The position numbers and the translations under genes were made by a program. DNA of 64,000 bases. Origin: a virus. Position 1 is the first letter of the stretch. Each line of letters starts with the position of its first letter. The stretch is from IMG/VR virus record IMGVR_UViG_3300013132_000047, positions 4,181 to 68,180 of that record; one strand, written 5' to 3'. Shown here piece by piece: positions 1-64,000 of this stretch. The notes beneath the pieces are model-generated. The model did not search any database. It saw only the letters and a program-made list of their open reading frames with translations, and had not been told where the DNA came from.

Positions 1-1122
1 ACCTTGAGTATTGCGAATCTTGAGTATATCTTCGAGGCAGTCACCATCTTTTTCGAACATTAAGAAAGAATGGCAACTTAAACAACGACGCTTATCAATA
101 TCGGATTTGATAAGACGGGTTTCGCAGAACGGGCACTTATCTTCCCCAATTATTACTTCACCAACTATCGTGTTTTCTTTTGGGTCGGGGAAATGAGCAG
201 GAACTTTAACCGTCTTTGACCTAAACGAGGCAGAACTGGAAGAGTACTGCCTGCCACTGCTGTAGTTGTCGTAACCATAGTTTGAATACGCGTAGCCCGA
301 ACTTGGTGTGCCGACAGTGGCTGTCTTTTTCGTTACCTTCTTAAGCCAGTTATCAATTTCTGGCGAAGGCTGCCCTTTTGGGAGCGATTCAAAAACCTGA
401 TCGGGATCCATTGTGAAAGCGCCGCCAGGAGTCTGCAGCTCAATATAGTACTGAGTTGCATTATTGTTGACGCTTTTCTGCCAGCCATAAGTGATATGGA
501 TTCCGGGGAAATCAGCTTGGTCTTTATGATCTGTGCCACTTGCAAAGGCAGCCATATTTGGATGCGAATGCGCAGAACCAACTAGATAAACATTTTCATC
601 TTTTTCAGAAACAATTGACTCATGATCGTAACGGCAATCGCCCGCAGTATTTTCCTGATCTGGGACCAAAACACCCCAACCATCGCTGGGATGTTCTGAC
701 TCGGCAAACCTGGGATCATATGTCAACAGCACAATTGACTCGGTATTGTAGATATTTTCTACTTCCCGAAAGAAATCGTCCATCATCTGCACTAAAGAAA
801 ACGGAATTAAAGGCAAAGAGTACCACGCCTGACTACGCATAGTGTCAAGACCAAGTTCGTCAGGATTAGCTACGGTTACAGACCTAGAAACTATAGTGGA
901 AACAACTTTGAATATTGATGGCCTAACAGAAGTCTTGGTAGTTTTATTTTCTGTTATGTTGTACTGCTCGACACCAATGACGTAATAGAAAGTGTATCCG
1001 TGCGCTTCAACATGCTGGCATATATCTGCGACATCGCCAATAAAGCATGGCATACCGTTTGGCAGATCAAACTGCTTTAGTTCCTCTAGTGGAATTAGTT
1101 GAAATTCTTCAGTAGTGGTCAT
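1..1122 (-). CDS. JAB/MPN metallopeptidase (prokaryotic JAB, deubiquitinase-like); runs off the window edge
   Basis: Not in the ORF track (no stop in window). ATG at 1122 with the frame open to base 1. Manual translation gives NTESIVLL...GSAHSHPNMAAFASGTDHKDQ, the JAB E...HxH...S..D motif, plus C-terminal CPFC/CLSC. Confidence 0.85.
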   Translation of the reverse strand, partial: MTTTEEFQLIPLEELKQFDLPNGMPCFIGDVADICQHVEAHGYTFYYVIGVEQYNITENKTTKTSVRPSIFKVVSTIVSRSVTVANPDELGLDTMRSQAWYSLPLIPFSLVQMMDDFFREVENIYNTESIVLLTYDPRFAESEHPSDGWGVLVPDQENTAGDCRYDHESIVSEKDENVYLVGSAHSHPNMAAFASGTDHKDQADFPGIHITYGWQKSVNNNATQYYIELQTPGGAFTMDPDQVFESLPKGQPSPEIDNWLKKVTKKTATVGTPSSGYAYSNYGYDNYSSGRQYSSSSASFRSKTVKVPAHFPDPKENTIVGEVIIGEDKCPFCETRLIKSDIDKRRCLSCHSFLMFEKDGDCLEDILKIRNTQG

Positions 1123-1131
1123 TACTTTCCT

Positions 1132-2493
1132 TTAAGGAGTAGAAAATACATCAGCGATCATTTGTGTCAAAGTTGAAAAATCTTCTTCTGACACAAAATT
1201 GCATTGAGGACAACGATTTTTTTCTTCAATATCAATTGATGGCATAAGCAAAGAACATTCAGGACAATGTATTAATTCGAGACATTTTTGACAGTGGAAA
1301 TTATCTTTATAATAATAAAGTTGACTATAGTGGTGATGAATATCGCATGACAGACAAAGTTCGTAATAGTCATGTAAACAAATTTCGCATACAACGCCAT
1401 CTGATGACTCTACATGAAAAGATTTTTCATCGTAGTTCTTTTTACACTCTATGCAGTAAAAACCAGTGTTGATTGGGATAATAGGGTTTGATACCGGTTT
1501 TTCTGTAGACACTTGCAGTGGGACGGCAGCATTAAATGCTTTTGTTAACCCAGCGGTTATATCTTTGGAATCTGGGTTTTCTAAGTCTGGACGACTGATT
1601 TTTTGATAAGCTTTAGGAAACATTGCATCGTGATAGTACGCACGATATTTCCCGTCCATAGCCATACCTACGGTTAAAAAGTCAGCGTCAGGCGCATCAC
1701 AGTGCCTATCTTGACTGTCAATGCCTTTTACCCTTACGGGAATCCACAGACTTGGATCGAGTGTCCACCCAAAACCATCTGAAGAAGATTTTTCTTCCCA
1801 AGCGCTTGGATCCCAAAGATATTCAAAATCATATATATTTAAAGACGGATCAGAAGTTATTTCTTTAAAGTATTGCTCTTCATAAAATCGTGGTCCGTCT
1901 GTTTCGTTCATGTTGGCATCGTTGTAGGCTTCACCACCACCAGCGCGGTCAATGAGGTTAGCAATTTTTTGGCCAACATTTAAATCTTTGATAGAAGGTT
2001 TGTTGTGGTAAAGGCATATCCAGCCTACACCGTTGCCAATTCCATTTACTTTTGCGCCGTAACCTTTACAGTTTAGATTTGGAAGGTTAACGTGAAAAAG
2101 TATTTGTTCCTTGCTTGTTATTGGTTCTACAGAGTAAAAATGACGAGCGCCATAAAATTCCCCGTCTACAAAATCACCAATAACAATACGGTAAGGCATT
2201 GCAAGGTCGTATGTGTGGGCTTCTGGATCACCTTCAGAATTACCCCAGATGACCCTGTAGAGACCAGGGGCATGCTGGAACACTACCTGCATATGCCCAA
2301 GGGCTTGACGGATCGAAAGAGTGCCCGATCCGTCAAGGGGCAGCAACCCAGTTTCAAAGTAAACTTGATCTTTCAACGCTACAAAAAAATCAATAAGAGA
2401 CTTTTCTTTTGCGTTAGCCGTAGGCATATTTGCAATGCTTTGAACTACGTTATCTGAATTTAGGGTATATTCAAAATTCATGCCTAAAGACAT
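1132..2493 (-). CDS. Prokaryotic E2-like protein (Prok-E2_D/PRTRC-B-like) with C-terminal Cys-rich zinc-ribbon repeats
   Basis: LAMPYRIVIG...LFHVNLPNL...GWICL resembles the Prok-E2_D pattern; many CxxC pairs at the C-terminus; lies next to the JAB gene. Confidence 0.6.
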   Translation of the reverse strand: MSLGMNFEYTLNSDNVVQSIANMPTANAKEKSLIDFFVALKDQVYFETGLLPLDGSGTLSIRQALGHMQVVFQHAPGLYRVIWGNSEGDPEAHTYDLAMPYRIVIGDFVDGEFYGARHFYSVEPITSKEQILFHVNLPNLNCKGYGAKVNGIGNGVGWICLYHNKPSIKDLNVGQKIANLIDRAGGGEAYNDANMNETDGPRFYEEQYFKEITSDPSLNIYDFEYLWDPSAWEEKSSSDGFGWTLDPSLWIPVRVKGIDSQDRHCDAPDADFLTVGMAMDGKYRAYYHDAMFPKAYQKISRPDLENPDSKDITAGLTKAFNAAVPLQVSTEKPVSNPIIPINTGFYCIECKKNYDEKSFHVESSDGVVCEICLHDYYELCLSCDIHHHYSQLYYYKDNFHCQKCLELIHCPECSLLMPSIDIEEKNRCPQCNFVSEEDFSTLTQMIADVFSTP

Positions 2494-2498
2494 TTTAG

Positions 2499-2897
2499 TT
2501 AACTTTCGTCTACGCTAAAAAACTTTTTGATAGTTTCATTTATTTCTTCATCAAAATCACCAAAAGCCCAAGCAAGCCAGTTGGGGTCTTTTTCGGCGAT
2601 ATCAAGAAGTTGTTTTCTTTGTTGAAGTTCGTCGTAGGGACCAATAAGATCAGCAAGTCTTCCTAATCCTTTTGCCAAACCTGCTAGCTCTTCCTGATCA
2701 TGAGTTAACTGAAGGATGAGACCGAGTATAGGGTTGCCTTCGATGGTAAATTTCTTTACAATATTTTCAATTCGGATTTCTAGCGCTTCAAGTTGAAGCT
2801 CTACTTCTGCTCTGGCAAAAGAAGCGCTAGAGGAATTGAATCTGAAAGAATTTATTGGACTGTTAGGCAACCTTTCATGCGAAGGTTGTACTGTCAA
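2499..2897 (-). CDS. hypothetical protein
   Basis: 132 aa ORF in a tightly packed minus-strand operon. Confidence 0.6.
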   Translation of the reverse strand: MTVQPSHERLPNSPINSFRFNSSSASFARAEVELQLEALEIRIENIVKKFTIEGNPILGLILQLTHDQEELAGLAKGLGRLADLIGPYDELQQRKQLLDIAEKDPNWLAWAFGDFDEEINETIKKFFSVDES

Positions 2898-3141
2898 AGT
2901 TGAATCCCTTGTTAGAGGTTTGACGTTTTTGGATGTAGTCGAGTAATTCTCTTACCGACCACCAAGCAGTGCAGAGTGCTACAATGCTACGAGTAATAAG
3001 TCTTATTATATATTCTTCCTTTGTTCCCGAAAATGGGCTTGCGCCACCCATTTGGACATCAAAATAAATACTGTCAAAAAATAACTGTATATCTTTTATC
3101 GTTTTGTGTGTCTGATCCATAACTCGCTTTATGTCTTTCAA
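2875..3141 (-). CDS. hypothetical protein
   Basis: ORF in operon context; start uncertain. Confidence 0.5.
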   Translation of the reverse strand: MKDIKRVMDQTHKTIKDIQLFFDSIYFDVQMGGASPFSGTKEEYIIRLITRSIVALCTAWWSVRELLDYIQKRQTSNKGFNFDSTTFA

Positions 3142-3229
3142 TTAAATTTGTTTTATTTATTTTTTGATCTAAACGCAGATTTAAGAGTTTAGATATTGCT
3201 CCGATTAAAATAAATACAGTCATTGTTGT

Positions 3230-3739
3230 TTATAACTTTAATTCTGATAAACGTAAATCTATTTTGTCTAAACGTTCAGCAAAAATTTCTGCTAGAACGT
3301 CTTCATCTATTCCATTTTCTTTGATGAAACGTTCATGCATTTGTGCAACTATAGAATCAATTATAAATTCTGATTCCATATCCCAAGAAATCCAGATATT
3401 TCCATAAGACTCTTTTATGTGCCTTATGGTGTTTTGAATTTCTTTAGAACTATACCCCCCCCAAATACCGTAGTCTTCTTGGTTGACTAACGCTAGTTTT
3501 AGGCATTGTCGAGTCACTGGGCAAGTAGTGCAGATTTCTTCTGCTACAGATTTTTCTTGTGCGTGGCTGCGCGGAAACATTGTTCCAACATCAACCGCCC
3601 AGCAACTCGACAATGGAGCCCAATTTTTCTTACTTGTTTGAAGATGCCGGTAAAAATGCTCTAAAGCTTTATATGGTGGTAATGGAAGTTCTTCTTCATC
3701 GTCTTCGGTTTTTGCATCAATCTTTAAAATCTGATTCAT
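3230..3739 (-). CDS. whiB: WhiB-family Fe-S transcription regulator
   Basis: C...MFP...AEEICTTCPVTRQCL..AL...EDYGIWGG signature. Confidence 0.9.
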   Translation of the reverse strand: MNQILKIDAKTEDDEEELPLPPYKALEHFYRHLQTSKKNWAPLSSCWAVDVGTMFPRSHAQEKSVAEEICTTCPVTRQCLKLALVNQEDYGIWGGYSSKEIQNTIRHIKESYGNIWISWDMESEFIIDSIVAQMHERFIKENGIDEDVLAEIFAERLDKIDLRLSELKL

Positions 3740-4394
3740 TTTGATTTGCGTTTTCTGGAGATAGTCTATTTTTAATAATTAAAGTAGAATAAGATGCAAC
3801 ATATAATTGTTTGGAAATTTTATCATCAAACTTCCCAAACTCTAAGAGACTATTATCTACGTCTATTCCAAGGTCTTCACAAGAAATGAGATAAGAGTTT
3901 TGTAGTTTGTTTAGCTTCCAATCAAGATAATCATTATAGTTACGTAGATAAAAATCGACTTTAGCGTGTTCTTCTTCTGATTTAGAACGCTCACTCATTT
4001 CAAGCAAAGTATTAGAGTAAAATTTGATTGTATGAATAAAAATGATTTTTTGACGAATCTCATAATACGACAGGTACTTATCTAAAACACCTTCGCTCAT
4101 ATGGTTTACGACATCATACAAGGCAAGAAGTAGTGGCGATTCATAATTGCTGTTAAGTATATTTGAAAAGAAACTTTGCATTTCAGAAACAGCAAAAACT
4201 ACGTAAGGTATGGAAGATGATGTAACTACTACATCATCTCCCATATACTTTTTTAGGGCTTCAGCAAGTTCGTCTGGGATTTGTCTCCCATCGGGACCGA
4301 TAAAGCCAACAACTTTCTGACCACTTTGAGGATTTGAATCTTCAAAAAGATCTGAGTCTTCATCACCGGTTAGGTACGGGTTTTGGGTACTCAA
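3717..4394 (-). CDS. hypothetical protein
   Basis: 225 aa ORF in operon context. Confidence 0.6.
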   Translation of the reverse strand: MSTQNPYLTGDEDSDLFEDSNPQSGQKVVGFIGPDGRQIPDELAEALKKYMGDDVVVTSSSIPYVVFAVSEMQSFFSNILNSNYESPLLLALYDVVNHMSEGVLDKYLSYYEIRQKIIFIHTIKFYSNTLLEMSERSKSEEEHAKVDFYLRNYNDYLDWKLNKLQNSYLISCEDLGIDVDNSLLEFGKFDDKISKQLYVASYSTLIIKNRLSPENANQNESDFKD

Positions 4395-4403
4395 AAGAGA
4401 TCC

Positions 4404-4838
4404 TTAGGTTATGGAGTTGGCAATTTTGTCTTTCGCTAGTTCATTCAAAAAAACGTTAGCGAGCTTATCTGCTTCGCTAACATATGATCGAGCGACATGT
4501 TGGATTCTAAACCGAAATTCTTCTTGAATAATTCTAATCGATTTTAAAAGAGTGTAAAGATTTTCATTCCTACACTGCCATTTCCCATTTACTTGGTTTA
4601 CCACAACGGCAGAATCAGAATATATTATTGGGTCGTTAAGTTGCGCCATAGAACAGATCAAAAGACTAGTTATCACTGCTTCGTACTCAGCCTCATTATT
4701 GGTTCGCTTACCAAGTCCGCGAGCATATCTAGCTATTTCTTTTTTGTTCTTGTAAACAACCACGCCACATGCGGCTTCACCGGTCTTTTTTTGACCTTGT
4801 CCGCGTGCTGCGCCATCACACACAACTTCTATCAACAT
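4404..4838 (-). CDS. rnhA: Ribonuclease HI
   Basis: DGAARG, TNNEAEYEA, YSDSAVVVNQ, HVAR...ADKLAN motifs. Confidence 0.93.
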   Translation of the reverse strand: MLIEVVCDGAARGQGQKKTGEAACGVVVYKNKKEIARYARGLGKRTNNEAEYEAVITSLLICSMAQLNDPIIYSDSAVVVNQVNGKWQCRNENLYTLLKSIRIIQEEFRFRIQHVARSYVSEADKLANVFLNELAKDKIANSIT

Positions 4839-4845
4839 AATAGTC

Positions 4846-5181
4846 CTATTGAGGTGGACCGAAAATTTCTTCTTTTAATTCTTCCATAAGTAATTCTATT
4901 TTAGACTGAATAAAATCTGGCGCACGGTCGTAAAATGCTAGTATATTATCTAATTCTTTTTCCGAATAAACGGTTTTACCATTCCAAATTTTATGGCCAG
5001 TTAAAAGATAGAAAAAGATCTTTATAAGTTTTACTTCTGGAATTTTAACATCATAGCCTTGAACTATGGAAGCTGCACATTCTGTCGCAATAAATTCTAG
5101 CATTGCAACTTTTTCTTCCGAAGTTAAAAAGACTATATCGTTTAAAACCTCATTGCTTATGCTATCTAATGTCTGTAACAT
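4846..5181 (-). CDS. hypothetical protein
   Basis: 111 aa ORF in operon context. Confidence 0.55.
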   Translation of the reverse strand: MLQTLDSISNEVLNDIVFLTSEEKVAMLEFIATECAASIVQGYDVKIPEVKLIKIFFYLLTGHKIWNGKTVYSEKELDNILAFYDRAPDFIQSKIELLMEELKEEIFGPPQ

Positions 5182-5355
5182 TTTGACCTTTAGTTTAATT
5201 TAGTTTTTCGTCGGATAAACTAACAAGATTCCTGATATCTAAAAGAATATCTGTTACCTTGTCGGAATCGCAAAGTTTTTGGTTCTTAAACTCAGAAACA
5301 CCAAAATCTATAAGATCAAGTATCTCTTCTACTGTCGGCGTAGCTGACGATACCA

Positions 5356-5877
5356 TTACAGTTCCTCAACATTAAAAGTTTTATTTGCGATGTCAAAAAT
5401 AATTACTGTATTCACATGATCGCTTTGATAATGCATAAGCGAGGAAACGATAGCGTCACCAACTTGTTGTACTAACGTTTTAATTTCGTAAAGTGCCTCA
5501 AAGAAATCGTCATCAATAAAAATCTTATTATTATCTTTATCCACTTTTTTGAGGCCAAAGATACTCGGGAACATAAACAAATTATTTGCTTGCATTTCTA
5601 CGTAAAGCCAAGGGCGATGTAGAGAAGTATCCACAAAAGCAGACAAGTCAACCTTATAGTTTATTGTGCTTATAAATGGAGTTGCATAGCTATCTGTATC
5701 TTCATCGTAGTAGGTCTCCACAAAGAAACCAAACGATTCAAAGTACGGAAAACCTTTTCTTAGTTCGTATAAATGCTCGCAAAAAGCTTGCGGAAAGGTG
5801 GTCTTAAATTCATATCTAATGTTTACGTATGATTTTACAAGCTGATGTAAATCTTTTTTTAACAACAGAACACTCAT
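5356..5877 (-). CDS. hypothetical protein
   Basis: 173 aa ORF translationally coupled to the upstream gene. Confidence 0.6.
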   Translation of the reverse strand: MSVLLLKKDLHQLVKSYVNIRYEFKTTFPQAFCEHLYELRKGFPYFESFGFFVETYYDEDTDSYATPFISTINYKVDLSAFVDTSLHRPWLYVEMQANNLFMFPSIFGLKKVDKDNNKIFIDDDFFEALYEIKTLVQQVGDAIVSSLMHYQSDHVNTVIIFDIANKTFNVEEL

Positions 5878-6227
5878 CAGTCAACTAACTCCATTTTTTT
5901 GAAAGTTTTAGAAAAACCCAACATCCAGGGTGCAGTTTCTAAGCCATCTAGCCATTGCGCAACTGTGGGAATACATCCTAAGTCTTCTAGAATATGGTTT
6001 TCGCATATGTCTCGTATGCTGTATTCTTTTTTGTTGGAGTTTATTCGGTAAACACCAAATAATTCTTGCGCAATGTATATACCAAAACTAGAATGCAATA
6101 TTGCACGATGACGCATGTCTGGAATGTGCGCTTTAGAACTGTCTAAGAATTCGTGAATATCAATGTAATCATCGATAGTCCCGCCAAATTTAATAACTGA
6201 AAGCTTAGAGTGAACCAGCGGTTTCAT
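5877..6227 (-). CDS. DUF6915-like phage protein
   Basis: MKPLVHSKLSVIKFGG..DDY.DIH.FLDSSK...RHRAILHSSFG pattern; start moved to the ATG at 6227. Confidence 0.7.
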   Translation of the reverse strand: MKPLVHSKLSVIKFGGTIDDYIDIHEFLDSSKAHIPDMRHRAILHSSFGIYIAQELFGVYRINSNKKEYSIRDICENHILEDLGCIPTVAQWLDGLETAPWMLGFSKTFKKMELVD

Positions 6228-6837
6228 TTTCGTCCTTTGGTATAACACTGTAGGGCTGAAACACAACCTCTAAAGGTGAAACGTAATGAATTTTGTCTTT
6301 AATCTTTACAACAAAATTATTATCACCGCTTACGGGATCTCCATTGACAACTACAATTTCCATGTTATCGTCAGTAGAGATTTTTGCTCCATTCAAAAAA
6401 GTTTTTGGAAGCCTCACTTTTTCAAATGAATCCACATTAGGCCCATTTGCCGATGGCTCTACACACGAAATCCAGTAACAAAGAATTTGTGTTTGTAAAA
6501 TAGGGGAAGATTTATGAAAGACTTGATTTAGGAGATCAATTGTTGCAGGATTAATAATTATATGTGAAGGAAGAAGGTATTCGTATGACGAATTTTGTTC
6601 TCCAAGAAAAAAACTTTCAATATCTAGCATTGTTAAATCACTGAGTAAAGATGCGTTTTCGCTATTTTTTGTGTTGTTTGATTCTGATTTATATTTCTTG
6701 GAAAGAATTTCAACATCTTTTTGCAGACATGCAAAGTCGCAATACTTTCCGAGATGAAAATTATTTGAATCAATAATTACTAAATCAAAACTTTTATGCT
6801 CATTTGCGACTAAACATTCTCCACAATCAAAATTCAT
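6205..6837 (-). CDS. hypothetical protein with N-terminal CxxC/CxxxC
   Basis: Start re-assigned to ATG 6837 (GAAAGG upstream); the longer ORF overlaps a tRNA-like element. Confidence 0.55.
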   Translation of the reverse strand: MNFDCGECLVANEHKSFDLVIIDSNNFHLGKYCDFACLQKDVEILSKKYKSESNNTKNSENASLLSDLTMLDIESFFLGEQNSSYEYLLPSHIIINPATIDLLNQVFHKSSPILQTQILCYWISCVEPSANGPNVDSFEKVRLPKTFLNGAKISTDDNMEIVVVNGDPVSGDNNFVVKIKDKIHYVSPLEVVFQPYSVIPKDENETAGSL

Positions 6838-6923
6838 AATATGCCTTTCAGATGGATAATGCTTCCCCCCTTTTCCGGTTAGATGGGGGTTTTGATATTC
6901 GTAGCTTATACATCGGCCTCCGG

Positions 6924-6969
6924 CGCAGATAAAGGGATTCGAACCCTTTAATACCACCTAGGTATCTGC
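6924..6969 (-). ncRNA. armless tRNA-like minihelix (acceptor stem + T arm only)
   Basis: Minus strand: GCAGATA-cctaggtggtatta-AAGGG TTCGAAT CCCTT-TATCTGC-G. Perfect 7-bp acceptor and 5-bp T stem, no D or anticodon arm. Confidence 0.7.
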
Positions 6970-6977
6970 CGTTTGCG

Positions 6978-7679
6978 TTAAACGCAAACTATTTCATTAA
7001 GATCATGTTTAGAGCATACAGATTCAATTGTATTGTTAGCTTTATAATTGCTGTCAATTTCTGTGTTTGAACTTGGCCAAAAATCTATTGGAATTTCTCC
7101 ACGTCTTTGCCAAGTAAGAAAGTACTGAGGCCAATTTTTAATCTTGCGATTTAATTGCGTATAAAACCACAGTAAAACTGGATTACAAGATAATTGTTCT
7201 ATAAAGCGAAAATCATTATTGCCTTTATCATTCATGAATACACTATACAGGTCATTGAAAGTTTTTATAGGGTCAAAATCTATTGAGGCATTTTGCAGAA
7301 ACTCTGATCTTGCAAACTCTGGTTCTTGCTCTATTCGCCTGTAATCTGAGGTTCCAGAGAAACAAAGGTAGCTGATTGAATAATTGCTTAAAGGCGCATT
7401 AAATAAAAACGGATCGTCTTTTAGATTAGAACTAAAGTATATATCTAAAAAGCTACTTCTACCTGTTTCCCCTAACTGCCCTACGTTACATAATGTTTTA
7501 GTGGAATATACTACAAAATATGTCCACGGAACAGAAATATAGTATTCTTTTGAAGCATAGCTATATTTCATTATTTGGGGCTCTAATCGTATCAACGATT
7601 TGCATGATTTTGTTTCACGCCACTTTTCCCCATACATTGTCGTGAACGTTTCGTATTTTGATTTGATAATTTCTATCAT
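6978..7679 (-). CDS. second prokaryotic E2-like (Prok-E2_D-like) protein
   Basis: YYISVPWTYFVV...LFNAPLSNY...YLCF, the same pattern as 1132-2493. Confidence 0.5.
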   Translation of the reverse strand: MIEIIKSKYETFTTMYGEKWRETKSCKSLIRLEPQIMKYSYASKEYYISVPWTYFVVYSTKTLCNVGQLGETGRSSFLDIYFSSNLKDDPFLFNAPLSNYSISYLCFSGTSDYRRIEQEPEFARSEFLQNASIDFDPIKTFNDLYSVFMNDKGNNDFRFIEQLSCNPVLLWFYTQLNRKIKNWPQYFLTWQRRGEIPIDFWPSSNTEIDSNYKANNTIESVCSKHDLNEIVCV

Positions 7680-7681
7680 AG

Positions 7682-8071
7682 TGGAGCTGGGGGGAATCGA
7701 ACCCCCGTCTTTCGGGTGAAACTTTATTGTGATACAACCATTCCCGTTTTAGCGACGGGTCGCTAGGGCCGATCGGCTCTGTGGGAGCTTCACGATTCCA
7801 CCATCCGCGCTTTCTCGGAAGTCAAACAGTCTTTCCTGTTGGTCTATTTGTCTTTCCAAATTGTCCCTCTAGTTTCCGTTGACAGGCACTAGATAAGCCC
7901 CGGGCACTAGTCAGACTAGTGCACCCTCCTCAACGAGGAGAGTGGCCAGTTCGGCATCCCAATCGCAGACGTAATCATCGGCGTTTATTTTTGTGCCCCG
8001 TTTAACGTCTCTGAGCAAGACGGGTTGCACGCAAAAGTTTCCTGGACCCAAAATCGAAACCAGTCAGCCCC
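7682..8071 (-). ncRNA. ssrA: tmRNA
   Basis: 5' GGGGCTGACTGGTTTCGA; 3' GGGGGTTCGATTCCCCCCAGCTCCA; Ala-type G3-U acceptor; internal tag ORF at 7982-7911. Confidence 0.95.
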
Positions 8072-8085
8072 GCTGTTGTAGTAAG

Positions 8086-8157
8086 AGCCTCCTCAGAGAA
8101 TCGAACTCTGATCTCGGCTTTACAAGAGCCGTGTAATAGCCGTTATACTAAAGAGGC
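8086..8157 (-). tRNA. tRNA-Thr(UGU)
   Basis: Cloverleaf; anticodon arm CGGCT-CT TGT AA-AGCCG; T loop GTTCGATT. Confidence 0.92.
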
Positions 8158-8160
8158 ATT

Positions 8161-8430
8161 TTAAAGAGAGGCTTGTCTTTCTAATTCCACAATACCTCCC
8201 GGAGTGAAAAACTCAATTTCATCATCGTCTTGCAAAACGTAATCCCATGAAACTTGAATACAACTTGTGATCATGCTAGTCACGGGATTACGCTTCAAAA
8301 CCTTCATTGGGGAGTGGTTTAGGGAAATCCCAGTAAAATACTGTTTATTAGACACAACAGTTTGCTGTATTGTTGTTCCTGCAGCACTTTGGAATTTTAA
8401 TCTTGTATCGCCCCAAATAATTTTAACCAT
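8161..8430 (-). CDS. ubiquitin-like (ThiS/MoaD-type beta-grasp) protein with a C-terminal extension after GG
   Basis: 89 aa ending DYVLQDDDEIEFFTPGG-IVELERQASL, matching the Ubl C-terminal strand plus GG. Confidence 0.6.
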   Translation of the reverse strand: MVKIIWGDTRLKFQSAAGTTIQQTVVSNKQYFTGISLNHSPMKVLKRNPVTSMITSCIQVSWDYVLQDDDEIEFFTPGGIVELERQASL

Positions 8431-8635
8431 GTTTTTCCTCCTCCCCTTTTCTTTTTAGATTATCGTAAATATCTTGTATTTTATCTTCAGCTTTTTTAAG
8501 CTCTGATTTCTTGTTTTTCTTTGTTATGCGTTTTGGCACTATCTTTCCAAACACTAAATCCACTGACATGAGATTTCTGATCATGTCCCCACGGAAGAAG
8601 GCATTGTTCATACATGTTATTTGGATTTTTTTCAA
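8423..8635 (-). CDS. small basic hypothetical protein
   Basis: Lys-rich ORF overlapping the Ubl start. Confidence 0.45.
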   Translation of the reverse strand: MKKIQITCMNNAFFRGDMIRNLMSVDLVFGKIVPKRITKKNKKSELKKAEDKIQDIYDNLKRKGEEEKHG

Positions 8636-8937
8636 GGCATCGACATAATTTCATTCTGCATCCCAGTATTCAACGTAATAATTTTCGTTTGACCAATTTG
8701 GAGAATAAGAATATTTCTCTTCTTCAAGAAGATAATATTCTTCAAAAAGATCATCTTCTGAAGGCTCGTAGAGCTCCTCAATAATATCCTCATACTCCAA
8801 TTCGAGATAATCTTGCATCTATGCTCCTGTAATCACCTTTATGCTTATGTATAAAGAAGTTACCACTAAAAAATAGTAACCCATTTTCTTTTTTGGGGAT
8901 TGACTTTTCCACCAATAAACTAAAAAATCTGGGTCCA

Positions 8938-9351
8938 TCAAAAATATTCCGCTCTATAAACCATATTTTTGGCAACCCACAAATTTACCCGATTTTTTAT
9001 AAATCCAGGCCCTATCAGTTCACTAGTTCCATCACGCATAACAACTCGACATTGATTGCCTCCCTGGATAGCTAAATCAAAAGCAAGTTGTTCAGTTTTG
9101 TCAATGTACTCTGGTGCATGATCAAATGCAGGTGCTAGCATAACTGAAACAATTCGGCTATTAGGCCTATTGTAAAACCAGTCTTTATACTCGATCACCA
9201 CTGAACTTTTTGTCAAAAGCTCTAATGGCCACATATCCTCATCAACAAAAGGAATGTAACTTCTATCATAGATTGGGAATTCTTTTTCAAAATCTTCTAT
9301 AAAAACTAGACCTTCTCCGGTGCTAGTTTCAATATTTACAACGTATTTCAT
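8938..9351 (-). CDS. hypothetical protein
   Basis: 137 aa, coupled TAATG overlap. Confidence 0.6.
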   Translation of the reverse strand: MKYVVNIETSTGEGLVFIEDFEKEFPIYDRSYIPFVDEDMWPLELLTKSSVVIEYKDWFYNRPNSRIVSVMLAPAFDHAPEYIDKTEQLAFDLAIQGGNQCRVVMRDGTSELIGPGFIKNRVNLWVAKNMVYRAEYF

Positions 9352-9770
9352 TATTTCTCTAGTTTCACTATTTTTAAAAAGTTATTAAAAACGCTATAAA
9401 TTAATTCACTATCTGCCGAATAGTATTCTTCTAAAACCATAATTGCATCAGATACAGTCATTTCGTTTTCGTCGTAGCTAATTGAACCTTCAGAGGTTAA
9501 AGCGCTATGGACAATTTGATGGTTCGTATTGTTCATGAGATCATACACTTCGTAAATGCGCATATCACCATAGGTGCTTTTTATTGTATCAGAATAGTTT
9601 TTTAAAGCTTCTTTTTTGCTTGTGTAATATTGATTTGTGTGCAAATATTCGCCCAAATAATCGTAGGTACAATCATTGTACTGCCGTCCTAGAGTTCCAC
9701 CAAGTAAAACGTAGAGCTCATTTGGCAATTCGACAGAATCTTTGCCGCCGTCAATGCTTAAAGTTCTCAC
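9351..9770 (-). CDS. hypothetical protein
   Basis: 139 aa ORF in operon context. Confidence 0.55.
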   Translation of the reverse strand: MRTLSIDGGKDSVELPNELYVLLGGTLGRQYNDCTYDYLGEYLHTNQYYTSKKEALKNYSDTIKSTYGDMRIYEVYDLMNNTNHQIVHSALTSEGSISYDENEMTVSDAIMVLEEYYSADSELIYSVFNNFLKIVKLEK

Positions 9771-10068
9771 TATTGTCCATTTCCTCTATTTCCCTAATGT
9801 ATTTAAACATAGAGAATTCTTGTTCGTTGATCATAGCTTTTTTGTAGTTTTTTACTAAAGCTAAAAAAGTTGATCCTATAAGAAATGAGTATAAAACATT
9901 TTTACTGCAATAAGATAGAAAACGTTTTACATCTTTGTTTGATAAATTTTTATAGTCTATTTTTTGCATTTAAATATTCCTTGATCATTGAGAAAGTGTT
10001 AGTATGTATTTCTACCAAACTTATTATCTCATTTTGGTCAAGTATAAATCTAACTTTTTTAGATTCAT

Positions 10069-10539
10069 TTATTGAAAAGTAGCGGTCGCTAACATTTTGA
10101 TTGGACATTCTGGTACCTCTTTTGTTGGCCACCAGTATTCTATATCATTTCGAACACTCCATCCGAATTGGCTGTAGTGTTCGAAATTTTTACGCAAAAG
10201 ATTGCTTTGATGAGATTGATGTAAGTTATGGTTACCAAGCCACCAAGGTTCTTTAAAGGGACCATTCAAACATTCAAAGGCTGCAATAGTTTTGTCTAAG
10301 CAGACATTGTCTTTGTAGCCTCTGGCTGTCCATTCAGCTATGGTGACAAATTGATATTCAAGAAGTTTTTCTTCATAATTTTCCCACATAAGGACTGCCG
10401 GGTGGTTTGCCCAACCAGAACTTAGGCCGCAAAGTACGTTCATAATTTGCATTGTTTCGACACGTTGCTTGCCTAAGCGTTTGTAATCTAAACATTCTAC
10501 GGTTTTTTGAAAGTCTTTATATGGAAGAAACGTTTGCAT
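10069..10539 (-). CDS. MSMEG_6728-like / pyrimidine-dimer glycosylase-like protein
   Basis: MQTFLPY..F...LD.KRLGKQRVE..QI, HPAVLMW, PWWLG...HQSHQSNLLRK. Confidence 0.85.
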   Translation of the reverse strand: MQTFLPYKDFQKTVECLDYKRLGKQRVETMQIMNVLCGLSSGWANHPAVLMWENYEEKLLEYQFVTIAEWTARGYKDNVCLDKTIAAFECLNGPFKEPWWLGNHNLHQSHQSNLLRKNFEHYSQFGWSVRNDIEYWWPTKEVPECPIKMLATATFQ

Positions 10540-10998
10540 CTAAAGTATTGTCCATTTGATGAGAGGCATTTTAATTGGAATGTCATTATTATAAAAAACG
10601 ATATAGCGAACGTATGTTTCGGCTAGGATTGTTTTACAGTAAATACACGGTGAAGTGTTAGGCATGTAGGTTAAGCTGCGCGCACGAGATCCGGCAACAT
10701 AAACAGTGCCCCCTTTTACTGGAGGAAGTTTATAGAATAAATCTAATTCCGCGTGAACACCACATATATCTGGGTAAGCATCATTTATGGTGGTAGCTCT
10801 TCTATCGAGTTTGTTGTAACCTAAGGCAGACCGTGATCCTTTTACCCATTTGGCGACCATGTTATAACTTCCACCCGAAACATGTTCCAAAGACTGTTCT
10901 CTTAGTTTATCTAAGGTTAAAATTTCTGCCTTAGAAACTTTAAGGCCAATATTATCTTTGGCAGATGTTTCGTCATATTTCAAGACGTTAAAACTCAT
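10540..10998 (-). CDS. zinc-dependent cytidine/dCMP deaminase-fold protein
   Basis: GYN...HAE...SPCIYC motif. Confidence 0.75.
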   Translation of the reverse strand: MSFNVLKYDETSAKDNIGLKVSKAEILTLDKLREQSLEHVSGGSYNMVAKWVKGSRSALGYNKLDRRATTINDAYPDICGVHAELDLFYKLPPVKGGTVYVAGSRARSLTYMPNTSPCIYCKTILAETYVRYIVFYNNDIPIKMPLIKWTIL

Positions 10999-11166
10999 TT
11001 AAACCACTTCAAAAGCTTTCATAAGGAAATCTAGTGTCTGTACGTTTGTAAAACCGTTTTCTACAATGTCTTCTATTATAGAATAAGGAAGTTTGACGTA
11101 TGTAGAGTTTATAATTGTGGCTTTGCACCAACATTCATGTTTGTCGCACAGAATTGGATCATCCAT
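10999..11166 (-). CDS. small hypothetical protein
   Basis: AAAGGAG SD then ATG 11166; the longer track ORF overlaps tRNA-Leu. Confidence 0.5.
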   Translation of the reverse strand: MDDPILCDKHECWCKATIINSTYVKLPYSIIEDIVENGFTNVQTLDFLMKAFEVV

Positions 11167-11179
11167 TTTTGCTCCTTTG

Positions 11180-11261
11180 TGCGGGTAGTGGGACTCGAAC
11201 CCACAAGCCCTAGGGCGAAGGATTTTAAGTCCTCTGCGTTTGCCGATTTCGCCATACCCGC
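11180..11261 (-). tRNA. tRNA-Leu(UAA)
   Basis: GCGGGTA acceptor; anticodon loop CT TAA AA; long variable arm. Confidence 0.93.
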
Positions 11262-11266
11262 TTGAT

Positions 11267-11977
11267 TTACGACGCTGCAAAAGATTGATCGTACTTTGGC
11301 ATGCTATTCAATTCATCTAAAAGATTGTTTTGAACTACACTATGCTTGTAGCATTGATCGCCTAATCCTTCTGTATGCATCAGGCATTCTGATTCTAGCC
11401 CAGAGATTATAAACATTTTCCTTGACTCAAACCATGTATCGCCAAGCACAACACTTTCTTGTTTCATGCATTCTATTGTTTCACGATAAACATCTGTTTC
11501 AGAATGAAGCCAGTAAAAGCAGGAATCTCTGAACACGTGATACGAAAAATTCTTGTTCTCATCGTAATCAAATGGAATATTTAAACTGACAATGTGTGAA
11601 AATATAATCTTTATGTCATCTGAAGGTAAACCTAGTTTATCTAAGATATCTAAAGATTCATAAGCAGATTTCTCAAAACCTGTGCATGAATATGCATCAA
11701 AATGAGTAAAAGCTAACAATGTAGAAAGGATAAGTAGGTCTTTATTTTTAATGGAAAATTTGCTTTGAGATAGTTGCATTAGGCAATCTAAAGCGTTTTG
11801 TATTAAATTCCAGTTAGAAAAAGTTCTGCGTGGATTTGAATAATATTCATTTAAAAGATTAAAATACTTATCTGTTATATCCATATTGCTAGGATAACAC
11901 GCGTACCTAACCATTTCTTCCCAAACGCTATACATTTCATCTATATCGTGGGAAGATTTTAAACTTTTGTATTCCAT
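11267..11977 (-). CDS. degenerate HD-superfamily (COG4339-like) protein
   Basis: YYSNPRRTF...EKSA pattern, but the catalytic His/Asp residues appear eroded. Confidence 0.4.
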   Translation of the reverse strand: MEYKSLKSSHDIDEMYSVWEEMVRYACYPSNMDITDKYFNLLNEYYSNPRRTFSNWNLIQNALDCLMQLSQSKFSIKNKDLLILSTLLAFTHFDAYSCTGFEKSAYESLDILDKLGLPSDDIKIIFSHIVSLNIPFDYDENKNFSYHVFRDSCFYWLHSETDVYRETIECMKQESVVLGDTWFESRKMFIISGLESECLMHTEGLGDQCYKHSVVQNNLLDELNSMPKYDQSFAAS

Positions 11978-11992
11978 GTTTTATCCTAGCGG

Positions 11993-12601
11993 TTAAATCT
12001 TGAAACCAAGAGCTGTTTCATCAATTTTGTCTATATGATACTCGCCAAAAAATTGAACATTGAAGTTATTTTCGGCTAAATACATCAAAACGTTAGAAGG
12101 GAGATCAGGACCCCTGGTCAATTTCATGCCCATAGCTACAATCTCATTCAATTCTTCTGAATAACATGGTTTCTCAGAGATGAGGATTTCTTCATCAAAG
12201 ATAACTTCGTTATCTACCACGTTGAACGGGAAAGGTTCTGCAACAAAACCTGCTTCGTTTGCGCTAACAGTTACGAGGGAATCTTTTACGGTTCCGTCAG
12301 CATACTCAACAGCATAACCAAAAACTATAAGAACATGAGAAGGCACAATTGTACTCGGCACCAGCATGATTGAAGCAAGCTGCTTGTAAAACTCTTGCTC
12401 ACTTTCAAAGTTTGGTGCTTCTATACGAACAACTTTGTCATCCGCCCAATAGACAAAGCAAGAAAGTACTATTTGCCGCCCGTTTAGAATATAATCTTTA
12501 TAATATTCTAAAGCTTTTAGCTTTTCTTCCTTATTGTTAGAAGGAATTTCTTCCTCAGGTTGTATAAACATAAGCCCTCCATAAAGGATAAGGGGAACCA
12601 T
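11993..12601 (-). CDS. hypothetical protein
   Basis: About 190-200 aa ORF; start may be the second Met after GGAGGG. Confidence 0.6.
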   Translation of the reverse strand: MVPLILYGGLMFIQPEEEIPSNNKEEKLKALEYYKDYILNGRQIVLSCFVYWADDKVVRIEAPNFESEQEFYKQLASIMLVPSTIVPSHVLIVFGYAVEYADGTVKDSLVTVSANEAGFVAEPFPFNVVDNEVIFDEEILISEKPCYSEELNEIVAMGMKLTRGPDLPSNVLMYLAENNFNVQFFGEYHIDKIDETALGFKI

Positions 12602-12675
12602 ATGATTCCCCTTAGTCCATCTTTTGTTTTTATCAATTACAATTAAAACTTTTTAACTTTGATGTGCGGTTTTCA

Positions 12676-13239
12676 TTATAGCCATCCAAATTTTCGGGAA
12701 CAACCAGGCCAAGCATTCCACCCGGAACGGGAAAGGACTTTTTCGGCCACTACAATTTGTTGCTCTCTGGATGCTTCCCAGGGGTGAGGCGCAAATTCGC
12801 CACCACCAAATGATAACCATGTTGAATAACTTGATTGATGCATAAACTGCAAACCTCCACCGAAACCATTTCCGGTATTAGCAGACCAATTACCGCCAGC
12901 TTCACACTGAGCTAATTGATCCCAACGAGATCCATTTCCGGGATCATAGTTAGGTGCAGTCGCAAGTCTTTGAACGCGGGCTTTCTCTGCAGCCTCTTGT
13001 TTCTGACGTTCAGTTTCTTCAACATATTTAACGATCTTCTCTATTTCAGCGGCAACAGTTGCGTTCACATCGTAACTTACTGAGTCGCTGATGGTCATAT
13101 GGTAGCTAATGCTTTCTGCAGAAGCTGAGGGATTTCCGGTACTCTGAGAGTTACCAAATATCATTAATAGGGAAGATACTATAAATATAACTACAAATAC
13201 AACAATTAAAATGTTTTTATTATACGTTAATATAGACAA
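12676..13239 (-). CDS. rpf: resuscitation-promoting factor (Rpf) transglycosylase with an N-terminal membrane anchor
   Basis: WDQLAQCEAGGNW..NTGNG..GGLQF...TW...ASREQQI.VAE......GW.AWP.C. Confidence 0.93.
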   Translation of the reverse strand: MSILTYNKNILIVVFVVIFIVSSLLMIFGNSQSTGNPSASAESISYHMTISDSVSYDVNATVAAEIEKIVKYVEETERQKQEAAEKARVQRLATAPNYDPGNGSRWDQLAQCEAGGNWSANTGNGFGGGLQFMHQSSYSTWLSFGGGEFAPHPWEASREQQIVVAEKVLSRSGWNAWPGCSRKFGWL

Positions 13240-13306
13240 AATAATTCTCCTTGTTAGGGGGACGGAACTATTAGCCTCCTTTCTTCAGGGTTATAAGAGA
13301 TTTTCG

Positions 13307-13663
13307 CTAATTTATAGCGTTTGACATTGGCTTGGTGAAGAGTTCAAACAATTCATCGTTAAATAATTTATCTAAAAGCAACGCTTCATTAGAGGAAATG
13401 AGTCCTTCTGCTTTATGAACAGCTATTTTATGGTTAATGCTTGAATTTTCATCATCGCAAATGTAAACTTTTTTTAGAACATCTTGCAGTGCAAGACTAG
13501 TTTCTAGCAAACCTTTACACACGTTTACTAAATCTATGATAGTTAAATGAATTTCTTGGGGAACCAAATCTGCTAATTGTACAAGCCAGATTTTATCTAT
13601 TGCTTCCAGCCAAGTCATCTGTTCAAGAAGATTTTGTAACTCTTCTTTTGTCGTGTTATTCAT
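13307..13663 (-). CDS. hypothetical protein
   Basis: 118 aa ORF. Confidence 0.55.
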   Translation of the reverse strand: MNNTTKEELQNLLEQMTWLEAIDKIWLVQLADLVPQEIHLTIIDLVNVCKGLLETSLALQDVLKKVYICDDENSSINHKIAVHKAEGLISSNEALLLDKLFNDELFELFTKPMSNAIN

Positions 13664-13700
13664 TTAACCAATATAGCGCATTAGCGACCGACATATCAAA

Positions 13701-14045
13701 TTAGTCGTCTGAGCCATCATCGTTGCTGGGCGAATTTACTATTCCGTCAGGAATTGCAGCTAAACGACAATAGCCATTAGGTTCAATTGAGCGAGCAACA
13801 ATTTTGCAAACATTTTCACTTTCGTAAAAGTAACAATTGCTGCACTTAACGCCAATTTCTAAATTGTCATTGTCTTCGGATTCTACGTAACCCACCCAAA
13901 TACCTTTGCCGTCTCTATCGGCAAGTTTACCGTATTTGGCAACAATTGCTAACATTGAATTGGCATACATTAGTTCTGGTTCTGGAAGACTGGCTTCGTA
14001 AAGTTTCATGAACTCGGCAAGCCAAATACTATGATTGGGATTCAT
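13701..14045 (-). CDS. HiPIP-like (high-potential iron-sulfur) domain protein
   Basis: Y......C.NC.FY....C.IV...I.P.GYC spacing typical of HiPIP. Confidence 0.6.
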   Translation of the reverse strand: MNPNHSIWLAEFMKLYEASLPEPELMYANSMLAIVAKYGKLADRDGKGIWVGYVESEDNDNLEIGVKCSNCYFYESENVCKIVARSIEPNGYCRLAAIPDGIVNSPSNDDGSDD

Positions 14046-14312
14046 AATTGCTCCTACGCTGGGTAACTTATATCCATGTCAATACATTGGTAGTAACCTA
14101 AAAAGCTTGTAGAATTCTCATTTGATGGTTTAAAATCATCAAAAATATATAACTTTTTAATACCTTTTTTTACTAAATCTGGATATTTGGCACAAAAGCT
14201 ACAATGATACAAAACATTTTCTATCTTCCGCACCAACATCTTCTCCAAGGTTTACACTCGCGGTGAAAATAGTCAAAAAATGATAAATACCACCAATAAG
14301 TTTTGCTCATAG

Positions 14313-14384
14313 CGCCCTCGCCAAGATTTGAACTTGGGCACATGGTTTAGGAAACCAATGCTCTATCCCCTGAGCTACGAGGGC
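14313..14384 (-). tRNA. tRNA-Arg(CCU)
   Basis: GCCCTCG acceptor; anticodon loop TT CCT AA. Confidence 0.92.
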
Positions 14385-14670
14385 TCTGAAAACTCTTTGA
14401 ATCTAGTCCATGCAGCACGGCATGCTGCGTTAAGAGTTCTAAGATCTTCTTGCACTAATTCGTGACTACCTGTTACTTCGCGTTCCACCATTTCTAGTGG
14501 AAGAAAAACTGCTATATTTTGAATTTTAGTCTCGTACCGGTCTGTTTCCACAGATCTTACACCTTCCCCAAGAATTGATAGACAAAATCAACCATTCTCT
14601 ACAGCAATAAACCTTCAGCAGTAGTTCTTCTGGTATTGATTCATCTGGATGAACATGTTTTGAAATTATC

Positions 14671-15039
14671 CTACCCATTGATTACTCGACTAGACCCATC
14701 TGCATAAATAATTTCGTTTGTATTGTCGTTAAAAGTCCAAGAGTAATTACAACAAAAATCTTCATTGGGCTTTAAAGGATGTAGGCCTTTATTTTTGTGG
14801 TTGCGAAGTTTAGGAATTTGCGACCAAAAATCAACAGAACATTCATGACATAGACGGAGCTTTATTGCTGGCTCATTGTAATCGTCGATAAAACCTTCGT
14901 AATAACCATCAACAATAACAATAAGGCCATTTTCTGCCAGCCAATCGTCACTATTTTCGTAGTGTGCGTTAAATCCTTCAGAAACAAGGATTTCTTTTTC
15001 GCATTTATCGCATTGAGCTTTCATGATTGATTGCTCCAA
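14671..15039 (-). CDS. Cys-rich hypothetical protein
   Basis: CDKC, CHEC and CC motifs. Confidence 0.55.
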   Translation of the reverse strand: MEQSIMKAQCDKCEKEILVSEGFNAHYENSDDWLAENGLIVIVDGYYEGFIDDYNEPAIKLRLCHECSVDFWSQIPKLRNHKNKGLHPLKPNEDFCCNYSWTFNDNTNEIIYADGSSRVING

Positions 15040-15070
15040 TCGAAACGGTGTCTTTCATTGACCTATTACT

Positions 15071-15376
15071 TTAATCTTCAATAACATCTAGATAGTCAAG
15101 CGCGCTACGAAAAACTTCTCGATCTACAGCAAACTGACTGATAGTTCTATAATTCCTGTCGTTACCGGTCTCAGTGTACTTTGCTATAGTTATGAAGAGA
15201 ATATCTTTTATGATTTCTAAACCTATTACTTCATCGCTGTTGGTATCTACGTCTTGAATCCAGACTGTAGAATACTTGTTGTTATTTGGGCTTATAATTT
15301 GCTGCATAAGTTTGTTTATTTGACTATCAGCAATTCTTCTTGCTGATTCTATATCGTTCAAAGAAATTGAAGACAT
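15071..15376 (-). CDS. hypothetical protein
   Basis: 101 aa ORF with AAGGGG SD. Confidence 0.55.
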   Translation of the reverse strand: MSSISLNDIESARRIADSQINKLMQQIISPNNNKYSTVWIQDVDTNSDEVIGLEIIKDILFITIAKYTETGNDRNYRTISQFAVDREVFRSALDYLDVIED

Positions 15377-15385
15377 TGTTACCCC

Positions 15386-15754
15386 TTACTTTTTTCCTTT
15401 TTGGAAATTTCCAATAAGATGTCTTGTAATTTTTGACATAACGGCCGCTAATTCTTGTGATTCAACAATTTCGTCGTCATATTGACGATCGGGGTAATTG
15501 TTAAAATAATCTTCTTTAGCAAACCAGTATAGAAATTCACACGCTTTTTGCGCTTTAATCAAATCAGTAACGGTTACTGATTTAGATTTAAGACTTTCGA
15601 TTTCGTTTGCTGCATCTTCAAAAATTCTACCAGATAGCATAGTGACAACTAAAGCGGCACTATCTGCTGCTTCTGCAAAAAAACGTAGTTCTTCAACAAT
15701 ATCTAGTTCTTTATCATTTAAATCTATTTTAGTGTTTTTTATTTCATTTTGCAT
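15386..15754 (-). CDS. hypothetical protein
   Basis: 122 aa; DIVEELR...AANEIESL phage motif. Confidence 0.55.
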   Translation of the reverse strand: MQNEIKNTKIDLNDKELDIVEELRFFAEAADSAALVVTMLSGRIFEDAANEIESLKSKSVTVTDLIKAQKACEFLYWFAKEDYFNNYPDRQYDDEIVESQELAAVMSKITRHLIGNFQKGKK

Positions 15755-15755
15755 A

Positions 15756-15971
15756 TTAAAACGAATCTATTTTCATTAAAATTATTTTATTTGAGCCGTT
15801 AGGATTTTTAAGTTCACCCAGTTGATTCGGGCAGTTCCATCCGCTAAATCTTGTATAAGAATCATGCTTGTCTGCGTCAAAAGCTTCATTGCAACACACA
15901 AGCCATGGACGATTATCGTCTGTCCACCCATCTTGACGGTGTATTGTATAAAATTGTTCTAAAGTCTTCAT
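15756..15971 (-). CDS. small hypothetical protein
   Basis: AGGGAG SD then ATG 15971; the track ORF extends into the tRNA-like element. Confidence 0.5.
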   Translation of the reverse strand: MKTLEQFYTIHRQDGWTDDNRPWLVCCNEAFDADKHDSYTRFSGWNCPNQLGELKNPNGSNKIILMKIDSF

Positions 15972-15985
15972 CGTTTGCTCCCTTG

Positions 15986-16061
15986 TCCGGGCGGCTGGGA
16001 TTGAACCAGCGTGTACCAACTACCCTTTCGACTGTATATAAGACAGAGGGGATACGCCCGG
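15986..16061 (-). tRNA. non-canonical tRNA-like RNA, anticodon UAU (Ile?), lacking a normal D arm
   Basis: CCGGGCG/CGCCCGG acceptor, GCTGG-TTCAATC-CCAGC T arm, CTGT-CTTATAT-ACAG anticodon arm; a D-loop-like AGTTGGTA lies 3' of the anticodon arm. Confidence 0.7.
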
Positions 16062-16067
16062 CTATTT

Positions 16068-16292
16068 TTAGATAAATTCACGCGTAAAATATATTACGAA
16101 TTTATCATAACCAGGTATTACCCCAAGTCTACTGCCATTGAGCCATTTTACAAAAATGGTTCCAGTATCGTCGATATAGTCTATAGTACCAGTATCTCCG
16201 GTTTTAAGGTTTGTGTATGGATCGTCTGTTTTAACTAAAACAATTTTTTGACCAATTAAAACATCTTTAATATCTCGACTTTTTATTTGCAT
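16068..16292 (-). CDS. DUF4314 family protein
   Basis: DDPYTNL..GDTGT...IDD.GTI.VKW.NGS.LG.IPG.D. Confidence 0.85.
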   Translation of the reverse strand: MQIKSRDIKDVLIGQKIVLVKTDDPYTNLKTGDTGTIDYIDDTGTIFVKWLNGSRLGVIPGYDKFVIYFTREFI

Positions 16293-16310
16293 TATGCTCC
16301 TTTTGATGGG

Positions 16311-16418
16311 TGGGCAGTTTTGAAAGACATACCCAGGTCTTACGTGTTCAGCCTGGAGTTTCTATGTCCTGGCATTTATTTAGTTGTGTGGAGTAGTTTT
16401 ATGACATACCCCAGGTCA
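16311..16418 (-). promoter_or_regulatory. two tandem H-type pseudoknot motifs (GACCTGG(G)GTATGTC...AAAACT(A/G)C(T/C)C)
   Basis: Near-identical repeats at 16311-16339 and 16389-16418; in both, the loop pairs with the downstream segment. Confidence 0.55.
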
Positions 16419-16422
16419 ATTT

Positions 16423-19029
16423 TTATACCCCGCCCATTTTTGCTAGCGAACCAGCAGCTTTTTCCACGTAGATTACACCATAAGGCAAAGGGAATTTTGA
16501 TTCTAACTCAGCAATAGTGGTTTCAGGAAATTGCTCTTTGTATGTTTCGCGTTCAGCAAAAACGTTTTGACGAAGTTGTTCGTATTGTTCGTTTGCTGCA
16601 ATGTGTTCGGGACGTAAAAATCCGCCAATTTTATTCACTACAGGACCACTAGGTGGTTTAATAGAAACAGAAACTTCTTTAACGGCAGAATTGCCACGCA
16701 AATCCTCAAGTCGAATGATTGCACCATTTGTGTTTAAACGCCACTTCGGGCACAAGGTTGCGTACAACATTTGACGTTGCCTTGTGGAATCGTTGTCCAT
16801 AGCCAACGCATTTCCAATGCCTCCAGTTGCGCGTGCATTGTAGCTAACTCTACTGGTATGATTTTTGTAAAGCGCATGACCACATTCGCAAGTTGGTGAA
16901 AACCAGTTTTCAATCTGCGACGTATCATAGGTTCTGTTGCAGTGCACACACCGCCAAGCGTCATGCACATCTATTTGATCTGGTTCACCATGATCGTTAA
17001 AAATCACAACATCAGTATCAAACGAAGGCAGCTGTGTTTTATCAAAACCTTTGCGCTTACCGTAATAACCCCGAGCTAGTTGGTAGCCGTACAGTTGTTG
17101 GCGTACTGTTATTGTTCTATCGGCATCGCCGGAGTTGCCAATAACAATTTCTTCATCAAGACGTGCAACAAAATCTTCAGGATTAACAACAGGTTCACCG
17201 TTTTCATAGTACATGCCGCCAATAGCATCAATCTTTGTTGTCGTCATTTCTTCCGGCCAAACAACATCAGAAGAAACAATACCACCAATTGTTTCACGAT
17301 ATTTGGGGTGCGAAGTTATTGTGGCAAGAATTTCTTCATGTAGTCTTTGAACCGTTTGAGAATGCTGACGTTTACCGACACGCATCTCTTCTTCAACAAT
17401 AGCAGTATTGTATGCGCCAAGGTCGAAATCGATGTCGGTGCGTTCAGAACCAAAAGAATCCATGAAAACTTTACGAAGATTTAACCCATTAGGGTTAGTG
17501 CAACGAGGCTTTGAAGGTTCTACCCCACTAGTGCGCAGCCAAGAGGGACGAACCTTAATTGGCCTTGTCTTATGGAGCATTGACGTGACTTTAGAGTACT
17601 GAGTCTTAATGTCGTTTACGGCTTTATTTCCGTAACGAGCTTTTGCTAGACGCAAAAGTTCTGGTAAATAAAGCCGAAAAACTGAAGCATTTGCTTTCGT
17701 TTCACTATAAGTTTCTGGCAAATTACCATTGCCATCAACAGCTAAATATTCACCAAGACGAAACTCGACATGCAAAACACCATGCGGAGGAAAAACTTCT
17801 TGGTATTTTGTTTGTCGACCGGTAGTAAACTCGACAATACCAGACGCAAGATTATATCTTGGCGCTTTAGCATGATAGTAGCATGGCTTGTTACGTTTAT
17901 GGTCACACCTGGGACAATTAGGATTTACCAGAGAATTCCAGTCGGAATTAGAAATTTTGATCTTTTCGGGCAAAGAAGGCCAACGACTTTTGACAATTTT
18001 GAGATTATCTGGCAAAGAAAAGATCTTATGAAAAGGATACATTATTTCAGCAACGCCATAGCTTAAGCCAGGAAAACTACTGTCCCTTACGTCGTAACCC
18101 ATAACCGTGTCTTCATTGACATAGATACGGTAGTCATCCGCCGAAACAATTGCAGTTACACTATTGGCAAGAAAACGAATTTTATATTTTAATTCTCCGT
18201 AGTGAAAATCTTTACGGAGAATTTGAACACCAAACGACAGTATTCTTCCATGACCTTCGGTTTGCTTTTTCCAAAGGGCCAAGCCAAGAGCCTGACCAAC
18301 TTCCATAGAAGAATACTCAGGGTTTAGCAAAACTTGTTCACGTTCCCATGGGGTTAGACTTGCATTATCGTTCATCTCCAGGTAATTGAACTGCCAGTTT
18401 TCGCCTGCGTAATCTACGTAATAGCAGTTGGCACAAGAAGGTGATTCTACTCGTTTACCTTTTGGTTTGAAATCGCAGTAAACTACAGAACCATTTACTT
18501 TTATACCTTCAACCGGCAGTGAACAAGAACCACCAACAGAAACATTCCACCTATTTAGACGGCTTCCGTCTGAAGTTGACGGTTCAAGAACAACTTTACC
18601 GTTTTTCTTTATTGGACGGTAAATTATTGCAGAACCAGAAGCAGAGCTGACAACGTCAACTTCTATTGGAACAAAATGCTCACAAACAAGACATTGTTTA
18701 CGCAAGTTTTGCCCACAAGTTGAAAGAAACGCTCTAGTTGTAGACGAAGACGTTTCTTGCAAATCAACAATTCGATTGTTATGGTCAGTTGTGTTTAGTA
18801 CCTTTACTTCGTTCCAGATTTTGTTAGGCGCACAAGCAAAATCACTTTCGTTGTACAAAGGATCTTGCTGCGCTTTTAAAAGATCAATCTTATTGTGAGC
18901 CCAAAACTTGTCGTTGGTTCTTGTGCATGTTCGGCACACAAGTTCACGGGGACGATCTTCGTATTGTTCGCACAAAGAAATTTCTTCAATAGAAATTCCC
19001 TCACCAGTCATTATTTGTCTCACTTTCAA
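16423..19029 (-). CDS. large Cys-rich hypothetical protein (868 aa)
   Basis: Long ORF with many dispersed CxxC motifs; no recognisable family. Confidence 0.75.
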   Translation of the reverse strand: MKVRQIMTGEGISIEEISLCEQYEDRPRELVCRTCTRTNDKFWAHNKIDLLKAQQDPLYNESDFACAPNKIWNEVKVLNTTDHNNRIVDLQETSSSTTRAFLSTCGQNLRKQCLVCEHFVPIEVDVVSSASGSAIIYRPIKKNGKVVLEPSTSDGSRLNRWNVSVGGSCSLPVEGIKVNGSVVYCDFKPKGKRVESPSCANCYYVDYAGENWQFNYLEMNDNASLTPWEREQVLLNPEYSSMEVGQALGLALWKKQTEGHGRILSFGVQILRKDFHYGELKYKIRFLANSVTAIVSADDYRIYVNEDTVMGYDVRDSSFPGLSYGVAEIMYPFHKIFSLPDNLKIVKSRWPSLPEKIKISNSDWNSLVNPNCPRCDHKRNKPCYYHAKAPRYNLASGIVEFTTGRQTKYQEVFPPHGVLHVEFRLGEYLAVDGNGNLPETYSETKANASVFRLYLPELLRLAKARYGNKAVNDIKTQYSKVTSMLHKTRPIKVRPSWLRTSGVEPSKPRCTNPNGLNLRKVFMDSFGSERTDIDFDLGAYNTAIVEEEMRVGKRQHSQTVQRLHEEILATITSHPKYRETIGGIVSSDVVWPEEMTTTKIDAIGGMYYENGEPVVNPEDFVARLDEEIVIGNSGDADRTITVRQQLYGYQLARGYYGKRKGFDKTQLPSFDTDVVIFNDHGEPDQIDVHDAWRCVHCNRTYDTSQIENWFSPTCECGHALYKNHTSRVSYNARATGGIGNALAMDNDSTRQRQMLYATLCPKWRLNTNGAIIRLEDLRGNSAVKEVSVSIKPPSGPVVNKIGGFLRPEHIAANEQYEQLRQNVFAERETYKEQFPETTIAELESKFPLPYGVIYVEKAAGSLAKMGGV

Positions 19030-19423
19030 TTGAGCGTTGGTAAGATAATAAAGTTTCTATAGAGTCTGCAAGAAACTTTATTTGATCTTGTGGAGACATA
19101 GCCCGTATAGTTGACAAAATCATGTCGACAGGGCTTTTTCGGCAACTAAGTGCAACAACAAGAATATTCATCCTTATTGTTTCACTTAATTCAGACACTA
19201 AAGCGTCAGCATCGCCGAGTGTATTTCTTAATTGCGTTGCGGCATTGTACGCTTCAAGAAGAAATTCATCTGTAGTTAAAGATTGAATTTTATCTTTAGC
19301 GTTTTGCAAAGACAAAGCATTTTGAGTTGTTATTTCACTTGATGAAGTATTCGCGTACATCAAGTTTGGCTCAAAAATGCTTTCAAACATGTCGTCATTG
19401 ACAACATCTGAATCGTCAAACAA
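19001..19423 (-). CDS. hypothetical protein
   Basis: 140 aa ORF, TTG start after GGGGG. Confidence 0.55.
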   Translation of the reverse strand: MFDDSDVVNDDMFESIFEPNLMYANTSSSEITTQNALSLQNAKDKIQSLTTDEFLLEAYNAATQLRNTLGDADALVSELSETIRMNILVVALSCRKSPVDMILSTIRAMSPQDQIKFLADSIETLLSYQRSIESETNNDW

Positions 19424-19439
19424 GACAACCCCCTAAGGT

Positions 19440-19709
19440 TTAATACCACTGGAATTTGATCAAACCATCTGTTCTGCTTTTGGATCGAAGATATCTTTCC
19501 GAGAAAGGTTTACCTCTCGTCAAGATTTTACCTCCCCAAACCCCACAATTTTTCCAACCCGAAATGCCCAACTCAAAACATTCTGTTTTAACAGGGCATG
19601 TTTCGCAAATCTCAACTGCTTTTTTTAATTCATCAAGCCTTGAAGAAAAAAACCAATTCTTCAATTCTTGTGGCAGGTCTTTGCAGACCGCCTTTGAGTA
19701 ATCCATCAT
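19440..19709 (-). CDS. whiB: WhiB-family transcription regulator (second copy)
   Basis: AVC...FF......A..ICETCPVK.EC......GVWGG. Confidence 0.88.
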   Translation of the reverse strand: MMDYSKAVCKDLPQELKNWFFSSRLDELKKAVEICETCPVKTECFELGISGWKNCGVWGGKILTRGKPFSERYLRSKSRTDGLIKFQWY

Positions 19710-19727
19710 TCTCCTTAGATTTAGTTC

Positions 19728-19827
19728 CGATAGGCCCCTGGCAAGTGCGTGGAAAGGAGGGGAACACGCAACTCTAGTTAAACTAGTTGCCAGAGGGGCC
19801 CATCGACCTGATTGGGGGATATCAGGT
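19728..19827 (-). ncRNA. structured RNA with C-rich/anti-SD loops
   Basis: Nested inverted repeats; minus-strand loops TATCCCCCA and TTCCCCTCCTTTC. Confidence 0.45.
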
Positions 19828-19936
19828 GTTTAGGATTCCAATAGTTAGACCATGGCCCTCACAGGAGACCTTAATGGTCACAGTCTGCACTGCTATTGTT
19901 TGCGCAACCGTAAACGGTACCTAAATCTTCTAGCGT

Positions 19937-20251
19937 TTAAACAGAGATAGTTTTACGAATTTGTTTAACCTTTGATTTAGAAAGATTTTCGTATTTGTAG
20001 TAGGTCACTACAATGTCAAAGTTTTTCGACAACACAAAAACATCATTTTCATACTTAAAATGTTTACGATCATGGGTGCCTTTAGACAAAGGAACTTGAG
20101 TGTAAACCAAGAAAAGAGTATCTCTTATCTTTTGCTCAACAGAAACAAAATCATCTTTTTTACAGTTATATTTGTTATCGTGGCGTTCAAGATAACGTTT
20201 TTTAGCGTGATGAGAAATTTTTACAGTAAAAGGATTGAACTGTGCTGTCAT
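19937..20251 (-). CDS. RelE-like/DUF4258-like small nuclease-fold protein
   Basis: ISHHAKKRYLER...VFV......VVTY pattern. Confidence 0.45.
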   Translation of the reverse strand: MTAQFNPFTVKISHHAKKRYLERHDNKYNCKKDDFVSVEQKIRDTLFLVYTQVPLSKGTHDRKHFKYENDVFVLSKNFDIVVTYYKYENLSKSKVKQIRKTISV

Positions 20252-20421
20252 TTTAAGAATTCCATTTGTTTACATAAAGTTCAAGAGTTCTTGTTTCCAT
20301 GCGCGCAAACCAAATATCATCACAACAATTTAAACAAACACTTTCAAAAGTTTCAATATCACAAAACATTGCTACGTCACTTTTGCAGACATCGCAAGAT
20401 ACTTCAAAAGAAGGATGATGA

Positions 20422-20742
20422 TCAATAAATCCGGCCCAATACCTTGTTTGTTTCATACGAAGACCACTCTCCATTTTCGGGAACGTGCACAAAATCCCCC
20501 CTGCTTTCTCCCCAATAATCATGGACTAGCCCAGAAGGAGGAAAACGCAGGTAAGCTATTTCATCAAAATTGATAAGCCAACTAGCAGATTGACTAAAAA
20601 CTGAAATAGTTGATTCGTTGCTGTTTATTTTAGCATCGCCAACTATAATCTGACCAGATTCTTTTAAACAAACAATAACTTTTGTATTATGGAAACGTTC
20701 TATAGGAATTTCTTTTGTAAAACTTAAAACAAAAGCATTCAT
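20422..20742 (-). CDS. hypothetical protein
   Basis: AAAGGAG SD, 106 aa. Confidence 0.5.
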   Translation of the reverse strand: MNAFVLSFTKEIPIERFHNTKVIVCLKESGQIIVGDAKINSNESTISVFSQSASWLINFDEIAYLRFPPSGLVHDYWGESRGDFVHVPENGEWSSYETNKVLGRIY

Positions 20743-21000
20743 TTTCGCTCCTTTGTTAAATTTAGACCGACTAAAACGTGTGATCTAGGCATCGACGTTA
20801 AAAAAAGTCTAGGCCTTTAGATCACCTTATGGCCTTGAATATACAACACGTCTTAAAAGACGTGCAAGTCATAAGAAAAGAATTGTACTCCATTGAAACC
20901 CCCAATGTAGTTGAATGAACTATTGCAAACATCACCTTCCCGAAGCAGCAGGCAACGCTCAAACCTGCTGCTTCGGGTCGGCAATGGAGTATCATTCACG

Positions 21001-21636
21001 CTAAGGAATGTCTAGGGCTAGGGCAGACTCAAACCCTTCGACTTCCCTCTCCTTTCTTAGTGCCGCAATTTCCAGCATTGCAGCCCAAGAATCTATAAAT
21101 CCATTATTGCCTGATTCATTGTATGTCATAATGTCATCGATTTCGTTATTCGTTAAAAACGTTAGACGTTTATTTTGCAAGATTATATCTAGCAAAGTCA
21201 TGTCGATTTTAGATTTGTGAGATCCAGCGATTTTATCGGCTAGATACAAAGAACCTTCGCGATCTTCATAACGGTGAACAATTTCAGGAAAGTTTTCAGT
21301 AAGCCAACTGTAGTAGTACAATACTTCGTCGTCAGTGAGTTCATCGTTATCGTGTTTGCTGACTGGCACAAACTTATCAACAAAGTTGACTATCTTTACT
21401 CTTTGGTCAGCAACGTCACACTGTGCTTGTTTTTTGGTCGCGCGGTATTTACAAACGTCGCAGTGACATCCAGATTCGTGCTCAGGTTCTCCAGTAATTT
21501 TAGCTATGATAGCAGCAACAAGAGTTTTGGGAGAAACCATCATTGCTGCACCAGCTACCCGTGGAGTAAGAATTGGGATTGTTGTTGTAAAGCATTCGTT
21601 TCTGAATTCTTTGAATTTGTTTACATAAACGCCCAT
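21001..21636 (-). CDS. hypothetical protein (CxCxxC)
   Basis: 211 aa, AAGGA SD. Confidence 0.6.
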   Translation of the reverse strand: MGVYVNKFKEFRNECFTTTIPILTPRVAGAAMMVSPKTLVAAIIAKITGEPEHESGCHCDVCKYRATKKQAQCDVADQRVKIVNFVDKFVPVSKHDNDELTDDEVLYYYSWLTENFPEIVHRYEDREGSLYLADKIAGSHKSKIDMTLLDIILQNKRLTFLTNNEIDDIMTYNESGNNGFIDSWAAMLEIAALRKEREVEGFESALALDIP

Positions 21637-22019
21637 GCATGATCCTTTTCGTTAAGAGGATCTTTTACATAGCCACTGAATAAAGCGGAAAGTCCGTCAG
21701 TAAAATCTTTATCAAAGAACGGATCACCTTCAGGTTTCCAGTCGTAGATTACGAAATCAAATCGTTCATCTTGATAAAGATAAAATTCTTGTTGAGCGTC
21801 TGGTGGGCGATTTACTTTACGTTGAGAGGTAGTTGGTTCGTTAGTTTCTTTGCTATTTCTATCAAGTAGTGAACTGAGCACTGCTAGCGGACCCACTTGC
21901 ATAATGTCGCCACCAGATCCTGCACCAAAAATTGGCGCAACAGAAAGATAGGTGGATTTACGCCAGTTGTTAAACCTAACAAATGGATTACGCAATTGGG
22001 AGGTCTGCTGTAGGGTCAA
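21621..22019 (-). CDS. hypothetical protein
   Basis: 132 aa ORF in operon context. Confidence 0.5.
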   Translation of the reverse strand: MTLQQTSQLRNPFVRFNNWRKSTYLSVAPIFGAGSGGDIMQVGPLAVLSSLLDRNSKETNEPTTSQRKVNRPPDAQQEFYLYQDERFDFVIYDWKPEGDPFFDKDFTDGLSALFSGYVKDPLNEKDHAWAFM

Positions 22020-22368
22020 TCATCGGAGGCATAGGCAATGCGTGCATTGGCTGCATCGGTTGCATTACTGGCGTATAATGCGACTGATAGTAGCTAGCTT
22101 GCGGATTGTATGCGAATGGCGACGATGATCGTTTGAACATGTCATCAACCGGTTTACAAACACTGCGCGCACAATCACATGCTGTGACAGCACCTTTCTT
22201 GAGCGCATTAGTGCTAAGTTGCATTGTTTTCAATGACCCCGCCAACGTGTTGAGCGAAGCCATTGGACCAACAATGCCCGGAATTCCAGTCGTAATGAAG
22301 AAAGTTTCAGACCGGAACTGGCGAAGCCTGGTACGTAGTGACTTTAGTTTGCCAACTGTTTGACTCAT
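21988..22368 (-). CDS. hypothetical protein with a Pro/Met/Gln-rich tail
   Basis: GGAGG SD before ATG 22368 (MSQTVGK). Confidence 0.5.
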   Translation of the reverse strand: MSQTVGKLKSLRTRLRQFRSETFFITTGIPGIVGPMASLNTLAGSLKTMQLSTNALKKGAVTACDCARSVCKPVDDMFKRSSSPFAYNPQASYYQSHYTPVMQPMQPMHALPMPPMIDPTADLPIA

Positions 22369-22822
22369 CTTTGTGCCTCCGATAGCGGCGCCCATCGGCA
22401 CCGAATGTACCTGACCAAACCTGAAACAGCAACATCCAAAACGATGCCCAAGCCATTGGCGTAAACTTAATTGCAATGGCAATGAACATGGTGATGATGG
22501 AAACAATAGAACCAATCATCGGCCCCGCCAAGGCGACCGATTGTAGATGATTGGGATCTTTGCCTTTTACTGTTGTACCCCCTAGTACACCATAGATCAG
22601 AGGGATAAAAAATGGCAGCAATGGCATTTGACCAGTTTTTGCCGCGGCAAAATAATGACCAAATTCATGAGCAGCAACAATCAAAAAGATGATTGCACCG
22701 AGCCACAAAGGCAACATTGCGTACAATACAGCAGCAGTGGCTGCTGCGGTACCGACACAATAGGTTGCTTGCCAAGCAGCACGTTTTACTTTCTTAAAGT
22801 TGATCTTCTTATGCCATGTCAT
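22307..22822 (-). CDS. mini site-2 protease (peptidase M50)
   Basis: TM helices with HEFGH, ALAGP and FGADG. Confidence 0.8.
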   Translation of the reverse strand: MTWHKKINFKKVKRAAWQATYCVGTAAATAAVLYAMLPLWLGAIIFLIVAAHEFGHYFAAAKTGQMPLLPFFIPLIYGVLGGTTVKGKDPNHLQSVALAGPMIGSIVSIITMFIAIAIKFTPMAWASFWMLLFQVWSGTFGADGRRYRRHKDESNSWQTKVTTYQASPVPV

Positions 22823-22994
22823 ATGCGAGCCCCATCTCGGTAGCGAGCACACGGCTACGACGATTTACGTTGCTCAACCATTTCTCAGCAAACGGGCTGA
22901 CAAGCGCATCAAACGTTTGCTTGAAAAGCCAGCCAAGAAAACTTAAAACAAACCACTTAGTCACTCCTTTGAGAATAAAGGATGCAACTTTCAT
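22809..22994 (-). CDS. small membrane/amphipathic protein
   Basis: 61 aa between the two M50 genes, GGAAGG SD. Confidence 0.5.
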   Translation of the reverse strand: MKVASFILKGVTKWFVLSFLGWLFKQTFDALVSPFAEKWLSNVNRRSRVLATEMGLAYDMA

Positions 22995-23506
22995 AGCGCT
23001 ACCTTCCAGTCTGTTTCGGCGTGAATGTCACAGGGTACTGAAATGTGCGAGACATTTGTAACTACTTTTGTCCCCTCCTTTGCTTTTCTGAATTTGCGGC
23101 CATCAGAACCAAACGTTGCTGCAAAGATTTCACGGACGGCCATGCCGCCAGCGAACAATGCACCTAGCGTTGAGCCAACTAGCATGAAAGCGATGAGCAT
23201 AGCCGCACTTACTAAAGTGCCGGCCAGCGGTCCTGCCATTGCGATCGCACGGATCTTCGAAAAATCCTTGGTAGGTATCCATGTCGCTCCTATTGCTAAC
23301 GGTCCTAATGGAATAAACATTGGCAATGCTGTTTTTGTGTTGAGTAGTTTGGCCGCACCAAAATGACCAAGTTCATGTGCTATCAACACAGCCAACATTA
23401 TAATCAAAATCCAATAAGGATAGAACACTAGCATGATTGCGGCAGAAGCTGCAATGCTGCCCATGAACCATCCTATTTGTATAACTGACCAAGTAATTTT
23501 TTTCAT
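22991..23506 (-). CDS. mini site-2 protease (peptidase M50), paralog
   Basis: HELGH, AMAGP and FGSDG. Confidence 0.8.
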   Translation of the reverse strand: MKKITWSVIQIGWFMGSIAASAAIMLVFYPYWILIIMLAVLIAHELGHFGAAKLLNTKTALPMFIPLGPLAIGATWIPTKDFSKIRAIAMAGPLAGTLVSAAMLIAFMLVGSTLGALFAGGMAVREIFAATFGSDGRKFRKAKEGTKVVTNVSHISVPCDIHAETDWKVAL

Positions 23507-23916
23507 TAGATCTCAAATGTTTGGTTGATGAGCTCGTGAGTTTTGTTTCGAGGATACATGCGCAACACTTGAATGTGAAGTTTTCTATCGTCTTGATGGG
23601 TGAGAATTTTTCCGTGGAATCCACCGTACTTGATGTGGTGCAGCCACGAGATTTGACGTGTCTCTGGTGAGTCAAGAACCCATCGCGTGTTAGGAGAATC
23701 TTTTCTAAGGTTTTGGGTGGCAATCACGAAGATGCCGTGAACTGTTCTGCGAAGCAGATGTTCGCTGTCATCTATTGTTTCAACGACAAGCGTTTCACGC
23801 CCTACACGTGCTATGCGTGTGGGGCTGTGAAGAGCGTTGTGGATTGATACCATTACATCAGCGTTCATACTTTGATACTCCTTTGTTGGTATAAACCCAT
23901 ATAAATATGGGTACAA
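23506..23916 (-). CDS. hypothetical protein
   Basis: ORF coupled to the M50 gene; start likely MNADV after AAAGGAG. Confidence 0.55.
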   Translation of the reverse strand: MYPYLYGFIPTKEYQSMNADVMVSIHNALHSPTRIARVGRETLVVETIDDSEHLLRRTVHGIFVIATQNLRKDSPNTRWVLDSPETRQISWLHHIKYGGFHGKILTHQDDRKLHIQVLRMYPRNKTHELINQTFEI

Positions 23917-24046
23917 GTATGGATGTGAAAGTATCGTTTTGTGTGTTTTAAGAAATGTTGAGTTACATTATTGGATTTTGTTTCATTTAAGCGCATACAT
24001 ATACAAATTGAACTCATTAACATTTCTGTGATTTAAAAAACGACAG

Positions 24047-24092
24047 AAAAAAGCGTGTTGGGGGTCGACCCGAAGGCCGACCCCCGTAGCAC
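24047..24092 (-). terminator. intrinsic terminator with UUCG loop
   Basis: GGGGGTCGGCC-TTCG-GGTCGACCCCC followed by CGCTTTTTT, after the 352-aa gene. Confidence 0.8.
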
Positions 24093-24101
24093 ACGCAGTG
24101 G

Positions 24102-25160
24102 TCAGAAAGGATCTTCGCCATCAGCGACGACAACGCCTGCGGTAGTGTCGATGACACTGTTTCCAGCAGGAGTGTCGGAGCGGGTGGTCCAGAAGTCCAG
24201 TTCGACTCCGCCGGCCAACTGAACGCGGCCGCACGGAACGTTGGTGGTGTACCATTCACCGTTGTTCTCCACCTTACCGTCAGGCTGGATGGTGACGCCA
24301 GGCTGGACGCCACCCCAGTTGCCAAGAGAACGGGTGAAGTTGTTGATCTCACGAGTGATGGTCTCGCGGCGGCTCTTGAGGTCCTCAAGGCCTTTGCCGG
24401 AAGCGACGCTCATTTGCTTGTCGGTGGCCTTGACCAAACCAGCGAACTTCAGGTAGTTCAGCAGGCTGGACATTGACGAGTCGACGAGGTCCACGAAACC
24501 GGTGTTCGCTCGGTTGAGCGTACGGTCCTGACGGTTCATCTCGAAACCTTCGACAGGAATGCCTTCGGAATGCTTGAATTGGGAGACGACTCGCAGATTG
24601 CGGTCGTCTTTCACTGCGCCAAGTTCCACGAATTGCTGGGCGGCGAGGTTGAACTGCTCTTCGCTGGTGCCCTGCTGCTCGAAGAACAGGCTCATTCCAC
24701 GGTAGGAATCGGCCTGCTCATCGTTGATGGCAGCGAACTTCATGTTCTTGTTGGCGAGATTCTGAAGGAACTCTTCACGCGAGTAGACCTTACCAGAATT
24801 TGCGATGGACACGTTGACCAGTTCTACCATCTTATCAACCAGGTTGATTTTGGTGTCGCCGTCCTTGATGAAGATGTCGAGTTTGACGTTGCTCATCGCA
24901 CCGCGAGCGGTGTAGATGGTGCGGTCGTCGCCCTGGCGCTTGCGGCTGATCAAGGTGAGGCTGGTGAGTCGACCTTCGCGGAAGATGACTTCAGCGGGGA
25001 ACTCCTGGCCAGCGATAGTGCCGACAAACTGCGTCGGGATATCGCGCTTGACAACCGTACGGGTACGGTTGATGAAACCGACCTCATCGGTCAAGACGTC
25101 GGCGAGAAGATCGCCAGTCAAGCCGAAATCGGCGAAGATGGATTCATTGGATAGGGACAT
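24102..25160 (-). CDS. 352-aa protein with an SSB-like acidic C-terminal tail (DGEDPF)
   Basis: Strong C/G third-position codon bias, GAGGT SD, own terminator, DPF terminus. Confidence 0.6.
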   Translation of the reverse strand: MSLSNESIFADFGLTGDLLADVLTDEVGFINRTRTVVKRDIPTQFVGTIAGQEFPAEVIFREGRLTSLTLISRKRQGDDRTIYTARGAMSNVKLDIFIKDGDTKINLVDKMVELVNVSIANSGKVYSREEFLQNLANKNMKFAAINDEQADSYRGMSLFFEQQGTSEEQFNLAAQQFVELGAVKDDRNLRVVSQFKHSEGIPVEGFEMNRQDRTLNRANTGFVDLVDSSMSSLLNYLKFAGLVKATDKQMSVASGKGLEDLKSRRETITREINNFTRSLGNWGGVQPGVTIQPDGKVENNGEWYTTNVPCGRVQLAGGVELDFWTTRSDTPAGNSVIDTTAGVVVADGEDPF

Positions 25161-25455
25161 AGTGGCTATTACCTCATTGTTTGTGTGGTTGTGTTGGATA
25201 GGGAAATCAGGAGACAGTTGCTATTGCGTGTCTCCCTCTTCCCCTTCTTCCCCTTCATAGGGATCTGTGTTTGTGGGATCGTCATAAGCAATGACAAGCC
25301 AGCACAAAAGAACTATTGGAATGATGATGATTATGAACGGCGAAATCACAAATTTCATGAGTAACACGAATAGGATTTCCATGACACCTCCAGTAAGGAT
25401 TGAACTTACTTGTTGGAATGGGTGAGCAGTTTTACAACATGCTCAGGTTTGGCGA

Positions 25456-25725
25456 TCAGTGGTTTCGGTCGCTGAGGTCGCTCAGTTCAAGAGCTCGACA
25501 CATCACTGCGAACATTGAGGGGTTCTCGATGAATTCGTCAATCGAGATGTGCGGTTTGAACCAGTTTGGAACTTTGTCAAAGTTCCAACCATCCTTGGCG
25601 TACCAAGCAAACCGACAATCTTTACACCAGCAGAGATCGTAGTCTCCGTGGAGGTTTGTGCTTGGTATTGCTTGACGGTCAAGATTTCGGTCGGAAACCC
25701 AACAGTCAACGTGATAGCGGATCAT
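25456..25725 (-). CDS. hypothetical Cys-containing protein
   Basis: GAAAGGA/AGGA SD; CWCKDC. Confidence 0.5.
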   Translation of the reverse strand: MIRYHVDCWVSDRNLDRQAIPSTNLHGDYDLCWCKDCRFAWYAKDGWNFDKVPNWFKPHISIDEFIENPSMFAVMCRALELSDLSDRNH

Positions 25726-25759
25726 CCTGCATCCTTTCTGTTGTTGGTTGAAACATGTG

Positions 25760-25832
<73 letters not shown>

Positions 25833-25895
25833 AAGCGGGGTGGGAGACGACACCCGACGTGTCTTATGAGGTCTCCCACCCCACATCTTTTACAC

Positions 25896-26159
25896 CTAGC
25901 TGCCCGACAATGCTTGAAGAAACGTTTCTTGCAGTTCGGTTAGGAACAAGGTAATTTCATCTTTGTTACCATGAAATACCAACGTGTAAGGAACGTTGAA
26001 TACATCTGTAGAGATGTTAGTGATTCGAAGTTCGTAGAACCATCCTTCAATTGGATCTGGTGTTTTTTCAGGTCGATGAACAGTGATCTCTGTTCTTTGA
26101 GAGGTTTCTAGCAGTCCGAAGGCATGAAGGTTGATCACTGTGACGTTTTGAATTAACAC
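25896..26159 (-). CDS. hypothetical protein
   Basis: AAGGAG SD, 87 aa. Confidence 0.55.
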   Translation of the reverse strand: MLIQNVTVINLHAFGLLETSQRTEITVHRPEKTPDPIEGWFYELRITNISTDVFNVPYTLVFHGNKDEITLFLTELQETFLQALSGS

Positions 26160-26660
26160 AATTTTTACTCCTTGAGTGTAGGGTTAAAATTTGTGTAGTT
26201 ACATGGTATTCTCCAAGTATTAAGCCAGCAGCGATTGTGGATCGAGCAGCATGTCTAGGCAGAGTCTTGAACAGTACCAGTCAAGGCCTACAGAGTAGGT
26301 CCCTGCTGGCAGATTGAATGATTCGTTTCGCGGGAAACTGACAGTGCTTCCACACGCTCTGCACTTAATAGTGATTTCACGTGGGTTCACGAATCTCCTT
26401 CTAAATCAATTCTCATTGTGTGACCAGTTGAGTAGTTGATGGTCGCGCCAATGATCAATGGGTTGTGAAAGATCTTACGCAACAATGCTTCAGAAGGTAA
26501 ACAGTCTGCAAGATCTTTAGTTTTGATGGAGATCTTTTCATTTTCAGTGTTGGTTCGTGTGATGGTAAACTTGCGAAGTTTCATGTCCATACCAACTTTA
26601 CTAGGAAGATGAGAGCCGATGGAATGAAGAACAGGAATGCTACAATCAAGTCGGCAATCA

Positions 26661-26876
26661 TTAGAACAACTCGCTTTTATCGCCGAAAACAATGTTCCAA
26701 CAGGTTGGATGAAAACCAGTCTTGATGGTTTCACGTTGATCTTCATCGAGATCAGGGAAAGCGTCTTGAATGTATGCGCCGGCCTTCCATGACTTGAAGG
26801 CGGCTCCGTCTACAATCATTGTGGACGGAGTTTTGCAGTGCGGACACTTTGGTGTGGTAAAGAGTGTCTTTTCCAT
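26661..26876 (-). CDS. small zinc-binding phage protein
   Basis: CPHC...IQDAFP.L..DQRE.I.TG.H..CW; start MEKT after AAAGGA. Confidence 0.65.
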   Translation of the reverse strand: MEKTLFTTPKCPHCKTPSTMIVDGAAFKSWKAGAYIQDAFPDLDEDQRETIKTGFHPTCWNIVFGDKSELF

Positions 26877-27402
26877 TGGGGTATCCTTTCCTGGTGGTGT
26901 GGGGCCCCTACCCCACATTTTATTGAATCACGCTATAGATCAAAAGATTATAGCGAGAACAAAAATACCAAAGCCGATAGCGGCAATAAGGTATTGCTTC
27001 CAGAACATGTTGTAGTACTTACGCTTGTATGATTGTACGAAGTGGTTTCGCGCAAACATGATTATCCTTTCTGTGTTTGAACATTTCGCGCCAAATAACA
27101 ATCTACTATTGTCTGTAGAGAGATAATAATAGAGAGAGGAATAAATACTTTATCCTCTTTGCTCAGATCCTTTTGAGTGTCTTTGTATAGGGTCCACCCA
27201 AAATTGTTCTGATATCTATCATTATCTTAACGTTAGTTGGCATGTTTATTCAGGTGTGTTGTATATATTCTCTCTCTCTGGAATATATATAGTTTTGATG
27301 TTGGGCGGGCCCCCAGCCACGTTGGCGGGGGATGTGACTGGGGACCCTGCCCTAGCATAGGAGCATGGCCGGCGGATGGCCATATTGCTCAACTATGCTA
27401 AG

Positions 27403-27475
27403 TGCACTAGGTAGGGATTGAACCTACGACCAAGCGATTATGAGTCGCCCGCTCTGACCACTGAGCTACTAGTGC
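27403..27475 (-). tRNA. tRNA-Ile2(CAU)
   Basis: GGCGACTCATAATCGCTTGGTC anticodon/variable region closely resembles ileX-type tRNAs. Confidence 0.85.
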
Positions 27476-27649
27476 TTGGTGAGGGTAAGTGGCGTCCCAA
27501 CTTACCCCCCAGATCATATGATCGGTATGATCCAGTTGCATGACTAATAGGGCTAGATGTTGGCCGGCATGCCAGCGACCAACATCGTTTAGAAGTCTTG
27601 AGGATCCATCTCTTACACGCCTTCGGTAAGAGCAAGAACTTCAACGCCA

Positions 27650-28160
27650 CCCCCCTAGCCCCCCGCTTCGCGGGGGGTAGGAGACGCTCTAGGCTTAAGG
27701 CGGTTTATACTGGCCTAGTCCAGTTGAAGAATCTTTTCGATGCTTTCAGGTGTGTAGCCTGCGGCATTCAACCTTTCATCGAGTTTGTCTTCGTAAGTCT
27801 TGACAAGATCCTCTGATGCTTCGAGGATTGTTTCTCCGTAAAGAACGGCAGTGTTTTCAACTACTGCTTTGATGTGGGCGTTGAGGCGTCGCACACATTC
27901 GATCATCAGAAGATGATCTGTTGTGTCGATTGCGATTTCTACAATGCCATTCATTTCATGAAAGCGTGCTGCGGTTGCCTTAGTCAAGGCGTACTTTGCT
28001 GTTTCCAATGTGGTCATTGGTCCCTCCCTGCGGTCGGTGTTTTTGCCCCCCCCCTGTATCCCCCCCCGCTTTCGCGGGGGGAGATCAGTCACCAGGGAGG
28101 ATGAACGATGTTCATCTCCTGTTGTTTTTTCTACCCCCCCAGCCCCCCGCTTCGCGGGGG
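27650..28160. repeat. three C-run + CCCCCGC-TT(T)C-GCGGGGG hairpin repeats
   Basis: Copies at about 27650-27677, 28046-28081 and 28134-28160. Confidence 0.8.
27715..28017 (-). CDS. hypothetical protein flanked by the GC-hairpin repeats
   Basis: GGGAGG SD then ATG 28017 (MTTLETAK). Confidence 0.6.
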   Translation of the reverse strand: MTTLETAKYALTKATAARFHEMNGIVEIAIDTTDHLLMIECVRRLNAHIKAVVENTAVLYGETILEASEDLVKTYEDKLDERLNAAGYTPESIEKILQLD

Positions 28161-28210
28161 TGGTATGAACAACAAATCTATGTTATTCACAGAGGAGTAG
28201 TATATACAAC

Positions 28211-28618
28211 TCAGGAGTTGAAGATTGGCAGTCCTTCCATCATCTTCTTCATTCGTGATGCGGCGATCGCATCCTGAGTGAATCCGATGGTGGACAGCAG
28301 AAGCAACATGGCGGGGAAGATAGCAACCCACCATGCTGAGATGAACGACATCGAGAACACGGCCATGAGACCGGCTGCGATGACGTACTGGGCGAGCAGC
28401 GCTGCAGAGATGATAAGCGCTGCGACGGTGATGACCTTGCCGGCGTGAACCATCTTGTGTCCACGGTTGGCGACGAAACGTCGGGTCTTACGTCCGGCGT
28501 TCTTGGTCACGTTCCAGGCAGCACGAAATGCTTCTCGTGCTTGGGACTGTTTGTCTGGAGCGATTTGCTCCAGTTCGATTTCGTGGATTGAATCGACGGG
28601 AATAGCCACTTTATACAA
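28211..28618 (-). CDS. membrane protein
   Basis: Two C-terminal hydrophobic segments; GGAGG SD. Confidence 0.6.
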   Translation of the reverse strand: MYKVAIPVDSIHEIELEQIAPDKQSQAREAFRAAWNVTKNAGRKTRRFVANRGHKMVHAGKVITVAALIISAALLAQYVIAAGLMAVFSMSFISAWWVAIFPAMLLLLSTIGFTQDAIAASRMKKMMEGLPIFNS

Positions 28619-29060
28619 CCTCCGGAGTTGGACGGTGGATTTTGCTTTTTACTGCTTCGAAGGTGCGGATGCACCAACGAAGAATGCGGAATGGCAATGT
28701 CAAGATCATGGCAATGCCAACCACGATTTTTGCGAGATCAGACATGGTCTGGTGGATTTGCTCGCGGTTTCTGTCATATGTTGCTTTGGCAGCCTTAGCC
28801 TTGGGTTTGCCGTTTCGTTCCCACGAATCGACTACACCATACATTGGCTGGCTGAGCACAGTTGACAAGATACCCGCAGAAGCAACAACCATGCCTGCTG
28901 CTGGGAACAACATCATGGCACCAATCGAGATGAGAATCGAGATGCCAAGATTCACCAAGACAAATCGCTTGGAGATTTCGGTGAGTCCAAGAGCCTTCAC
29001 GATCTTGAACTCAAAGTACAACTGACCTACGGTCAGGAGTACTAGGATGGTTAGGAACAT
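28611..29060 (-). CDS. membrane protein
   Basis: Several TM segments; AAGGAGG SD. Confidence 0.65.
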   Translation of the reverse strand: MFLTILVLLTVGQLYFEFKIVKALGLTEISKRFVLVNLGISILISIGAMMLFPAAGMVVASAGILSTVLSQPMYGVVDSWERNGKPKAKAAKATYDRNREQIHQTMSDLAKIVVGIAMILTLPFRILRWCIRTFEAVKSKIHRPTPEVV

Positions 29061-30070
29061 GTGTCCTCCTTAGTCATGGGGTTTCTCCCCCTCTTTTTTA
29101 CTTCACGTCGCGCATTATCAAATCATAATGATATGCGCAATAGGACGTTTCTGTACCCATGTTGAACGGTTTGCATTCGCAGGGTTCACTCAACTGGAAC
29201 GCGGACTTTTTAGAAGCAGTCCGCAGTTCCAGTTCCAGGAGTGTACACTCGGCACATTGACAGTCCGTCATTTTCATGACTTCTTTTTAGTGGCACGATG
29301 AATGACATAGGTCAACAACAACTTTGTCGCAATGAAGCCAATCAAAGCAATGAACGCGACATGTCGCATTTCGTCGATTTGATTTTGGCGGTACTGAGGA
29401 AGACTGCTCGGGTATTCCTTGAGTTCCATGACGACTCCTTTAGAAGCAAGAGTAGGATTCAAGCCACTCAAGAGCGGCATAATGATTAGGGAACTGCTCG
29501 ACGAGAGTAGGTGACTGGGCCGCATGAAACACAATCACAGCAATCCAATCATCATGATGGCGAAACATGTAACCATCACTTTCACCAAGAGACGCACTGA
29601 ACACTTTGTGTTCCTTCATCTGGAAATCAAGCATCATTGGACTCCTCCTTGGGACAGAAATCCGGCAACACATAAGTGCTGTCTGGAATGGTGTCATCCA
29701 ACATGTCAGCCAACCACTGATTCCAAGACTTGGAACACATGTACAACATTTTACCACCATGCAAGATGGGGTAGATCTTGTCCTCATCAACAGCAAAGTG
29801 GCAGACACTACAGTTTTGCTTCATGTTCTGCTTCACGAGATGATTCCTCCCAGGTGTGTTTGATGTAACGCGCGAAATCAGAAGATTTACGCACTACTTG
29901 TGATCCGGTTTCTGCGGCGATCTCAATAGCCTTGATAACAAAGCCGACAATGACCGCAAAGATAAAGAACAACAATGCTAACGCAGTCACTAAGGACCTC
30001 CGTGTGAGAGAAAGAAAGTTTTCCCGATAAATCGGGGGCAGGCACAAACTTCGTACCCACCCCCGACTTA

Positions 30071-30433
30071 TCACAGGTCGAACAGGGGATCCTGCTCGAT
30101 CTTGTCCGACTTGCTGCGCTGAGCGAGGGGCTTCCACACTCCCGACGCACGGATGACATGACGAGTGCGCTTGGCACCGGTCTCCTTGTCGGTCCACGAC
30201 TGCTGGACGAGACGACCCGACACCGAGATGAACGAGCCCTTCTTGAGCGACTCGGCCACGATGGTAGCCAGATCATCCCAGACCTGGACGGTGACCCAGG
30301 TGGTGTTACCCTGGGAACCGTCACGCAGGCGTGGGGTGTTCGCGAGGCTGAACGAACAGACAGGCCCGTTCTCGGTGATCCGCAGTTCGGGGTCAGCCCC
30401 GAGGTTGCCGGTGATCTCGATGGAGTTCATCAC
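30071..30433 (-). CDS. ssb: single-stranded DNA-binding protein
   Basis: ITGNLGADPELR, FSLA, W...A..L.KGS...V.GRL.Q.SW.DKETG.KR. Confidence 0.93.
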   Translation of the reverse strand: MMNSIEITGNLGADPELRITENGPVCSFSLANTPRLRDGSQGNTTWVTVQVWDDLATIVAESLKKGSFISVSGRLVQQSWTDKETGAKRTRHVIRASGVWKPLAQRSKSDKIEQDPLFDL

Positions 30434-30621
30434 TCACCGTCCTTGTCGGCCGAGATCTCAGGGATCTTGTTGGCCTGATCCGCCACGAACTTCGTCGAGA
30501 CCTTGGTGGCCTTGACCGTGGTGTTGACCGCCTTGACCGTGGTGGTCTTGGCGATACTGGTGGCGTCGGCCGCGAACTTACGACCGACCTTGACACTGAC
30601 GGACAACTTGTCCTTCAGCAT
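30430..30621 (-). CDS. small Lys/Thr-rich protein
   Basis: GGAGGTGA SD then ATG 30621. Confidence 0.55.
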   Translation of the reverse strand: MLKDKLSVSVKVGRKFAADATSIAKTTTVKAVNTTVKATKVSTKFVADQANKIPEISADKDGE

Positions 30622-30829
30622 AATGATCACCTCCAATAGGTGAAGTGTTGGTGGGAAAGCCTTTTGCTTCCCCTTCTTTAGTACGCACATGACGTACTGG
30701 AGGACACACCGACTATCCGCAGGGGGATACAAATAATTGATGTGCCCACCAGTACGGGCCGACTTTAGAAGCCGACCAGTACCGGGGAGGATGAATTTTT
30801 TGGTGTGAGAGAAACAGGAAACAGAAGAG

Positions 30830-30865
30830 AAATATGGGAGGCTGGGACATTCCCAACCCCCCATT
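30830..30865 (-). terminator. intrinsic terminator
   Basis: GGGGGGTTGGGA-ATG-TCCCAGCCTCCC followed by ATATTTCTCTT. Confidence 0.6.
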
Positions 30866-30868
30866 TTC

Positions 30869-31267
30869 TCAGTACTTCGGAGGACGCGACCACTCCACCT
30901 TGGATGGCTCCAGGGTGATGGTACGACCGTTGCGCAACTTGAACGCGACACCGTCATGGGAGACGATGTGAGGCGTGTAGAGATGACCCCTGTAGTACAG
31001 CAGAGGCTCGTCATCCTGGTCATGATCGGCGCAGACGAACCGCTTGCCCTGACCTTTGGGCTGGAACTCGAAGTTCCGGCATTTGGTGCTGGCACACCAG
31101 ACCTTCAGCATGCCGGCCGGCGTAGCGATCACCTCGGACACCACTCGCGGTTGGACAACCGGAGCAGGAATTGTGGGCTTGGAAGGAGCGACCAAACGAT
31201 TGGCCGCAACCAACATGCCCTTGCTGATCAACTCAGCACGGTACTCCTCGATGGACTTACCCATCAC
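30869..31267 (-). CDS. hypothetical protein (Cys/His)
   Basis: GGGAGG SD; 132 aa. Confidence 0.6.
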   Translation of the reverse strand: MMGKSIEEYRAELISKGMLVAANRLVAPSKPTIPAPVVQPRVVSEVIATPAGMLKVWCASTKCRNFEFQPKGQGKRFVCADHDQDDEPLLYYRGHLYTPHIVSHDGVAFKLRNGRTITLEPSKVEWSRPPKY

Positions 31268-31645
31268 ACAACCTCCCTGGGTCGTGGGGCTCCGACCATC
31301 GGAACCCCCTCCTTTACTGCTGTACTACACGGGATCCGAATGATCAGTCCCGCTTGGCCGGCACAAACCAACCGTCCAACTGACGACGCTCGTTTGCGTC
31401 GACCCACTCCTCGTACATTTTCACGAGGATCGACTGCGCTGCGCTGTTGCGACAGCGGCACGGCTGACTATCGTGGTGGCAGTAGTCAGCCGGAAGCCCG
31501 CAACCACCACACCAGTGGTCAACCGGAAGCCGGCAACGGACACAATAATACGTGCCGTCAACACCGACCTCAACCGGGAACTGATGATTGCCCACAACAA
31601 CCTCCCCTGTCAAGAGGGTCCCGACCATCGGAACCCCCACCTTTA
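31268..31645 (-). repeat. duplicated leader: TAAAGG + hairpin (CCGA-TGG-TCGG) + GGAGGTTGT SD
   Basis: Copies at about 31268-31316 and 31597-31645. Confidence 0.7.
31344..31594 (-). CDS. small Cys-rich protein
   Basis: GTG start after GGGGAGG; CVRC, CGGC and CHH motifs. Confidence 0.5.
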
Positions 31646-31766
31646 GAAGCCCAACACACGACGACCATTGAGTCGCCGGCCTGTGAACTCGGAAGCCCGC
31701 AGTAGGCCCCGCCAGGAAGCGGCCGCGCCGAATCAGCCGCGAAAGCTGGGCTTGGGCAGGCCGCCT

Positions 31767-32186
31767 TTAGAAGTGGTGAAGGTCGCACCGGCATCGATCG
31801 CCGTAATGATCACGACGCTCCTCCAACTTGAGTTGCCAGTAACGAGTGATCTCATCAGGCGTCATACCGGACTCCACCTGGCCTGAGATCTCTGCCAGGA
31901 TCTTGGCGTGGCATGTTCCGGTGCCATCCGGGTTGACACACCAGCACTTGAGTGTCTTGCCCACCAGCGCGCCGGCAAACAATTGTCGACGCAAACTCTC
32001 GGCACGGTCGTCTACACCGTTGATCAACCAATCGGTGTAGTGGAAGACTGCCTCCTTGGCTGAGGGAAGGTTCTTGTGGACACCTTTCCCCCAGCTCAAG
32101 TTGGACCAGTCGTTACCCCATGGGCCACCTCGGCCCACGTTGACCCCGTTCGTGGGGTTACTGTGGTGCATGTTGACAACTCTCAT
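31767..32186 (-). CDS. DUF4326 family protein
   Basis: RVVN......VGRGGPWGN...L.GKTL.CWC.......CHA.IL. Confidence 0.85.
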   Translation of the reverse strand: MRVVNMHHSNPTNGVNVGRGGPWGNDWSNLSWGKGVHKNLPSAKEAVFHYTDWLINGVDDRAESLRRQLFAGALVGKTLKCWCVNPDGTGTCHAKILAEISGQVESGMTPDEITRYWQLKLEERRDHYGDRCRCDLHHF

Positions 32187-32743
32187 GGGTTTGCCTCCTT
32201 GACGGCAGTGAATCCGGACATGCCCTTCTTGGACACAGTCCAGAGGTTGATTGCCCAGCGATCAGCACTTGCATGCTTGACGCTGTGCGGGTTCTTGCAG
32301 TTGAAGAAGAACACCTCACCACCAGTCAGGTGGTAGGTTTCTGTCGGGGCAGATTCATCCTGATTCCGAATCCATCGGAAACCCGGATGGCACCGCTGGT
32401 ACTCCCACGTGCACTCACCCAGGTTGATGCCCATGGCCATTGCATTGGAGTACCCGGCGTCACGGTGGGGAAGGATATGTCCCCCCTTGGACACCAGGCC
32501 CAAATCTGGCGTGAACCCGTGCCGTGCAGACACCCTGGTCAGGTATGACCAAAGCCTCGGGTCGCGAACACCCGGCTGCCAGGCGTAGGACCCGAGCGGT
32601 GCTGCGTATTGCAGCCATGAACGCATGCGTCCAACGGCGTACCTCGACACGTCTGGTGTCAAAGTTGGTTCAATCACCTCGTCCAGGTGATTCGTGATGG
32701 TCTTGATGGTCTCTTGCGAGATCATCTGTACAATCTTGAACAT
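32183..32743 (-). CDS. 2OG-Fe(II) oxygenase (AlkB-like)
   Basis: ILPHRD...INLG...PHSV......RWAINLW (HxD...H...R). Confidence 0.75.
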   Translation of the reverse strand: MFKIVQMISQETIKTITNHLDEVIEPTLTPDVSRYAVGRMRSWLQYAAPLGSYAWQPGVRDPRLWSYLTRVSARHGFTPDLGLVSKGGHILPHRDAGYSNAMAMGINLGECTWEYQRCHPGFRWIRNQDESAPTETYHLTGGEVFFFNCKNPHSVKHASADRWAINLWTVSKKGMSGFTAVKEANP

Positions 32744-32744
32744 G

Positions 32745-33269
32745 TTACGACTCCTTCTTGTTGTTGAGGATCTTGTAGGGCTTGCCGGAATCCTGCACCA
32801 GCTTGATGCAGTTGCGGGTTCCGGGTGAATCTGACTGCCAGATCAGGAATGCATTGGCCGTGAAGACCATGTACTCATTCCTGATGAAGTTGACATGCTT
32901 ACCGTCTCGGTAAAGACCCTGCATGCCGGGTGTGACCTTGTCAACGTACGTGACGTACTTGGCTGCCTTGACCATCTCGTTAAATCTGGCGAGACGGTTC
33001 TGTCCGGTAGCAGACTTCTGGCCCCAGTAGTATGAGCCGTAGCTCTTACTGGGAATTGCACAGTATAGGGGGATCTCAAGATCCAGTGCAACTGTTGCCA
33101 GAAGATTGTCGAAACCTTCTGCCATGCCCGACATGATGAGCAGGTCTTCACCATAACTACCGCGAAGACGGATCAGCTCTTCAGCGACAATCGAATATGC
33201 CGCCTTCTTGTCATCGACGCTTGCGGTTTGCAAGGATCGAGGACCGGTTCCTGCTACAATGAAACTCAT
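32745..33269 (-). CDS. SLOG/YspA (DUF1273-like) nucleotide-binding protein
   Basis: AGTGPR, SGMAEGFD, RNEYMV, SPGTRNCI; AAGGAGG SD before ATG 33269. Confidence 0.8.
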   Translation of the reverse strand: MSFIVAGTGPRSLQTASVDDKKAAYSIVAEELIRLRGSYGEDLLIMSGMAEGFDNLLATVALDLEIPLYCAIPSKSYGSYYWGQKSATGQNRLARFNEMVKAAKYVTYVDKVTPGMQGLYRDGKHVNFIRNEYMVFTANAFLIWQSDSPGTRNCIKLVQDSGKPYKILNNKKES

Positions 33270-33745
33270 TGTTCCTCCTTGGTTGCACATTCGCACTCCG
33301 AAGTGAATCCGGAGTACCTCTTGAAGTCCTGAGCTGTGCGCTCTGAACCACACTTTCTACACTTCAGTGAAAACTTCTCGCGAAACGCAGACTCGTAGAT
33401 CTCATCTGCGTAAGTGAGATTGATTCCGCCCTCACTACCGAAGTTCACGTAGGGGTAGTACCGCACCGCTCGCATCATTATAGCGAACGAGTAAAGCTCG
33501 TACAATCCTTCGCGAACCTTGAAGTAATCACTTGAATAGTGAACACTCCACTCGAAGCTTTCGCAAGCCTCAGCTCCCTTCCCATTCAGAAGAAAGTAGT
33601 CGTCCCCGAACGTGTAGTCCAGGAGATTTGCGTCTTCCCTCCCCAGTGGGGAAGAAAAGATGGTCTTGACGTCACTCATGAGGAGATTGAAAGCAACCTG
33701 CTCATTGGCGACGGTGCCTCTGCTGTAGTGGGTATGAACGCCCAT
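33266..33745 (-). CDS. hypothetical protein with C-terminal zinc ribbon
   Basis: AGGAGG SD; CRKC...CEC. Confidence 0.6.
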   Translation of the reverse strand: MGVHTHYSRGTVANEQVAFNLLMSDVKTIFSSPLGREDANLLDYTFGDDYFLLNGKGAEACESFEWSVHYSSDYFKVREGLYELYSFAIMMRAVRYYPYVNFGSEGGINLTYADEIYESAFREKFSLKCRKCGSERTAQDFKRYSGFTSECECATKEEQ

Positions 33746-33806
33746 TGGGCCTCCTAGGATAGTTGGGTTGGGGTTGGGCAGTTTAGTGACATGCCCAGGT
33801 CAGGTA

Positions 33807-36398
33807 CTACGAACGGCAGCGCTTGCAGACGCGACCGTTGATTCGGAACGCTTCCTTCTGGTCCCGGTTTGCCACGAGGTACGTGGTGTTGCAAGACGCA
33901 CAGGTGAGGTTCCATGTACGCCGATCCATGTACACATGGCGAGCGTTTCCATCGTTGTCGATCGTCAGATCGGCCGCGATGTAGCCAAAGTTGGCCAACG
34001 CATCCATCAGGTACCGGAACGGACCAACGTCACCACCGTTTCCATCGGCTTGGGAGACGGTGATGAAGTTGTCATTCATCAGGCCAGTTGTCTTCACCGG
34101 CATCTCTTGAGCGGCCACGTACAGAGCCAGGACCAGCATGTCACGGTCGTCACCTTCACGAGCGAGGATGGCGTCCATGATGCCGGAACGGATCCGGATG
34201 TAGGCCTCCTTGGTGAGTGTTCGGGGCTTGACAGGAGGGCGTCCCACCCTACCACCTTCGGTCCACTCGTTCAAGGCATGCTGATGATCCTCGTTCATCT
34301 GCTCGTATTCCGGATGGAACCGACGACGGAAGTCGAGGACCAATTGCCTGGCCTCCACCATGAACTCACTGCCCCTGGGGAACAACGCTCTGATGGATTC
34401 ATCCACCAGACCGTGATTCTCCTCGGCGAAGACGTTGATCCTCTGATCATACTTCCCGATGGCATCTGTCATGGTCTTGGTCATCATGGACAGCTTGTCG
34501 TCGTCCACGAAGTTGACCTGATGATCCGGGTTCTCTTCCAAGAACTCCTTGAGCACCTTCCCGAACCCGTAGATACGAGTGGTGTTCCAGTAGGCCTTGG
34601 AGATTGGAAGCCCAGACGCGAGGACTTCACGGACCAGATTGGCCGAGTAGTTCAACACGAACTGAACGTCATCCGGATCGGACGAATCTACCACATCGGA
34701 CAGCATGCCCGGCATGGTAGATGGAAGGGCCTTGAACACCCAGCGATACAAGAACAAGCTGTTCACGTATGCGCCGAGAGCAGCATTCTGCCCTGACAGT
34801 CCACGGATCTGTCCCATGACATGGTCACGAGTCAGTGCCTGGATGTCGGTATTCGCAGGCTTGCCCTGACTGGGGAGCCCGGTGAAGGTGACCAAACCCT
34901 CACGGATGAGCTGACCCAGTGGCTTGGGCATCCGACCCAGATCCGACTTGGCAGACATCTGGAACGCGAACGTTTCAGTGCCCTTCGAGTCGATGTGGCG
35001 GATACCCCTGTTGCTCGTACGGAACATCCCATACGAGTCCATTGGCATGCGCCACACCAGGATCCGGTGGTTATTGTGTGAATCCCGCACGGACATCACG
35101 GTGAAATGGTCATCACCATCATGACCGCCGAAATCGACTGAATGATCGATCCAGTCGGAATCGGACAGGAACCAGACATCAGCTCCCGGATGATACTCGA
35201 TGAAACCCTTCTTGGGGGTCTTCACCTTGTATCCAGCCAGACGCAACATCGAGACCGACTTGACGGTCTTGAAGTGAGCATTCGGCAGAGGGAACCGAGG
35301 ATGGTTATTGGCATCGACCATGCTGGTACGGTGATTGGTTGCCACCGACTTGAGCATGGACGGTGATTTCCGGTAGTCGAAGCCACGTGCTGCCGCTTCG
35401 ATCACGGAATGACGGTTGAGCACCGTGTTGCCAGGGATGCCCCAATCCTTCAGCTGCTTCCACAGGAGGGATTCGACATCCACGAAACGTTCGGTGAGTT
35501 CACCGTTGAGGACCTGCTGGTACGACTGCTCCAGATGGTCATCAAGCACCTTGCTCAGCATGTCTTGGGTGAACAGCTGAGTGGTACCCCGTTCGACGGC
35601 ATGGAACCATGCGAGAGCCTGGATGTTGCTGTAGGCCTCGTTCTTGCCGCCATCTGGCTCTGCGATGATAAACCTCTTGCCGCCTTCAGTCACCTTGATG
35701 GCTGACTTGACATTGGCACGAGAGGTGTACACCATCACACCACCGGGGAGTTCACCACGAGCACGGATTGCATTGCCCTTGATGAACCCAATCTCGGTCC
35801 ACAAGCGTACGTTCATCTCACGCACGTTGTTGACCTTGCGGGTCCTGCGGTCCGTCTTGAAGGGATCCTTGTTCCCATCGACGGAGGCGGTGAGCATGTC
35901 CCAGATGTCGCCGGACAGCACGAACATGCCATCCAGGATCATCTCGACCTCGTCATCGGTGTAGGACGACAGGTCTTCATGGGTGAATGCCCGCACATCA
36001 TCAACCTCAAGAATATGAACAGTGACGTCCATATCATCAGGAAGGTAGAGGCCGCAGGTGGTCGGACGGTAAGCCTGCTTCTCGTACTTACCGTGGTTCT
36101 TGCCATTCGTGACAGTGATTCCTGCCACGGTGAATGGTGCCAACCATCCATCTACTCCGGCGTAGCTGACATACACGATGTCAGACTTGTCGACGTAGAC
36201 GTGGTTGACACGCTCGTCAGTGGCAAACTTGAGGGCCACATCGAGCTCCTCGGGAGTCCGAGGGTGAGGGAGCACACCAATGGTGTACCCCACGGCCCCG
36301 ACGAGGTCCGAGATGAAATCAGCGACGACGCGCTTCATTCCTCCCAGATCAGGCCAGGTCCGGGTTGCCCGACGTTCGGGCTTTTCCGGAGAATCCAT
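33807..36398 (-). CDS. single-subunit two-barrel RNA polymerase (YonO/QDE-1-RdRP-like), divergent
   Basis: Ordered motifs LDGMFVLS, VR..T..GFIKG, GGHDGDD, WRMP, LGAYVN, SDVVD, and a C-terminal CxxC...CxxC ribbon. Confidence 0.75.
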   Translation of the reverse strand: MDSPEKPERRATRTWPDLGGMKRVVADFISDLVGAVGYTIGVLPHPRTPEELDVALKFATDERVNHVYVDKSDIVYVSYAGVDGWLAPFTVAGITVTNGKNHGKYEKQAYRPTTCGLYLPDDMDVTVHILEVDDVRAFTHEDLSSYTDDEVEMILDGMFVLSGDIWDMLTASVDGNKDPFKTDRRTRKVNNVREMNVRLWTEIGFIKGNAIRARGELPGGVMVYTSRANVKSAIKVTEGGKRFIIAEPDGGKNEAYSNIQALAWFHAVERGTTQLFTQDMLSKVLDDHLEQSYQQVLNGELTERFVDVESLLWKQLKDWGIPGNTVLNRHSVIEAAARGFDYRKSPSMLKSVATNHRTSMVDANNHPRFPLPNAHFKTVKSVSMLRLAGYKVKTPKKGFIEYHPGADVWFLSDSDWIDHSVDFGGHDGDDHFTVMSVRDSHNNHRILVWRMPMDSYGMFRTSNRGIRHIDSKGTETFAFQMSAKSDLGRMPKPLGQLIREGLVTFTGLPSQGKPANTDIQALTRDHVMGQIRGLSGQNAALGAYVNSLFLYRWVFKALPSTMPGMLSDVVDSSDPDDVQFVLNYSANLVREVLASGLPISKAYWNTTRIYGFGKVLKEFLEENPDHQVNFVDDDKLSMMTKTMTDAIGKYDQRINVFAEENHGLVDESIRALFPRGSEFMVEARQLVLDFRRRFHPEYEQMNEDHQHALNEWTEGGRVGRPPVKPRTLTKEAYIRIRSGIMDAILAREGDDRDMLVLALYVAAQEMPVKTTGLMNDNFITVSQADGNGGDVGPFRYLMDALANFGYIAADLTIDNDGNARHVYMDRRTWNLTCASCNTTYLVANRDQKEAFRINGRVCKRCRS

Positions 36399-36468
36399 TT
36401 CATCCTCCCAGATGATGGATTGGGTGAACTACTGTTTAATCGCGCGTAGTTCGTGACGCGGCTATGAA

Positions 36469-36974
36469 CAAATTTGTATACCGCATGTAACTCTGCGGTG
36501 TAAAGCACCTAGCTCAGGTCACCAGGGTACGGGGTATTCCCCCGTGCAATGGTGTCCCATCCGATGGGTATGCACAGGTCCATGGACCAAGCGCCGTAGC
36601 ACTCGGTCTGGATCTTGATGATGACGTAGTCACCCGCCATCATGGACCTGAGCTCTTGTGGTGGCTGATGATCGGGGTTCATCCCGTTCATCAGGGTGAA
36701 CGCGTATTCTCGGATGTCGATCTCTCCCTCTTCGAGCGGGAAATCGAAGGTGTACACTTTCGTGTACGGGATTTCTTCGAGGTCAAAGGCAGTCATTTCG
36801 CCCGGTTTGAGTGTCATGGAATGGAGGATCTGTTCCGCACAGAGAACGTCGACCTCCGAATACTGCCGATAGTATATATCGACGATGATGCGTGTAGACA
36901 TATCATCCTCCTAGATGATAGTGTTGGATGTTGGCGCCACGATCAAATTTGTATACCGCATGTGGCTCTGCGGT
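36469..36974 (-). repeat. 31-bp duplicated motif (ACCGCA-loop-TGCGGT-ATACAAATTTG)
   Basis: 36469-36499 and 36944-36974, 29/31 identical; both intergenic. Confidence 0.85.
36509..36901 (-). CDS. YodL-like domain protein
   Basis: AF..MN.......LRSMMAGDYV resembles the RSlSvgDvv motif. Confidence 0.5.
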   Translation of the reverse strand: MSTRIIVDIYYRQYSEVDVLCAEQILHSMTLKPGEMTAFDLEEIPYTKVYTFDFPLEEGEIDIREYAFTLMNGMNPDHQPPQELRSMMAGDYVIIKIQTECYGAWSMDLCIPIGWDTIARGNTPYPGDLS

Positions 36975-36988
36975 TGTGCTCGGAACTA

Positions 36989-37195
36989 TCAGTCGTAATC
37001 CCTCGGATCACGAGCGTGGTAGCCCGACTCCAGGGAGTCCCGGTAGTCGTGCAGTGCGTCCTGCTCCTCTTCGTGACGACGAAGAGCGATCTCCTCGTCA
37101 TACGAGTGGTAGACGCAGTACTTCTGACCTGCAGGGACTTCATCCCCACAGATTTCCTTGTAGGGTTCACTGAACCCGTACCCACAGATGCTCAT
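36989..37195 (-). CDS. small acidic Cys-containing protein
   Basis: AAGGAGG SD then ATG (MSICGYG). Confidence 0.55.
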   Translation of the reverse strand: MSICGYGFSEPYKEICGDEVPAGQKYCVYHSYDEEIALRRHEEEQDALHDYRDSLESGYHARDPRDYD

Positions 37196-37281
37196 TGCAT
37201 CCTCCTTGCAGTGCAATGGTATTTCCACGCACAAGGAAAGGGACCGATCAAAGGACCAATCCCAAACCTTCTGCCCAGAAA

Positions 37282-37497
37282 TCAGAAATCCTCAGTGAGC
37301 TCCGAGATTTCAGCCTTCCAAGCACGCTTCTCTCGCGTGCGCAACTGCTGCCGCTCTGCCTGGCGCTTGCGGGTCTGAGCCCTCCTGTTGTGGGGGCCGG
37401 AAGCTCCGCTGAGAGTCCAGCAGCAGGGACACGGCTTGTTGTTCTTGTACAGCATGTGACCATCCAGGGCCACCTGAGCCAACATCATCTTGGCCAT
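37282..37497 (-). CDS. small Arg-rich protein (CPCC + RRAQTRKRQAERQQLRTREKRAW)
   Basis: GGGAGG SD then ATG 37497; the longer track ORF overlaps a structured RNA. Confidence 0.6.
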   Translation of the reverse strand: MAKMMLAQVALDGHMLYKNNKPCPCCWTLSGASGPHNRRAQTRKRQAERQQLRTREKRAWKAEISELTEDF

Positions 37498-37522
37498 ATA
37501 GTCATCCTCCCAGACGACAGTA

Positions 37523-37603
37523 AGTGGTTTTTTCCGGACCACTCTGAAACCGGAGTTCCCCGCGAAGGAATCGAACCTTCGAACTTCCACACCAGTGCGG
37601 GGA
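37523..37603 (-). ncRNA. armless tRNA-like minihelix + H-type pseudoknot (copy 1)
   Basis: TCCCCGC...GAAGG TTCGATT CCTTC GCGGGGA, then TCCGG/CCGGA and AGTGGT/ACCACT. Confidence 0.75.
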
Positions 37604-37608
37604 TGAGA

Positions 37609-37863
37609 TCAGAAGTCGAACTTCAATTGCTCGACTTCTTCATACGTATCAAGGTTGATGAGCGTGTCACCAACCTGGGCCCACCTGCCCGAAGCCTTTT
37701 GGCTCCTGGACTGGTCGAGTCCGGCCAACAAACCGGACAGACCAATCTTGTAGTGGACAGTACACAGGCGGTACACGAACCCATTGCGGGTAATGGTACG
37801 TCCTGAGGTCACTCCGTTCTTGCAGGAGTGACCCTTGTGTGTCTTGGCGGAGCACAGCATCAC
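37609..37863 (-). CDS. small zinc-finger-like protein
   Basis: CSAKT.KG..CKN...CTVH. Confidence 0.55.
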   Translation of the reverse strand: MMLCSAKTHKGHSCKNGVTSGRTITRNGFVYRLCTVHYKIGLSGLLAGLDQSRSQKASGRWAQVGDTLINLDTYEEVEQLKFDF

Positions 37864-38045
37864 AAGCCCCCGTTGCTACGGAGCCACTCGTTCACCTGCT
37901 CGGGATGATCTCGCATCCACTCCAGGTGCTCGTGTGACCACTTGGTGGTGATGTCGTTCCACACGATTGCCAATGCAATCATGGTCACGATCATCAGTGC
38001 CACCCCAAAGACTTGCCATGGGGTGAACTTTCCGTTGTCTTCCAT
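37860..38045 (-). CDS. small single-pass membrane protein
   Basis: AAAGGAGGTG SD then MEDNGK; one TM segment. Confidence 0.6.
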   Translation of the reverse strand: MEDNGKFTPWQVFGVALMIVTMIALAIVWNDITTKWSHEHLEWMRDHPEQVNEWLRSNGGL

Positions 38046-38203
38046 CACTTCACCTCCTTTCTGTGCTCGGTGCGACGGCACTTTTCGCACGGATCATTCG
38101 CCATCTCAATGGCGATGAGTTGGTTCGACCCCGCGTACTGCTCCAGGGCCCTTAGCTCACCCCTGCTGAAGGGGTGCCCACACCTGTGCTGGTGTGTGAT
38201 CAT
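38045..38203 (-). CDS. small CGH...CxxC protein (52 aa, not in track)
   Basis: GGGAGG SD; MITHQHRCGH...PCEKC. Confidence 0.55.
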   Translation of the reverse strand: MITHQHRCGHPFSRGELRALEQYAGSNQLIAIEMANDPCEKCRRTEHRKEVK

Positions 38204-38228
38204 GTCATCCTCCCAGATGCATGAATTT

Positions 38229-38304
38229 GAGTGGTTTTATCCGGACCACTCTGTAACCGGAGTTCCCCGCAGAGGAATCGAACCTCTGTACAACCATTCG
38301 GGGA
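38229..38304 (-). ncRNA. armless tRNA-like minihelix + H-type pseudoknot (copy 2)
   Basis: TCCCCG...CAGAGG TTCGATT CCTCTG CGGGGA, then the same pseudoknot; compensatory T-stem changes versus copy 1. Confidence 0.75.
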
Positions 38305-38382
38305 TCCAGGTTTAACCCTTAGCCTGGATGGGTGGTTGGGTTGCTCAACGCTCGGTGAGTTAACCCCAGATTGCCCAGTACG

Positions 38383-38712
38383 TCATCGCAGCCACTTGCA
38401 GGCTTGCTTGTACTTCAGGGCGAACTCGGCGTACTTGCTCAAGTACCCGTTGCCAACGAACGTCATGACCTTCTCGTGCTTGTGGAACGGGCCCGGGCGC
38501 TCATCCGTCACGGTGACGATGATCGGCTCATCAAGGGAGCCGTTCTCGAATCCCAGTTCCACCTCCCAGATGCGGCCCGACTCCCACCGCGTCTCGAAGT
38601 AGATCCCGTACCACTGCCCGTCCATCCTCTGGGGGAATCCCTCGATCTGGATGTTGACCGCTGGGATCATGAGGTTGAGCACCTTCACGTACCTACCAAC
38701 CTGTTCGAACAC
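38383..38712 (-). CDS. hypothetical protein (first gene of the GC-rich arm)
   Basis: AAGGAG SD, GTG start. Confidence 0.6.
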   Translation of the reverse strand: MFEQVGRYVKVLNLMIPAVNIQIEGFPQRMDGQWYGIYFETRWESGRIWEVELGFENGSLDEPIIVTVTDERPGPFHKHEKVMTFVGNGYLSKYAEFALKYKQACKWLR

Positions 38713-38799
38713 TGCATTCTCCTTAATGTTTCTTGTGCCCCAGTTAGGACACTCTTCAGCCTGTTAATTCAGGGACAGTGAGGGAGAGCACTGGTAAGT

Positions 38800-39394
38800 G
38801 GATACCCCAGGGTGGGGGGTGGGCTCGATATTTGTCTCAAGCACACAACAATATCCAATAGATACCCCTAAAATTTTTTTCTTTTTATATACCTCTATGA
38901 GTTTTATATATGTTTATACATCAAACGTACAGTGTGTTGTCTGTAAAATATTTTTCTCCCTATTTTTATCTCTATAAGGTATATAAACGTCTATACCCAT
39001 GGTGCGTGAATGGGTAAGGCCGGCGAAATAAACACTCAAAGTCACTTCCTCACACACTAAAGTGCCAAGAAAGACGAAAAACATACAAGGAAAGTTGAAT
39101 AAGTCCTTAAAATGTCATAGAATAGCCCGCAGAAAAGACAAATAGAGACAAAACTATCTAAACAAACACTAAAAACTACTCTAAGAAAACAAAAGTCCCC
39201 AGAAGAGCACAAAGAAGCTCTTCATACAGTGCCTACAATCATCTAGAAAGATTGAAGATTGTAAAAAGACATCTCTTCTCAGGGTTGGGCTGACCATTTT
39301 TTCAAAAATAGATTCCTCATACCTTCTGTGAAGTTGTTGGCATGACAAAAAAAACATAAAAATTCAATATTGTATCTTAAATTTAAGGGAAAAT
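38800..39394. other. composition junction and AT-rich non-coding block; candidate genome terminus/packaging region
   Basis: CCCCAGGGTGGGGGGTGGG then AAAATTTTTT and A-rich sequence; divergent genes on either side. Confidence 0.45.
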
Positions 39395-40039
39395 ATGTCT
39401 AAATCTGTGAGAAATATTATTTTTTGCTCTGATTTGTGGAAACCAGGTCATTTTTCGGTTTCTATGGAAAGAAAATTTCAACGTAGTGGTTTCAAAGTGT
39501 CGCATTTGGCTTATCCAACCTATGAGAAGGATCTTTCTATAGCAAAAATCGCTTCGATGTCGATGAAATGGGCTGAACAGATCCGCGATAGGTCGTCTCA
39601 TTGCACCTTTATTGGTCATGGTGTTGGTGGCAGGATCGGTTTGGAAATGTTGGCGCTAAATCCGGTCATTTTTGACTCTTTCGTGTCGATAGCTACACCT
39701 TATGGGCCGAGTCCTCTCGTCGCGTCTCTGAGCGAAATAGGGGCCATTCGTGACATTCTAGCGGCAGTGAGTCCATTGTCGACTGAACTAGCAAAATCTG
39801 CGGTTGTACCAGACTTCATCGCTATACCGGCGCTGTCAATTTCGGCTCAATTTGATTCGATGATCGCCAAAGAAGCCACCGCTTCGGTCATAGAAAATCA
39901 CACGACAATCTATCATTCAACTCACAGCTCAATCCTGTTGAAAGAACGAACATTCCTTGAAATCTTGGGTTGGCTTAATTACGCCGTATTTGGCCCGTAC
40001 AGCTTCGGCGGCCACGATATAGATGACGTGGTAGCCTGA
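39395..40039 (+). CDS. alpha/beta-hydrolase fold protein, nucleophile apparently lost
   Basis: FIGHGVGG (vs GHSxGG), SIATPYG, STHSSIL. Confidence 0.7.
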   Translation: MSKSVRNIIFCSDLWKPGHFSVSMERKFQRSGFKVSHLAYPTYEKDLSIAKIASMSMKWAEQIRDRSSHCTFIGHGVGGRIGLEMLALNPVIFDSFVSIATPYGPSPLVASLSEIGAIRDILAAVSPLSTELAKSAVVPDFIAIPALSISAQFDSMIAKEATASVIENHTTIYHSTHSSILLKERTFLEILGWLNYAVFGPYSFGGHDIDDVVA

Positions 40040-40066
40040 GCACTACAAGGCTCTTAGAACGCAAAT

Positions 40067-40099
40067 AAAAAGCCCCTCACACCAAAATGTGGGGGGCTT
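40067..40099. terminator. terminator between convergent genes
   Basis: AAAAAGCCCCTCAC...GTGGGGGGCTT. Confidence 0.7.
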
Positions 40100-40124
40100 C
40101 CTACTTGTAGACACACAACTGGAC

Positions 40125-40493
40125 TTACAGGCTGTAACGATCCTTTGTCACATCAACAATGACATCTTCAACACTACAACCACTCATAGTCGCCACTTCA
40201 TGGACCATCTTCCACTGTTCTTCTGTAAAAATCACAGGCAGGGCATAACCACCAGGAGTAGTCACCCAAATGAAATACACCTGAGGATCGGAACTTGTCT
40301 CATTCCAGGTACCCAGCTCATCATCCAACGTTTTAAAAATATTGGGCGCCGTAAAATCGGTCGAACTACCACTAAAAAGCGAACTTCGACCGAAACCCTT
40401 CAAAAAAGGAGGCTCAAAATTAAAAAAAAGTAAAACGAGGTCGATGAAATTCATAAACACCTTCAGTGTCAAATACTCCAACGAAAACAACAA
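40125..40493 (-). CDS. hypothetical protein
   Basis: ORF of up to 122 aa. Confidence 0.5.
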   Translation of the reverse strand: MLFSLEYLTLKVFMNFIDLVLLFFNFEPPFLKGFGRSSLFSGSSTDFTAPNIFKTLDDELGTWNETSSDPQVYFIWVTTPGGYALPVIFTEEQWKMVHEVATMSGCSVEDVIVDVTKDRYSL

Positions 40494-40501
40494 CTACAAA
40501 A

Positions 40502-40717
40502 TCAGCCCTCAGTAGCCTTAGGCCTACCTGGCCCCTTCTTCGCGGGGTCCTTCGCAACCCCAGCAGTGGTCTTCTTCGCAGCAGTCTTCTTAGGCGCAGC
40601 TTTCGGAGCGGCACTAGGAGCCTCAGCAACAGGCGCTGGCTCAGCAGCAACCTCAACCTTAGCAGTAGTGTCACCAGAAACACCTACACCAAGAAGCCTC
40701 TTCAATCTATTAAACAT
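40502..40717 (-). CDS. histone-H1-like Lys/Ala-rich protein with an AT-hook-like motif
   Basis: PKAAPKKTAAKK...KKGPGRPK. Confidence 0.6.
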   Translation of the reverse strand: MFNRLKRLLGVGVSGDTTAKVEVAAEPAPVAEAPSAAPKAAPKKTAAKKTTAGVAKDPAKKGPGRPKATEG

Positions 40718-40935
40718 GTATAACCTTTCAGTATGTGCGTTTCTTTTTAGGTTTCCTCTTAGGAGTCATAGACACCGTTTTAGGAGGCGAAACCCTAATG
40801 ACCTTCTTGATAGGATTCATTTACCTTTAGGTTTCCTTTTCTTCATAGGCCGGAACGACATCGAACCAGCCGGTTTACCGTAACCTACGGAAGAACTCTT
40901 ACCGTAGCCTACAGACCTTTTACCACCAGACTTCT

Positions 40936-41481
40936 TCATCGCTTCTTCTTCGGCTTAGGTTTTGACTTACCCGAAGAAACTTTTCTATACGTAGCTAAAG
41001 CCATCTGTTGCACCTCGAAATATTCTAGTTGTTCTTTAGATAGTAAATCAATTACAAGCTTTCCCTCCAAATGGTCAACTTCATGTTGGAAGATGCGGCC
41101 AAGCAGACCAGAAGCCTCCAACTCAAAACTCTCACCATTCTTATCCAAAGCTTCAATCAATATAGTATTGGGTCTTTCCACCGGAAAGTAAAAACCCGGA
41201 ATAGATAAACAACCCTCATCATACAAGAACATGTCATCTGAGTACTCTTTGATAACTGGATTTATAAAAAATTTGTGACGCCTGTTTTTAAGATCTATAT
41301 AACCAAAAATTGGCAGTTCAAAACCAAGCTGATTTGCCGCCAACGCAAAACCATTACAAATAGGAAGCCTAATTGACATTTTCCATATAGCATCCAAAAC
41401 GTCCTGATCGATAGTGTCGATAGAATCAATCTTCTTTCTCAAAAATTCGTTAGGATACCTAATTAGCCGTATCTTATCCAT
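40936..41481 (-). CDS. def: peptide deformylase
   Basis: GFALAANQLG, EGCLSIPG, QHEVDHLEG. Confidence 0.95.
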   Translation of the reverse strand: MDKIRLIRYPNEFLRKKIDSIDTIDQDVLDAIWKMSIRLPICNGFALAANQLGFELPIFGYIDLKNRRHKFFINPVIKEYSDDMFLYDEGCLSIPGFYFPVERPNTILIEALDKNGESFELEASGLLGRIFQHEVDHLEGKLVIDLLSKEQLEYFEVQQMALATYRKVSSGKSKPKPKKKR

Positions 41482-41920
41482 GGTGACGCTTAAAAAATCC
41501 TACCATATCGCTACAAACACCCGCAGCTTGGCTAACATCGTCATCTAGGATCTCAGGCAACACAGCTATACTGTCATGAATCGGTTGCATGCCGGGATAT
41601 GCCCACAGAAACCCCTTGCTTGTTAAAGTGACATCATCTTTTTGATGCCAAAAGCAATTGAGCATCCTATATTTTTTAAGTGCAACTAAAGCCTCATAGT
41701 TTTTGCAATGAAGCCATAAATGTTTAGAGTGATGCATTATCCATGCAAAAGGAATCTTATATTGCGCCTCATAATGTCCAAGATAAAATTTGCTATCAAT
41801 TAAACGTATATCGACCTCCGCATCAAAGCCCGACTCTATAGCGGCATTTATGTACTCAGGTCTATTTTCATCTTTTTGATTGGGGCCGTCAATATTGCCC
41901 CTATGTGAAATAAAAATCAT
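41474..41920 (-). CDS. GDPD/PLC-like phosphodiesterase-fold protein
   Basis: ISHRGN...EN...GFDAEVD...LGH...LWLHCKN. Confidence 0.75.
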   Translation of the reverse strand: MIFISHRGNIDGPNQKDENRPEYINAAIESGFDAEVDIRLIDSKFYLGHYEAQYKIPFAWIMHHSKHLWLHCKNYEALVALKKYRMLNCFWHQKDDVTLTSKGFLWAYPGMQPIHDSIAVLPEILDDDVSQAAGVCSDMVGFFKRHHG

Positions 41921-41930
41921 TTACACCCTT

Positions 41931-42638
41931 TCAAATTTTTTGGGCTTTTACATAAATCCATTGAAAAGAATCGTCACAATAATTTCTAGAATTAGCATCC
42001 CACTCGGTAGCTATGGAATAGTTTATGTTGGAGAAACCAATTTCTTCAAGATCGGTAATTAAATCATTGGGATTTGATACGGCAACATCGTACGCACCGT
42101 TAGCCCCTTCGATAGAAAGATCTTCATCATGATATTTTGCCGCACCATAACAAGACATTTGAAAAGAAAAAAGTGAACCCCTAGACATCACGCGGTAAAT
42201 GTCGGACAGAATCGAATATCTTATAGAATAAACCGCGATATGTTGCAAAACAATAGTTGACATAACAAAATCATATTCATCGGAAAGTAACGGCTGAAGA
42301 TCTACGCCAGTTGTTGTATGAAAAGCATACTTACTCTTTTCATGTTTTGTTTCGCCCATGAATTGTTCAGCTCTTTTAATATTTTCCGAGCTTATATCAC
42401 AACCATCTACTCTTGACCAGCCAGCTAAATTCAACAGGTTATCTACATTGCGGCCAATTCCACATCCAAAGTCAAGTGCCTTCTTATTATCAAAAGAAGC
42501 GTTTACGTCAGATAGTAAAAGACCATAATAATCAGGGTTAGAGTCATGCCCCCGATGATTTTCAACTGCCATAATATCGGCGGTAGAGTCATAGAAATGT
42601 TTTTGCATTTGTGTGTACTGATTATTGCTTTTTAACAC
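41931..42638 (-). CDS. class I SAM-dependent methyltransferase
   Basis: ALDFGCGIGRN, GCDIS, YDFV...VLQH. Confidence 0.9.
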   Translation of the reverse strand: MLKSNNQYTQMQKHFYDSTADIMAVENHRGHDSNPDYYGLLLSDVNASFDNKKALDFGCGIGRNVDNLLNLAGWSRVDGCDISSENIKRAEQFMGETKHEKSKYAFHTTTGVDLQPLLSDEYDFVMSTIVLQHIAVYSIRYSILSDIYRVMSRGSLFSFQMSCYGAAKYHDEDLSIEGANGAYDVAVSNPNDLITDLEEIGFSNINYSIATEWDANSRNYCDDSFQWIYVKAQKI

Positions 42639-42647
42639 ATTGAACCT

Positions 42648-43415
42648 TTAAAAATTGTAGGAGCAAATTTCATTTATAGAGATATTGTAATCAGGCAGTT
42701 GTTCTTCTCTTAAATATTTTAAGTCTATGCTATTTCGCAATTTTCGTACAACTTCCTGAAAAACACCTGCTTGTATATTATCGCATACTATTTCTGTTTT
42801 AAGAAAATTTCTTACATGGTTAGATATGAATTGATGCTCAAATGGGGGGTTATCTGCTGATAAAAAATCATATATCAAATAAAATCTTTGCGCATTTTGC
42901 GCTGACATTACAAAATGAAAATCGCCTTGACCATTACCGTATCCATTGCAATAGATAGTGTCAAGATCATAAGACTCTAAATCTAGATTTTTCCACAAAA
43001 GAACATCAGGCCGATAAAAAATAACGTATTTATAATTATTTATATTATTTTTGACTAACTCAAATGATTTCTTTATAGCTAAAGCTTGAGAAACCTGATT
43101 GTAATATTGTTCAGATACATTGCAGTTATTTAGAACCTTGTTTATTTGGTTTCTGTAAATTTCGTTATCCTCAAATAAACTAAGTTTAGGAGAATACAGT
43201 AAGTTAAGCTCTTCTTGTAAGTCTATATTCCATGAATGAATAAAAATATCAAAGTCATATTGCTCATTGCATGAAAAAAGATGTTTTTCCAAACCTGCTT
43301 TAACACATTTGAAATTTACATAACTTTTATTTTTTATATCATCTTTTAAGACTAATTTTCCATAAGTATTGGAAATACCGCCCCTAAGTAATAAGGCTAC
43401 CTTTTCACGTTTCAT
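42648..43415 (-). CDS. putative glycosyl/sugar transferase-like protein
   Basis: KVALLL.G, DIFIHSW, YVIFYRPD pattern seen in polysaccharide loci. Confidence 0.55.
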   Translation of the reverse strand: MKREKVALLLRGGISNTYGKLVLKDDIKNKSYVNFKCVKAGLEKHLFSCNEQYDFDIFIHSWNIDLQEELNLLYSPKLSLFEDNEIYRNQINKVLNNCNVSEQYYNQVSQALAIKKSFELVKNNINNYKYVIFYRPDVLLWKNLDLESYDLDTIYCNGYGNGQGDFHFVMSAQNAQRFYLIYDFLSADNPPFEHQFISNHVRNFLKTEIVCDNIQAGVFQEVVRKLRNSIDLKYLREEQLPDYNISINEICSYNF

Positions 43416-44778
43416 ATTCTCTTAAAAAATGATTTAGATCTTCTGGCGTACCTAGTCCCCACATTGCATCTATATTGTAGGTTTTAATCTTTTTCCCATC
43501 AGATATAGCCTCATTGAAGACCGGACATACGTAGTATTCGTTATTGACTCTTAGTTCTTTATCGATCATTTGCTGCGCGTATCGAACAAAGTCTGAACCT
43601 TTTCTCCAATAGTAAAATCCAACGGTTGCTAAATTTGAAATAGGATTCTTTTCGGCAACTTGTGTGACAAAACCGTTTTCATCGATTTTGGCAAAAGACC
43701 ATTTTGGGTGGGTTGAGTTAAACGTTACAATGCCGCCGTCAACCTTCGTTTCTTGCATATGGTAAAAGAATTCGTTTGAATCCCACTCAGCAAACTGATC
43801 GGAGTTCGCAAAAAATAACGGATCGTCGTTATCTATAAAATCTTTAGCCAATAACGCAGTACATGCTGCGCCCTGGGTCATTCCGTCAACTTCTACAACC
43901 TTGCAGTTTGGTGCAATCACATTTAAAAGTGTATCTAAATTATATTTTTCTCTATGAGATTTTTGAACTATAAAAATATAGTTTGCGTCTATGTTGAGAT
44001 TATCGACAACCACCTGGATCATTGGTTTTCCATTTACCTCTATTAAAGGTTTTGGAAATGTATAGCCCGCTTTTTCGAAGCGACTACCAGCGCCAGCCAT
44101 TGGAATAAGTACATTCATTTTTTTATCAACCCATTTAAAATTTGTTTTTGTCTTTTTCTTTTCAAGACTATTTATACAATTGGATAAATTTTCTATTGTC
44201 ACATCTTTTGGTGAAACGACACGCAAAATATTTGCCCCACTTCTCTCCGCTGCTAAAAGACCATATGGGGAATCTTCAACTATCAAAGTTTCTTCAGCAA
44301 GGAAGTTTAATTTAGATATAGCTTTCCAATACATTTCGGGGTGAGGTTTTGCATTGAAAGCATCTTCATTTGAGAGAATTAAATCAAACAACTCAATTAT
44401 TTTTAACCTTGACAAAACTGTATTAACAGTTTTTCTAATAGAATTCGAACAACAAGCTATTGAATAACCCTGTTTTGACAATTCGGACACGCATTGAAAT
44501 ATTGACTCATCAAAAGACAAGTTTTTCAATTTTTCGATAGTCAACTGCTGCTTTTTATCCCAGACTATTTGGTGTTTCGATAGTGGTAAGCTTTTTTCTT
44601 CCGAAAGCATATTTAATTTTGTCTTAGTTTTTAGTCCATCATATTTATTTAAATGTTCTGTCCAACTTATAGTGTATTTGTTATCTATTACGGCAAGCGA
44701 TTCATTAAGTGCATCGAAATGTATTTTTTTTGCTTCGACTAGAACACCATCAAGGTCAAATATAATTAATCCAATCAT
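43405..44778 (-). CDS. HAD phosphatase fused to a sugar nucleotidyltransferase
   Basis: FDLDGVL, KPHPE, EDS; IPMAGAGSRF...PKPLI, LGTPEDL. Confidence 0.9.
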   Translation of the reverse strand: MIGLIIFDLDGVLVEAKKIHFDALNESLAVIDNKYTISWTEHLNKYDGLKTKTKLNMLSEEKSLPLSKHQIVWDKKQQLTIEKLKNLSFDESIFQCVSELSKQGYSIACCSNSIRKTVNTVLSRLKIIELFDLILSNEDAFNAKPHPEMYWKAISKLNFLAEETLIVEDSPYGLLAAERSGANILRVVSPKDVTIENLSNCINSLEKKKTKTNFKWVDKKMNVLIPMAGAGSRFEKAGYTFPKPLIEVNGKPMIQVVVDNLNIDANYIFIVQKSHREKYNLDTLLNVIAPNCKVVEVDGMTQGAACTALLAKDFIDNDDPLFFANSDQFAEWDSNEFFYHMQETKVDGGIVTFNSTHPKWSFAKIDENGFVTQVAEKNPISNLATVGFYYWRKGSDFVRYAQQMIDKELRVNNEYYVCPVFNEAISDGKKIKTYNIDAMWGLGTPEDLNHFLREYET

Positions 44779-45446
44779 TAAAACCTCGACAAATGTATCT
44801 TTTTTACGTTAGTTTCATCATACTGGCCAAAGACTTCCCCACCGTAACCCTGTATCGAGTTGGTTACATCATATCCCAACTTGCCAAGAACAATTCCGCA
44901 TATACGCTCTGTAGCACAAGAATGAAACTTGGTTATTGGCTTTATATTAAAAAAGCCAGATGCAATAAGTCGCTTCATAACACTATTTCTACACATAAAC
45001 ATTGGACCAAAAACACCATAGTATTCGCCGGGGATACTGTAACCAAGGTGTAGATTCATTTCGAAATTAGCCCACTCTGCGAGGCTAGATCCGTCGTAAT
45101 CAAAACCGATACCGACAGGTGGGTCCGACCAGTATCTTACTGTGGTTAAGTCGTTTTGCTCTACAAAAGAAATATTTTTTTGCAGGATAAGTGAGTCATG
45201 TATATTATAAAAGAATTTTGTTTCGGGAAAAGTTTCAAAAGCAACTTTGTATGCCTCTAAACAAAAGTGTTTATTATTAGCGTCAATAACAATAACAGAT
45301 TTATCTAAATCTGCAAAGTAAGACTTATCTTCGGATCCACTATCGACCACGCAAATAGAGTCATATGGATGATACCTTTTAATGGCATCAACGCACTCAA
45401 AAATTATAGGATTTTCCTTAGAAAACTTACACGCTATTACAAACAT
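44778..45446 (-). CDS. GT-A-like glycosyltransferase
   Basis: VVDSGS, IHDS, ERICG. Confidence 0.55.
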   Translation of the reverse strand: MFVIACKFSKENPIIFECVDAIKRYHPYDSICVVDSGSEDKSYFADLDKSVIVIDANNKHFCLEAYKVAFETFPETKFFYNIHDSLILQKNISFVEQNDLTTVRYWSDPPVGIGFDYDGSSLAEWANFEMNLHLGYSIPGEYYGVFGPMFMCRNSVMKRLIASGFFNIKPITKFHSCATERICGIVLGKLGYDVTNSIQGYGGEVFGQYDETNVKKIHLSRF

Positions 45447-45480
45447 TGATATCTAAAGTTATTTTTAACAAAATACAAAA

Positions 45481-45639
45481 TCAAAGCCAGTCTTCCCATG
45501 CTTCTCCGCAGTCTAGGCAGCAGACTTCAATTTCTGGCAATGACTTATCGTTTTCGTCACCGATCCAAATAATGTCCAACTTTAAAGAATAGCAAGTTGG
45601 ACACGCTTCGTTATATCTAAGAATCTTTTCTTCTGACAT
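45481..45639 (-). CDS. small zinc-ribbon protein (not in track)
   Basis: CPTC...CLDCG.AW. Confidence 0.5.
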   Translation of the reverse strand: MSEEKILRYNEACPTCYSLKLDIIWIGDENDKSLPEIEVCCLDCGEAWEDWL

Positions 45640-46618
45640 TATGTATTTCTTGCGTGATGTGTTCTAGCAGATTCAAATCACTTGCTAGAGCAGCTATCGT
45701 TGCATTCCTACCTTGCTCTTTGAGTTCTTCCTTGTAAGAGTACCAGGCACCACTCTTGTTGAGAATCGCCAGTTCTACTGCCATGTCGACGATGCAACCA
45801 ACCTTATCTATTCCTCGACCATAAATGATGTCAAATTCACACTTCTTTAACGCTGGGGCCATTTTATTCTTTGGAACTTTTACTACAGCCCGAATGCCTA
45901 GTATCTCTCCAGTTTTTGTATCTTTAATATCTTCTTTTCTTCTCATGTCTATTCTGACGGAAGAGTAAAATCGCAGTGCACGACCGCCAGGAGTTGTTTC
46001 CGGATTGCCGAACATAATACCGATCTTTTCTCTTAACTGATTAGTAAAGATAACAAGAGTTTTTGTCTCATTTGCCGCAGCCACTATTCTAGATATGCCG
46101 CGAGACATCATCCTAGGAAGTAAACCCATATGGTTGTCTTCCATGGTCCCTTCTATTTCGGCCTTTGGTGTTAAGGCGGCGACAGAATCGACCACTATAA
46201 CACCTATTTCGCCTGTGCGAATAAGTGTTGTTAGCACATCTAAGGCTTGCTCACCATAATCTGGCTGAGAAAAAATCAAATTATCCATGTTGACACCAAG
46301 TTGGCCGGCATAAATGGGGTCAATAGAATGTTCGGCGTCGATAAATGCGCACAACTTGCCCATTCTCTGAGCTTCGGCGACCACGGAAAGACAAAGTGTA
46401 GATTTCCCAGATGACTCTGGACCAAAAATCTCAACAATTCTTCCCTCAGGAAGGCCGCCAATTCCCAGGGATATATCCAGCGGTAAAGCGCCAGTAGAAA
46501 TGGCAGGCCACGGCTTTATGTTCTTGGTTCCAATGCGCATAACGGTATTATCGCCAAATTGTTTATCAAGCTGAGCAATTGCCAACTGCACGGCTTTGGG
46601 TAGATCGTTATCTTCCAT
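45617..46618 (-). CDS. recA: RecA recombinase
   Basis: GPESSGKST, FIDAEH, VVDSVAAL, ETTPGGRALRFYSS. Confidence 0.98.
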   Translation of the reverse strand: MEDNDLPKAVQLAIAQLDKQFGDNTVMRIGTKNIKPWPAISTGALPLDISLGIGGLPEGRIVEIFGPESSGKSTLCLSVVAEAQRMGKLCAFIDAEHSIDPIYAGQLGVNMDNLIFSQPDYGEQALDVLTTLIRTGEIGVIVVDSVAALTPKAEIEGTMEDNHMGLLPRMMSRGISRIVAAANETKTLVIFTNQLREKIGIMFGNPETTPGGRALRFYSSVRIDMRRKEDIKDTKTGEILGIRAVVKVPKNKMAPALKKCEFDIIYGRGIDKVGCIVDMAVELAILNKSGAWYSYKEELKEQGRNATIAALASDLNLLEHITQEIHNVRRKDS

Positions 46619-47257
46619 AGCTCTTTTCTTTATTAAGACTATGTGTTATAGTCTATCTTGTTCTTTATGGACTTCTTTAATTTTATCATTAGTTCTTTGT
46701 AAAAGAAACTCTAACTCTGCGCGATATTCCTTATCATCTTCGCCCAGAATCTCTCGTTTTACTCGATCTCTGAATTTATATAATTCTTTTAACGTTGGTT
46801 GCTTCTTCTGTCTGTTCATGTGCTACACTATAGTCACTTCATATACATCGATTCAAATTTAAAGGGGTTTTTTTGAGTATTTCACTTGACCGAGCACTGT
46901 TTCTCCTTGAAACACAGATTGATGATCCATCGTATCTTGTGAATTTATGGAAGTTTAGTGGCAGATGTCATAATCAGGTCCCCTATATCGAGTGCTGCAA
47001 CCCGTGGTACGCTGGATTGGAATCTTTAATAATTAATCGTTAATTTTATTTCAAACTTTAGATGTCGTAAAAGTGGGATTAGCGCCAGAACGGTAGGATC
47101 TGGTTGAGGAAACCTCAGGATGAGGCTGAAGTGACGTTCAGACGAAGGCGCCCGCAGAATGTAGACCCTAAAGACATATATAAAGATGATAAGCCCTGTA
47201 AGCTTGTCTACCTCAGTGCTGTTCAAAAATATTTTTCAAAAGACTGAGAGTTACTAA

Positions 47258-48694
47258 ATGATTAATTATCAAAATGGAAAGCGGGTTAGCGGTTTGCGAG
47301 TATATGACATTTATATCCCCGAATTAAACCGCTACGTAAAATTCAAAGTCCTACCACCAGAAGAGATCAAGAAAATAATGGATGAAATATCCAGTTATGA
47401 TTCCTCTGAGCATATGAAAACAGTGGTAGAGAATTTTGTCTTCAATATGCGTAGTGAAATAGTTGACGCACTCAAATTGCTTAGCGAAGACGCCGGAGAA
47501 TTAGCAATAGAAGCCCTTTTTAACGGCTGTGTTATGCTTAACCCTGGTCTAGATATAGATTCTTGGGTAAGAATTGCTTATTCTGCCGTGAAACCACTGC
47601 CGTCGAACAAGGTTGATAAACGACTGCCAAGAGTTGACCCTTCTAGTTTCCCACCCGGTTTCATGGAGAAAGCAAACAAGGCTTTTGAGGCTAAAAACGA
47701 AAAAACTAAGAAACAAATTAAATTAACTAAAGCAAAAATAAACAACTTGCCAAGGGCTTTAAAAACAAAGGTCATCGGCCAAGATGAAGCAGTAGATACT
47801 GTGTCTAACGCACTTAAAAGGTCGATAACGGGTTTGAATGATGAAAATAGACCATTGGGTGTTTTTCTTTTTGCGGGTAGTTCTGGTACGGGTAAAACAC
47901 TTTTGGCAAAAGAGCTTCATAATTATCTTTTTGGAAAAGATTATGACTTAGTTCGCGTTGATTGCGGCGAATTCCAGCAAAAACATGAAAATCAAAAACT
48001 TATAGGTGCACCTCCCGGCTACATTGGTCACGATGATGGCGGTTTTTTAACCGCAAGGTTAAAAGAGCAACCACAAACGGTAGTTTTGCTAGATGAAGTT
48101 GAAAAAGCGCACCCTGATATGTGGAATACGTTTTTGCGCGTTTTTGATGAAGGATTGTTAACCGACAATAAGGGTAAAGAAGTTTCTTTTCGTGATGCAA
48201 TTATAATAATGACAACAAACCTTGGTAATGACAAGGTTGTGGATTCTTTGACTGGTAAAGGCACTGGCTTCGCAGCTAAAATCAATTTTGATTTTGAGTC
48301 AAAAGAGACGCCCGTTAAGGAATATGTAGAAAAAACTGCTAATGAAGCAATAAGAAAATCTTTTAAATCTGAATTTTTAAATAGGATTGACAAAATTATT
48401 GTTTTTAATTATTTAACCTATCAAAATTATTTAGATATCGCTCAGTTAGAAATTGATATTGTTGATCAAAAATTAATGAAAAAGGGTTTTATACTTAATT
48501 CAGATGAAACGGTACTAAAAGGGTTAGTCGATAAGGGTGTAAATACTATTTTTGGCGCCAGAGGAATGTCTCGTGTTCGTAGGGAACAAATCGAAGATAA
48601 GATAGCTGAACTAATTATGGAAAACACTTTTAAACGAGGAACTATTTTCGAACTGCATTTTGATACAACTTTTGTAATATCCCATTTGGAGTAG
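47258..48694 (+). CDS. Clp/Hsp100-type AAA+ ATPase with a single (D2-like) module
   Basis: VIGQDEAV, GSSGTGKT, LIGAPPGYIG, LDEVEKAH, MTTN, EFLNRID, GAR. Confidence 0.92.
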   Translation: MINYQNGKRVSGLRVYDIYIPELNRYVKFKVLPPEEIKKIMDEISSYDSSEHMKTVVENFVFNMRSEIVDALKLLSEDAGELAIEALFNGCVMLNPGLDIDSWVRIAYSAVKPLPSNKVDKRLPRVDPSSFPPGFMEKANKAFEAKNEKTKKQIKLTKAKINNLPRALKTKVIGQDEAVDTVSNALKRSITGLNDENRPLGVFLFAGSSGTGKTLLAKELHNYLFGKDYDLVRVDCGEFQQKHENQKLIGAPPGYIGHDDGGFLTARLKEQPQTVVLLDEVEKAHPDMWNTFLRVFDEGLLTDNKGKEVSFRDAIIIMTTNLGNDKVVDSLTGKGTGFAAKINFDFESKETPVKEYVEKTANEAIRKSFKSEFLNRIDKIIVFNYLTYQNYLDIAQLEIDIVDQKLMKKGFILNSDETVLKGLVDKGVNTIFGARGMSRVRREQIEDKIAELIMENTFKRGTIFELHFDTTFVISHLE

Positions 48695-48698
48695 CGCC

Positions 48699-49055
48699 AT
48701 GCTCAAACCTAAACCGATAATAAAGGCTGCCGGAGGAACTAGCAAGGCTGTACCAAAAATTATACAAGGTGGAGCCAGATCTCCGGTCGGCGGAAATGTC
48801 GCCTTCGACCCAAGACTGGGTCGTTCGGGTGGTTTTAGGTATATTAATGGACCAAACCGAGGTAGAGTTGCTCCAATGGGGTCTCTAAATGCAATGGCTG
48901 CACCACCATCATCTCCAAGATTAATGGCTGGCCACGGTAAGAAAGTAGCGGCAGGTTTGGTTGTTGGTGGCGCCACTTTTGGTATGTTGGCCAACAAAAC
49001 GGGCAAGGCAGTTGATCCATCTAGTGGCTTACCTAAAGGTATTTATAATTACTAG
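48699..49055 (+). CDS. basic Gly/Pro-rich small protein (putative virion protein)
   Basis: Composition and late-arm context. Confidence 0.55.
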   Translation: MLKPKPIIKAAGGTSKAVPKIIQGGARSPVGGNVAFDPRLGRSGGFRYINGPNRGRVAPMGSLNAMAAPPSSPRLMAGHGKKVAAGLVVGGATFGMLANKTGKAVDPSSGLPKGIYNY

Positions 49056-49063
49056 GATTTCTA

Positions 49064-49432
49064 ATGATTAAAAAAGCAATGGGTTCAATTATTCCCACAA
49101 TAAGAAAACTGGAAAACGTTGGAACAAGAACGATGAGTACAGCGAGAACAATGTCTACAACAGGCGGAAGAGCAAAGAAGATGGCTGCGCCATTTGTCGG
49201 TTCTGCTGGGAGGACGATGAACTATATGGGAAGGAACCCATATACGGCAGTGGCATTAGGTGCTGCAGCGGCTGGAGGTGCCGTTTTAAAAAATCGTCAA
49301 AATACACCAGTTATGGGTTTAAGGACCTCCGATATGACGCGGCAAAATACCATGTATAATAGAAAAATGCGTGCAGGTCAATCCTCGGCTGTTGACGGAC
49401 TAATCCCGAAATCTATGGGCGGATACGCGTAG
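49064..49432 (+). CDS. basic Met/Gly-rich small protein (putative virion protein)
   Basis: Composition; hydrophobic AVALGAAAAGG segment. Confidence 0.55.
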   Translation: MIKKAMGSIIPTIRKLENVGTRTMSTARTMSTTGGRAKKMAAPFVGSAGRTMNYMGRNPYTAVALGAAAAGGAVLKNRQNTPVMGLRTSDMTRQNTMYNRKMRAGQSSAVDGLIPKSMGGYA

Positions 49433-49445
49433 GTAGTGTGATCCT

Positions 49446-49640
49446 ATGATTAAACGTATAGGTAAGGCAATTGAATCTCTTGGCGAAGGCCTAATAGCCA
49501 GGAGTGGCGGTTCCGCCGTTAGGTCTTCTGCCGTCAATTCCGCCGTTACAATGAGTGGCACATACGGTGGAGCAAGAAAGCCTATTAGGCAGGCAGCAAA
49601 ATTAGTGAATCCGAGAACGGGTTTGCCCGTAGGTTCCTGA
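49446..49640 (+). CDS. small basic protein
   Basis: 64 aa, similar composition to its neighbours. Confidence 0.5.
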   Translation: MIKRIGKAIESLGEGLIARSGGSAVRSSAVNSAVTMSGTYGGARKPIRQAAKLVNPRTGLPVGS

Positions 49641-49656
49641 AGAAGTTTGGAGAATT

Positions 49657-50097
49657 ATGTCTAGATCTTTAGACTGGAGAAATTATGTTAATGAATTTGG
49701 AGACTTTGAGTTACCAAACTATCTATACCAAGTAAATAAAGAATTGATGAAACAAAGTCTTGATTTGGGAACGCTACTATCCGATGATAGGGCTAAATTG
49801 CGCGCCTATAAAGAGCAAATCAAAGGTGTATTTAAGCGTCGCTGGATAGAAGTTGCTCAAGCACTTGAGTTCTTTGATATTATAGTCCCATGTCAGTGCA
49901 CTATGGATGAATTTTGTGAACTTTGTGGTGGAAGCAGATATGTGTTGAATGCGTTGCTTTCGCCCGAGCAAATGCGAGAAATTGGAGTCGTGTTTAGTGC
50001 TGACGCTGACGCAGAATTGGCTGAAAAACTGCAAGCTGGACTAATAAAAGCGTTGCATGAAATTAGGCAAGATTATAGTGATTTGTCCGAGATGTGA
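49657..50097 (+). CDS. hypothetical protein (CxC...CxxC)
   Basis: 146 aa ORF. Confidence 0.6.
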   Translation: MSRSLDWRNYVNEFGDFELPNYLYQVNKELMKQSLDLGTLLSDDRAKLRAYKEQIKGVFKRRWIEVAQALEFFDIIVPCQCTMDEFCELCGGSRYVLNALLSPEQMREIGVVFSADADAELAEKLQAGLIKALHEIRQDYSDLSEM

Positions 50098-50240
50098 GTT
50101 TGAGTTAAGTTTTCTCTGTCATGAAGACAGGCCTAATGGTACCACTTTATTTGAGTACCTATGTGAAAGGTGTTTGAGTTTTTTGCAAGAAACTTATAAG
50201 TATGGCATTTTAGAAAAGTCTACTTGGGGAGATTTGTATC

Positions 50241-50996
50241 ATGGGAGAAATTGAAAAGGTAGATAAAGAAAATTTCCTAAAAGACTTTGAAACACTAAGG
50301 CCTGATTTTTTTCTTCCTGATCTTTACGCTGACGAAAAGCAGCTTTCTTTGGCGGCTGAGGCTATAAGGCCGGCAAAAACTAAAACCTCCTTGTTCTCAT
50401 CTATTCCAATGAGATGTGCGGCAGAAAAATGCCCTTTTGCCGACACTTGCCCCTTGGAGCAGCAAAACGTTGCACCCAAAGGTAAGCCTTGCCCAATTGA
50501 AATGGCTTTAGTTTCTCAATTTATGGAGAGCATAATGTCGGAATTGCGTGTTAACCCAGAAAACTTGATTGAAGTTTCTATGGTTAGAGACCTTGTAGAT
50601 CAAGAAGTTCAACAATTACGCGCGACAAAAATATTAGCAAAAGAAAGTTTTATACAGGAAAATATCATCGGAATAGATGATCAGGGTAGACCAATTATCA
50701 AGAAAGAAATGCATCTTGCTGTTGAGTTGAGCGATAAGCTTTTAAAACGCAAAAAAGAAATTCGTAATCAAATGATGGCTACTCGCGAACAGAGGGCAAA
50801 AGCCGGCCAAATACAACTAGACAGCGCTCAACTAATATCTAACTGGATGGATACAATTCGTGATGTAGAGCAGCAAAAGGAAAAACTACTCAAACAAAGA
50901 CTTGGCATTGAAGATATAGATGAATATGTCGAAAATGATAAAGAATTGTTTAAAAATAAAATGGACATTATAGACGCAGAAGTAGTAGAAGGCTAA
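50241..50996 (+). CDS. hypothetical protein (Cys cluster + coiled coil; possible small terminase)
   Basis: CAAEKCPFADTCP...CP; ends IIDAEVVEG. Confidence 0.5.
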   Translation: MGEIEKVDKENFLKDFETLRPDFFLPDLYADEKQLSLAAEAIRPAKTKTSLFSSIPMRCAAEKCPFADTCPLEQQNVAPKGKPCPIEMALVSQFMESIMSELRVNPENLIEVSMVRDLVDQEVQQLRATKILAKESFIQENIIGIDDQGRPIIKKEMHLAVELSDKLLKRKKEIRNQMMATREQRAKAGQIQLDSAQLISNWMDTIRDVEQQKEKLLKQRLGIEDIDEYVENDKELFKNKMDIIDAEVVEG

Positions 50997-50997
50997 A

Positions 50998-53900
50998 ATG
51001 CCTCCAATTAAGGTCGAAGGAGTTACCCAAGAAGGGGTCGAAGATTTTTTCGCCAGGTATGTAAGAATACAAGATTATGTGCTTGAAAGAGCCTACGCTC
51101 GCGCGGGAGATGATGCTGTCACCGTTTTGGGGACTATGGCTGAAACAAATATTAATTTGCAAAGTTTGATCGCCGGTCTTTCTATAGAAGAAAAAGAGCG
51201 AGTCATGGCAAATTTTCGTGATTTGTTTCAGTTCAACACCATGCTGGGAGATAGGCAGGAATTAATTTCAATTCTTGGGGGTCAGGCACCATCGAGTAAT
51301 TCTTCGCTTTTAGAAATTGGGGAGGATTTAAAGACGGGCAGATTATTGAGGTTTAGGGTTGAGGCGGGAAATATAAATCCCCCATCACAAAGAAATCCTT
51401 TAGCGACAATATTAAACACTTTGAATATTCAAGTTGATGAGGTTCAGGCGAAAAAGGTCTTGATGGCACTTGAGGGGACAGGAGATGTTTCCGACGAAGA
51501 GATTTACAAGGCTTTTAAATTTGGCACCAATATAATGAAAGCTGACTATATGCGCGGAGTAGATAGATTAGCTTCTGGCGCGATGGCAATACCAGATGGT
51601 AGTAATATATTGGTTTTTGATACAGAAACACTTGGTCTGTCATTGGGTAGAGGCAATATTAGGCAGGTTTCTGCTTCGACATTGATGGTTGGTGGTCAAG
51701 CTGGTGTCGATGAAATTGTGGATCCGTTTAATAAGTTTTTTACGACCGCATCAGCCCAAGTTGGCATGATTAGAAATCCTCTTCTGGGTCAGAATAACAG
51801 GCTTTTTGAATATTTTGACGATATAGCAAGAAGATCTGCCCAGCCGGAAGATATTATCGATGATGTAGGATCCGGTAAACAATTTGCGGAAGCGTTAAAA
51901 CCTCTTTTGCTTAGAATGAGGGACTCTGACTACGTTATGGGTCATAATGTTCAGTTCGATATCGATCAAATTTTAGTGGGATCAAGATTAACTAGCGTTT
52001 ATCTTAACAACCTTGATCCAGAATTCGTTGAGCTAGTAGATCAGGTTGCTGCTAAAATTGGAAAAGGTGATTCCGTTATTGATACCCTGGCAATCGCTAG
52101 GAATAGGCTGCCAGATGTTCAGATAGCTCCCGAATTAGCTTTTGCCGGCAAAAAAACGACTCATTCCCTAGAAAATCTTATACTACAAACCAATCTGATT
52201 GACAGAATGGTGGAGGATGCAGGGGGCGGACAAGCTGGGCGAAATGAGGTAATGAGACTTCTGGGGATGACACAATCTGGCGCAATGCACCAATCTGATA
52301 TTGACACTCTTTTGACGGCAAAATTGTTTAAATACATGAATGAAGAGTCTTTAGTAGAAAAAGGTTTAGGTTTAGCAGAACCGGGCGTTTCGTTAACTGC
52401 AGACGAAAAAACTTTTTATTCTAGATTAAGAACATTTGTTAGACGCTCTTACGCGCCGACACCCATTTCAAACATAGCTGACGTAAGAAACATAGACGAA
52501 AACATGTTTGAAGCCTTAATGAAAGAGCAAGATGATAATAGGATTCGTTTCGGAATGCTTGATTCCCAAACGGGCGTAATGGAAAGACTCCAAAGAACTT
52601 CGCAAGAAACCCCGACCGGATTAATACATACAATAACTAGTGGTAAAGGCGTAGAGTTTTCCGGTACTGCTAAAGAACTTCAGAGTTTTTTGTCTGATGA
52701 CATAGAAAAATTCTCAATTTTCCCCCAACTTACACCAGTTGAGCAAGAAGTTTTTTTAACGAGGAATTTAGTTGCGCCACAAAATGTTGGTCCAGTAACG
52801 GATGAAACATTTTTTAATCTAGGTAATTTTCGCAAGATGACTGGTAGGGATAACCCTTACTCCGGACTTTTAAATAGGGTTGGAACCTTCTTTAAGCGAA
52901 ATGTTTCTGCTGGAGAATTTTCGGCTGTACAAACCGCAATGGAAAGAAATGGAGTCCCATTTGCCGGCCTAAGTTTGCCTGAAGCCGTTGTGACAAATGT
53001 TATGGCTAGGGCTACATCCACACAAGCCGTTGCGTTTGGCGGTGCCGATTATGGGGCGGTGTCTAAGTTGGCAGACGATATTGGGATCAGTCACTTCGGT
53101 CTGTGGGATGACGCAATGCTGACTCGGGGCGGTAAAGTTCAGCTTCCGGTCGAAATATTAAAGGCGGCAGGAGTTATGGGCGAGTCTGGAGATTTGCTGT
53201 CTTTAAGTACTTTCGAATACCTTGACGATTCAGTTGGGGAGTTCCAAAGCGGAATAAGCTTAACTAGGTCTCTGGCTGAGGAAGAACTGCAAACATTAAT
53301 TGACTATATAGATAATTTAGATGAAGATGATTTAATTGAGGGTACTAATAAAACTTTTCGTGATTTCTTCACAACTAAGGGAAGTGGTGCAACAAAGGCC
53401 GATTTGTTAGAGGGCTTGGCTACATCGGGAAAGCAGTTTGGCGTTAGTGTTGGCGGTTTTCGTGGTGAGGTAGCTCAACAGATAGGGGACGTACTCAAAG
53501 AAAGTGTCCTATTCGAGTCGATGCTAAGAGATACCGAGCAAATACCTTTTAAGGTTAGGCTTTTGGATATGGTTACGCCAACTGGTGGCGATAGAGTTGC
53601 CAGGGTTGGTCCATTTGTGCTCGATAGGTTTATGACAGATGAGGAGAAAGTTAATTACGCAAAGTCGTCAGAGCGAGCAAAAAATCTTTTGGATGAAATG
53701 GTTGAATATGCGCGTCTTCCAGGCAAGGGTGGACTCGTAACTGCTGCACAGTTTGCTGATGCTTCTGGCAGGAGCGATATTGCTAGGAAAGTATTTGAAA
53801 ATTATGCCAGAGTTAAAAAATCTACCCCATTTGCACTTGGTGTTGCAGCCATTGGTGTTGGTGGTTATCTTTTTGCTAAGAAAAAACGTGAATCAGAATT

Positions 53901-54102
53901 TTATGATGAAACAATGGAGCAACAACCGATAGAAACATCTTCTGATTATATAAACTACAGAAGAGAAATGGGAATGCAACCAGCACCTGCGAGAAGACTA
54001 ATGGACCCATTACTAACATCTTATGTAGTTGGAGATCTTGATGCCAACAAAATAGGTCACACCCAAATGGGGCATCAAAAATATTCTCATCTTTATCGAT
54101 AG
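50998..54102 (+). CDS. large protein with a DEDDh (DnaQ-like) 3'-5' exonuclease domain and a C-terminal hydrophobic segment
   Basis: VFDTETLG, GHNVQFD, IDTL, HSLENL, HQSDID. Confidence 0.8.
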   Translation: MPPIKVEGVTQEGVEDFFARYVRIQDYVLERAYARAGDDAVTVLGTMAETNINLQSLIAGLSIEEKERVMANFRDLFQFNTMLGDRQELISILGGQAPSSNSSLLEIGEDLKTGRLLRFRVEAGNINPPSQRNPLATILNTLNIQVDEVQAKKVLMALEGTGDVSDEEIYKAFKFGTNIMKADYMRGVDRLASGAMAIPDGSNILVFDTETLGLSLGRGNIRQVSASTLMVGGQAGVDEIVDPFNKFFTTASAQVGMIRNPLLGQNNRLFEYFDDIARRSAQPEDIIDDVGSGKQFAEALKPLLLRMRDSDYVMGHNVQFDIDQILVGSRLTSVYLNNLDPEFVELVDQVAAKIGKGDSVIDTLAIARNRLPDVQIAPELAFAGKKTTHSLENLILQTNLIDRMVEDAGGGQAGRNEVMRLLGMTQSGAMHQSDIDTLLTAKLFKYMNEESLVEKGLGLAEPGVSLTADEKTFYSRLRTFVRRSYAPTPISNIADVRNIDENMFEALMKEQDDNRIRFGMLDSQTGVMERLQRTSQETPTGLIHTITSGKGVEFSGTAKELQSFLSDDIEKFSIFPQLTPVEQEVFLTRNLVAPQNVGPVTDETFFNLGNFRKMTGRDNPYSGLLNRVGTFFKRNVSAGEFSAVQTAMERNGVPFAGLSLPEAVVTNVMARATSTQAVAFGGADYGAVSKLADDIGISHFGLWDDAMLTRGGKVQLPVEILKAAGVMGESGDLLSLSTFEYLDDSVGEFQSGISLTRSLAEEELQTLIDYIDNLDEDDLIEGTNKTFRDFFTTKGSGATKADLLEGLATSGKQFGVSVGGFRGEVAQQIGDVLKESVLFESMLRDTEQIPFKVRLLDMVTPTGGDRVARVGPFVLDRFMTDEEKVNYAKSSERAKNLLDEMVEYARLPGKGGLVTAAQFADASGRSDIARKVFENYARVKKSTPFALGVAAIGVGGYLFAKKKRESEFYDETMEQQPIETSSDYINYRREMGMQPAPARRLMDPLLTSYVVGDLDANKIGHTQMGHQKYSHLYR

Positions 54103-54110
54103 GTTGAGTT

Positions 54111-54761
54111 ATGGCTAGTACTTTAAAAGTAGGCGCAAAAGTTGCATCCAGTTCTAAGCTCAAAAAGTTTGGTGTTGCAGCTGGACTTATTGCCGCAGCA
54201 GGGTACGGCGCAGCCCGCCAAGATCCAATCCAATACACGATGAATGCTACCCAAGAAGCAGTGTTTGGCACGGATCAAATAGACAACATGGTACTAGGTA
54301 CTGATCTTTCGGCACGTAATTTTGTAGGCCTTCCATTCGGTATGGAGTTTACTCCTGGGTCATCAGCTGCTGGTGGCGCAGTATTTGGCGGTGGGATTGG
54401 GGCCGTGCTTGGAAGGGGTAAGATTGGTGCTTTAGCTGGTGGGGCTATTGGCGCAGGAATTGGCGCCATTGCAGGAGCTGCATCTGGTGCTTTAAATTCA
54501 AACGCTGGAAGAGTATTATTTCCTAGAGAAAATGTCGCAAATATGTTCTCAAGGAAAAGTCTAAATACAACAGCGTTCGAATTTAGGCGAGCAGATAGGA
54601 TGCAAGCTGAAGGAATCCTTGAAAATGCCGCAGAATACTCAACAACGCGGGGGTATTCTGAATACGAAAATTCAATATTTCCACAGAGAATGACTACAAG
54701 GAGATGGAATTCGGCAACAGGCGATATAGTTCTTGGTTCCTATAACTTAAGGCGCGGATAA
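54111..54761 (+). CDS. glycine-zipper putative virion/ejection protein
   Basis: GGAVFGGGIGAVLG...GALAGGAIGAGIGAIAG. Confidence 0.6.
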   Translation: MASTLKVGAKVASSSKLKKFGVAAGLIAAAGYGAARQDPIQYTMNATQEAVFGTDQIDNMVLGTDLSARNFVGLPFGMEFTPGSSAAGGAVFGGGIGAVLGRGKIGALAGGAIGAGIGAIAGAASGALNSNAGRVLFPRENVANMFSRKSLNTTAFEFRRADRMQAEGILENAAEYSTTRGYSEYENSIFPQRMTTRRWNSATGDIVLGSYNLRRG

Positions 54762-56266
54762 TGCTAGTCGATCCAAACACTGGTATGCCAATTGATCAGG
54801 GCGGTTCTGTCGACGGTCTTTCTGTGATGATGGGTGCACAAAATAGAACTGTTGGTGCAGTGAGCGGGTTTGCGGAGGAGGCCGGTTTAGTGGCTCCTAG
54901 CCCTATTCTTGATCAATTGAACAAAACTGTACCTGGACCCGTAAAGTCTACGTTTTGGAATACATATAGGGGCTCAAGAACGATAGGGTATGGCGCACCT
55001 GGTATTAATCAGATATCGGGTTTTAGGGCAACGTTTAGCCCACGTTTTTTGCGTAATTTGCCGTCTCAATCGGCATTGGGGGGTAGAAGCACCAAAACCG
55101 CAAATTACGCCTTTAGGGCCAGCAAGTATAGGCCTGCTCCACCTGGTGGTTTAGTGGCGTCCGAAAGTTACACGCCTTTTAACATGTTAACTAAGTTTGT
55201 TGGAAATCCTATCGTTAACGGAAGATTTGGTCTTGGAACAATGTCTCAAAAAGGCATTGAAAAAATGGCTAACGCTAAAAGTATTTCAATGCAAGAAGCA
55301 AGAGATATGGCAAATAAGTCTAAGTTGGGTAGATTTCAGCTTAGGATGGCAGATTACACTAATGAAGGACCGGCGTTTAGTATCGGAACTTTATCTAGGG
55401 TAACTGCCGCAGACAAAATGGCCAGGGGCAAGATGCCTGGTAGTAATGTGATGAATTTTCTTGGAGAAACAGATAAAGGCTTACTAGATTCATTCCGTAG
55501 TATGTCTTCTGGTGTTCAATTTAATGAAAAAGCACTTCGTTTTCAAGAGTTAAAAACCGGAAAAATGATCAAAACCGATGATGCTTTAGCTAGAATATCC
55601 GCAGTTAATCCAACATCAGACGAAGCTGCAAGGTTAACCTATGCAAGTGTTGATGGGGCCATATCTGGTAGGGTATCGGGTTTTATGGGTCAATTACGAT
55701 TAGGTTCCGAAGGCATGGGGATTGTAGATGAAGCCGCATCAAGATCCGGCAATAAAGCCTATACAGCGGGAAGAGAAGCTGCAGAAAGATTTATGAAATC
55801 TGGCGGTTTTGAAAAAAAGGCTGGTCAATTTGTTGTAAGGGAAGGTAGTGAACAACTTTTTCAAAAAGCAGGTTTAAAAGTTGGAGAAAAAGTAACGTTT
55901 AATGCCGCTCGAAAAATTGGCGGTAAAGCTGGATTAAAAGTTGGAGCTAGGCTAGCTACTGCTGCAGCCCTTCAAGCTGTGCCTGTTGTAGGTCAAATTG
56001 TGGGTGCAGTTATGTTGGCAGATTTAGCTATGGATGTAGGTAAACTTGGTGTAGAAGTCTTTAAGAGCGGCGTAGATTTTGCAAAAGAAGCGGCAATATC
56101 TTATAAGGGTAGCATAAATAAGGGCGTTATGGGTATGGGCTATAGGGATAATACGGTAGCCGCAACTTCAAGGGCACGAGGTGTTCAGGCAATTCAAAAT
56201 TCTAGACTCAATGCAAGAAGCGTATTGGGTTCCGAGGCTGGCGCAATGCATGCGCATTTTGGTTAA
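54761..56266 (+). CDS. basic Gly/Ala-rich putative ejection/internal virion protein
   Basis: VPVVGQIVGAVML segment; late-arm context. Confidence 0.55.
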   Translation: MLVDPNTGMPIDQGGSVDGLSVMMGAQNRTVGAVSGFAEEAGLVAPSPILDQLNKTVPGPVKSTFWNTYRGSRTIGYGAPGINQISGFRATFSPRFLRNLPSQSALGGRSTKTANYAFRASKYRPAPPGGLVASESYTPFNMLTKFVGNPIVNGRFGLGTMSQKGIEKMANAKSISMQEARDMANKSKLGRFQLRMADYTNEGPAFSIGTLSRVTAADKMARGKMPGSNVMNFLGETDKGLLDSFRSMSSGVQFNEKALRFQELKTGKMIKTDDALARISAVNPTSDEAARLTYASVDGAISGRVSGFMGQLRLGSEGMGIVDEAASRSGNKAYTAGREAAERFMKSGGFEKKAGQFVVREGSEQLFQKAGLKVGEKVTFNAARKIGGKAGLKVGARLATAAALQAVPVVGQIVGAVMLADLAMDVGKLGVEVFKSGVDFAKEAAISYKGSINKGVMGMGYRDNTVAATSRARGVQAIQNSRLNARSVLGSEAGAMHAHFG

Positions 56267-58158
56267 TGTTAAACGAAAAAACAAAAGAGTTTAGGGAAAA
56301 ATTAGTAGAACTTGAACGGGAAGAGCTGTTAGATATAATCGGGGATCAAAATCCGGAGTATATAAAGCAGATTAATCGTATTGAATACGTTTTTGCTAAT
56401 AAGTTAAAGCATCTCACATGGAGTGACGGTACACCTATTGATGGCCGGCAACTCACAAAAGAAGAGTTAAGCTTACTAATTGATGAGCCTTTTGTCTTTA
56501 GTCAAGAGTTAAGCGACATCGGCTTAACGACACCCCAGCAAAGGGAGCTTCATGTCGCAAAGGATGTAATCACTTGGTCAAGAGCTTTCCTCGATATTCA
56601 GCCAAGAGTTTATCAGACCTTAATATTACGTCATCCATCTTTAAGAAAAGTGTTGAGGGCTGGAAGGCGTTTGGGTAAAACGGTCAGTATGTCTCTACTG
56701 CTTTTGCATTATTCGTACACAAATAAAAATGCAAAGTCCATTGTTATTGCGCCAATGAAGGCGCAGGTTGAAGTTATTTACAAAGAAATCCTTAAGTATG
56801 CATCAAATAGTGAACTGGTTAAACAATCGATAATCAGAAGCGTAACAAGTCCACAGTTTGTGATTGAATTTTCGAATGGTAGTCAAATATCGTTCTTTAC
56901 ATCGGGCATGAGAAGTGGCGGAAGAAGCGATGTTGTCCGCGGTCAGGAGGCGCACCTCATAGTGCTTGACGAGTTAGACTACATGCACCCAGATGACCTT
57001 ATAGCAGTAATGGCTATGCTACAGAAAACAGATGAAAATCAGCCAGATAAAATTTTAATTGGAGCTTCAACACCAACCGGTAAAAGAGAAATATTTTACG
57101 CTTGGTGTACGGATATAGATAATACAGGAATTTTTAAAGAATTTTGGTTTCCTTCGTACGTAAACCCAATGATGACAAATGACACAGAAAGAGAACTTCG
57201 CCTTCAGTATACTTCGGAGATGGCTTATCGCCACGAGGTTGAGGCAGACTGGGGAGAAAACGCTGAAGGTGTCTATCCAAGGAGATTTATTGACGCAGCG
57301 TTTGTAGATCCTGGTTGGGATTATCATCCGAGGCGCGAAGAGCAAAAAGCTAAATATGTATTTGGTGTTGATTGGGATAAATATGGTGCTGGTGTTAACA
57401 TAGTTGTTTTGGAGGTTAACGAAAAAGCCTCTAAACCAGAGTTCAGCGGTAGAGTCCGACTCGCTTATCGCGAGGAGACTTTGCGCGAGGAATACACCCT
57501 TACAAAAGCTGTTGAAAGAATAATTCAATTAAATGAAATATTTTTACCAGAGCATATTTATGTTGATAGAGGTTTTGGGGAAGTCCAAATTGAACTTCTT
57601 CACAAGTATGGCGCAGAAAATAGGTTATCGGGTTTGGCGACAAAGGTTAAAGGTATTTCTTCAGCAGAAAATATAGAAATAAGAGATCCTTTTACTCAAC
57701 AAAAAATGAAAAAAGAAATTAAACCTTTCATGGTTGACAGTGTAAGACAAATGCTAGAAAAAAACGAGCTTATTTTTCCAACGCAAGATACAGAACTTTA
57801 TAAACAATTAAGCGCCTATGTAGTTGCCCGCAAAACTGCTTCCGGTCGTCCCGTTTATGAGGCATCTGGCACGGCACAGGACCACGCACACGATGCACTG
57901 ATGCTTGCCTGCCACGCGATCAACGAAAACTATGGTGAACTAATGAAATCAAGAGTTTCAACTAAAGTGGTGGCGATAGGCAACGATGTGTTTTTGCCTA
58001 CGTTTACTTTATCTTCGAATAGTTCAGACAGGACAGCAGAAGAGGAATTTATAGAAGATAGGTGGGGCGATAAAGGGGCTGCTCCGGTTATGTTTAGGCG
58101 TTCAATGTCTTATTCAGGTAAAAGAGGAAATAAGAATTTTAGAAGAAAGTCTTTTTAA
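56266..58158 (+). CDS. terL: terminase large subunit
   Basis: AGRRLGKT, LDELD, ASTPTG, GVDWD, DRGFG, DHAHDAL. Confidence 0.92.
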   Translation: MLNEKTKEFREKLVELEREELLDIIGDQNPEYIKQINRIEYVFANKLKHLTWSDGTPIDGRQLTKEELSLLIDEPFVFSQELSDIGLTTPQQRELHVAKDVITWSRAFLDIQPRVYQTLILRHPSLRKVLRAGRRLGKTVSMSLLLLHYSYTNKNAKSIVIAPMKAQVEVIYKEILKYASNSELVKQSIIRSVTSPQFVIEFSNGSQISFFTSGMRSGGRSDVVRGQEAHLIVLDELDYMHPDDLIAVMAMLQKTDENQPDKILIGASTPTGKREIFYAWCTDIDNTGIFKEFWFPSYVNPMMTNDTERELRLQYTSEMAYRHEVEADWGENAEGVYPRRFIDAAFVDPGWDYHPRREEQKAKYVFGVDWDKYGAGVNIVVLEVNEKASKPEFSGRVRLAYREETLREEYTLTKAVERIIQLNEIFLPEHIYVDRGFGEVQIELLHKYGAENRLSGLATKVKGISSAENIEIRDPFTQQKMKKEIKPFMVDSVRQMLEKNELIFPTQDTELYKQLSAYVVARKTASGRPVYEASGTAQDHAHDALMLACHAINENYGELMKSRVSTKVVAIGNDVFLPTFTLSSNSSDRTAEEEFIEDRWGDKGAAPVMFRRSMSYSGKRGNKNFRRKSF

Positions 58159-59726
58159 TGAGTAACAACGATCTTTCTTATTCCGGTCCACAAAAAGAAT
58201 ATAAACCCCAGCCTGGCTCCGAAACTTCTCAAAGGGAAATCCCATCACTTGGTGTTGATTTCGCGCCAGATTCACTTGGTACACTAAAAGATGCAATTAT
58301 CCACATAATAAATAGAAGCAATATCATATTAAGCAAATGTGACGATGAATTATCTACATTTGTTTTTGACGCTGGGCAAAATGAGAAAATTAAAGAAGCG
58401 GCAAGTAATATTTGGTTAAATTTCAATGATTTTAAGAGTGATTTAATTTCTTATGATCAAATAAAACAACTAGACCTATCAAATAGGTCTTCTAAATTTT
58501 TATTTAATTCATATAAAAAAGATTTAAGAAAACCTAATGGTTCTTCAGCTTTTGATATTAAAGATTTAGTGGAGATAATACTTTTAGAAGCTCAAGAAAT
58601 TGAAACAATTATTAATTTGGATTTTTTTGGAAGTAATAGTTCAATTGAGATTAGATTAATTGAATTATTAGTTGGGTTTACTTCATTAATTAAATCTCAT
58701 CTTAATAAAATTGATTCATTTTTTGCCTTACCTCAAGAGCAAAGAAATCGATCACTGCCTAAAGAAGAAATAGATAAACTTTCTAAAGAAGACGCCATAA
58801 AGCATCAATCTCTCTTTTTGCTTTCTGTTAACGGGTTAAATGATGAGATAGATAAAGATATGGATCATTTGCGCCGTTTTTTTACTGATTCTTCTAATTA
58901 TTTTTATAGCAAAGTTGTCGCACCACTTGTCCAGCTCAAAAATAAGTCTCCAAATAGTTACTCTCCAGGCTCTAGTCTTACTGACTTGGGCCTTTGGACT
59001 AAAGACGTCGACGATGCATTCAATAGAAACGTTGTGACTAGCCTTTATGACGTTTCTGACAGAACATATAAATTGGACCAAATGATTGCAACTTTAGAAG
59101 AAAAAATTTCTTTACGAGAAAACTATCTTGGATATATAAGGCAACTACAGTCAAGTGGCGTAACGCCAGTTACCTACTTGTCTAAGGGTGATCAAACTTC
59201 GGCTTTAATACAAGCCGAAAAAAATGTTGCACTAACAAGTGACCATAACTCTTTGTCTGGGCGTTTAGATAAAAAAGCTCATGAACAGTATTTACTTAAG
59301 TCTAATGATTATTTAAGTGGAGATTTGCTACTTGATAAAAGTATTAAATTTGGCGATATAGATATTTCGGATCATTTGCATAACGATTCCGATAATTCCC
59401 ATAAGATAAACGGCAAAGACATTGAAGATAGTTCAATTACTACGGATTTAATCAGTAAAAATTATGATTATAAACCAAGTAGTTTGAGGGTAATTGATTT
59501 TAATTCTTATGGCAATTTCTTAGACGCTAAGCTATTTTGGGTAAATAAAAATCAAGATACAATTAATGAGGTTCAGGTTTCTAAAATAGAAGATGCCGTT
59601 TTTGTTGAGCCTCAACCAGAAGAGCCAGATGTTCCACGTATACCGGGTTATATTCCTCCGTTTGAGTCTTATGATCCCCTTTATATAGAATGGATTACGC
59701 AAATTGATTACGAGTTGTTTTTTTAA
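58158..59726 (+). CDS. structural protein, paralog of 59739-61259
   Basis: Shared DLSY.GP.KEYKPQ N-terminus and H..L..R....AH.QY.LKS motif. Confidence 0.7.
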   Translation: MSNNDLSYSGPQKEYKPQPGSETSQREIPSLGVDFAPDSLGTLKDAIIHIINRSNIILSKCDDELSTFVFDAGQNEKIKEAASNIWLNFNDFKSDLISYDQIKQLDLSNRSSKFLFNSYKKDLRKPNGSSAFDIKDLVEIILLEAQEIETIINLDFFGSNSSIEIRLIELLVGFTSLIKSHLNKIDSFFALPQEQRNRSLPKEEIDKLSKEDAIKHQSLFLLSVNGLNDEIDKDMDHLRRFFTDSSNYFYSKVVAPLVQLKNKSPNSYSPGSSLTDLGLWTKDVDDAFNRNVVTSLYDVSDRTYKLDQMIATLEEKISLRENYLGYIRQLQSSGVTPVTYLSKGDQTSALIQAEKNVALTSDHNSLSGRLDKKAHEQYLLKSNDYLSGDLLLDKSIKFGDIDISDHLHNDSDNSHKINGKDIEDSSITTDLISKNYDYKPSSLRVIDFNSYGNFLDAKLFWVNKNQDTINEVQVSKIEDAVFVEPQPEEPDVPRIPGYIPPFESYDPLYIEWITQIDYELFF

Positions 59727-59738
59727 TGAAGGATTGAT

Positions 59739-61259
59739 ATGACACAAGAACGTGATGACTTAAGTTACAAGGGACCAAATAAAGAATACAAACCGCAAGA
59801 CGGCACGAATGCTTCTCAGGTTCAGGATTTCTTTAACACTTTTGATGATCAAATTTATCAATATGAATTTTTGGAAAATCAAATCCAAAGGGTTATTACT
59901 GAAACAGACGCGATTTTATCGCAGGCAGACTATAAGTTAAAAAATTTTGCTTTAAAGATTCGTAACAATAAAGTTATGGAGGCACAAAAAGCTATATGGC
60001 CAAGTAGTATGCCCGATGTGAAGGATTATGTAACCTATGAGCAGTATAGCGCTTTAGAGCCTAGGTTGGATAGGTCTTCAAAAATTATTAAAGATGAATA
60101 TACAAAAAACCTTAGAGGTGAGCAAGGATCTGGCGCTTTAGATGTGCGCAAACTGGCTAAGGTTATTAACACTGAAGCAAAAAATATAAAGGGGTTTTTA
60201 GATGAAGATATTATTAGTGATGTAAATGATTCCGCGCAAAAAAGAATCGCAGAACTATTCCAAGATTGGTCGTCATCAGCCCTTACACACACACAGAGGC
60301 TATCCTCATTTTTTTCGGAGAGAGATCAAAAAGATACATCCAAAATACCGGAATCCGAAATGGCTACTCTCACAGAAGAAGACGCAAGCAGATACCAGGC
60401 TCTTTTTAAGGCCAGAATAAATGCGCTTAATTTAGAAATTGATAGGCAAGTTTCTGATTTTGAAAAATACTTCTTAGTATCTTCAGATATTTTTTATTCA
60501 AAGTTTTTAGGGCCAGCTATTAGATTTCATAAAAAAGCTGGTTCAGATCTTATGTTTAAGGCAGACGAAAGCAGCATTTTGGGCCGTGAAATAATAAAAG
60601 CCGGCGAATCTTTAAATCTCAACATGCATGCTGCTTTGACAGATCTTCTTCAAAGGAACGAAATTTTTGAATCAATCATATCAAGCGCTGAAGCCAATAT
60701 TGGCAGGCAAGAAAGTCTGCGTCAAGTTTTTGAACAGTTTTCTCAAAAAAGTGGTAAAACTGTTGATCCATTTTTGACTACGGTTCCAGATGAAGAAACT
60801 AATTTAAGTTTAAAAAAATCTTTAGAAGAATTTGCTACTCAACAAAATTATTCAACTTCGATGATATCAACGCACAACACTTTGGCAAATAGGGAAGACC
60901 CATTGGCCCATCCACAATATATTTTAAAATCTGGGGATAAAATCACTGGTGATATACAGGTTGGTCAAGGCGTCAAAATTGATGGGGTTATAATCTCAGA
61001 GCATCAGCATACGGGTTTTGACGGGTCGGCCCAAATTGGTGGTGGAAGCATAGTGCCCGGAAGTCTTCCTGTATCCGCTGTAGATGTAAGCCAGACTGTT
61101 GAACCGCCGAAGAATTTGCGACTAGTTGGTTACAGCGATGGCGGCACAATTGGTGAAGCAACCATACTAAATGCAAATTTTTTTTGGGAATCACAAGATC
61201 CTGATCAAATATATGAAATACAGATTACTAAAAGAGATGGTATTGGGTTTGACGAGTAA
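59739..61259 (+). CDS. structural/tail-associated protein, paralog of 58158-59726
   Basis: As above; AHPQY and H.H.G.DGS motifs typical of tail proteins. Confidence 0.7.
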   Translation: MTQERDDLSYKGPNKEYKPQDGTNASQVQDFFNTFDDQIYQYEFLENQIQRVITETDAILSQADYKLKNFALKIRNNKVMEAQKAIWPSSMPDVKDYVTYEQYSALEPRLDRSSKIIKDEYTKNLRGEQGSGALDVRKLAKVINTEAKNIKGFLDEDIISDVNDSAQKRIAELFQDWSSSALTHTQRLSSFFSERDQKDTSKIPESEMATLTEEDASRYQALFKARINALNLEIDRQVSDFEKYFLVSSDIFYSKFLGPAIRFHKKAGSDLMFKADESSILGREIIKAGESLNLNMHAALTDLLQRNEIFESIISSAEANIGRQESLRQVFEQFSQKSGKTVDPFLTTVPDEETNLSLKKSLEEFATQQNYSTSMISTHNTLANREDPLAHPQYILKSGDKITGDIQVGQGVKIDGVIISEHQHTGFDGSAQIGGGSIVPGSLPVSAVDVSQTVEPPKNLRLVGYSDGGTIGEATILNANFFWESQDPDQIYEIQITKRDGIGFDE

Positions 61260-61297
61260 TTACTATTGATATGTAGTCTAGGTAAAGTTGGATTGTA

Positions 61298-61735
61298 ATG
61301 GGTGGTTTTTCTAATTTCTACGCAATTGCTGTGGCTAATCATTTTTTTCGCGGTGATGTCGCTACTGTTGCGGCTGAACGCCCGGAAGAACTTTATTTGT
61401 CACTTCATATATCTGACCCGACAGATGCAGCTTCTAGTTCTGACGAATTGGAAGGGGGATCGTATTCTAGGCAACGTATATTTTTTGATTCACCGGATCA
61501 AGACTTTGTTAATAATGTTTATGTTGTTTTTATTCTCAACTCTAACAATATTGTTTTCCCTAATTTGCCAGCCTCAGAAATAACCCATATAGCCATATGG
61601 GAAGGGTTAAGTGGCGGAAGAATGCTTTTTTCTGACAATTTATATATTTCTGCCGCAACTCCAACATCGGTAGTGTTAAACAATGGCGATACGCTATCAA
61701 TTCCTGAAGGTTATATAAAGATCTATATACAATGA
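61298..61735 (+). CDS. phage tail-associated protein
   Basis: LYLSLH..DP......E..GGSY.RQ...ITH.AIW....GG..L. Confidence 0.75.
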   Translation: MGGFSNFYAIAVANHFFRGDVATVAAERPEELYLSLHISDPTDAASSSDELEGGSYSRQRIFFDSPDQDFVNNVYVVFILNSNNIVFPNLPASEITHIAIWEGLSGGRMLFSDNLYISAATPTSVVLNNGDTLSIPEGYIKIYIQ

Positions 61736-62622
61736 CGACTACTTATACACTTCAGCAACAAGAGTTGTTCATTTCTGCGGATCTAGAACAGGTTAAACCT
61801 GTTGAGATCGTAAGGTCTCAAATTTGGTGGAGCAAATTTTATTCGGTAAGAAGAAACTTAAAGATCACTGCGACCCCAGATGGTTTGCCTAGTGGTCACC
61901 CTATCACAGCGTTTGTTTCTAAGGAGATATCTAATCTCAATAAAGTTCAATCTGAAGACCTTAAAGATTTAGAGGTGCTTTATTTGGTCAGTACAGTTCC
62001 GGATGTTTGGCGTAGACTCCCTAGGGTTTACGAAAGTGTTTCTAATTATTATAGAATTCGTTTTTTACTACAAGAGCCATTAAGCGCCAATGAGTCAACA
62101 GAAGAATATTTTATATATTATTCAAATCCATTTCGTAAAACTGTTTACTCATTAGGGAACCCATATGTGTCTTCGTCTTCGGAGCTTGATTGGCCTCTTC
62201 AAATTGGCTTTTCTGATCAACTCATATCCTACACTAGACCTGGTGAGCACTGGGTTTTGGGCGAATCTTCAACGCAAGATGCTAGAGCGTCTTTTGAATT
62301 TTATGGGCCACAAGTTCAATTAATAATGGATAAGGGTCCAAATTTTGGTATTATTGAAGTACAGGTAGATTTACTCGATTGGGAAGAAATAGATTTATAT
62401 AACTCAACAGATTTGCAATCTCAAAGTATTTATGTAAAATCACAATTATCTGATGGTCCACATATTATTAGGGTTAAAGTAACCGGCAAGAAGAATCCGG
62501 CATCTTCGTCAAATAATGTTAAATTAAGGTCATTTAAATATAAAAAGCACAGTGTCGCAATCGACCTTGGCGAAGAGCAATACAACAAGTTTGGTTGGTC
62601 TGGTAGGATAGCCGGTATCTAA
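61732..62622 (+). CDS. tail/virion protein with a beta-sandwich domain
   Basis: F.G........GP..G...V.VD...L.DG.H.I.V.VTG.KN.ASS. Confidence 0.65.
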   Translation: MTTTYTLQQQELFISADLEQVKPVEIVRSQIWWSKFYSVRRNLKITATPDGLPSGHPITAFVSKEISNLNKVQSEDLKDLEVLYLVSTVPDVWRRLPRVYESVSNYYRIRFLLQEPLSANESTEEYFIYYSNPFRKTVYSLGNPYVSSSSELDWPLQIGFSDQLISYTRPGEHWVLGESSTQDARASFEFYGPQVQLIMDKGPNFGIIEVQVDLLDWEEIDLYNSTDLQSQSIYVKSQLSDGPHIIRVKVTGKKNPASSSNNVKLRSFKYKKHSVAIDLGEEQYNKFGWSGRIAGI

Positions 62623-62623
62623 T

Positions 62624-64000
62624 ATGGTAGATGATAATAATCTTATAGAAAATTTACCGAATGAAGAGCCTGGTTCGACGCCAAATAGTTTAAATCAGGT
62701 TCAGCAGACCCTTCCAAACTTGTTGCCAAATTCAAGGTACATTGTTCGTGTAAGGGCCATTAACAATTTTAACGTGGCATCCGAATGGTCTGATGCGGTA
62801 GAGTTTAAGACTCCCTTGAGTGCCCTTAAGCCTTCTAAGCCGCAAAATTTGCAGCCTGCTTTCTTTTCTTCTAGGGATTTAAAGCTCACTTGGGATCCGG
62901 TGTTAACTAATACGGATGGTTCACAACTCGCTGATTTTGATTATTTTGAATTAACACTGAGCGATAATGATGGCGCAGAGGTTTCTCTAACGACTAGGGA
63001 CACCACCTATCTCTTTACGTACGAGCAAAATCAACAGTATTTTGGGTTACCAAGCCCAATTGTATATGTAGAAATCGTGACGTATGCAAAATCGGGTGCT
63101 TTTTCGGATGCAACAACTCTTGAATGTGTTAACGATGAGCCGCAAACGCCCGTACAGGCTCCTATTTTAAGTATAAGCCAAGATAATTTTACCCTTAAGC
63201 TTGAGAATCAAGAAGGTGATTTTCTAAGGTATGAAATTAAATTTGTTGACAGACTTGCCAGTTCTGGTGGAGCAAGTGTATTTTCTGGTCAAGCTATTTT
63301 TAGTTCAACGGTCGATCAGGTAAATATATCTAAAGCGGAAATAAAAGCGGCGACTATTGGTGTGGCTAATGCGGGTGCTGAAGGTGTGCTTTACGTAAAC
63401 GATTCAAGATACCTATTCAGTTATAGAATTGTAGATAATTTCAATCAAACATCTGCATATTCTCCAACTTCAAGTGTTGCTGGAAGGGATCCGGTTTCTT
63501 TAGTTTTTACCCAGTCTAGTGGTGGCGGCCGATTCTACGGCGCATCTAGCTTAACGACCGGTAGTACCCCTAACGCCGGCTATGAAACAGATGCAAATTT
63601 TAAAACAGATTCAACCACAGTTAAAACAAATGCTTTATTAAGTGATTTATTAGATGTTCAAGCAAGATTTCCTGTCCAAGGTGATGCTATAGTTTGGAAT
63701 TCTTCGGTCGCAAAATGGGTTAATCAAGCAGTAAATACCATAACTGGACCAATAGGTCCAACTGGTTTGACTGGGGCAACTGGCCCCACAGGCGCTAAAG
63801 GCGTGTCTGCTGTGGCATCTTCGACTCCACCAGCAAGTCCTGCGGTTGGCGATGTCTGGTTTGACACCGATACTGCTCAAGCTTTCTTTTTCTATAATGA
63901 CGGAACGTCTTCCCAGTGGGTTGAGATTTCCGGTGCTGCTGGTCCTACTGGACCTACTGGACCCCAGGGTAACCAGGGTTTCCAGGGTTTCACTGGCCCC
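62624..64000 (+). CDS. tail fiber-like protein with FN3 domains and collagen-like repeats; runs off the window edge
   Basis: Not in track. LLPNSRYIVRVRAIN...SEWS (FN3); GPIGPTGLTGATGPTGAKG repeats near the window end. Confidence 0.8.
   Translation, partial: MVDDNNLIENLPNEEPGSTPNSLNQVQQTLPNLLPNSRYIVRVRAINNFNVASEWSDAVEFKTPLSALKPSKPQNLQPAFFSSRDLKLTWDPVLTNTDGSQLADFDYFELTLSDNDGAEVSLTTRDTTYLFTYEQNQQYFGLPSPIVYVEIVTYAKSGAFSDATTLECVNDEPQTPVQAPILSISQDNFTLKLENQEGDFLRYEIKFVDRLASSGGASVFSGQAIFSSTVDQVNISKAEIKAATIGVANAGAEGVLYVNDSRYLFSYRIVDNFNQTSAYSPTSSVAGRDPVSLVFTQSSGGGRFYGASSLTTGSTPNAGYETDANFKTDSTTVKTNALLSDLLDVQARFPVQGDAIVWNSSVAKWVNQAVNTITGPIGPTGLTGATGPTGAKGVSAVASSTPPASPAVGDVWFDTDTAQAFFFYNDGTSSQWVEISGAAGPTGPTGPQGNQGFQGFTGP

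Follow-up and report, generated by a model that had tools for sequence, protein, structure and literature searches.

An uncultured lake phage encodes a protein of 863 amino acids (P0001) that is probably a nucleotide polymerase with two barrels in a single chain, of the type represented by QDE-1, RDR, YonO and gp64 of phage P23-45; most likely, it serves as a non-virion, DNA-dependent RNA polymerase of the phage itself. The polymerase assignment as a whole is based on the predicted structure, and the conservation of its motif residues far exceeds chance. Compared with such enzymes, the family departs in two ways, both family-wide: its putative metal loop (D-x-D-D) is one residue shorter than usual, and a predicted hairpin carrying R-x-P...G-E follows this loop.

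Gene, family and predicted fold

The gene lies on the minus strand of the window (the whole stretch of DNA analysed, 64 kb), which comes from a genome record of 68 kb, 32% complete. It forms a single open frame with an ATG start, and the plus-strand reading of the same interval is interrupted by stops (Table 1). A terminase gene and a DNA-polymerase-like gene are also present in the window; no primase was identified there. The sequencing runs with this sequence are lake or freshwater DNA metagenomes, of which two may be its source, no RNA run being among those listed. The first-pass annotation had likened the location of the gene to that of T7 gene 1, among the first genes of its arm, a comparison that is weak: the minus-strand arm begins at ~46.6 kb, at recA, and the gene is found ~10 kb in, but it is the first large gene of a GC-rich block. 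An 868-aa ORF (16423–19029) considered as a paralogue of P0001 was ruled out (hhalign probability 0.1), and no second family match was found in the phage's own 68-kb record, at its 32% completeness.

The Shine-Dalgarno element before the start codon belongs to a palindromic family of which five 16-nt copies precede neighbouring minus-strand genes. Farther upstream, a hairpin motif, TGCGGTATACAAATTTG, recurs in three copies upstream of the orthologue in another locus (L002). It marks only 2–3 polymerase-locus genes in both genomes, and no further copies were detected in the phage's own record (G000) or in a 190-kb relative (G001). None of the sigma-70-like promoters coincided with this motif.

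A search of 1.84 billion representatives retrieved 94 relatives of P0001, of which 12 short fragments (79–621 aa) were omitted from alignment A2. The family alignment contains 89 sequences with identities down to ~16%, and the close-homologue set 21 sequences with 42–86% identity; when the 89-row profile was used in a word-index search, only one further sequence emerged. The genomic context of the relatives was taken from IMG/VR loci. As the first-pass annotation had supposed, the family is unannotated and possibly undescribed, without any match in Pfam, PHROGs, PDB sequences or cultured-phage genomes. P0001 had no Pfam family at E ≤ 1, including PF05183 (the Pfam RdRP family, to which YonO-like proteins belong) and PF00940 (T7-like single-subunit RNA polymerases, whose right-hand fold also differs from the two-barrel fold predicted here), and ten distant family members were likewise without Pfam match. 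PHROGs gave no match to P0001, a PDB profile search nothing relevant, tblastn against 50,697 phage records no match, the close-relative alignment, scanned against 185,579 species genomes, no relative, and the ESM Atlas no usable match; PHROG scans around the locus of a distant member (L010) were uninformative. The family profile also lacked matches in SPbeta, 0305phi8-36, MTATph1, ME3 and WH1, where an empty answer shows little. There is no sequence-level link between this family and any known polymerase. In the literature, we found no description of a two-barrel polymerase with a DxDD loop or a relocated R-x-P, although the 23 RNA polymerase families of PMC10770324 (Supplementary Data 3) may include this one.

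The two-barrel RNA polymerase fold, proposed initially from motifs, was recovered by structure prediction. AF2 produced a model with pLDDT 92.7 and pTM 0.90 from the 89-row alignment, and an unusable one (pLDDT 53) from the 21 close homologues only. Its top Foldseek matches were exclusively two-barrel RNA polymerases: of 19 PDB matches at E ≤ 0.001, the best 15 were all QDE-1, RDR2 or P74-26 gp62, headed by 7y7q_B (E 4.7e-8, probability 1.00). Global TM-scores against solved structures were low (0.26–0.39). Re-alignment with VIA gave Z 13.4 for maize RDR2 (ZmRDR2, 577 residues aligned), about 10.4 for QDE-1 (~600), 9.5 for gp64 (407), 6.9 for gp96 and 5.4 for crAss gp66, with unrelated rows at ≤ 3.5. 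A VIA search of 48,161 PDB chains, independent of Foldseek, found Z ≥ 8 only for ZmRDR2 (13.3), QDE-1 (10.3) and P74 gp62 (9.4). The predicted model shows the architecture of the superfamily, namely two barrels, a connector and a bridge helix. Isolated domains of the double-psi beta-barrel type (DPBB; p97-N and designed ones) and beta-type subunits aligned to model residues 94–250, the isolated domains matching 115–248, and the second barrel was recognised only within whole-enzyme matches. Four short strands are predicted at residues 810–842.

Table 1 Features of the P0001 gene and its upstream region (positions in the window).
Feature	Position	Strand	Basis
ORF of 863 aa, predicted single-chain two-barrel polymerase	33807..36398	-	AF2 pLDDT 92.7, pTM 0.90; fold matches
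DPBB-A, predicted first double-psi barrel, beta-subunit-like (residues 115-249), with D156-G157 and N196/R198...K207-G208	35652..36056	-	Isolated DPBB domains and beta-type subunits align; conservation
Predicted helical connector between barrels (residues 250-367)	35298..35651	-	Model helices 259-266, 278-297, 305-317, 324-337, 346-358
DPBB-B, predicted second barrel, beta-prime-like (residues 368-460)	35019..35297	-	DSSP of model
Putative metal-binding loop G424-G425-H-D427-G-D429-D430 (D-x-D-D)	35109..35129	-	Conservation and alignment-free check
R450-M-P452, candidate Pro-gate loop after metal loop	35043..35051	-	89/89
R368-F-P370, less conserved upstream R-x-P at canonical place	35289..35297	-	Conservation and alignment-free check
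Bridge-helix-like helix (residues 538-555) with L541-G542...N546	34734..34787	-	Model helix and conservation
S567-D-V-V-D571, candidate equivalent of trigger-loop Asp (QDE-1 D1116)	34686..34700	-	D571 conservation; equivalence from spacing only
C-terminal CxxC...CxxC zinc ribbon (residues 829-862)	33813..33914	-	C833/C836/C858/C861 conservation; model strands
Palindromic Shine-Dalgarno element directly before start codon	36400..36415	-	5-copy 16-nt repeat family
Hairpin and motif TGCGGTATACAAATTTG, 71-87 nt upstream of start	36461..36499	-	Second copy at 36936-36974

Conserved residues of the putative active site

The motifs first noted in the sequence were all found at the residues originally assigned to them: LDGMFVLS (with D156), NVR...GFIKG (N196, R198, K207), GGHDGDD (D427/D429/D430), ILVWRMP (R450/P452), LGAYVN (541–546), SDVVD (567–571) and the terminal cysteines. 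All these motif residues, including C833/C836/C858/C861, are invariant in the 21 close homologues. In the family alignment, only five columns (K207, D427, D429, R450 and P452) are conserved in 89/89 sequences. D430 is kept in 88/89 (N in the remaining one), D156 and G157 in all 88 aligned rows, D571 and G542 in 87/87 and N546 in 81/87. The zinc-ribbon cysteines, which can be compared only where the C-terminus aligns, are kept in ~35–40 of the 46–63 rows with a letter there. R198 is Arg in 62/89 sequences and Thr in 21/89; thus, one of the basic residues counted among the eight invariant ones of two-barrel enzymes varies in this family. The second charge of the first barrel might come from K104 (88/88) or K231 (88/89).

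The loop without Gly, initially noticed in P0001, is a trait of the whole family, D-x-D-D/N being present in 89/89 sequences (88 with D in last position, one with N), and the alignment of homologues that had been suggested as a check showed the aspartates to be conserved throughout. The DxDxD signature of the superfamily is absent: the three carboxylates are kept with a different spacing, no sequence has Asp at position 425 (84 G, 4 T, 1 S; n = 89), and a D-x-D-x-D reading is possible in only one of the 88 loops found by regular expression (P0077, DGDDD). The position of R-x-P after the metal loop is equally general. An alignment-free check located it downstream in 89/89 sequences; in the 88 found by regular expression, its distance past the first Asp is 15–39 residues (+22 to +24 in most), and that of P0112 was confirmed by eye. 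The consensus around it is R-[SN]-P-[NS]-x-x-G-E. An upstream R-x-P, 45–70 residues before the Asp loop, occurs in 51 of 88 sequences scored without alignment; position 368 is R in 59/89 and K in 10/89, P370 is kept in 69/89 and P372 in 76/89. The first-pass annotation had overlooked R368-F-P370 at this canonical place.

The near-total conservation of the Asp triad, D156, K207 and R-x-P is the pattern expected of a working active site. The alternative of a polymerase-like protein devoid of activity, with a structural or regulatory function, is most improbable; it might be suspected from a metal loop that deviates from the DxDxD described as invariant in PMC2919709, but the three Asp, together with that of barrel A, the Lys and R-x-P, persist in 88–89 of 89 sequences down to ~16% identity.

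Strand order of the second barrel

In the predicted model, DSSP assigned to the second barrel the strands 374–381, 399–403 and 408–411, the helix 413–418, the Asp loop and then the strands 431–438, 444–450 and 457–460, so that the Asp loop is preceded by three strands and followed by three, instead of the expected five and one. The strand order of a double-psi barrel is 1-5-2-4-3-6. The hairpin 431–438/444–450 would return R-x-P to the aspartates, so that the catalytic barrel would have a different strand order, and R450/P452 may be equivalent in space to the Pro-gate. The first-pass annotation had suggested a permuted catalytic barrel. The strand count around the Asp loop in the model gives this proposal indirect support, as do the spacing relative to QDE-1 and the much weaker conservation of the upstream R-x-P; however, a simple circular permutation with the order 3-4-5-6-1-2, in which R368-x-P370 would be the Pro-gate, accounts for the lengths of the strands no less well. 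As for the spacing, 59 residues separate the upstream R-x-P from the Asp loop (368 to 427), versus 88 in QDE-1 (919 to 1007), and 111 separate the loop from the bridge-helix Leu (430 to 541), versus 71 (1011 to 1082); P0001 has, therefore, ~29 fewer residues before the loop and ~40 more after it. In the superfamily, R-x-P is N-terminal to the Asp loop, whereas the pair present in 89/89 sequences, R450/P452, is C-terminal and the N-terminal one is present in 51/88.

The same fold and activity would also be compatible with a canonical barrel, or with one altered by a simple circular permutation, in which R368-x-P370 is the true Pro-gate and R450-x-P452 a family-specific element that ends the beta1-equivalent strand. 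We consider this possible but rather doubtful. The segment R368-F-P-L-P is well placed for such a role, since it precedes the Asp loop by ~59 residues and stands directly ahead of the 8-residue strand 374–381, and both P370 and P372 are frequent in the family; moreover, in the barrel order, two strands flank the one that follows the Asp loop, making a hairpin possible on either side, and the lengths of the strands suit a circular permutation no less than a relocation. However, R-[SN]-P-x-x-x-G-E, the signature downstream, is similar to RSPHLYREH of YonO as well as to the R-N-P...G-D motif of RDR enzymes. The upstream Arg is also absent from 37 of the 88 scored sequences and from a paralogue (P0237, see below), and the Arg and Pro of the Pro-gate are among the eight residues given as invariant in all two-barrel RNA polymerases in PMC2919709.

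Known polymerases, a paralogue and the proposed function

We compared P0001 with QDE-1 of Neurospora (2J7N, 7Y7P-T), plant RDR2 (7W82, 7W84, 7EU1), the Pfam RdRP family (PF05183) and the Thermus phage enzymes P23-45 gp64/P74-26 gp62, which are non-virion RNA polymerases (8F72, 8F5M), and gp96 (8H2N). QDE-1 and RDR2, its best structural matches, share with it a single chain and the order barrel A, helical connector, barrel B, bridge helix and trigger-like segment. They differ in that P0001 lacks a PF05183 match, carries a C-terminal zinc ribbon and is phage-encoded, and its metal loop is D-x-D-D instead of the DYDGD/DLDGD of QDE-1/RDR; for RDR, beta-prime and Rpb1, motifs were compared in their usual spellings. 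The R-x-P stands 20 residues after the loop in P0001 and 45 before it in QDE-1. The eight residues described as invariant in all two-barrel RNA polymerases are, in QDE-1, D709, R738, K743, R962, P964, D1007, D1009 and D1011, the barrel-A Asp D709 corresponding to Rpb2 D837 (PMC2919709). The connector of QDE-1 spans 793–919 (preprint 10.1101/2020.03.07.982082), its bridge helix contains L1082, N1087 and R1091, and D1116 is its trigger-loop Asp. P0001 has candidate counterparts of D709 and K743, of the Asp triad and R962/P964, and of L1082/N1087 and D1116.

Among phage enzymes of the same clade, YonO of the Bacillus prophage SPbeta, also single-chain, is an experimentally demonstrated DNA-dependent RNA polymerase (PMC5467207). 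It is of similar size (839 versus 863 aa) and shares with P0001 the barrel-A motif series (DG..., R...KG) and a C-terminal CxxC...CxxC, invariant in both families (for P0001, in the close homologues). However, it has RSP before FDNDGD, in canonical order and spelling, and its relatives match PF05183; hhalign of P0001 against YonO gave a probability of 1.9 as a single sequence and 0.4 against a 20-row YonO family alignment. Phage 0305phi8-36, whose terminase is a distant relative of the one in the P0001 phage, carries a YonO-like gene (PMC7824862). The structural matches to gp64/gp62 (Z 9.4–9.5, 389–407 residues aligned) and gp96 (Z 6.9) concern enzymes that have DxDxD (DFDGD in gp96; PMC10770324) and no sequence similarity to P0001. 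The gp66 of crAss-like phage phi14:2 (6VR4) has a two-barrel core and a QDE-1-like connector but is a weak match (Z 4.9–5.4, Foldseek E 8.8e-3) and differs by its 2166 aa, DFDID motif, cleft-blocking domain and packaging in the virion (preprint 10.1101/2020.03.07.982082).

The relative G001 (190 kb, 90% complete) encodes a second family member, P0237, of 1441 aa (hhalign probability 98.2), placed between genes of 2212 and 1491 aa and beside head-protein-like genes. P0237 retains GGPDFDD...KRTPSALGE and lacks the upstream Arg and R-x-P. G001 carries two diverged paralogues, one in a putative virion module and the other among early-type genes, as in the virion/non-virion scheme of P23-45 (PMC10770324), and we infer a division of labour between them. 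The virion RNA polymerase of P23-45, gp96, is fused to the tape measure (PMC10770324), whereas the long paralogue of G001 is a separate gene of 1441 aa. Beta and beta-prime families (PF00623, PF00562) had no match in G001 and were positive in controls; PF00940 was also without match but, as it was positive in no control genome, its absence shows little.

The proposed mechanism would have two Mg ions held by D156 in the first barrel and D427/D429/D430 in the second, and the NTP phosphates bound by K207, plus R198 where present. R450-x-P452 would be the ribose-sensing Pro-gate loop, helix 538–555 (L541, G542, N546) the bridge helix, and D571 would lie within a trigger-loop-like segment. We infer these roles, as well as the template and product specificity, from the comparisons above. 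Since RDR2 (Z 13.4) and QDE-1 (Z about 10.4), the nearest enzymes of solved structure, are RNA-templated in vivo, the fold leaves DNA-dependent activity unsettled, and P0001 could be an RNA-dependent enzyme that does not transcribe phage DNA but makes small or double-stranded RNAs, with a use in regulation or counter-defence, for instance. This is unlikely, however, given that QDE-1 itself is reported to transcribe single-stranded DNA robustly (preprint 10.1101/2020.03.07.982082), that the characterised phage members of the clade (YonO, gp64, gp96 and crAss gp66) are DNA-dependent, that no other RNA polymerase gene was seen in the near-complete G001 and that the paralogue of this genome sits in the virion module. 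A replication enzyme, either a primase or a PolD-like two-barrel DNA polymerase, is less probable still. PolD does have the same two-barrel core and the window has no identified primase, but PolD DP2 was not among the listed Foldseek/VIA matches, the invariant Arg of R-x-P is described as the reader of ribose 2'-OH groups in QDE-1, and a DNA-polymerase exonuclease PHROG is matched by another gene of the window, of 1034 aa.

There is perhaps an even chance that P0001 represents an RNA polymerase family of phages known from metagenomes only, with a rewired active site seen in no described polymerase (a four-residue D-x-D-D loop and the Pro-gate hairpin moved behind it), whose early-gene and virion-module copies would together provide transcription independent of the host from injection on. 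Being invisible to Pfam, PHROGs and PDB sequence searches, the family leaves the phages that carry it currently annotated without RNA polymerase. Its compact size (863 aa) and the conserved candidate promoter hairpin beside its gene make the enzyme readily amenable to biochemical study. Both the DxDxD loop and an R-x-P ahead of it have been treated as invariant in all two-barrel polymerases, those of bacteria and those of RNA silencing included (PMC2919709, PMC9508822); with at least 94 sequence clusters, this family would be an exception that has the same residues in altered spacing and chain order. It would show to what extent an ancient active site can be re-threaded, with a bearing on models of double-psi barrel evolution.

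Family membership and predicted fold

The product studied here, P0001, is encoded on the minus strand by a single open frame of 863 codons with an ATG start, and the plus strand of the same interval contains many stops. It matched no Pfam family at E ≤ 1 and no PHROG family; its single match among PDB sequences was a chance one (E 1.6), and tblastn against 50,697 phage records returned nothing. A word-index search retrieved 20 relatives (823-882 aa, 42-86% identity), all of them metagenomic and either unnamed or labelled 'hypothetical protein'. An exhaustive search of 1.84 billion representatives (E ≤ 1e-3) yielded 94 proteins, mostly 780-1000 aa long, 32 of them at ≤ 1e-10 and 11 at ≤ 1e-30. 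Ten distant members had no credible match in Pfam or PHROGs, and searching PDB sequences with a profile of 89 sequences brought up no relevant entry. Neither Pfam nor PHROGs nor PDB contains the family, and no account of it emerged from a full-text literature search, whose reach does not extend to the 23 family alignments in the supplement of PMC10770324.

AlphaFold2 supplied with the 89-row alignment produced a model with pLDDT 92.7 and pTM 0.90 (pLDDT of only 53 with 21 close homologues). Foldseek against PDB gave 19 matches at E ≤ 0.001, and all 15 of those shown were the eukaryotic silencing polymerases QDE-1 or RDR2 or the Thermus phage P74-26 protein gp62 (best E 4.7e-8), with P23-45 gp64, crAss-like phage gp66 and gp96 next in rank. 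Re-alignment with VIA gave Z 13.4 over 577 residues for ZmRDR2, about 10.4 over about 600 for QDE-1, 9.5 over 407 for gp64, 6.9 for gp96 and 5.4 for gp66, all unrelated rows scoring ≤ 3.5. A Foldseek-independent search of 48,161 chains reached Z ≥ 8 for ZmRDR2, QDE-1 and P74 gp62 only. The first barrel is marked by residues 94-250 of the model, the stretch to which isolated DPBB domains align, as do beta-type subunits from the plastid, phiKZ and vaccinia polymerases. BFVD gave two good matches, both to 'uncharacterized proteins' from uncultured Caudovirales (TM 0.78/0.80 and 0.65/0.51). Since two-barrel RNA polymerases are the top structural matches, the first-pass annotation of P0001 as a divergent member of that class, staked on the presence of two barrels and of conserved aspartates, stands. 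The kind to which the protein would belong, the single-chain two-barrel phage RNA polymerases, is already known.

Predicted active site and the order of its motifs

Every motif read in the first-pass annotation was found, at the residue numbers assigned there, in the P0001 translation and the homologue alignment. We evaluated conservation in 89 sequences (82 of the 94 exhaustive-search matches, P0001 and six close relatives, leaving out 12 fragments of 79-621 aa). K207, D427, D429, R450 and P452 are kept in all 89 aligned rows, D430 and K231 in 88/89, D156, G157 and K104 in 88/88, G542 and D571 in 87/87, and N546 in 81/87. PMC2919709 lists eight residues as invariant across all two-barrel polymerases (in QDE-1, D709, R738, K743, R962, P964, D1007, D1009 and D1011), and PMC9508822 assigns R962-x-P964 of QDE-1 to the 'Pro-gate loop' of DPBB2, whose Arg reads ribose 2'-OH groups, L1082, N1087 and R1091 to the bridge helix, and D1116 to the trigger loop. 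The invariant set of the phage family would match QDE-1 residues one for one: D156 to D709, K207 to K743, D427/D429/D430 to the Asp triad, R450/P452 to R962/P964, L541-G542...N546 to L1082...N1087, and D571 to D1116. The weak point is the counterpart of R738, as R198 is Arg in just 62 of 89. By the published QDE-1 numbering, bridge-helix Leu and trigger-loop Asp are 34 residues apart in that enzyme and 30 in P0001.

Both departures from the canonical pattern that the first reading had singled out proved to be family-wide. The metal loop falls one residue short of the signature described as invariant: an alignment-free scan found D-x-D-D/N in 89/89, and position 425, where a canonical first Asp would be expected, holds G (84), T (4) or S (1) and never Asp. 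A D-x-D-x-D reading is also possible in the family member P0077 alone (DGDDD; one of 88 loops found by regex). R-x-P follows this loop in 89/89 (88 by regex and the member P0112 by eye), starting 15-39 residues, mostly +22 to +24, after the first Asp in the 88 found by regex. In P0001, it lies 20 residues past the last Asp, whereas in the QDE-1 numbering available it stands 45 residues ahead of the first one, and the SPbeta phage enzyme YonO, with RSP ahead of FDNDGD, shares the QDE-1 order.

The second barrel of the model has six strands by DSSP, three ahead of the Asp loop (374-381, 399-403 and 408-411) and three past it (431-438, 444-450 and 457-460). A canonical double-psi barrel has five strands before this loop and one after. 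From connector to Asp loop, the chain spans 59 residues in P0001 versus 88 in QDE-1 as numbered in the published material, and from Asp loop to bridge-helix Leu 111 versus 71; therefore, about one hairpin's worth of chain appears shifted across the Asp loop. With a link of five residues, strands 431-438 and 444-450 must pair as a hairpin, bringing R450-P452 back beside D430. A plain circular permutation fits too and agrees equally with the strand lengths; its Pro-gate would be the canonically placed R368-F-P370, upstream of the loop, which the first reading had overlooked. This upstream motif is conserved far less: of the 89 aligned rows, 59 have Arg at position 368 and 10 have Lys, and, free of alignment, there is an R-x-P 45-70 residues before the Asp loop in 51/88; a longer paralogue of 1441 aa is without the upstream Arg. 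Taken together, strand order, spacing and conservation suggest that the Pro-gate hairpin has probably been relocated, a reading we favour with reasonable though far from full confidence.

Genomic setting

The window belongs to a virus record of 68,180 bp with an estimated completeness of 32%, and it encodes a large terminase, a DNA-polymerase-like protein, RecA, a peptide deformylase, a tmRNA and five tRNAs (Thr, Leu, Arg, Lys and Met). Among cultured phages, the closest terminases belong to Moorella phage MTATph1 (36% identity) and to the 0305phi8-36 group of Bacillus jumbo phages (28-31%). An orthologue of P0001 at 81% identity occurs on a 190,033-bp IMG/VR contig (G001, locus L002; 90% complete). 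The T7-gene-1-like position first proposed was not borne out, because the minus-strand arm starts at recA, at ~46.6 kb, and the polymerase lies ~10 kb further in, past over a dozen ORFs. A GGAGG precedes its ATG by a few bases, within a short palindrome that also precedes four neighbouring genes.

Features of the window around the polymerase gene and beyond
Feature	Coordinates	Remarks
P0001 ORF	33807-36398	minus strand
16-nt palindromic element, five copies	36400-36415, 36903-36918, 37502-37517, 38205-38220, 38558-38573	read on the minus strand, Shine-Dalgarno directly 5' of start codons
39-nt repeat	36461-36499, 36936-36974	minus strand; hairpin (ACCGCA...TGCGGT) then ATACAAATTTG
Direct repeat, 67 nt, 87% identity	37523-37589, 38230-38296	holds tRNA T-arm-like GGAATCGAACC segment; no ARAGORN tRNA call
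G/C-rich repeated mini-hairpins	27649-27680, 28062-28083, 28133-28164, 40527-40547	form CCCCCCGCTTCGCGGGGGG; within GC-rich block
Phage-borne tmRNA	7681-8071	predicted tag unusually long (23 residues), ends ALV

The polymerase is the first large gene within a GC-rich block (window 22000-40000 and L002 7000-22000) with 45-58% G+C versus 35-41% for the genome. The polymerase gene and several of its neighbours (24102-25160, 28211-28618 and 31767-33353) have a GC3 of 0.63-0.73, flanking genes one of 0.23-0.39. The block recurs in the 81%-identical relative and is therefore no assembly chimera; at the loci of distant family members, this G+C contrast is missing. In two distant members (L009 4161-8415 and L010 4163-8418), the same gene pair (~363 and ~164 aa), without PHROG match, precedes the polymerase. 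The product of an 868-aa ORF (16423-19029, minus strand) contains several CxxC pairs; it is unrelated to the polymerase family and matches neither Pfam nor PHROGs.

The hairpin of the 39-nt repeat, followed by TGCGGTATACAAATTTG, lies 71-87 nt upstream of the polymerase start, with a second copy ahead of the 130-aa gene next upstream. In the relative, three copies stand in the same places; no further copies occur in the 68 kb of the record or the 190 kb of the relative, and no sigma-70 promoter likeness was seen at the repeat. We speculate that it may be a promoter or operator switching on the polymerase operon.

A second family member in the relative

In G001, Pfam searches detected neither a beta or beta-prime subunit gene nor a T7-like polymerase (controls were positive for beta/beta-prime, not for PF00940). 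Among characterised phage enzymes of the same clade, YonO (PMC5467207) and gp64 and gp96 (PMC10770324) are described in these sources as DNA-dependent RNA polymerases. A family-profile search revealed a second member in G001, the 1441-aa ORF (G001:C1:38758-43083; L018:8759-13084), whose motifs FDG..., NVR...KG, GGPDFDD and KRTPSALGE keep the family order, GG-x-D-x-DD before R-x-P (hhalign probability 98.2), and whose C-terminal segment is hydrophobic. The ORF sits just past head-protein-like genes, between one of 2212 aa and one of 1491 aa that has an endolysin-type domain. In the phage's own record, a 32% complete fragment, the 863-aa copy alone was seen. The 1441-aa paralogue is a candidate virion-packaged polymerase, and the two family members of G001 would then mirror the pair of virion and non-virion polymerases that PMC10770324 describes for P23-45.
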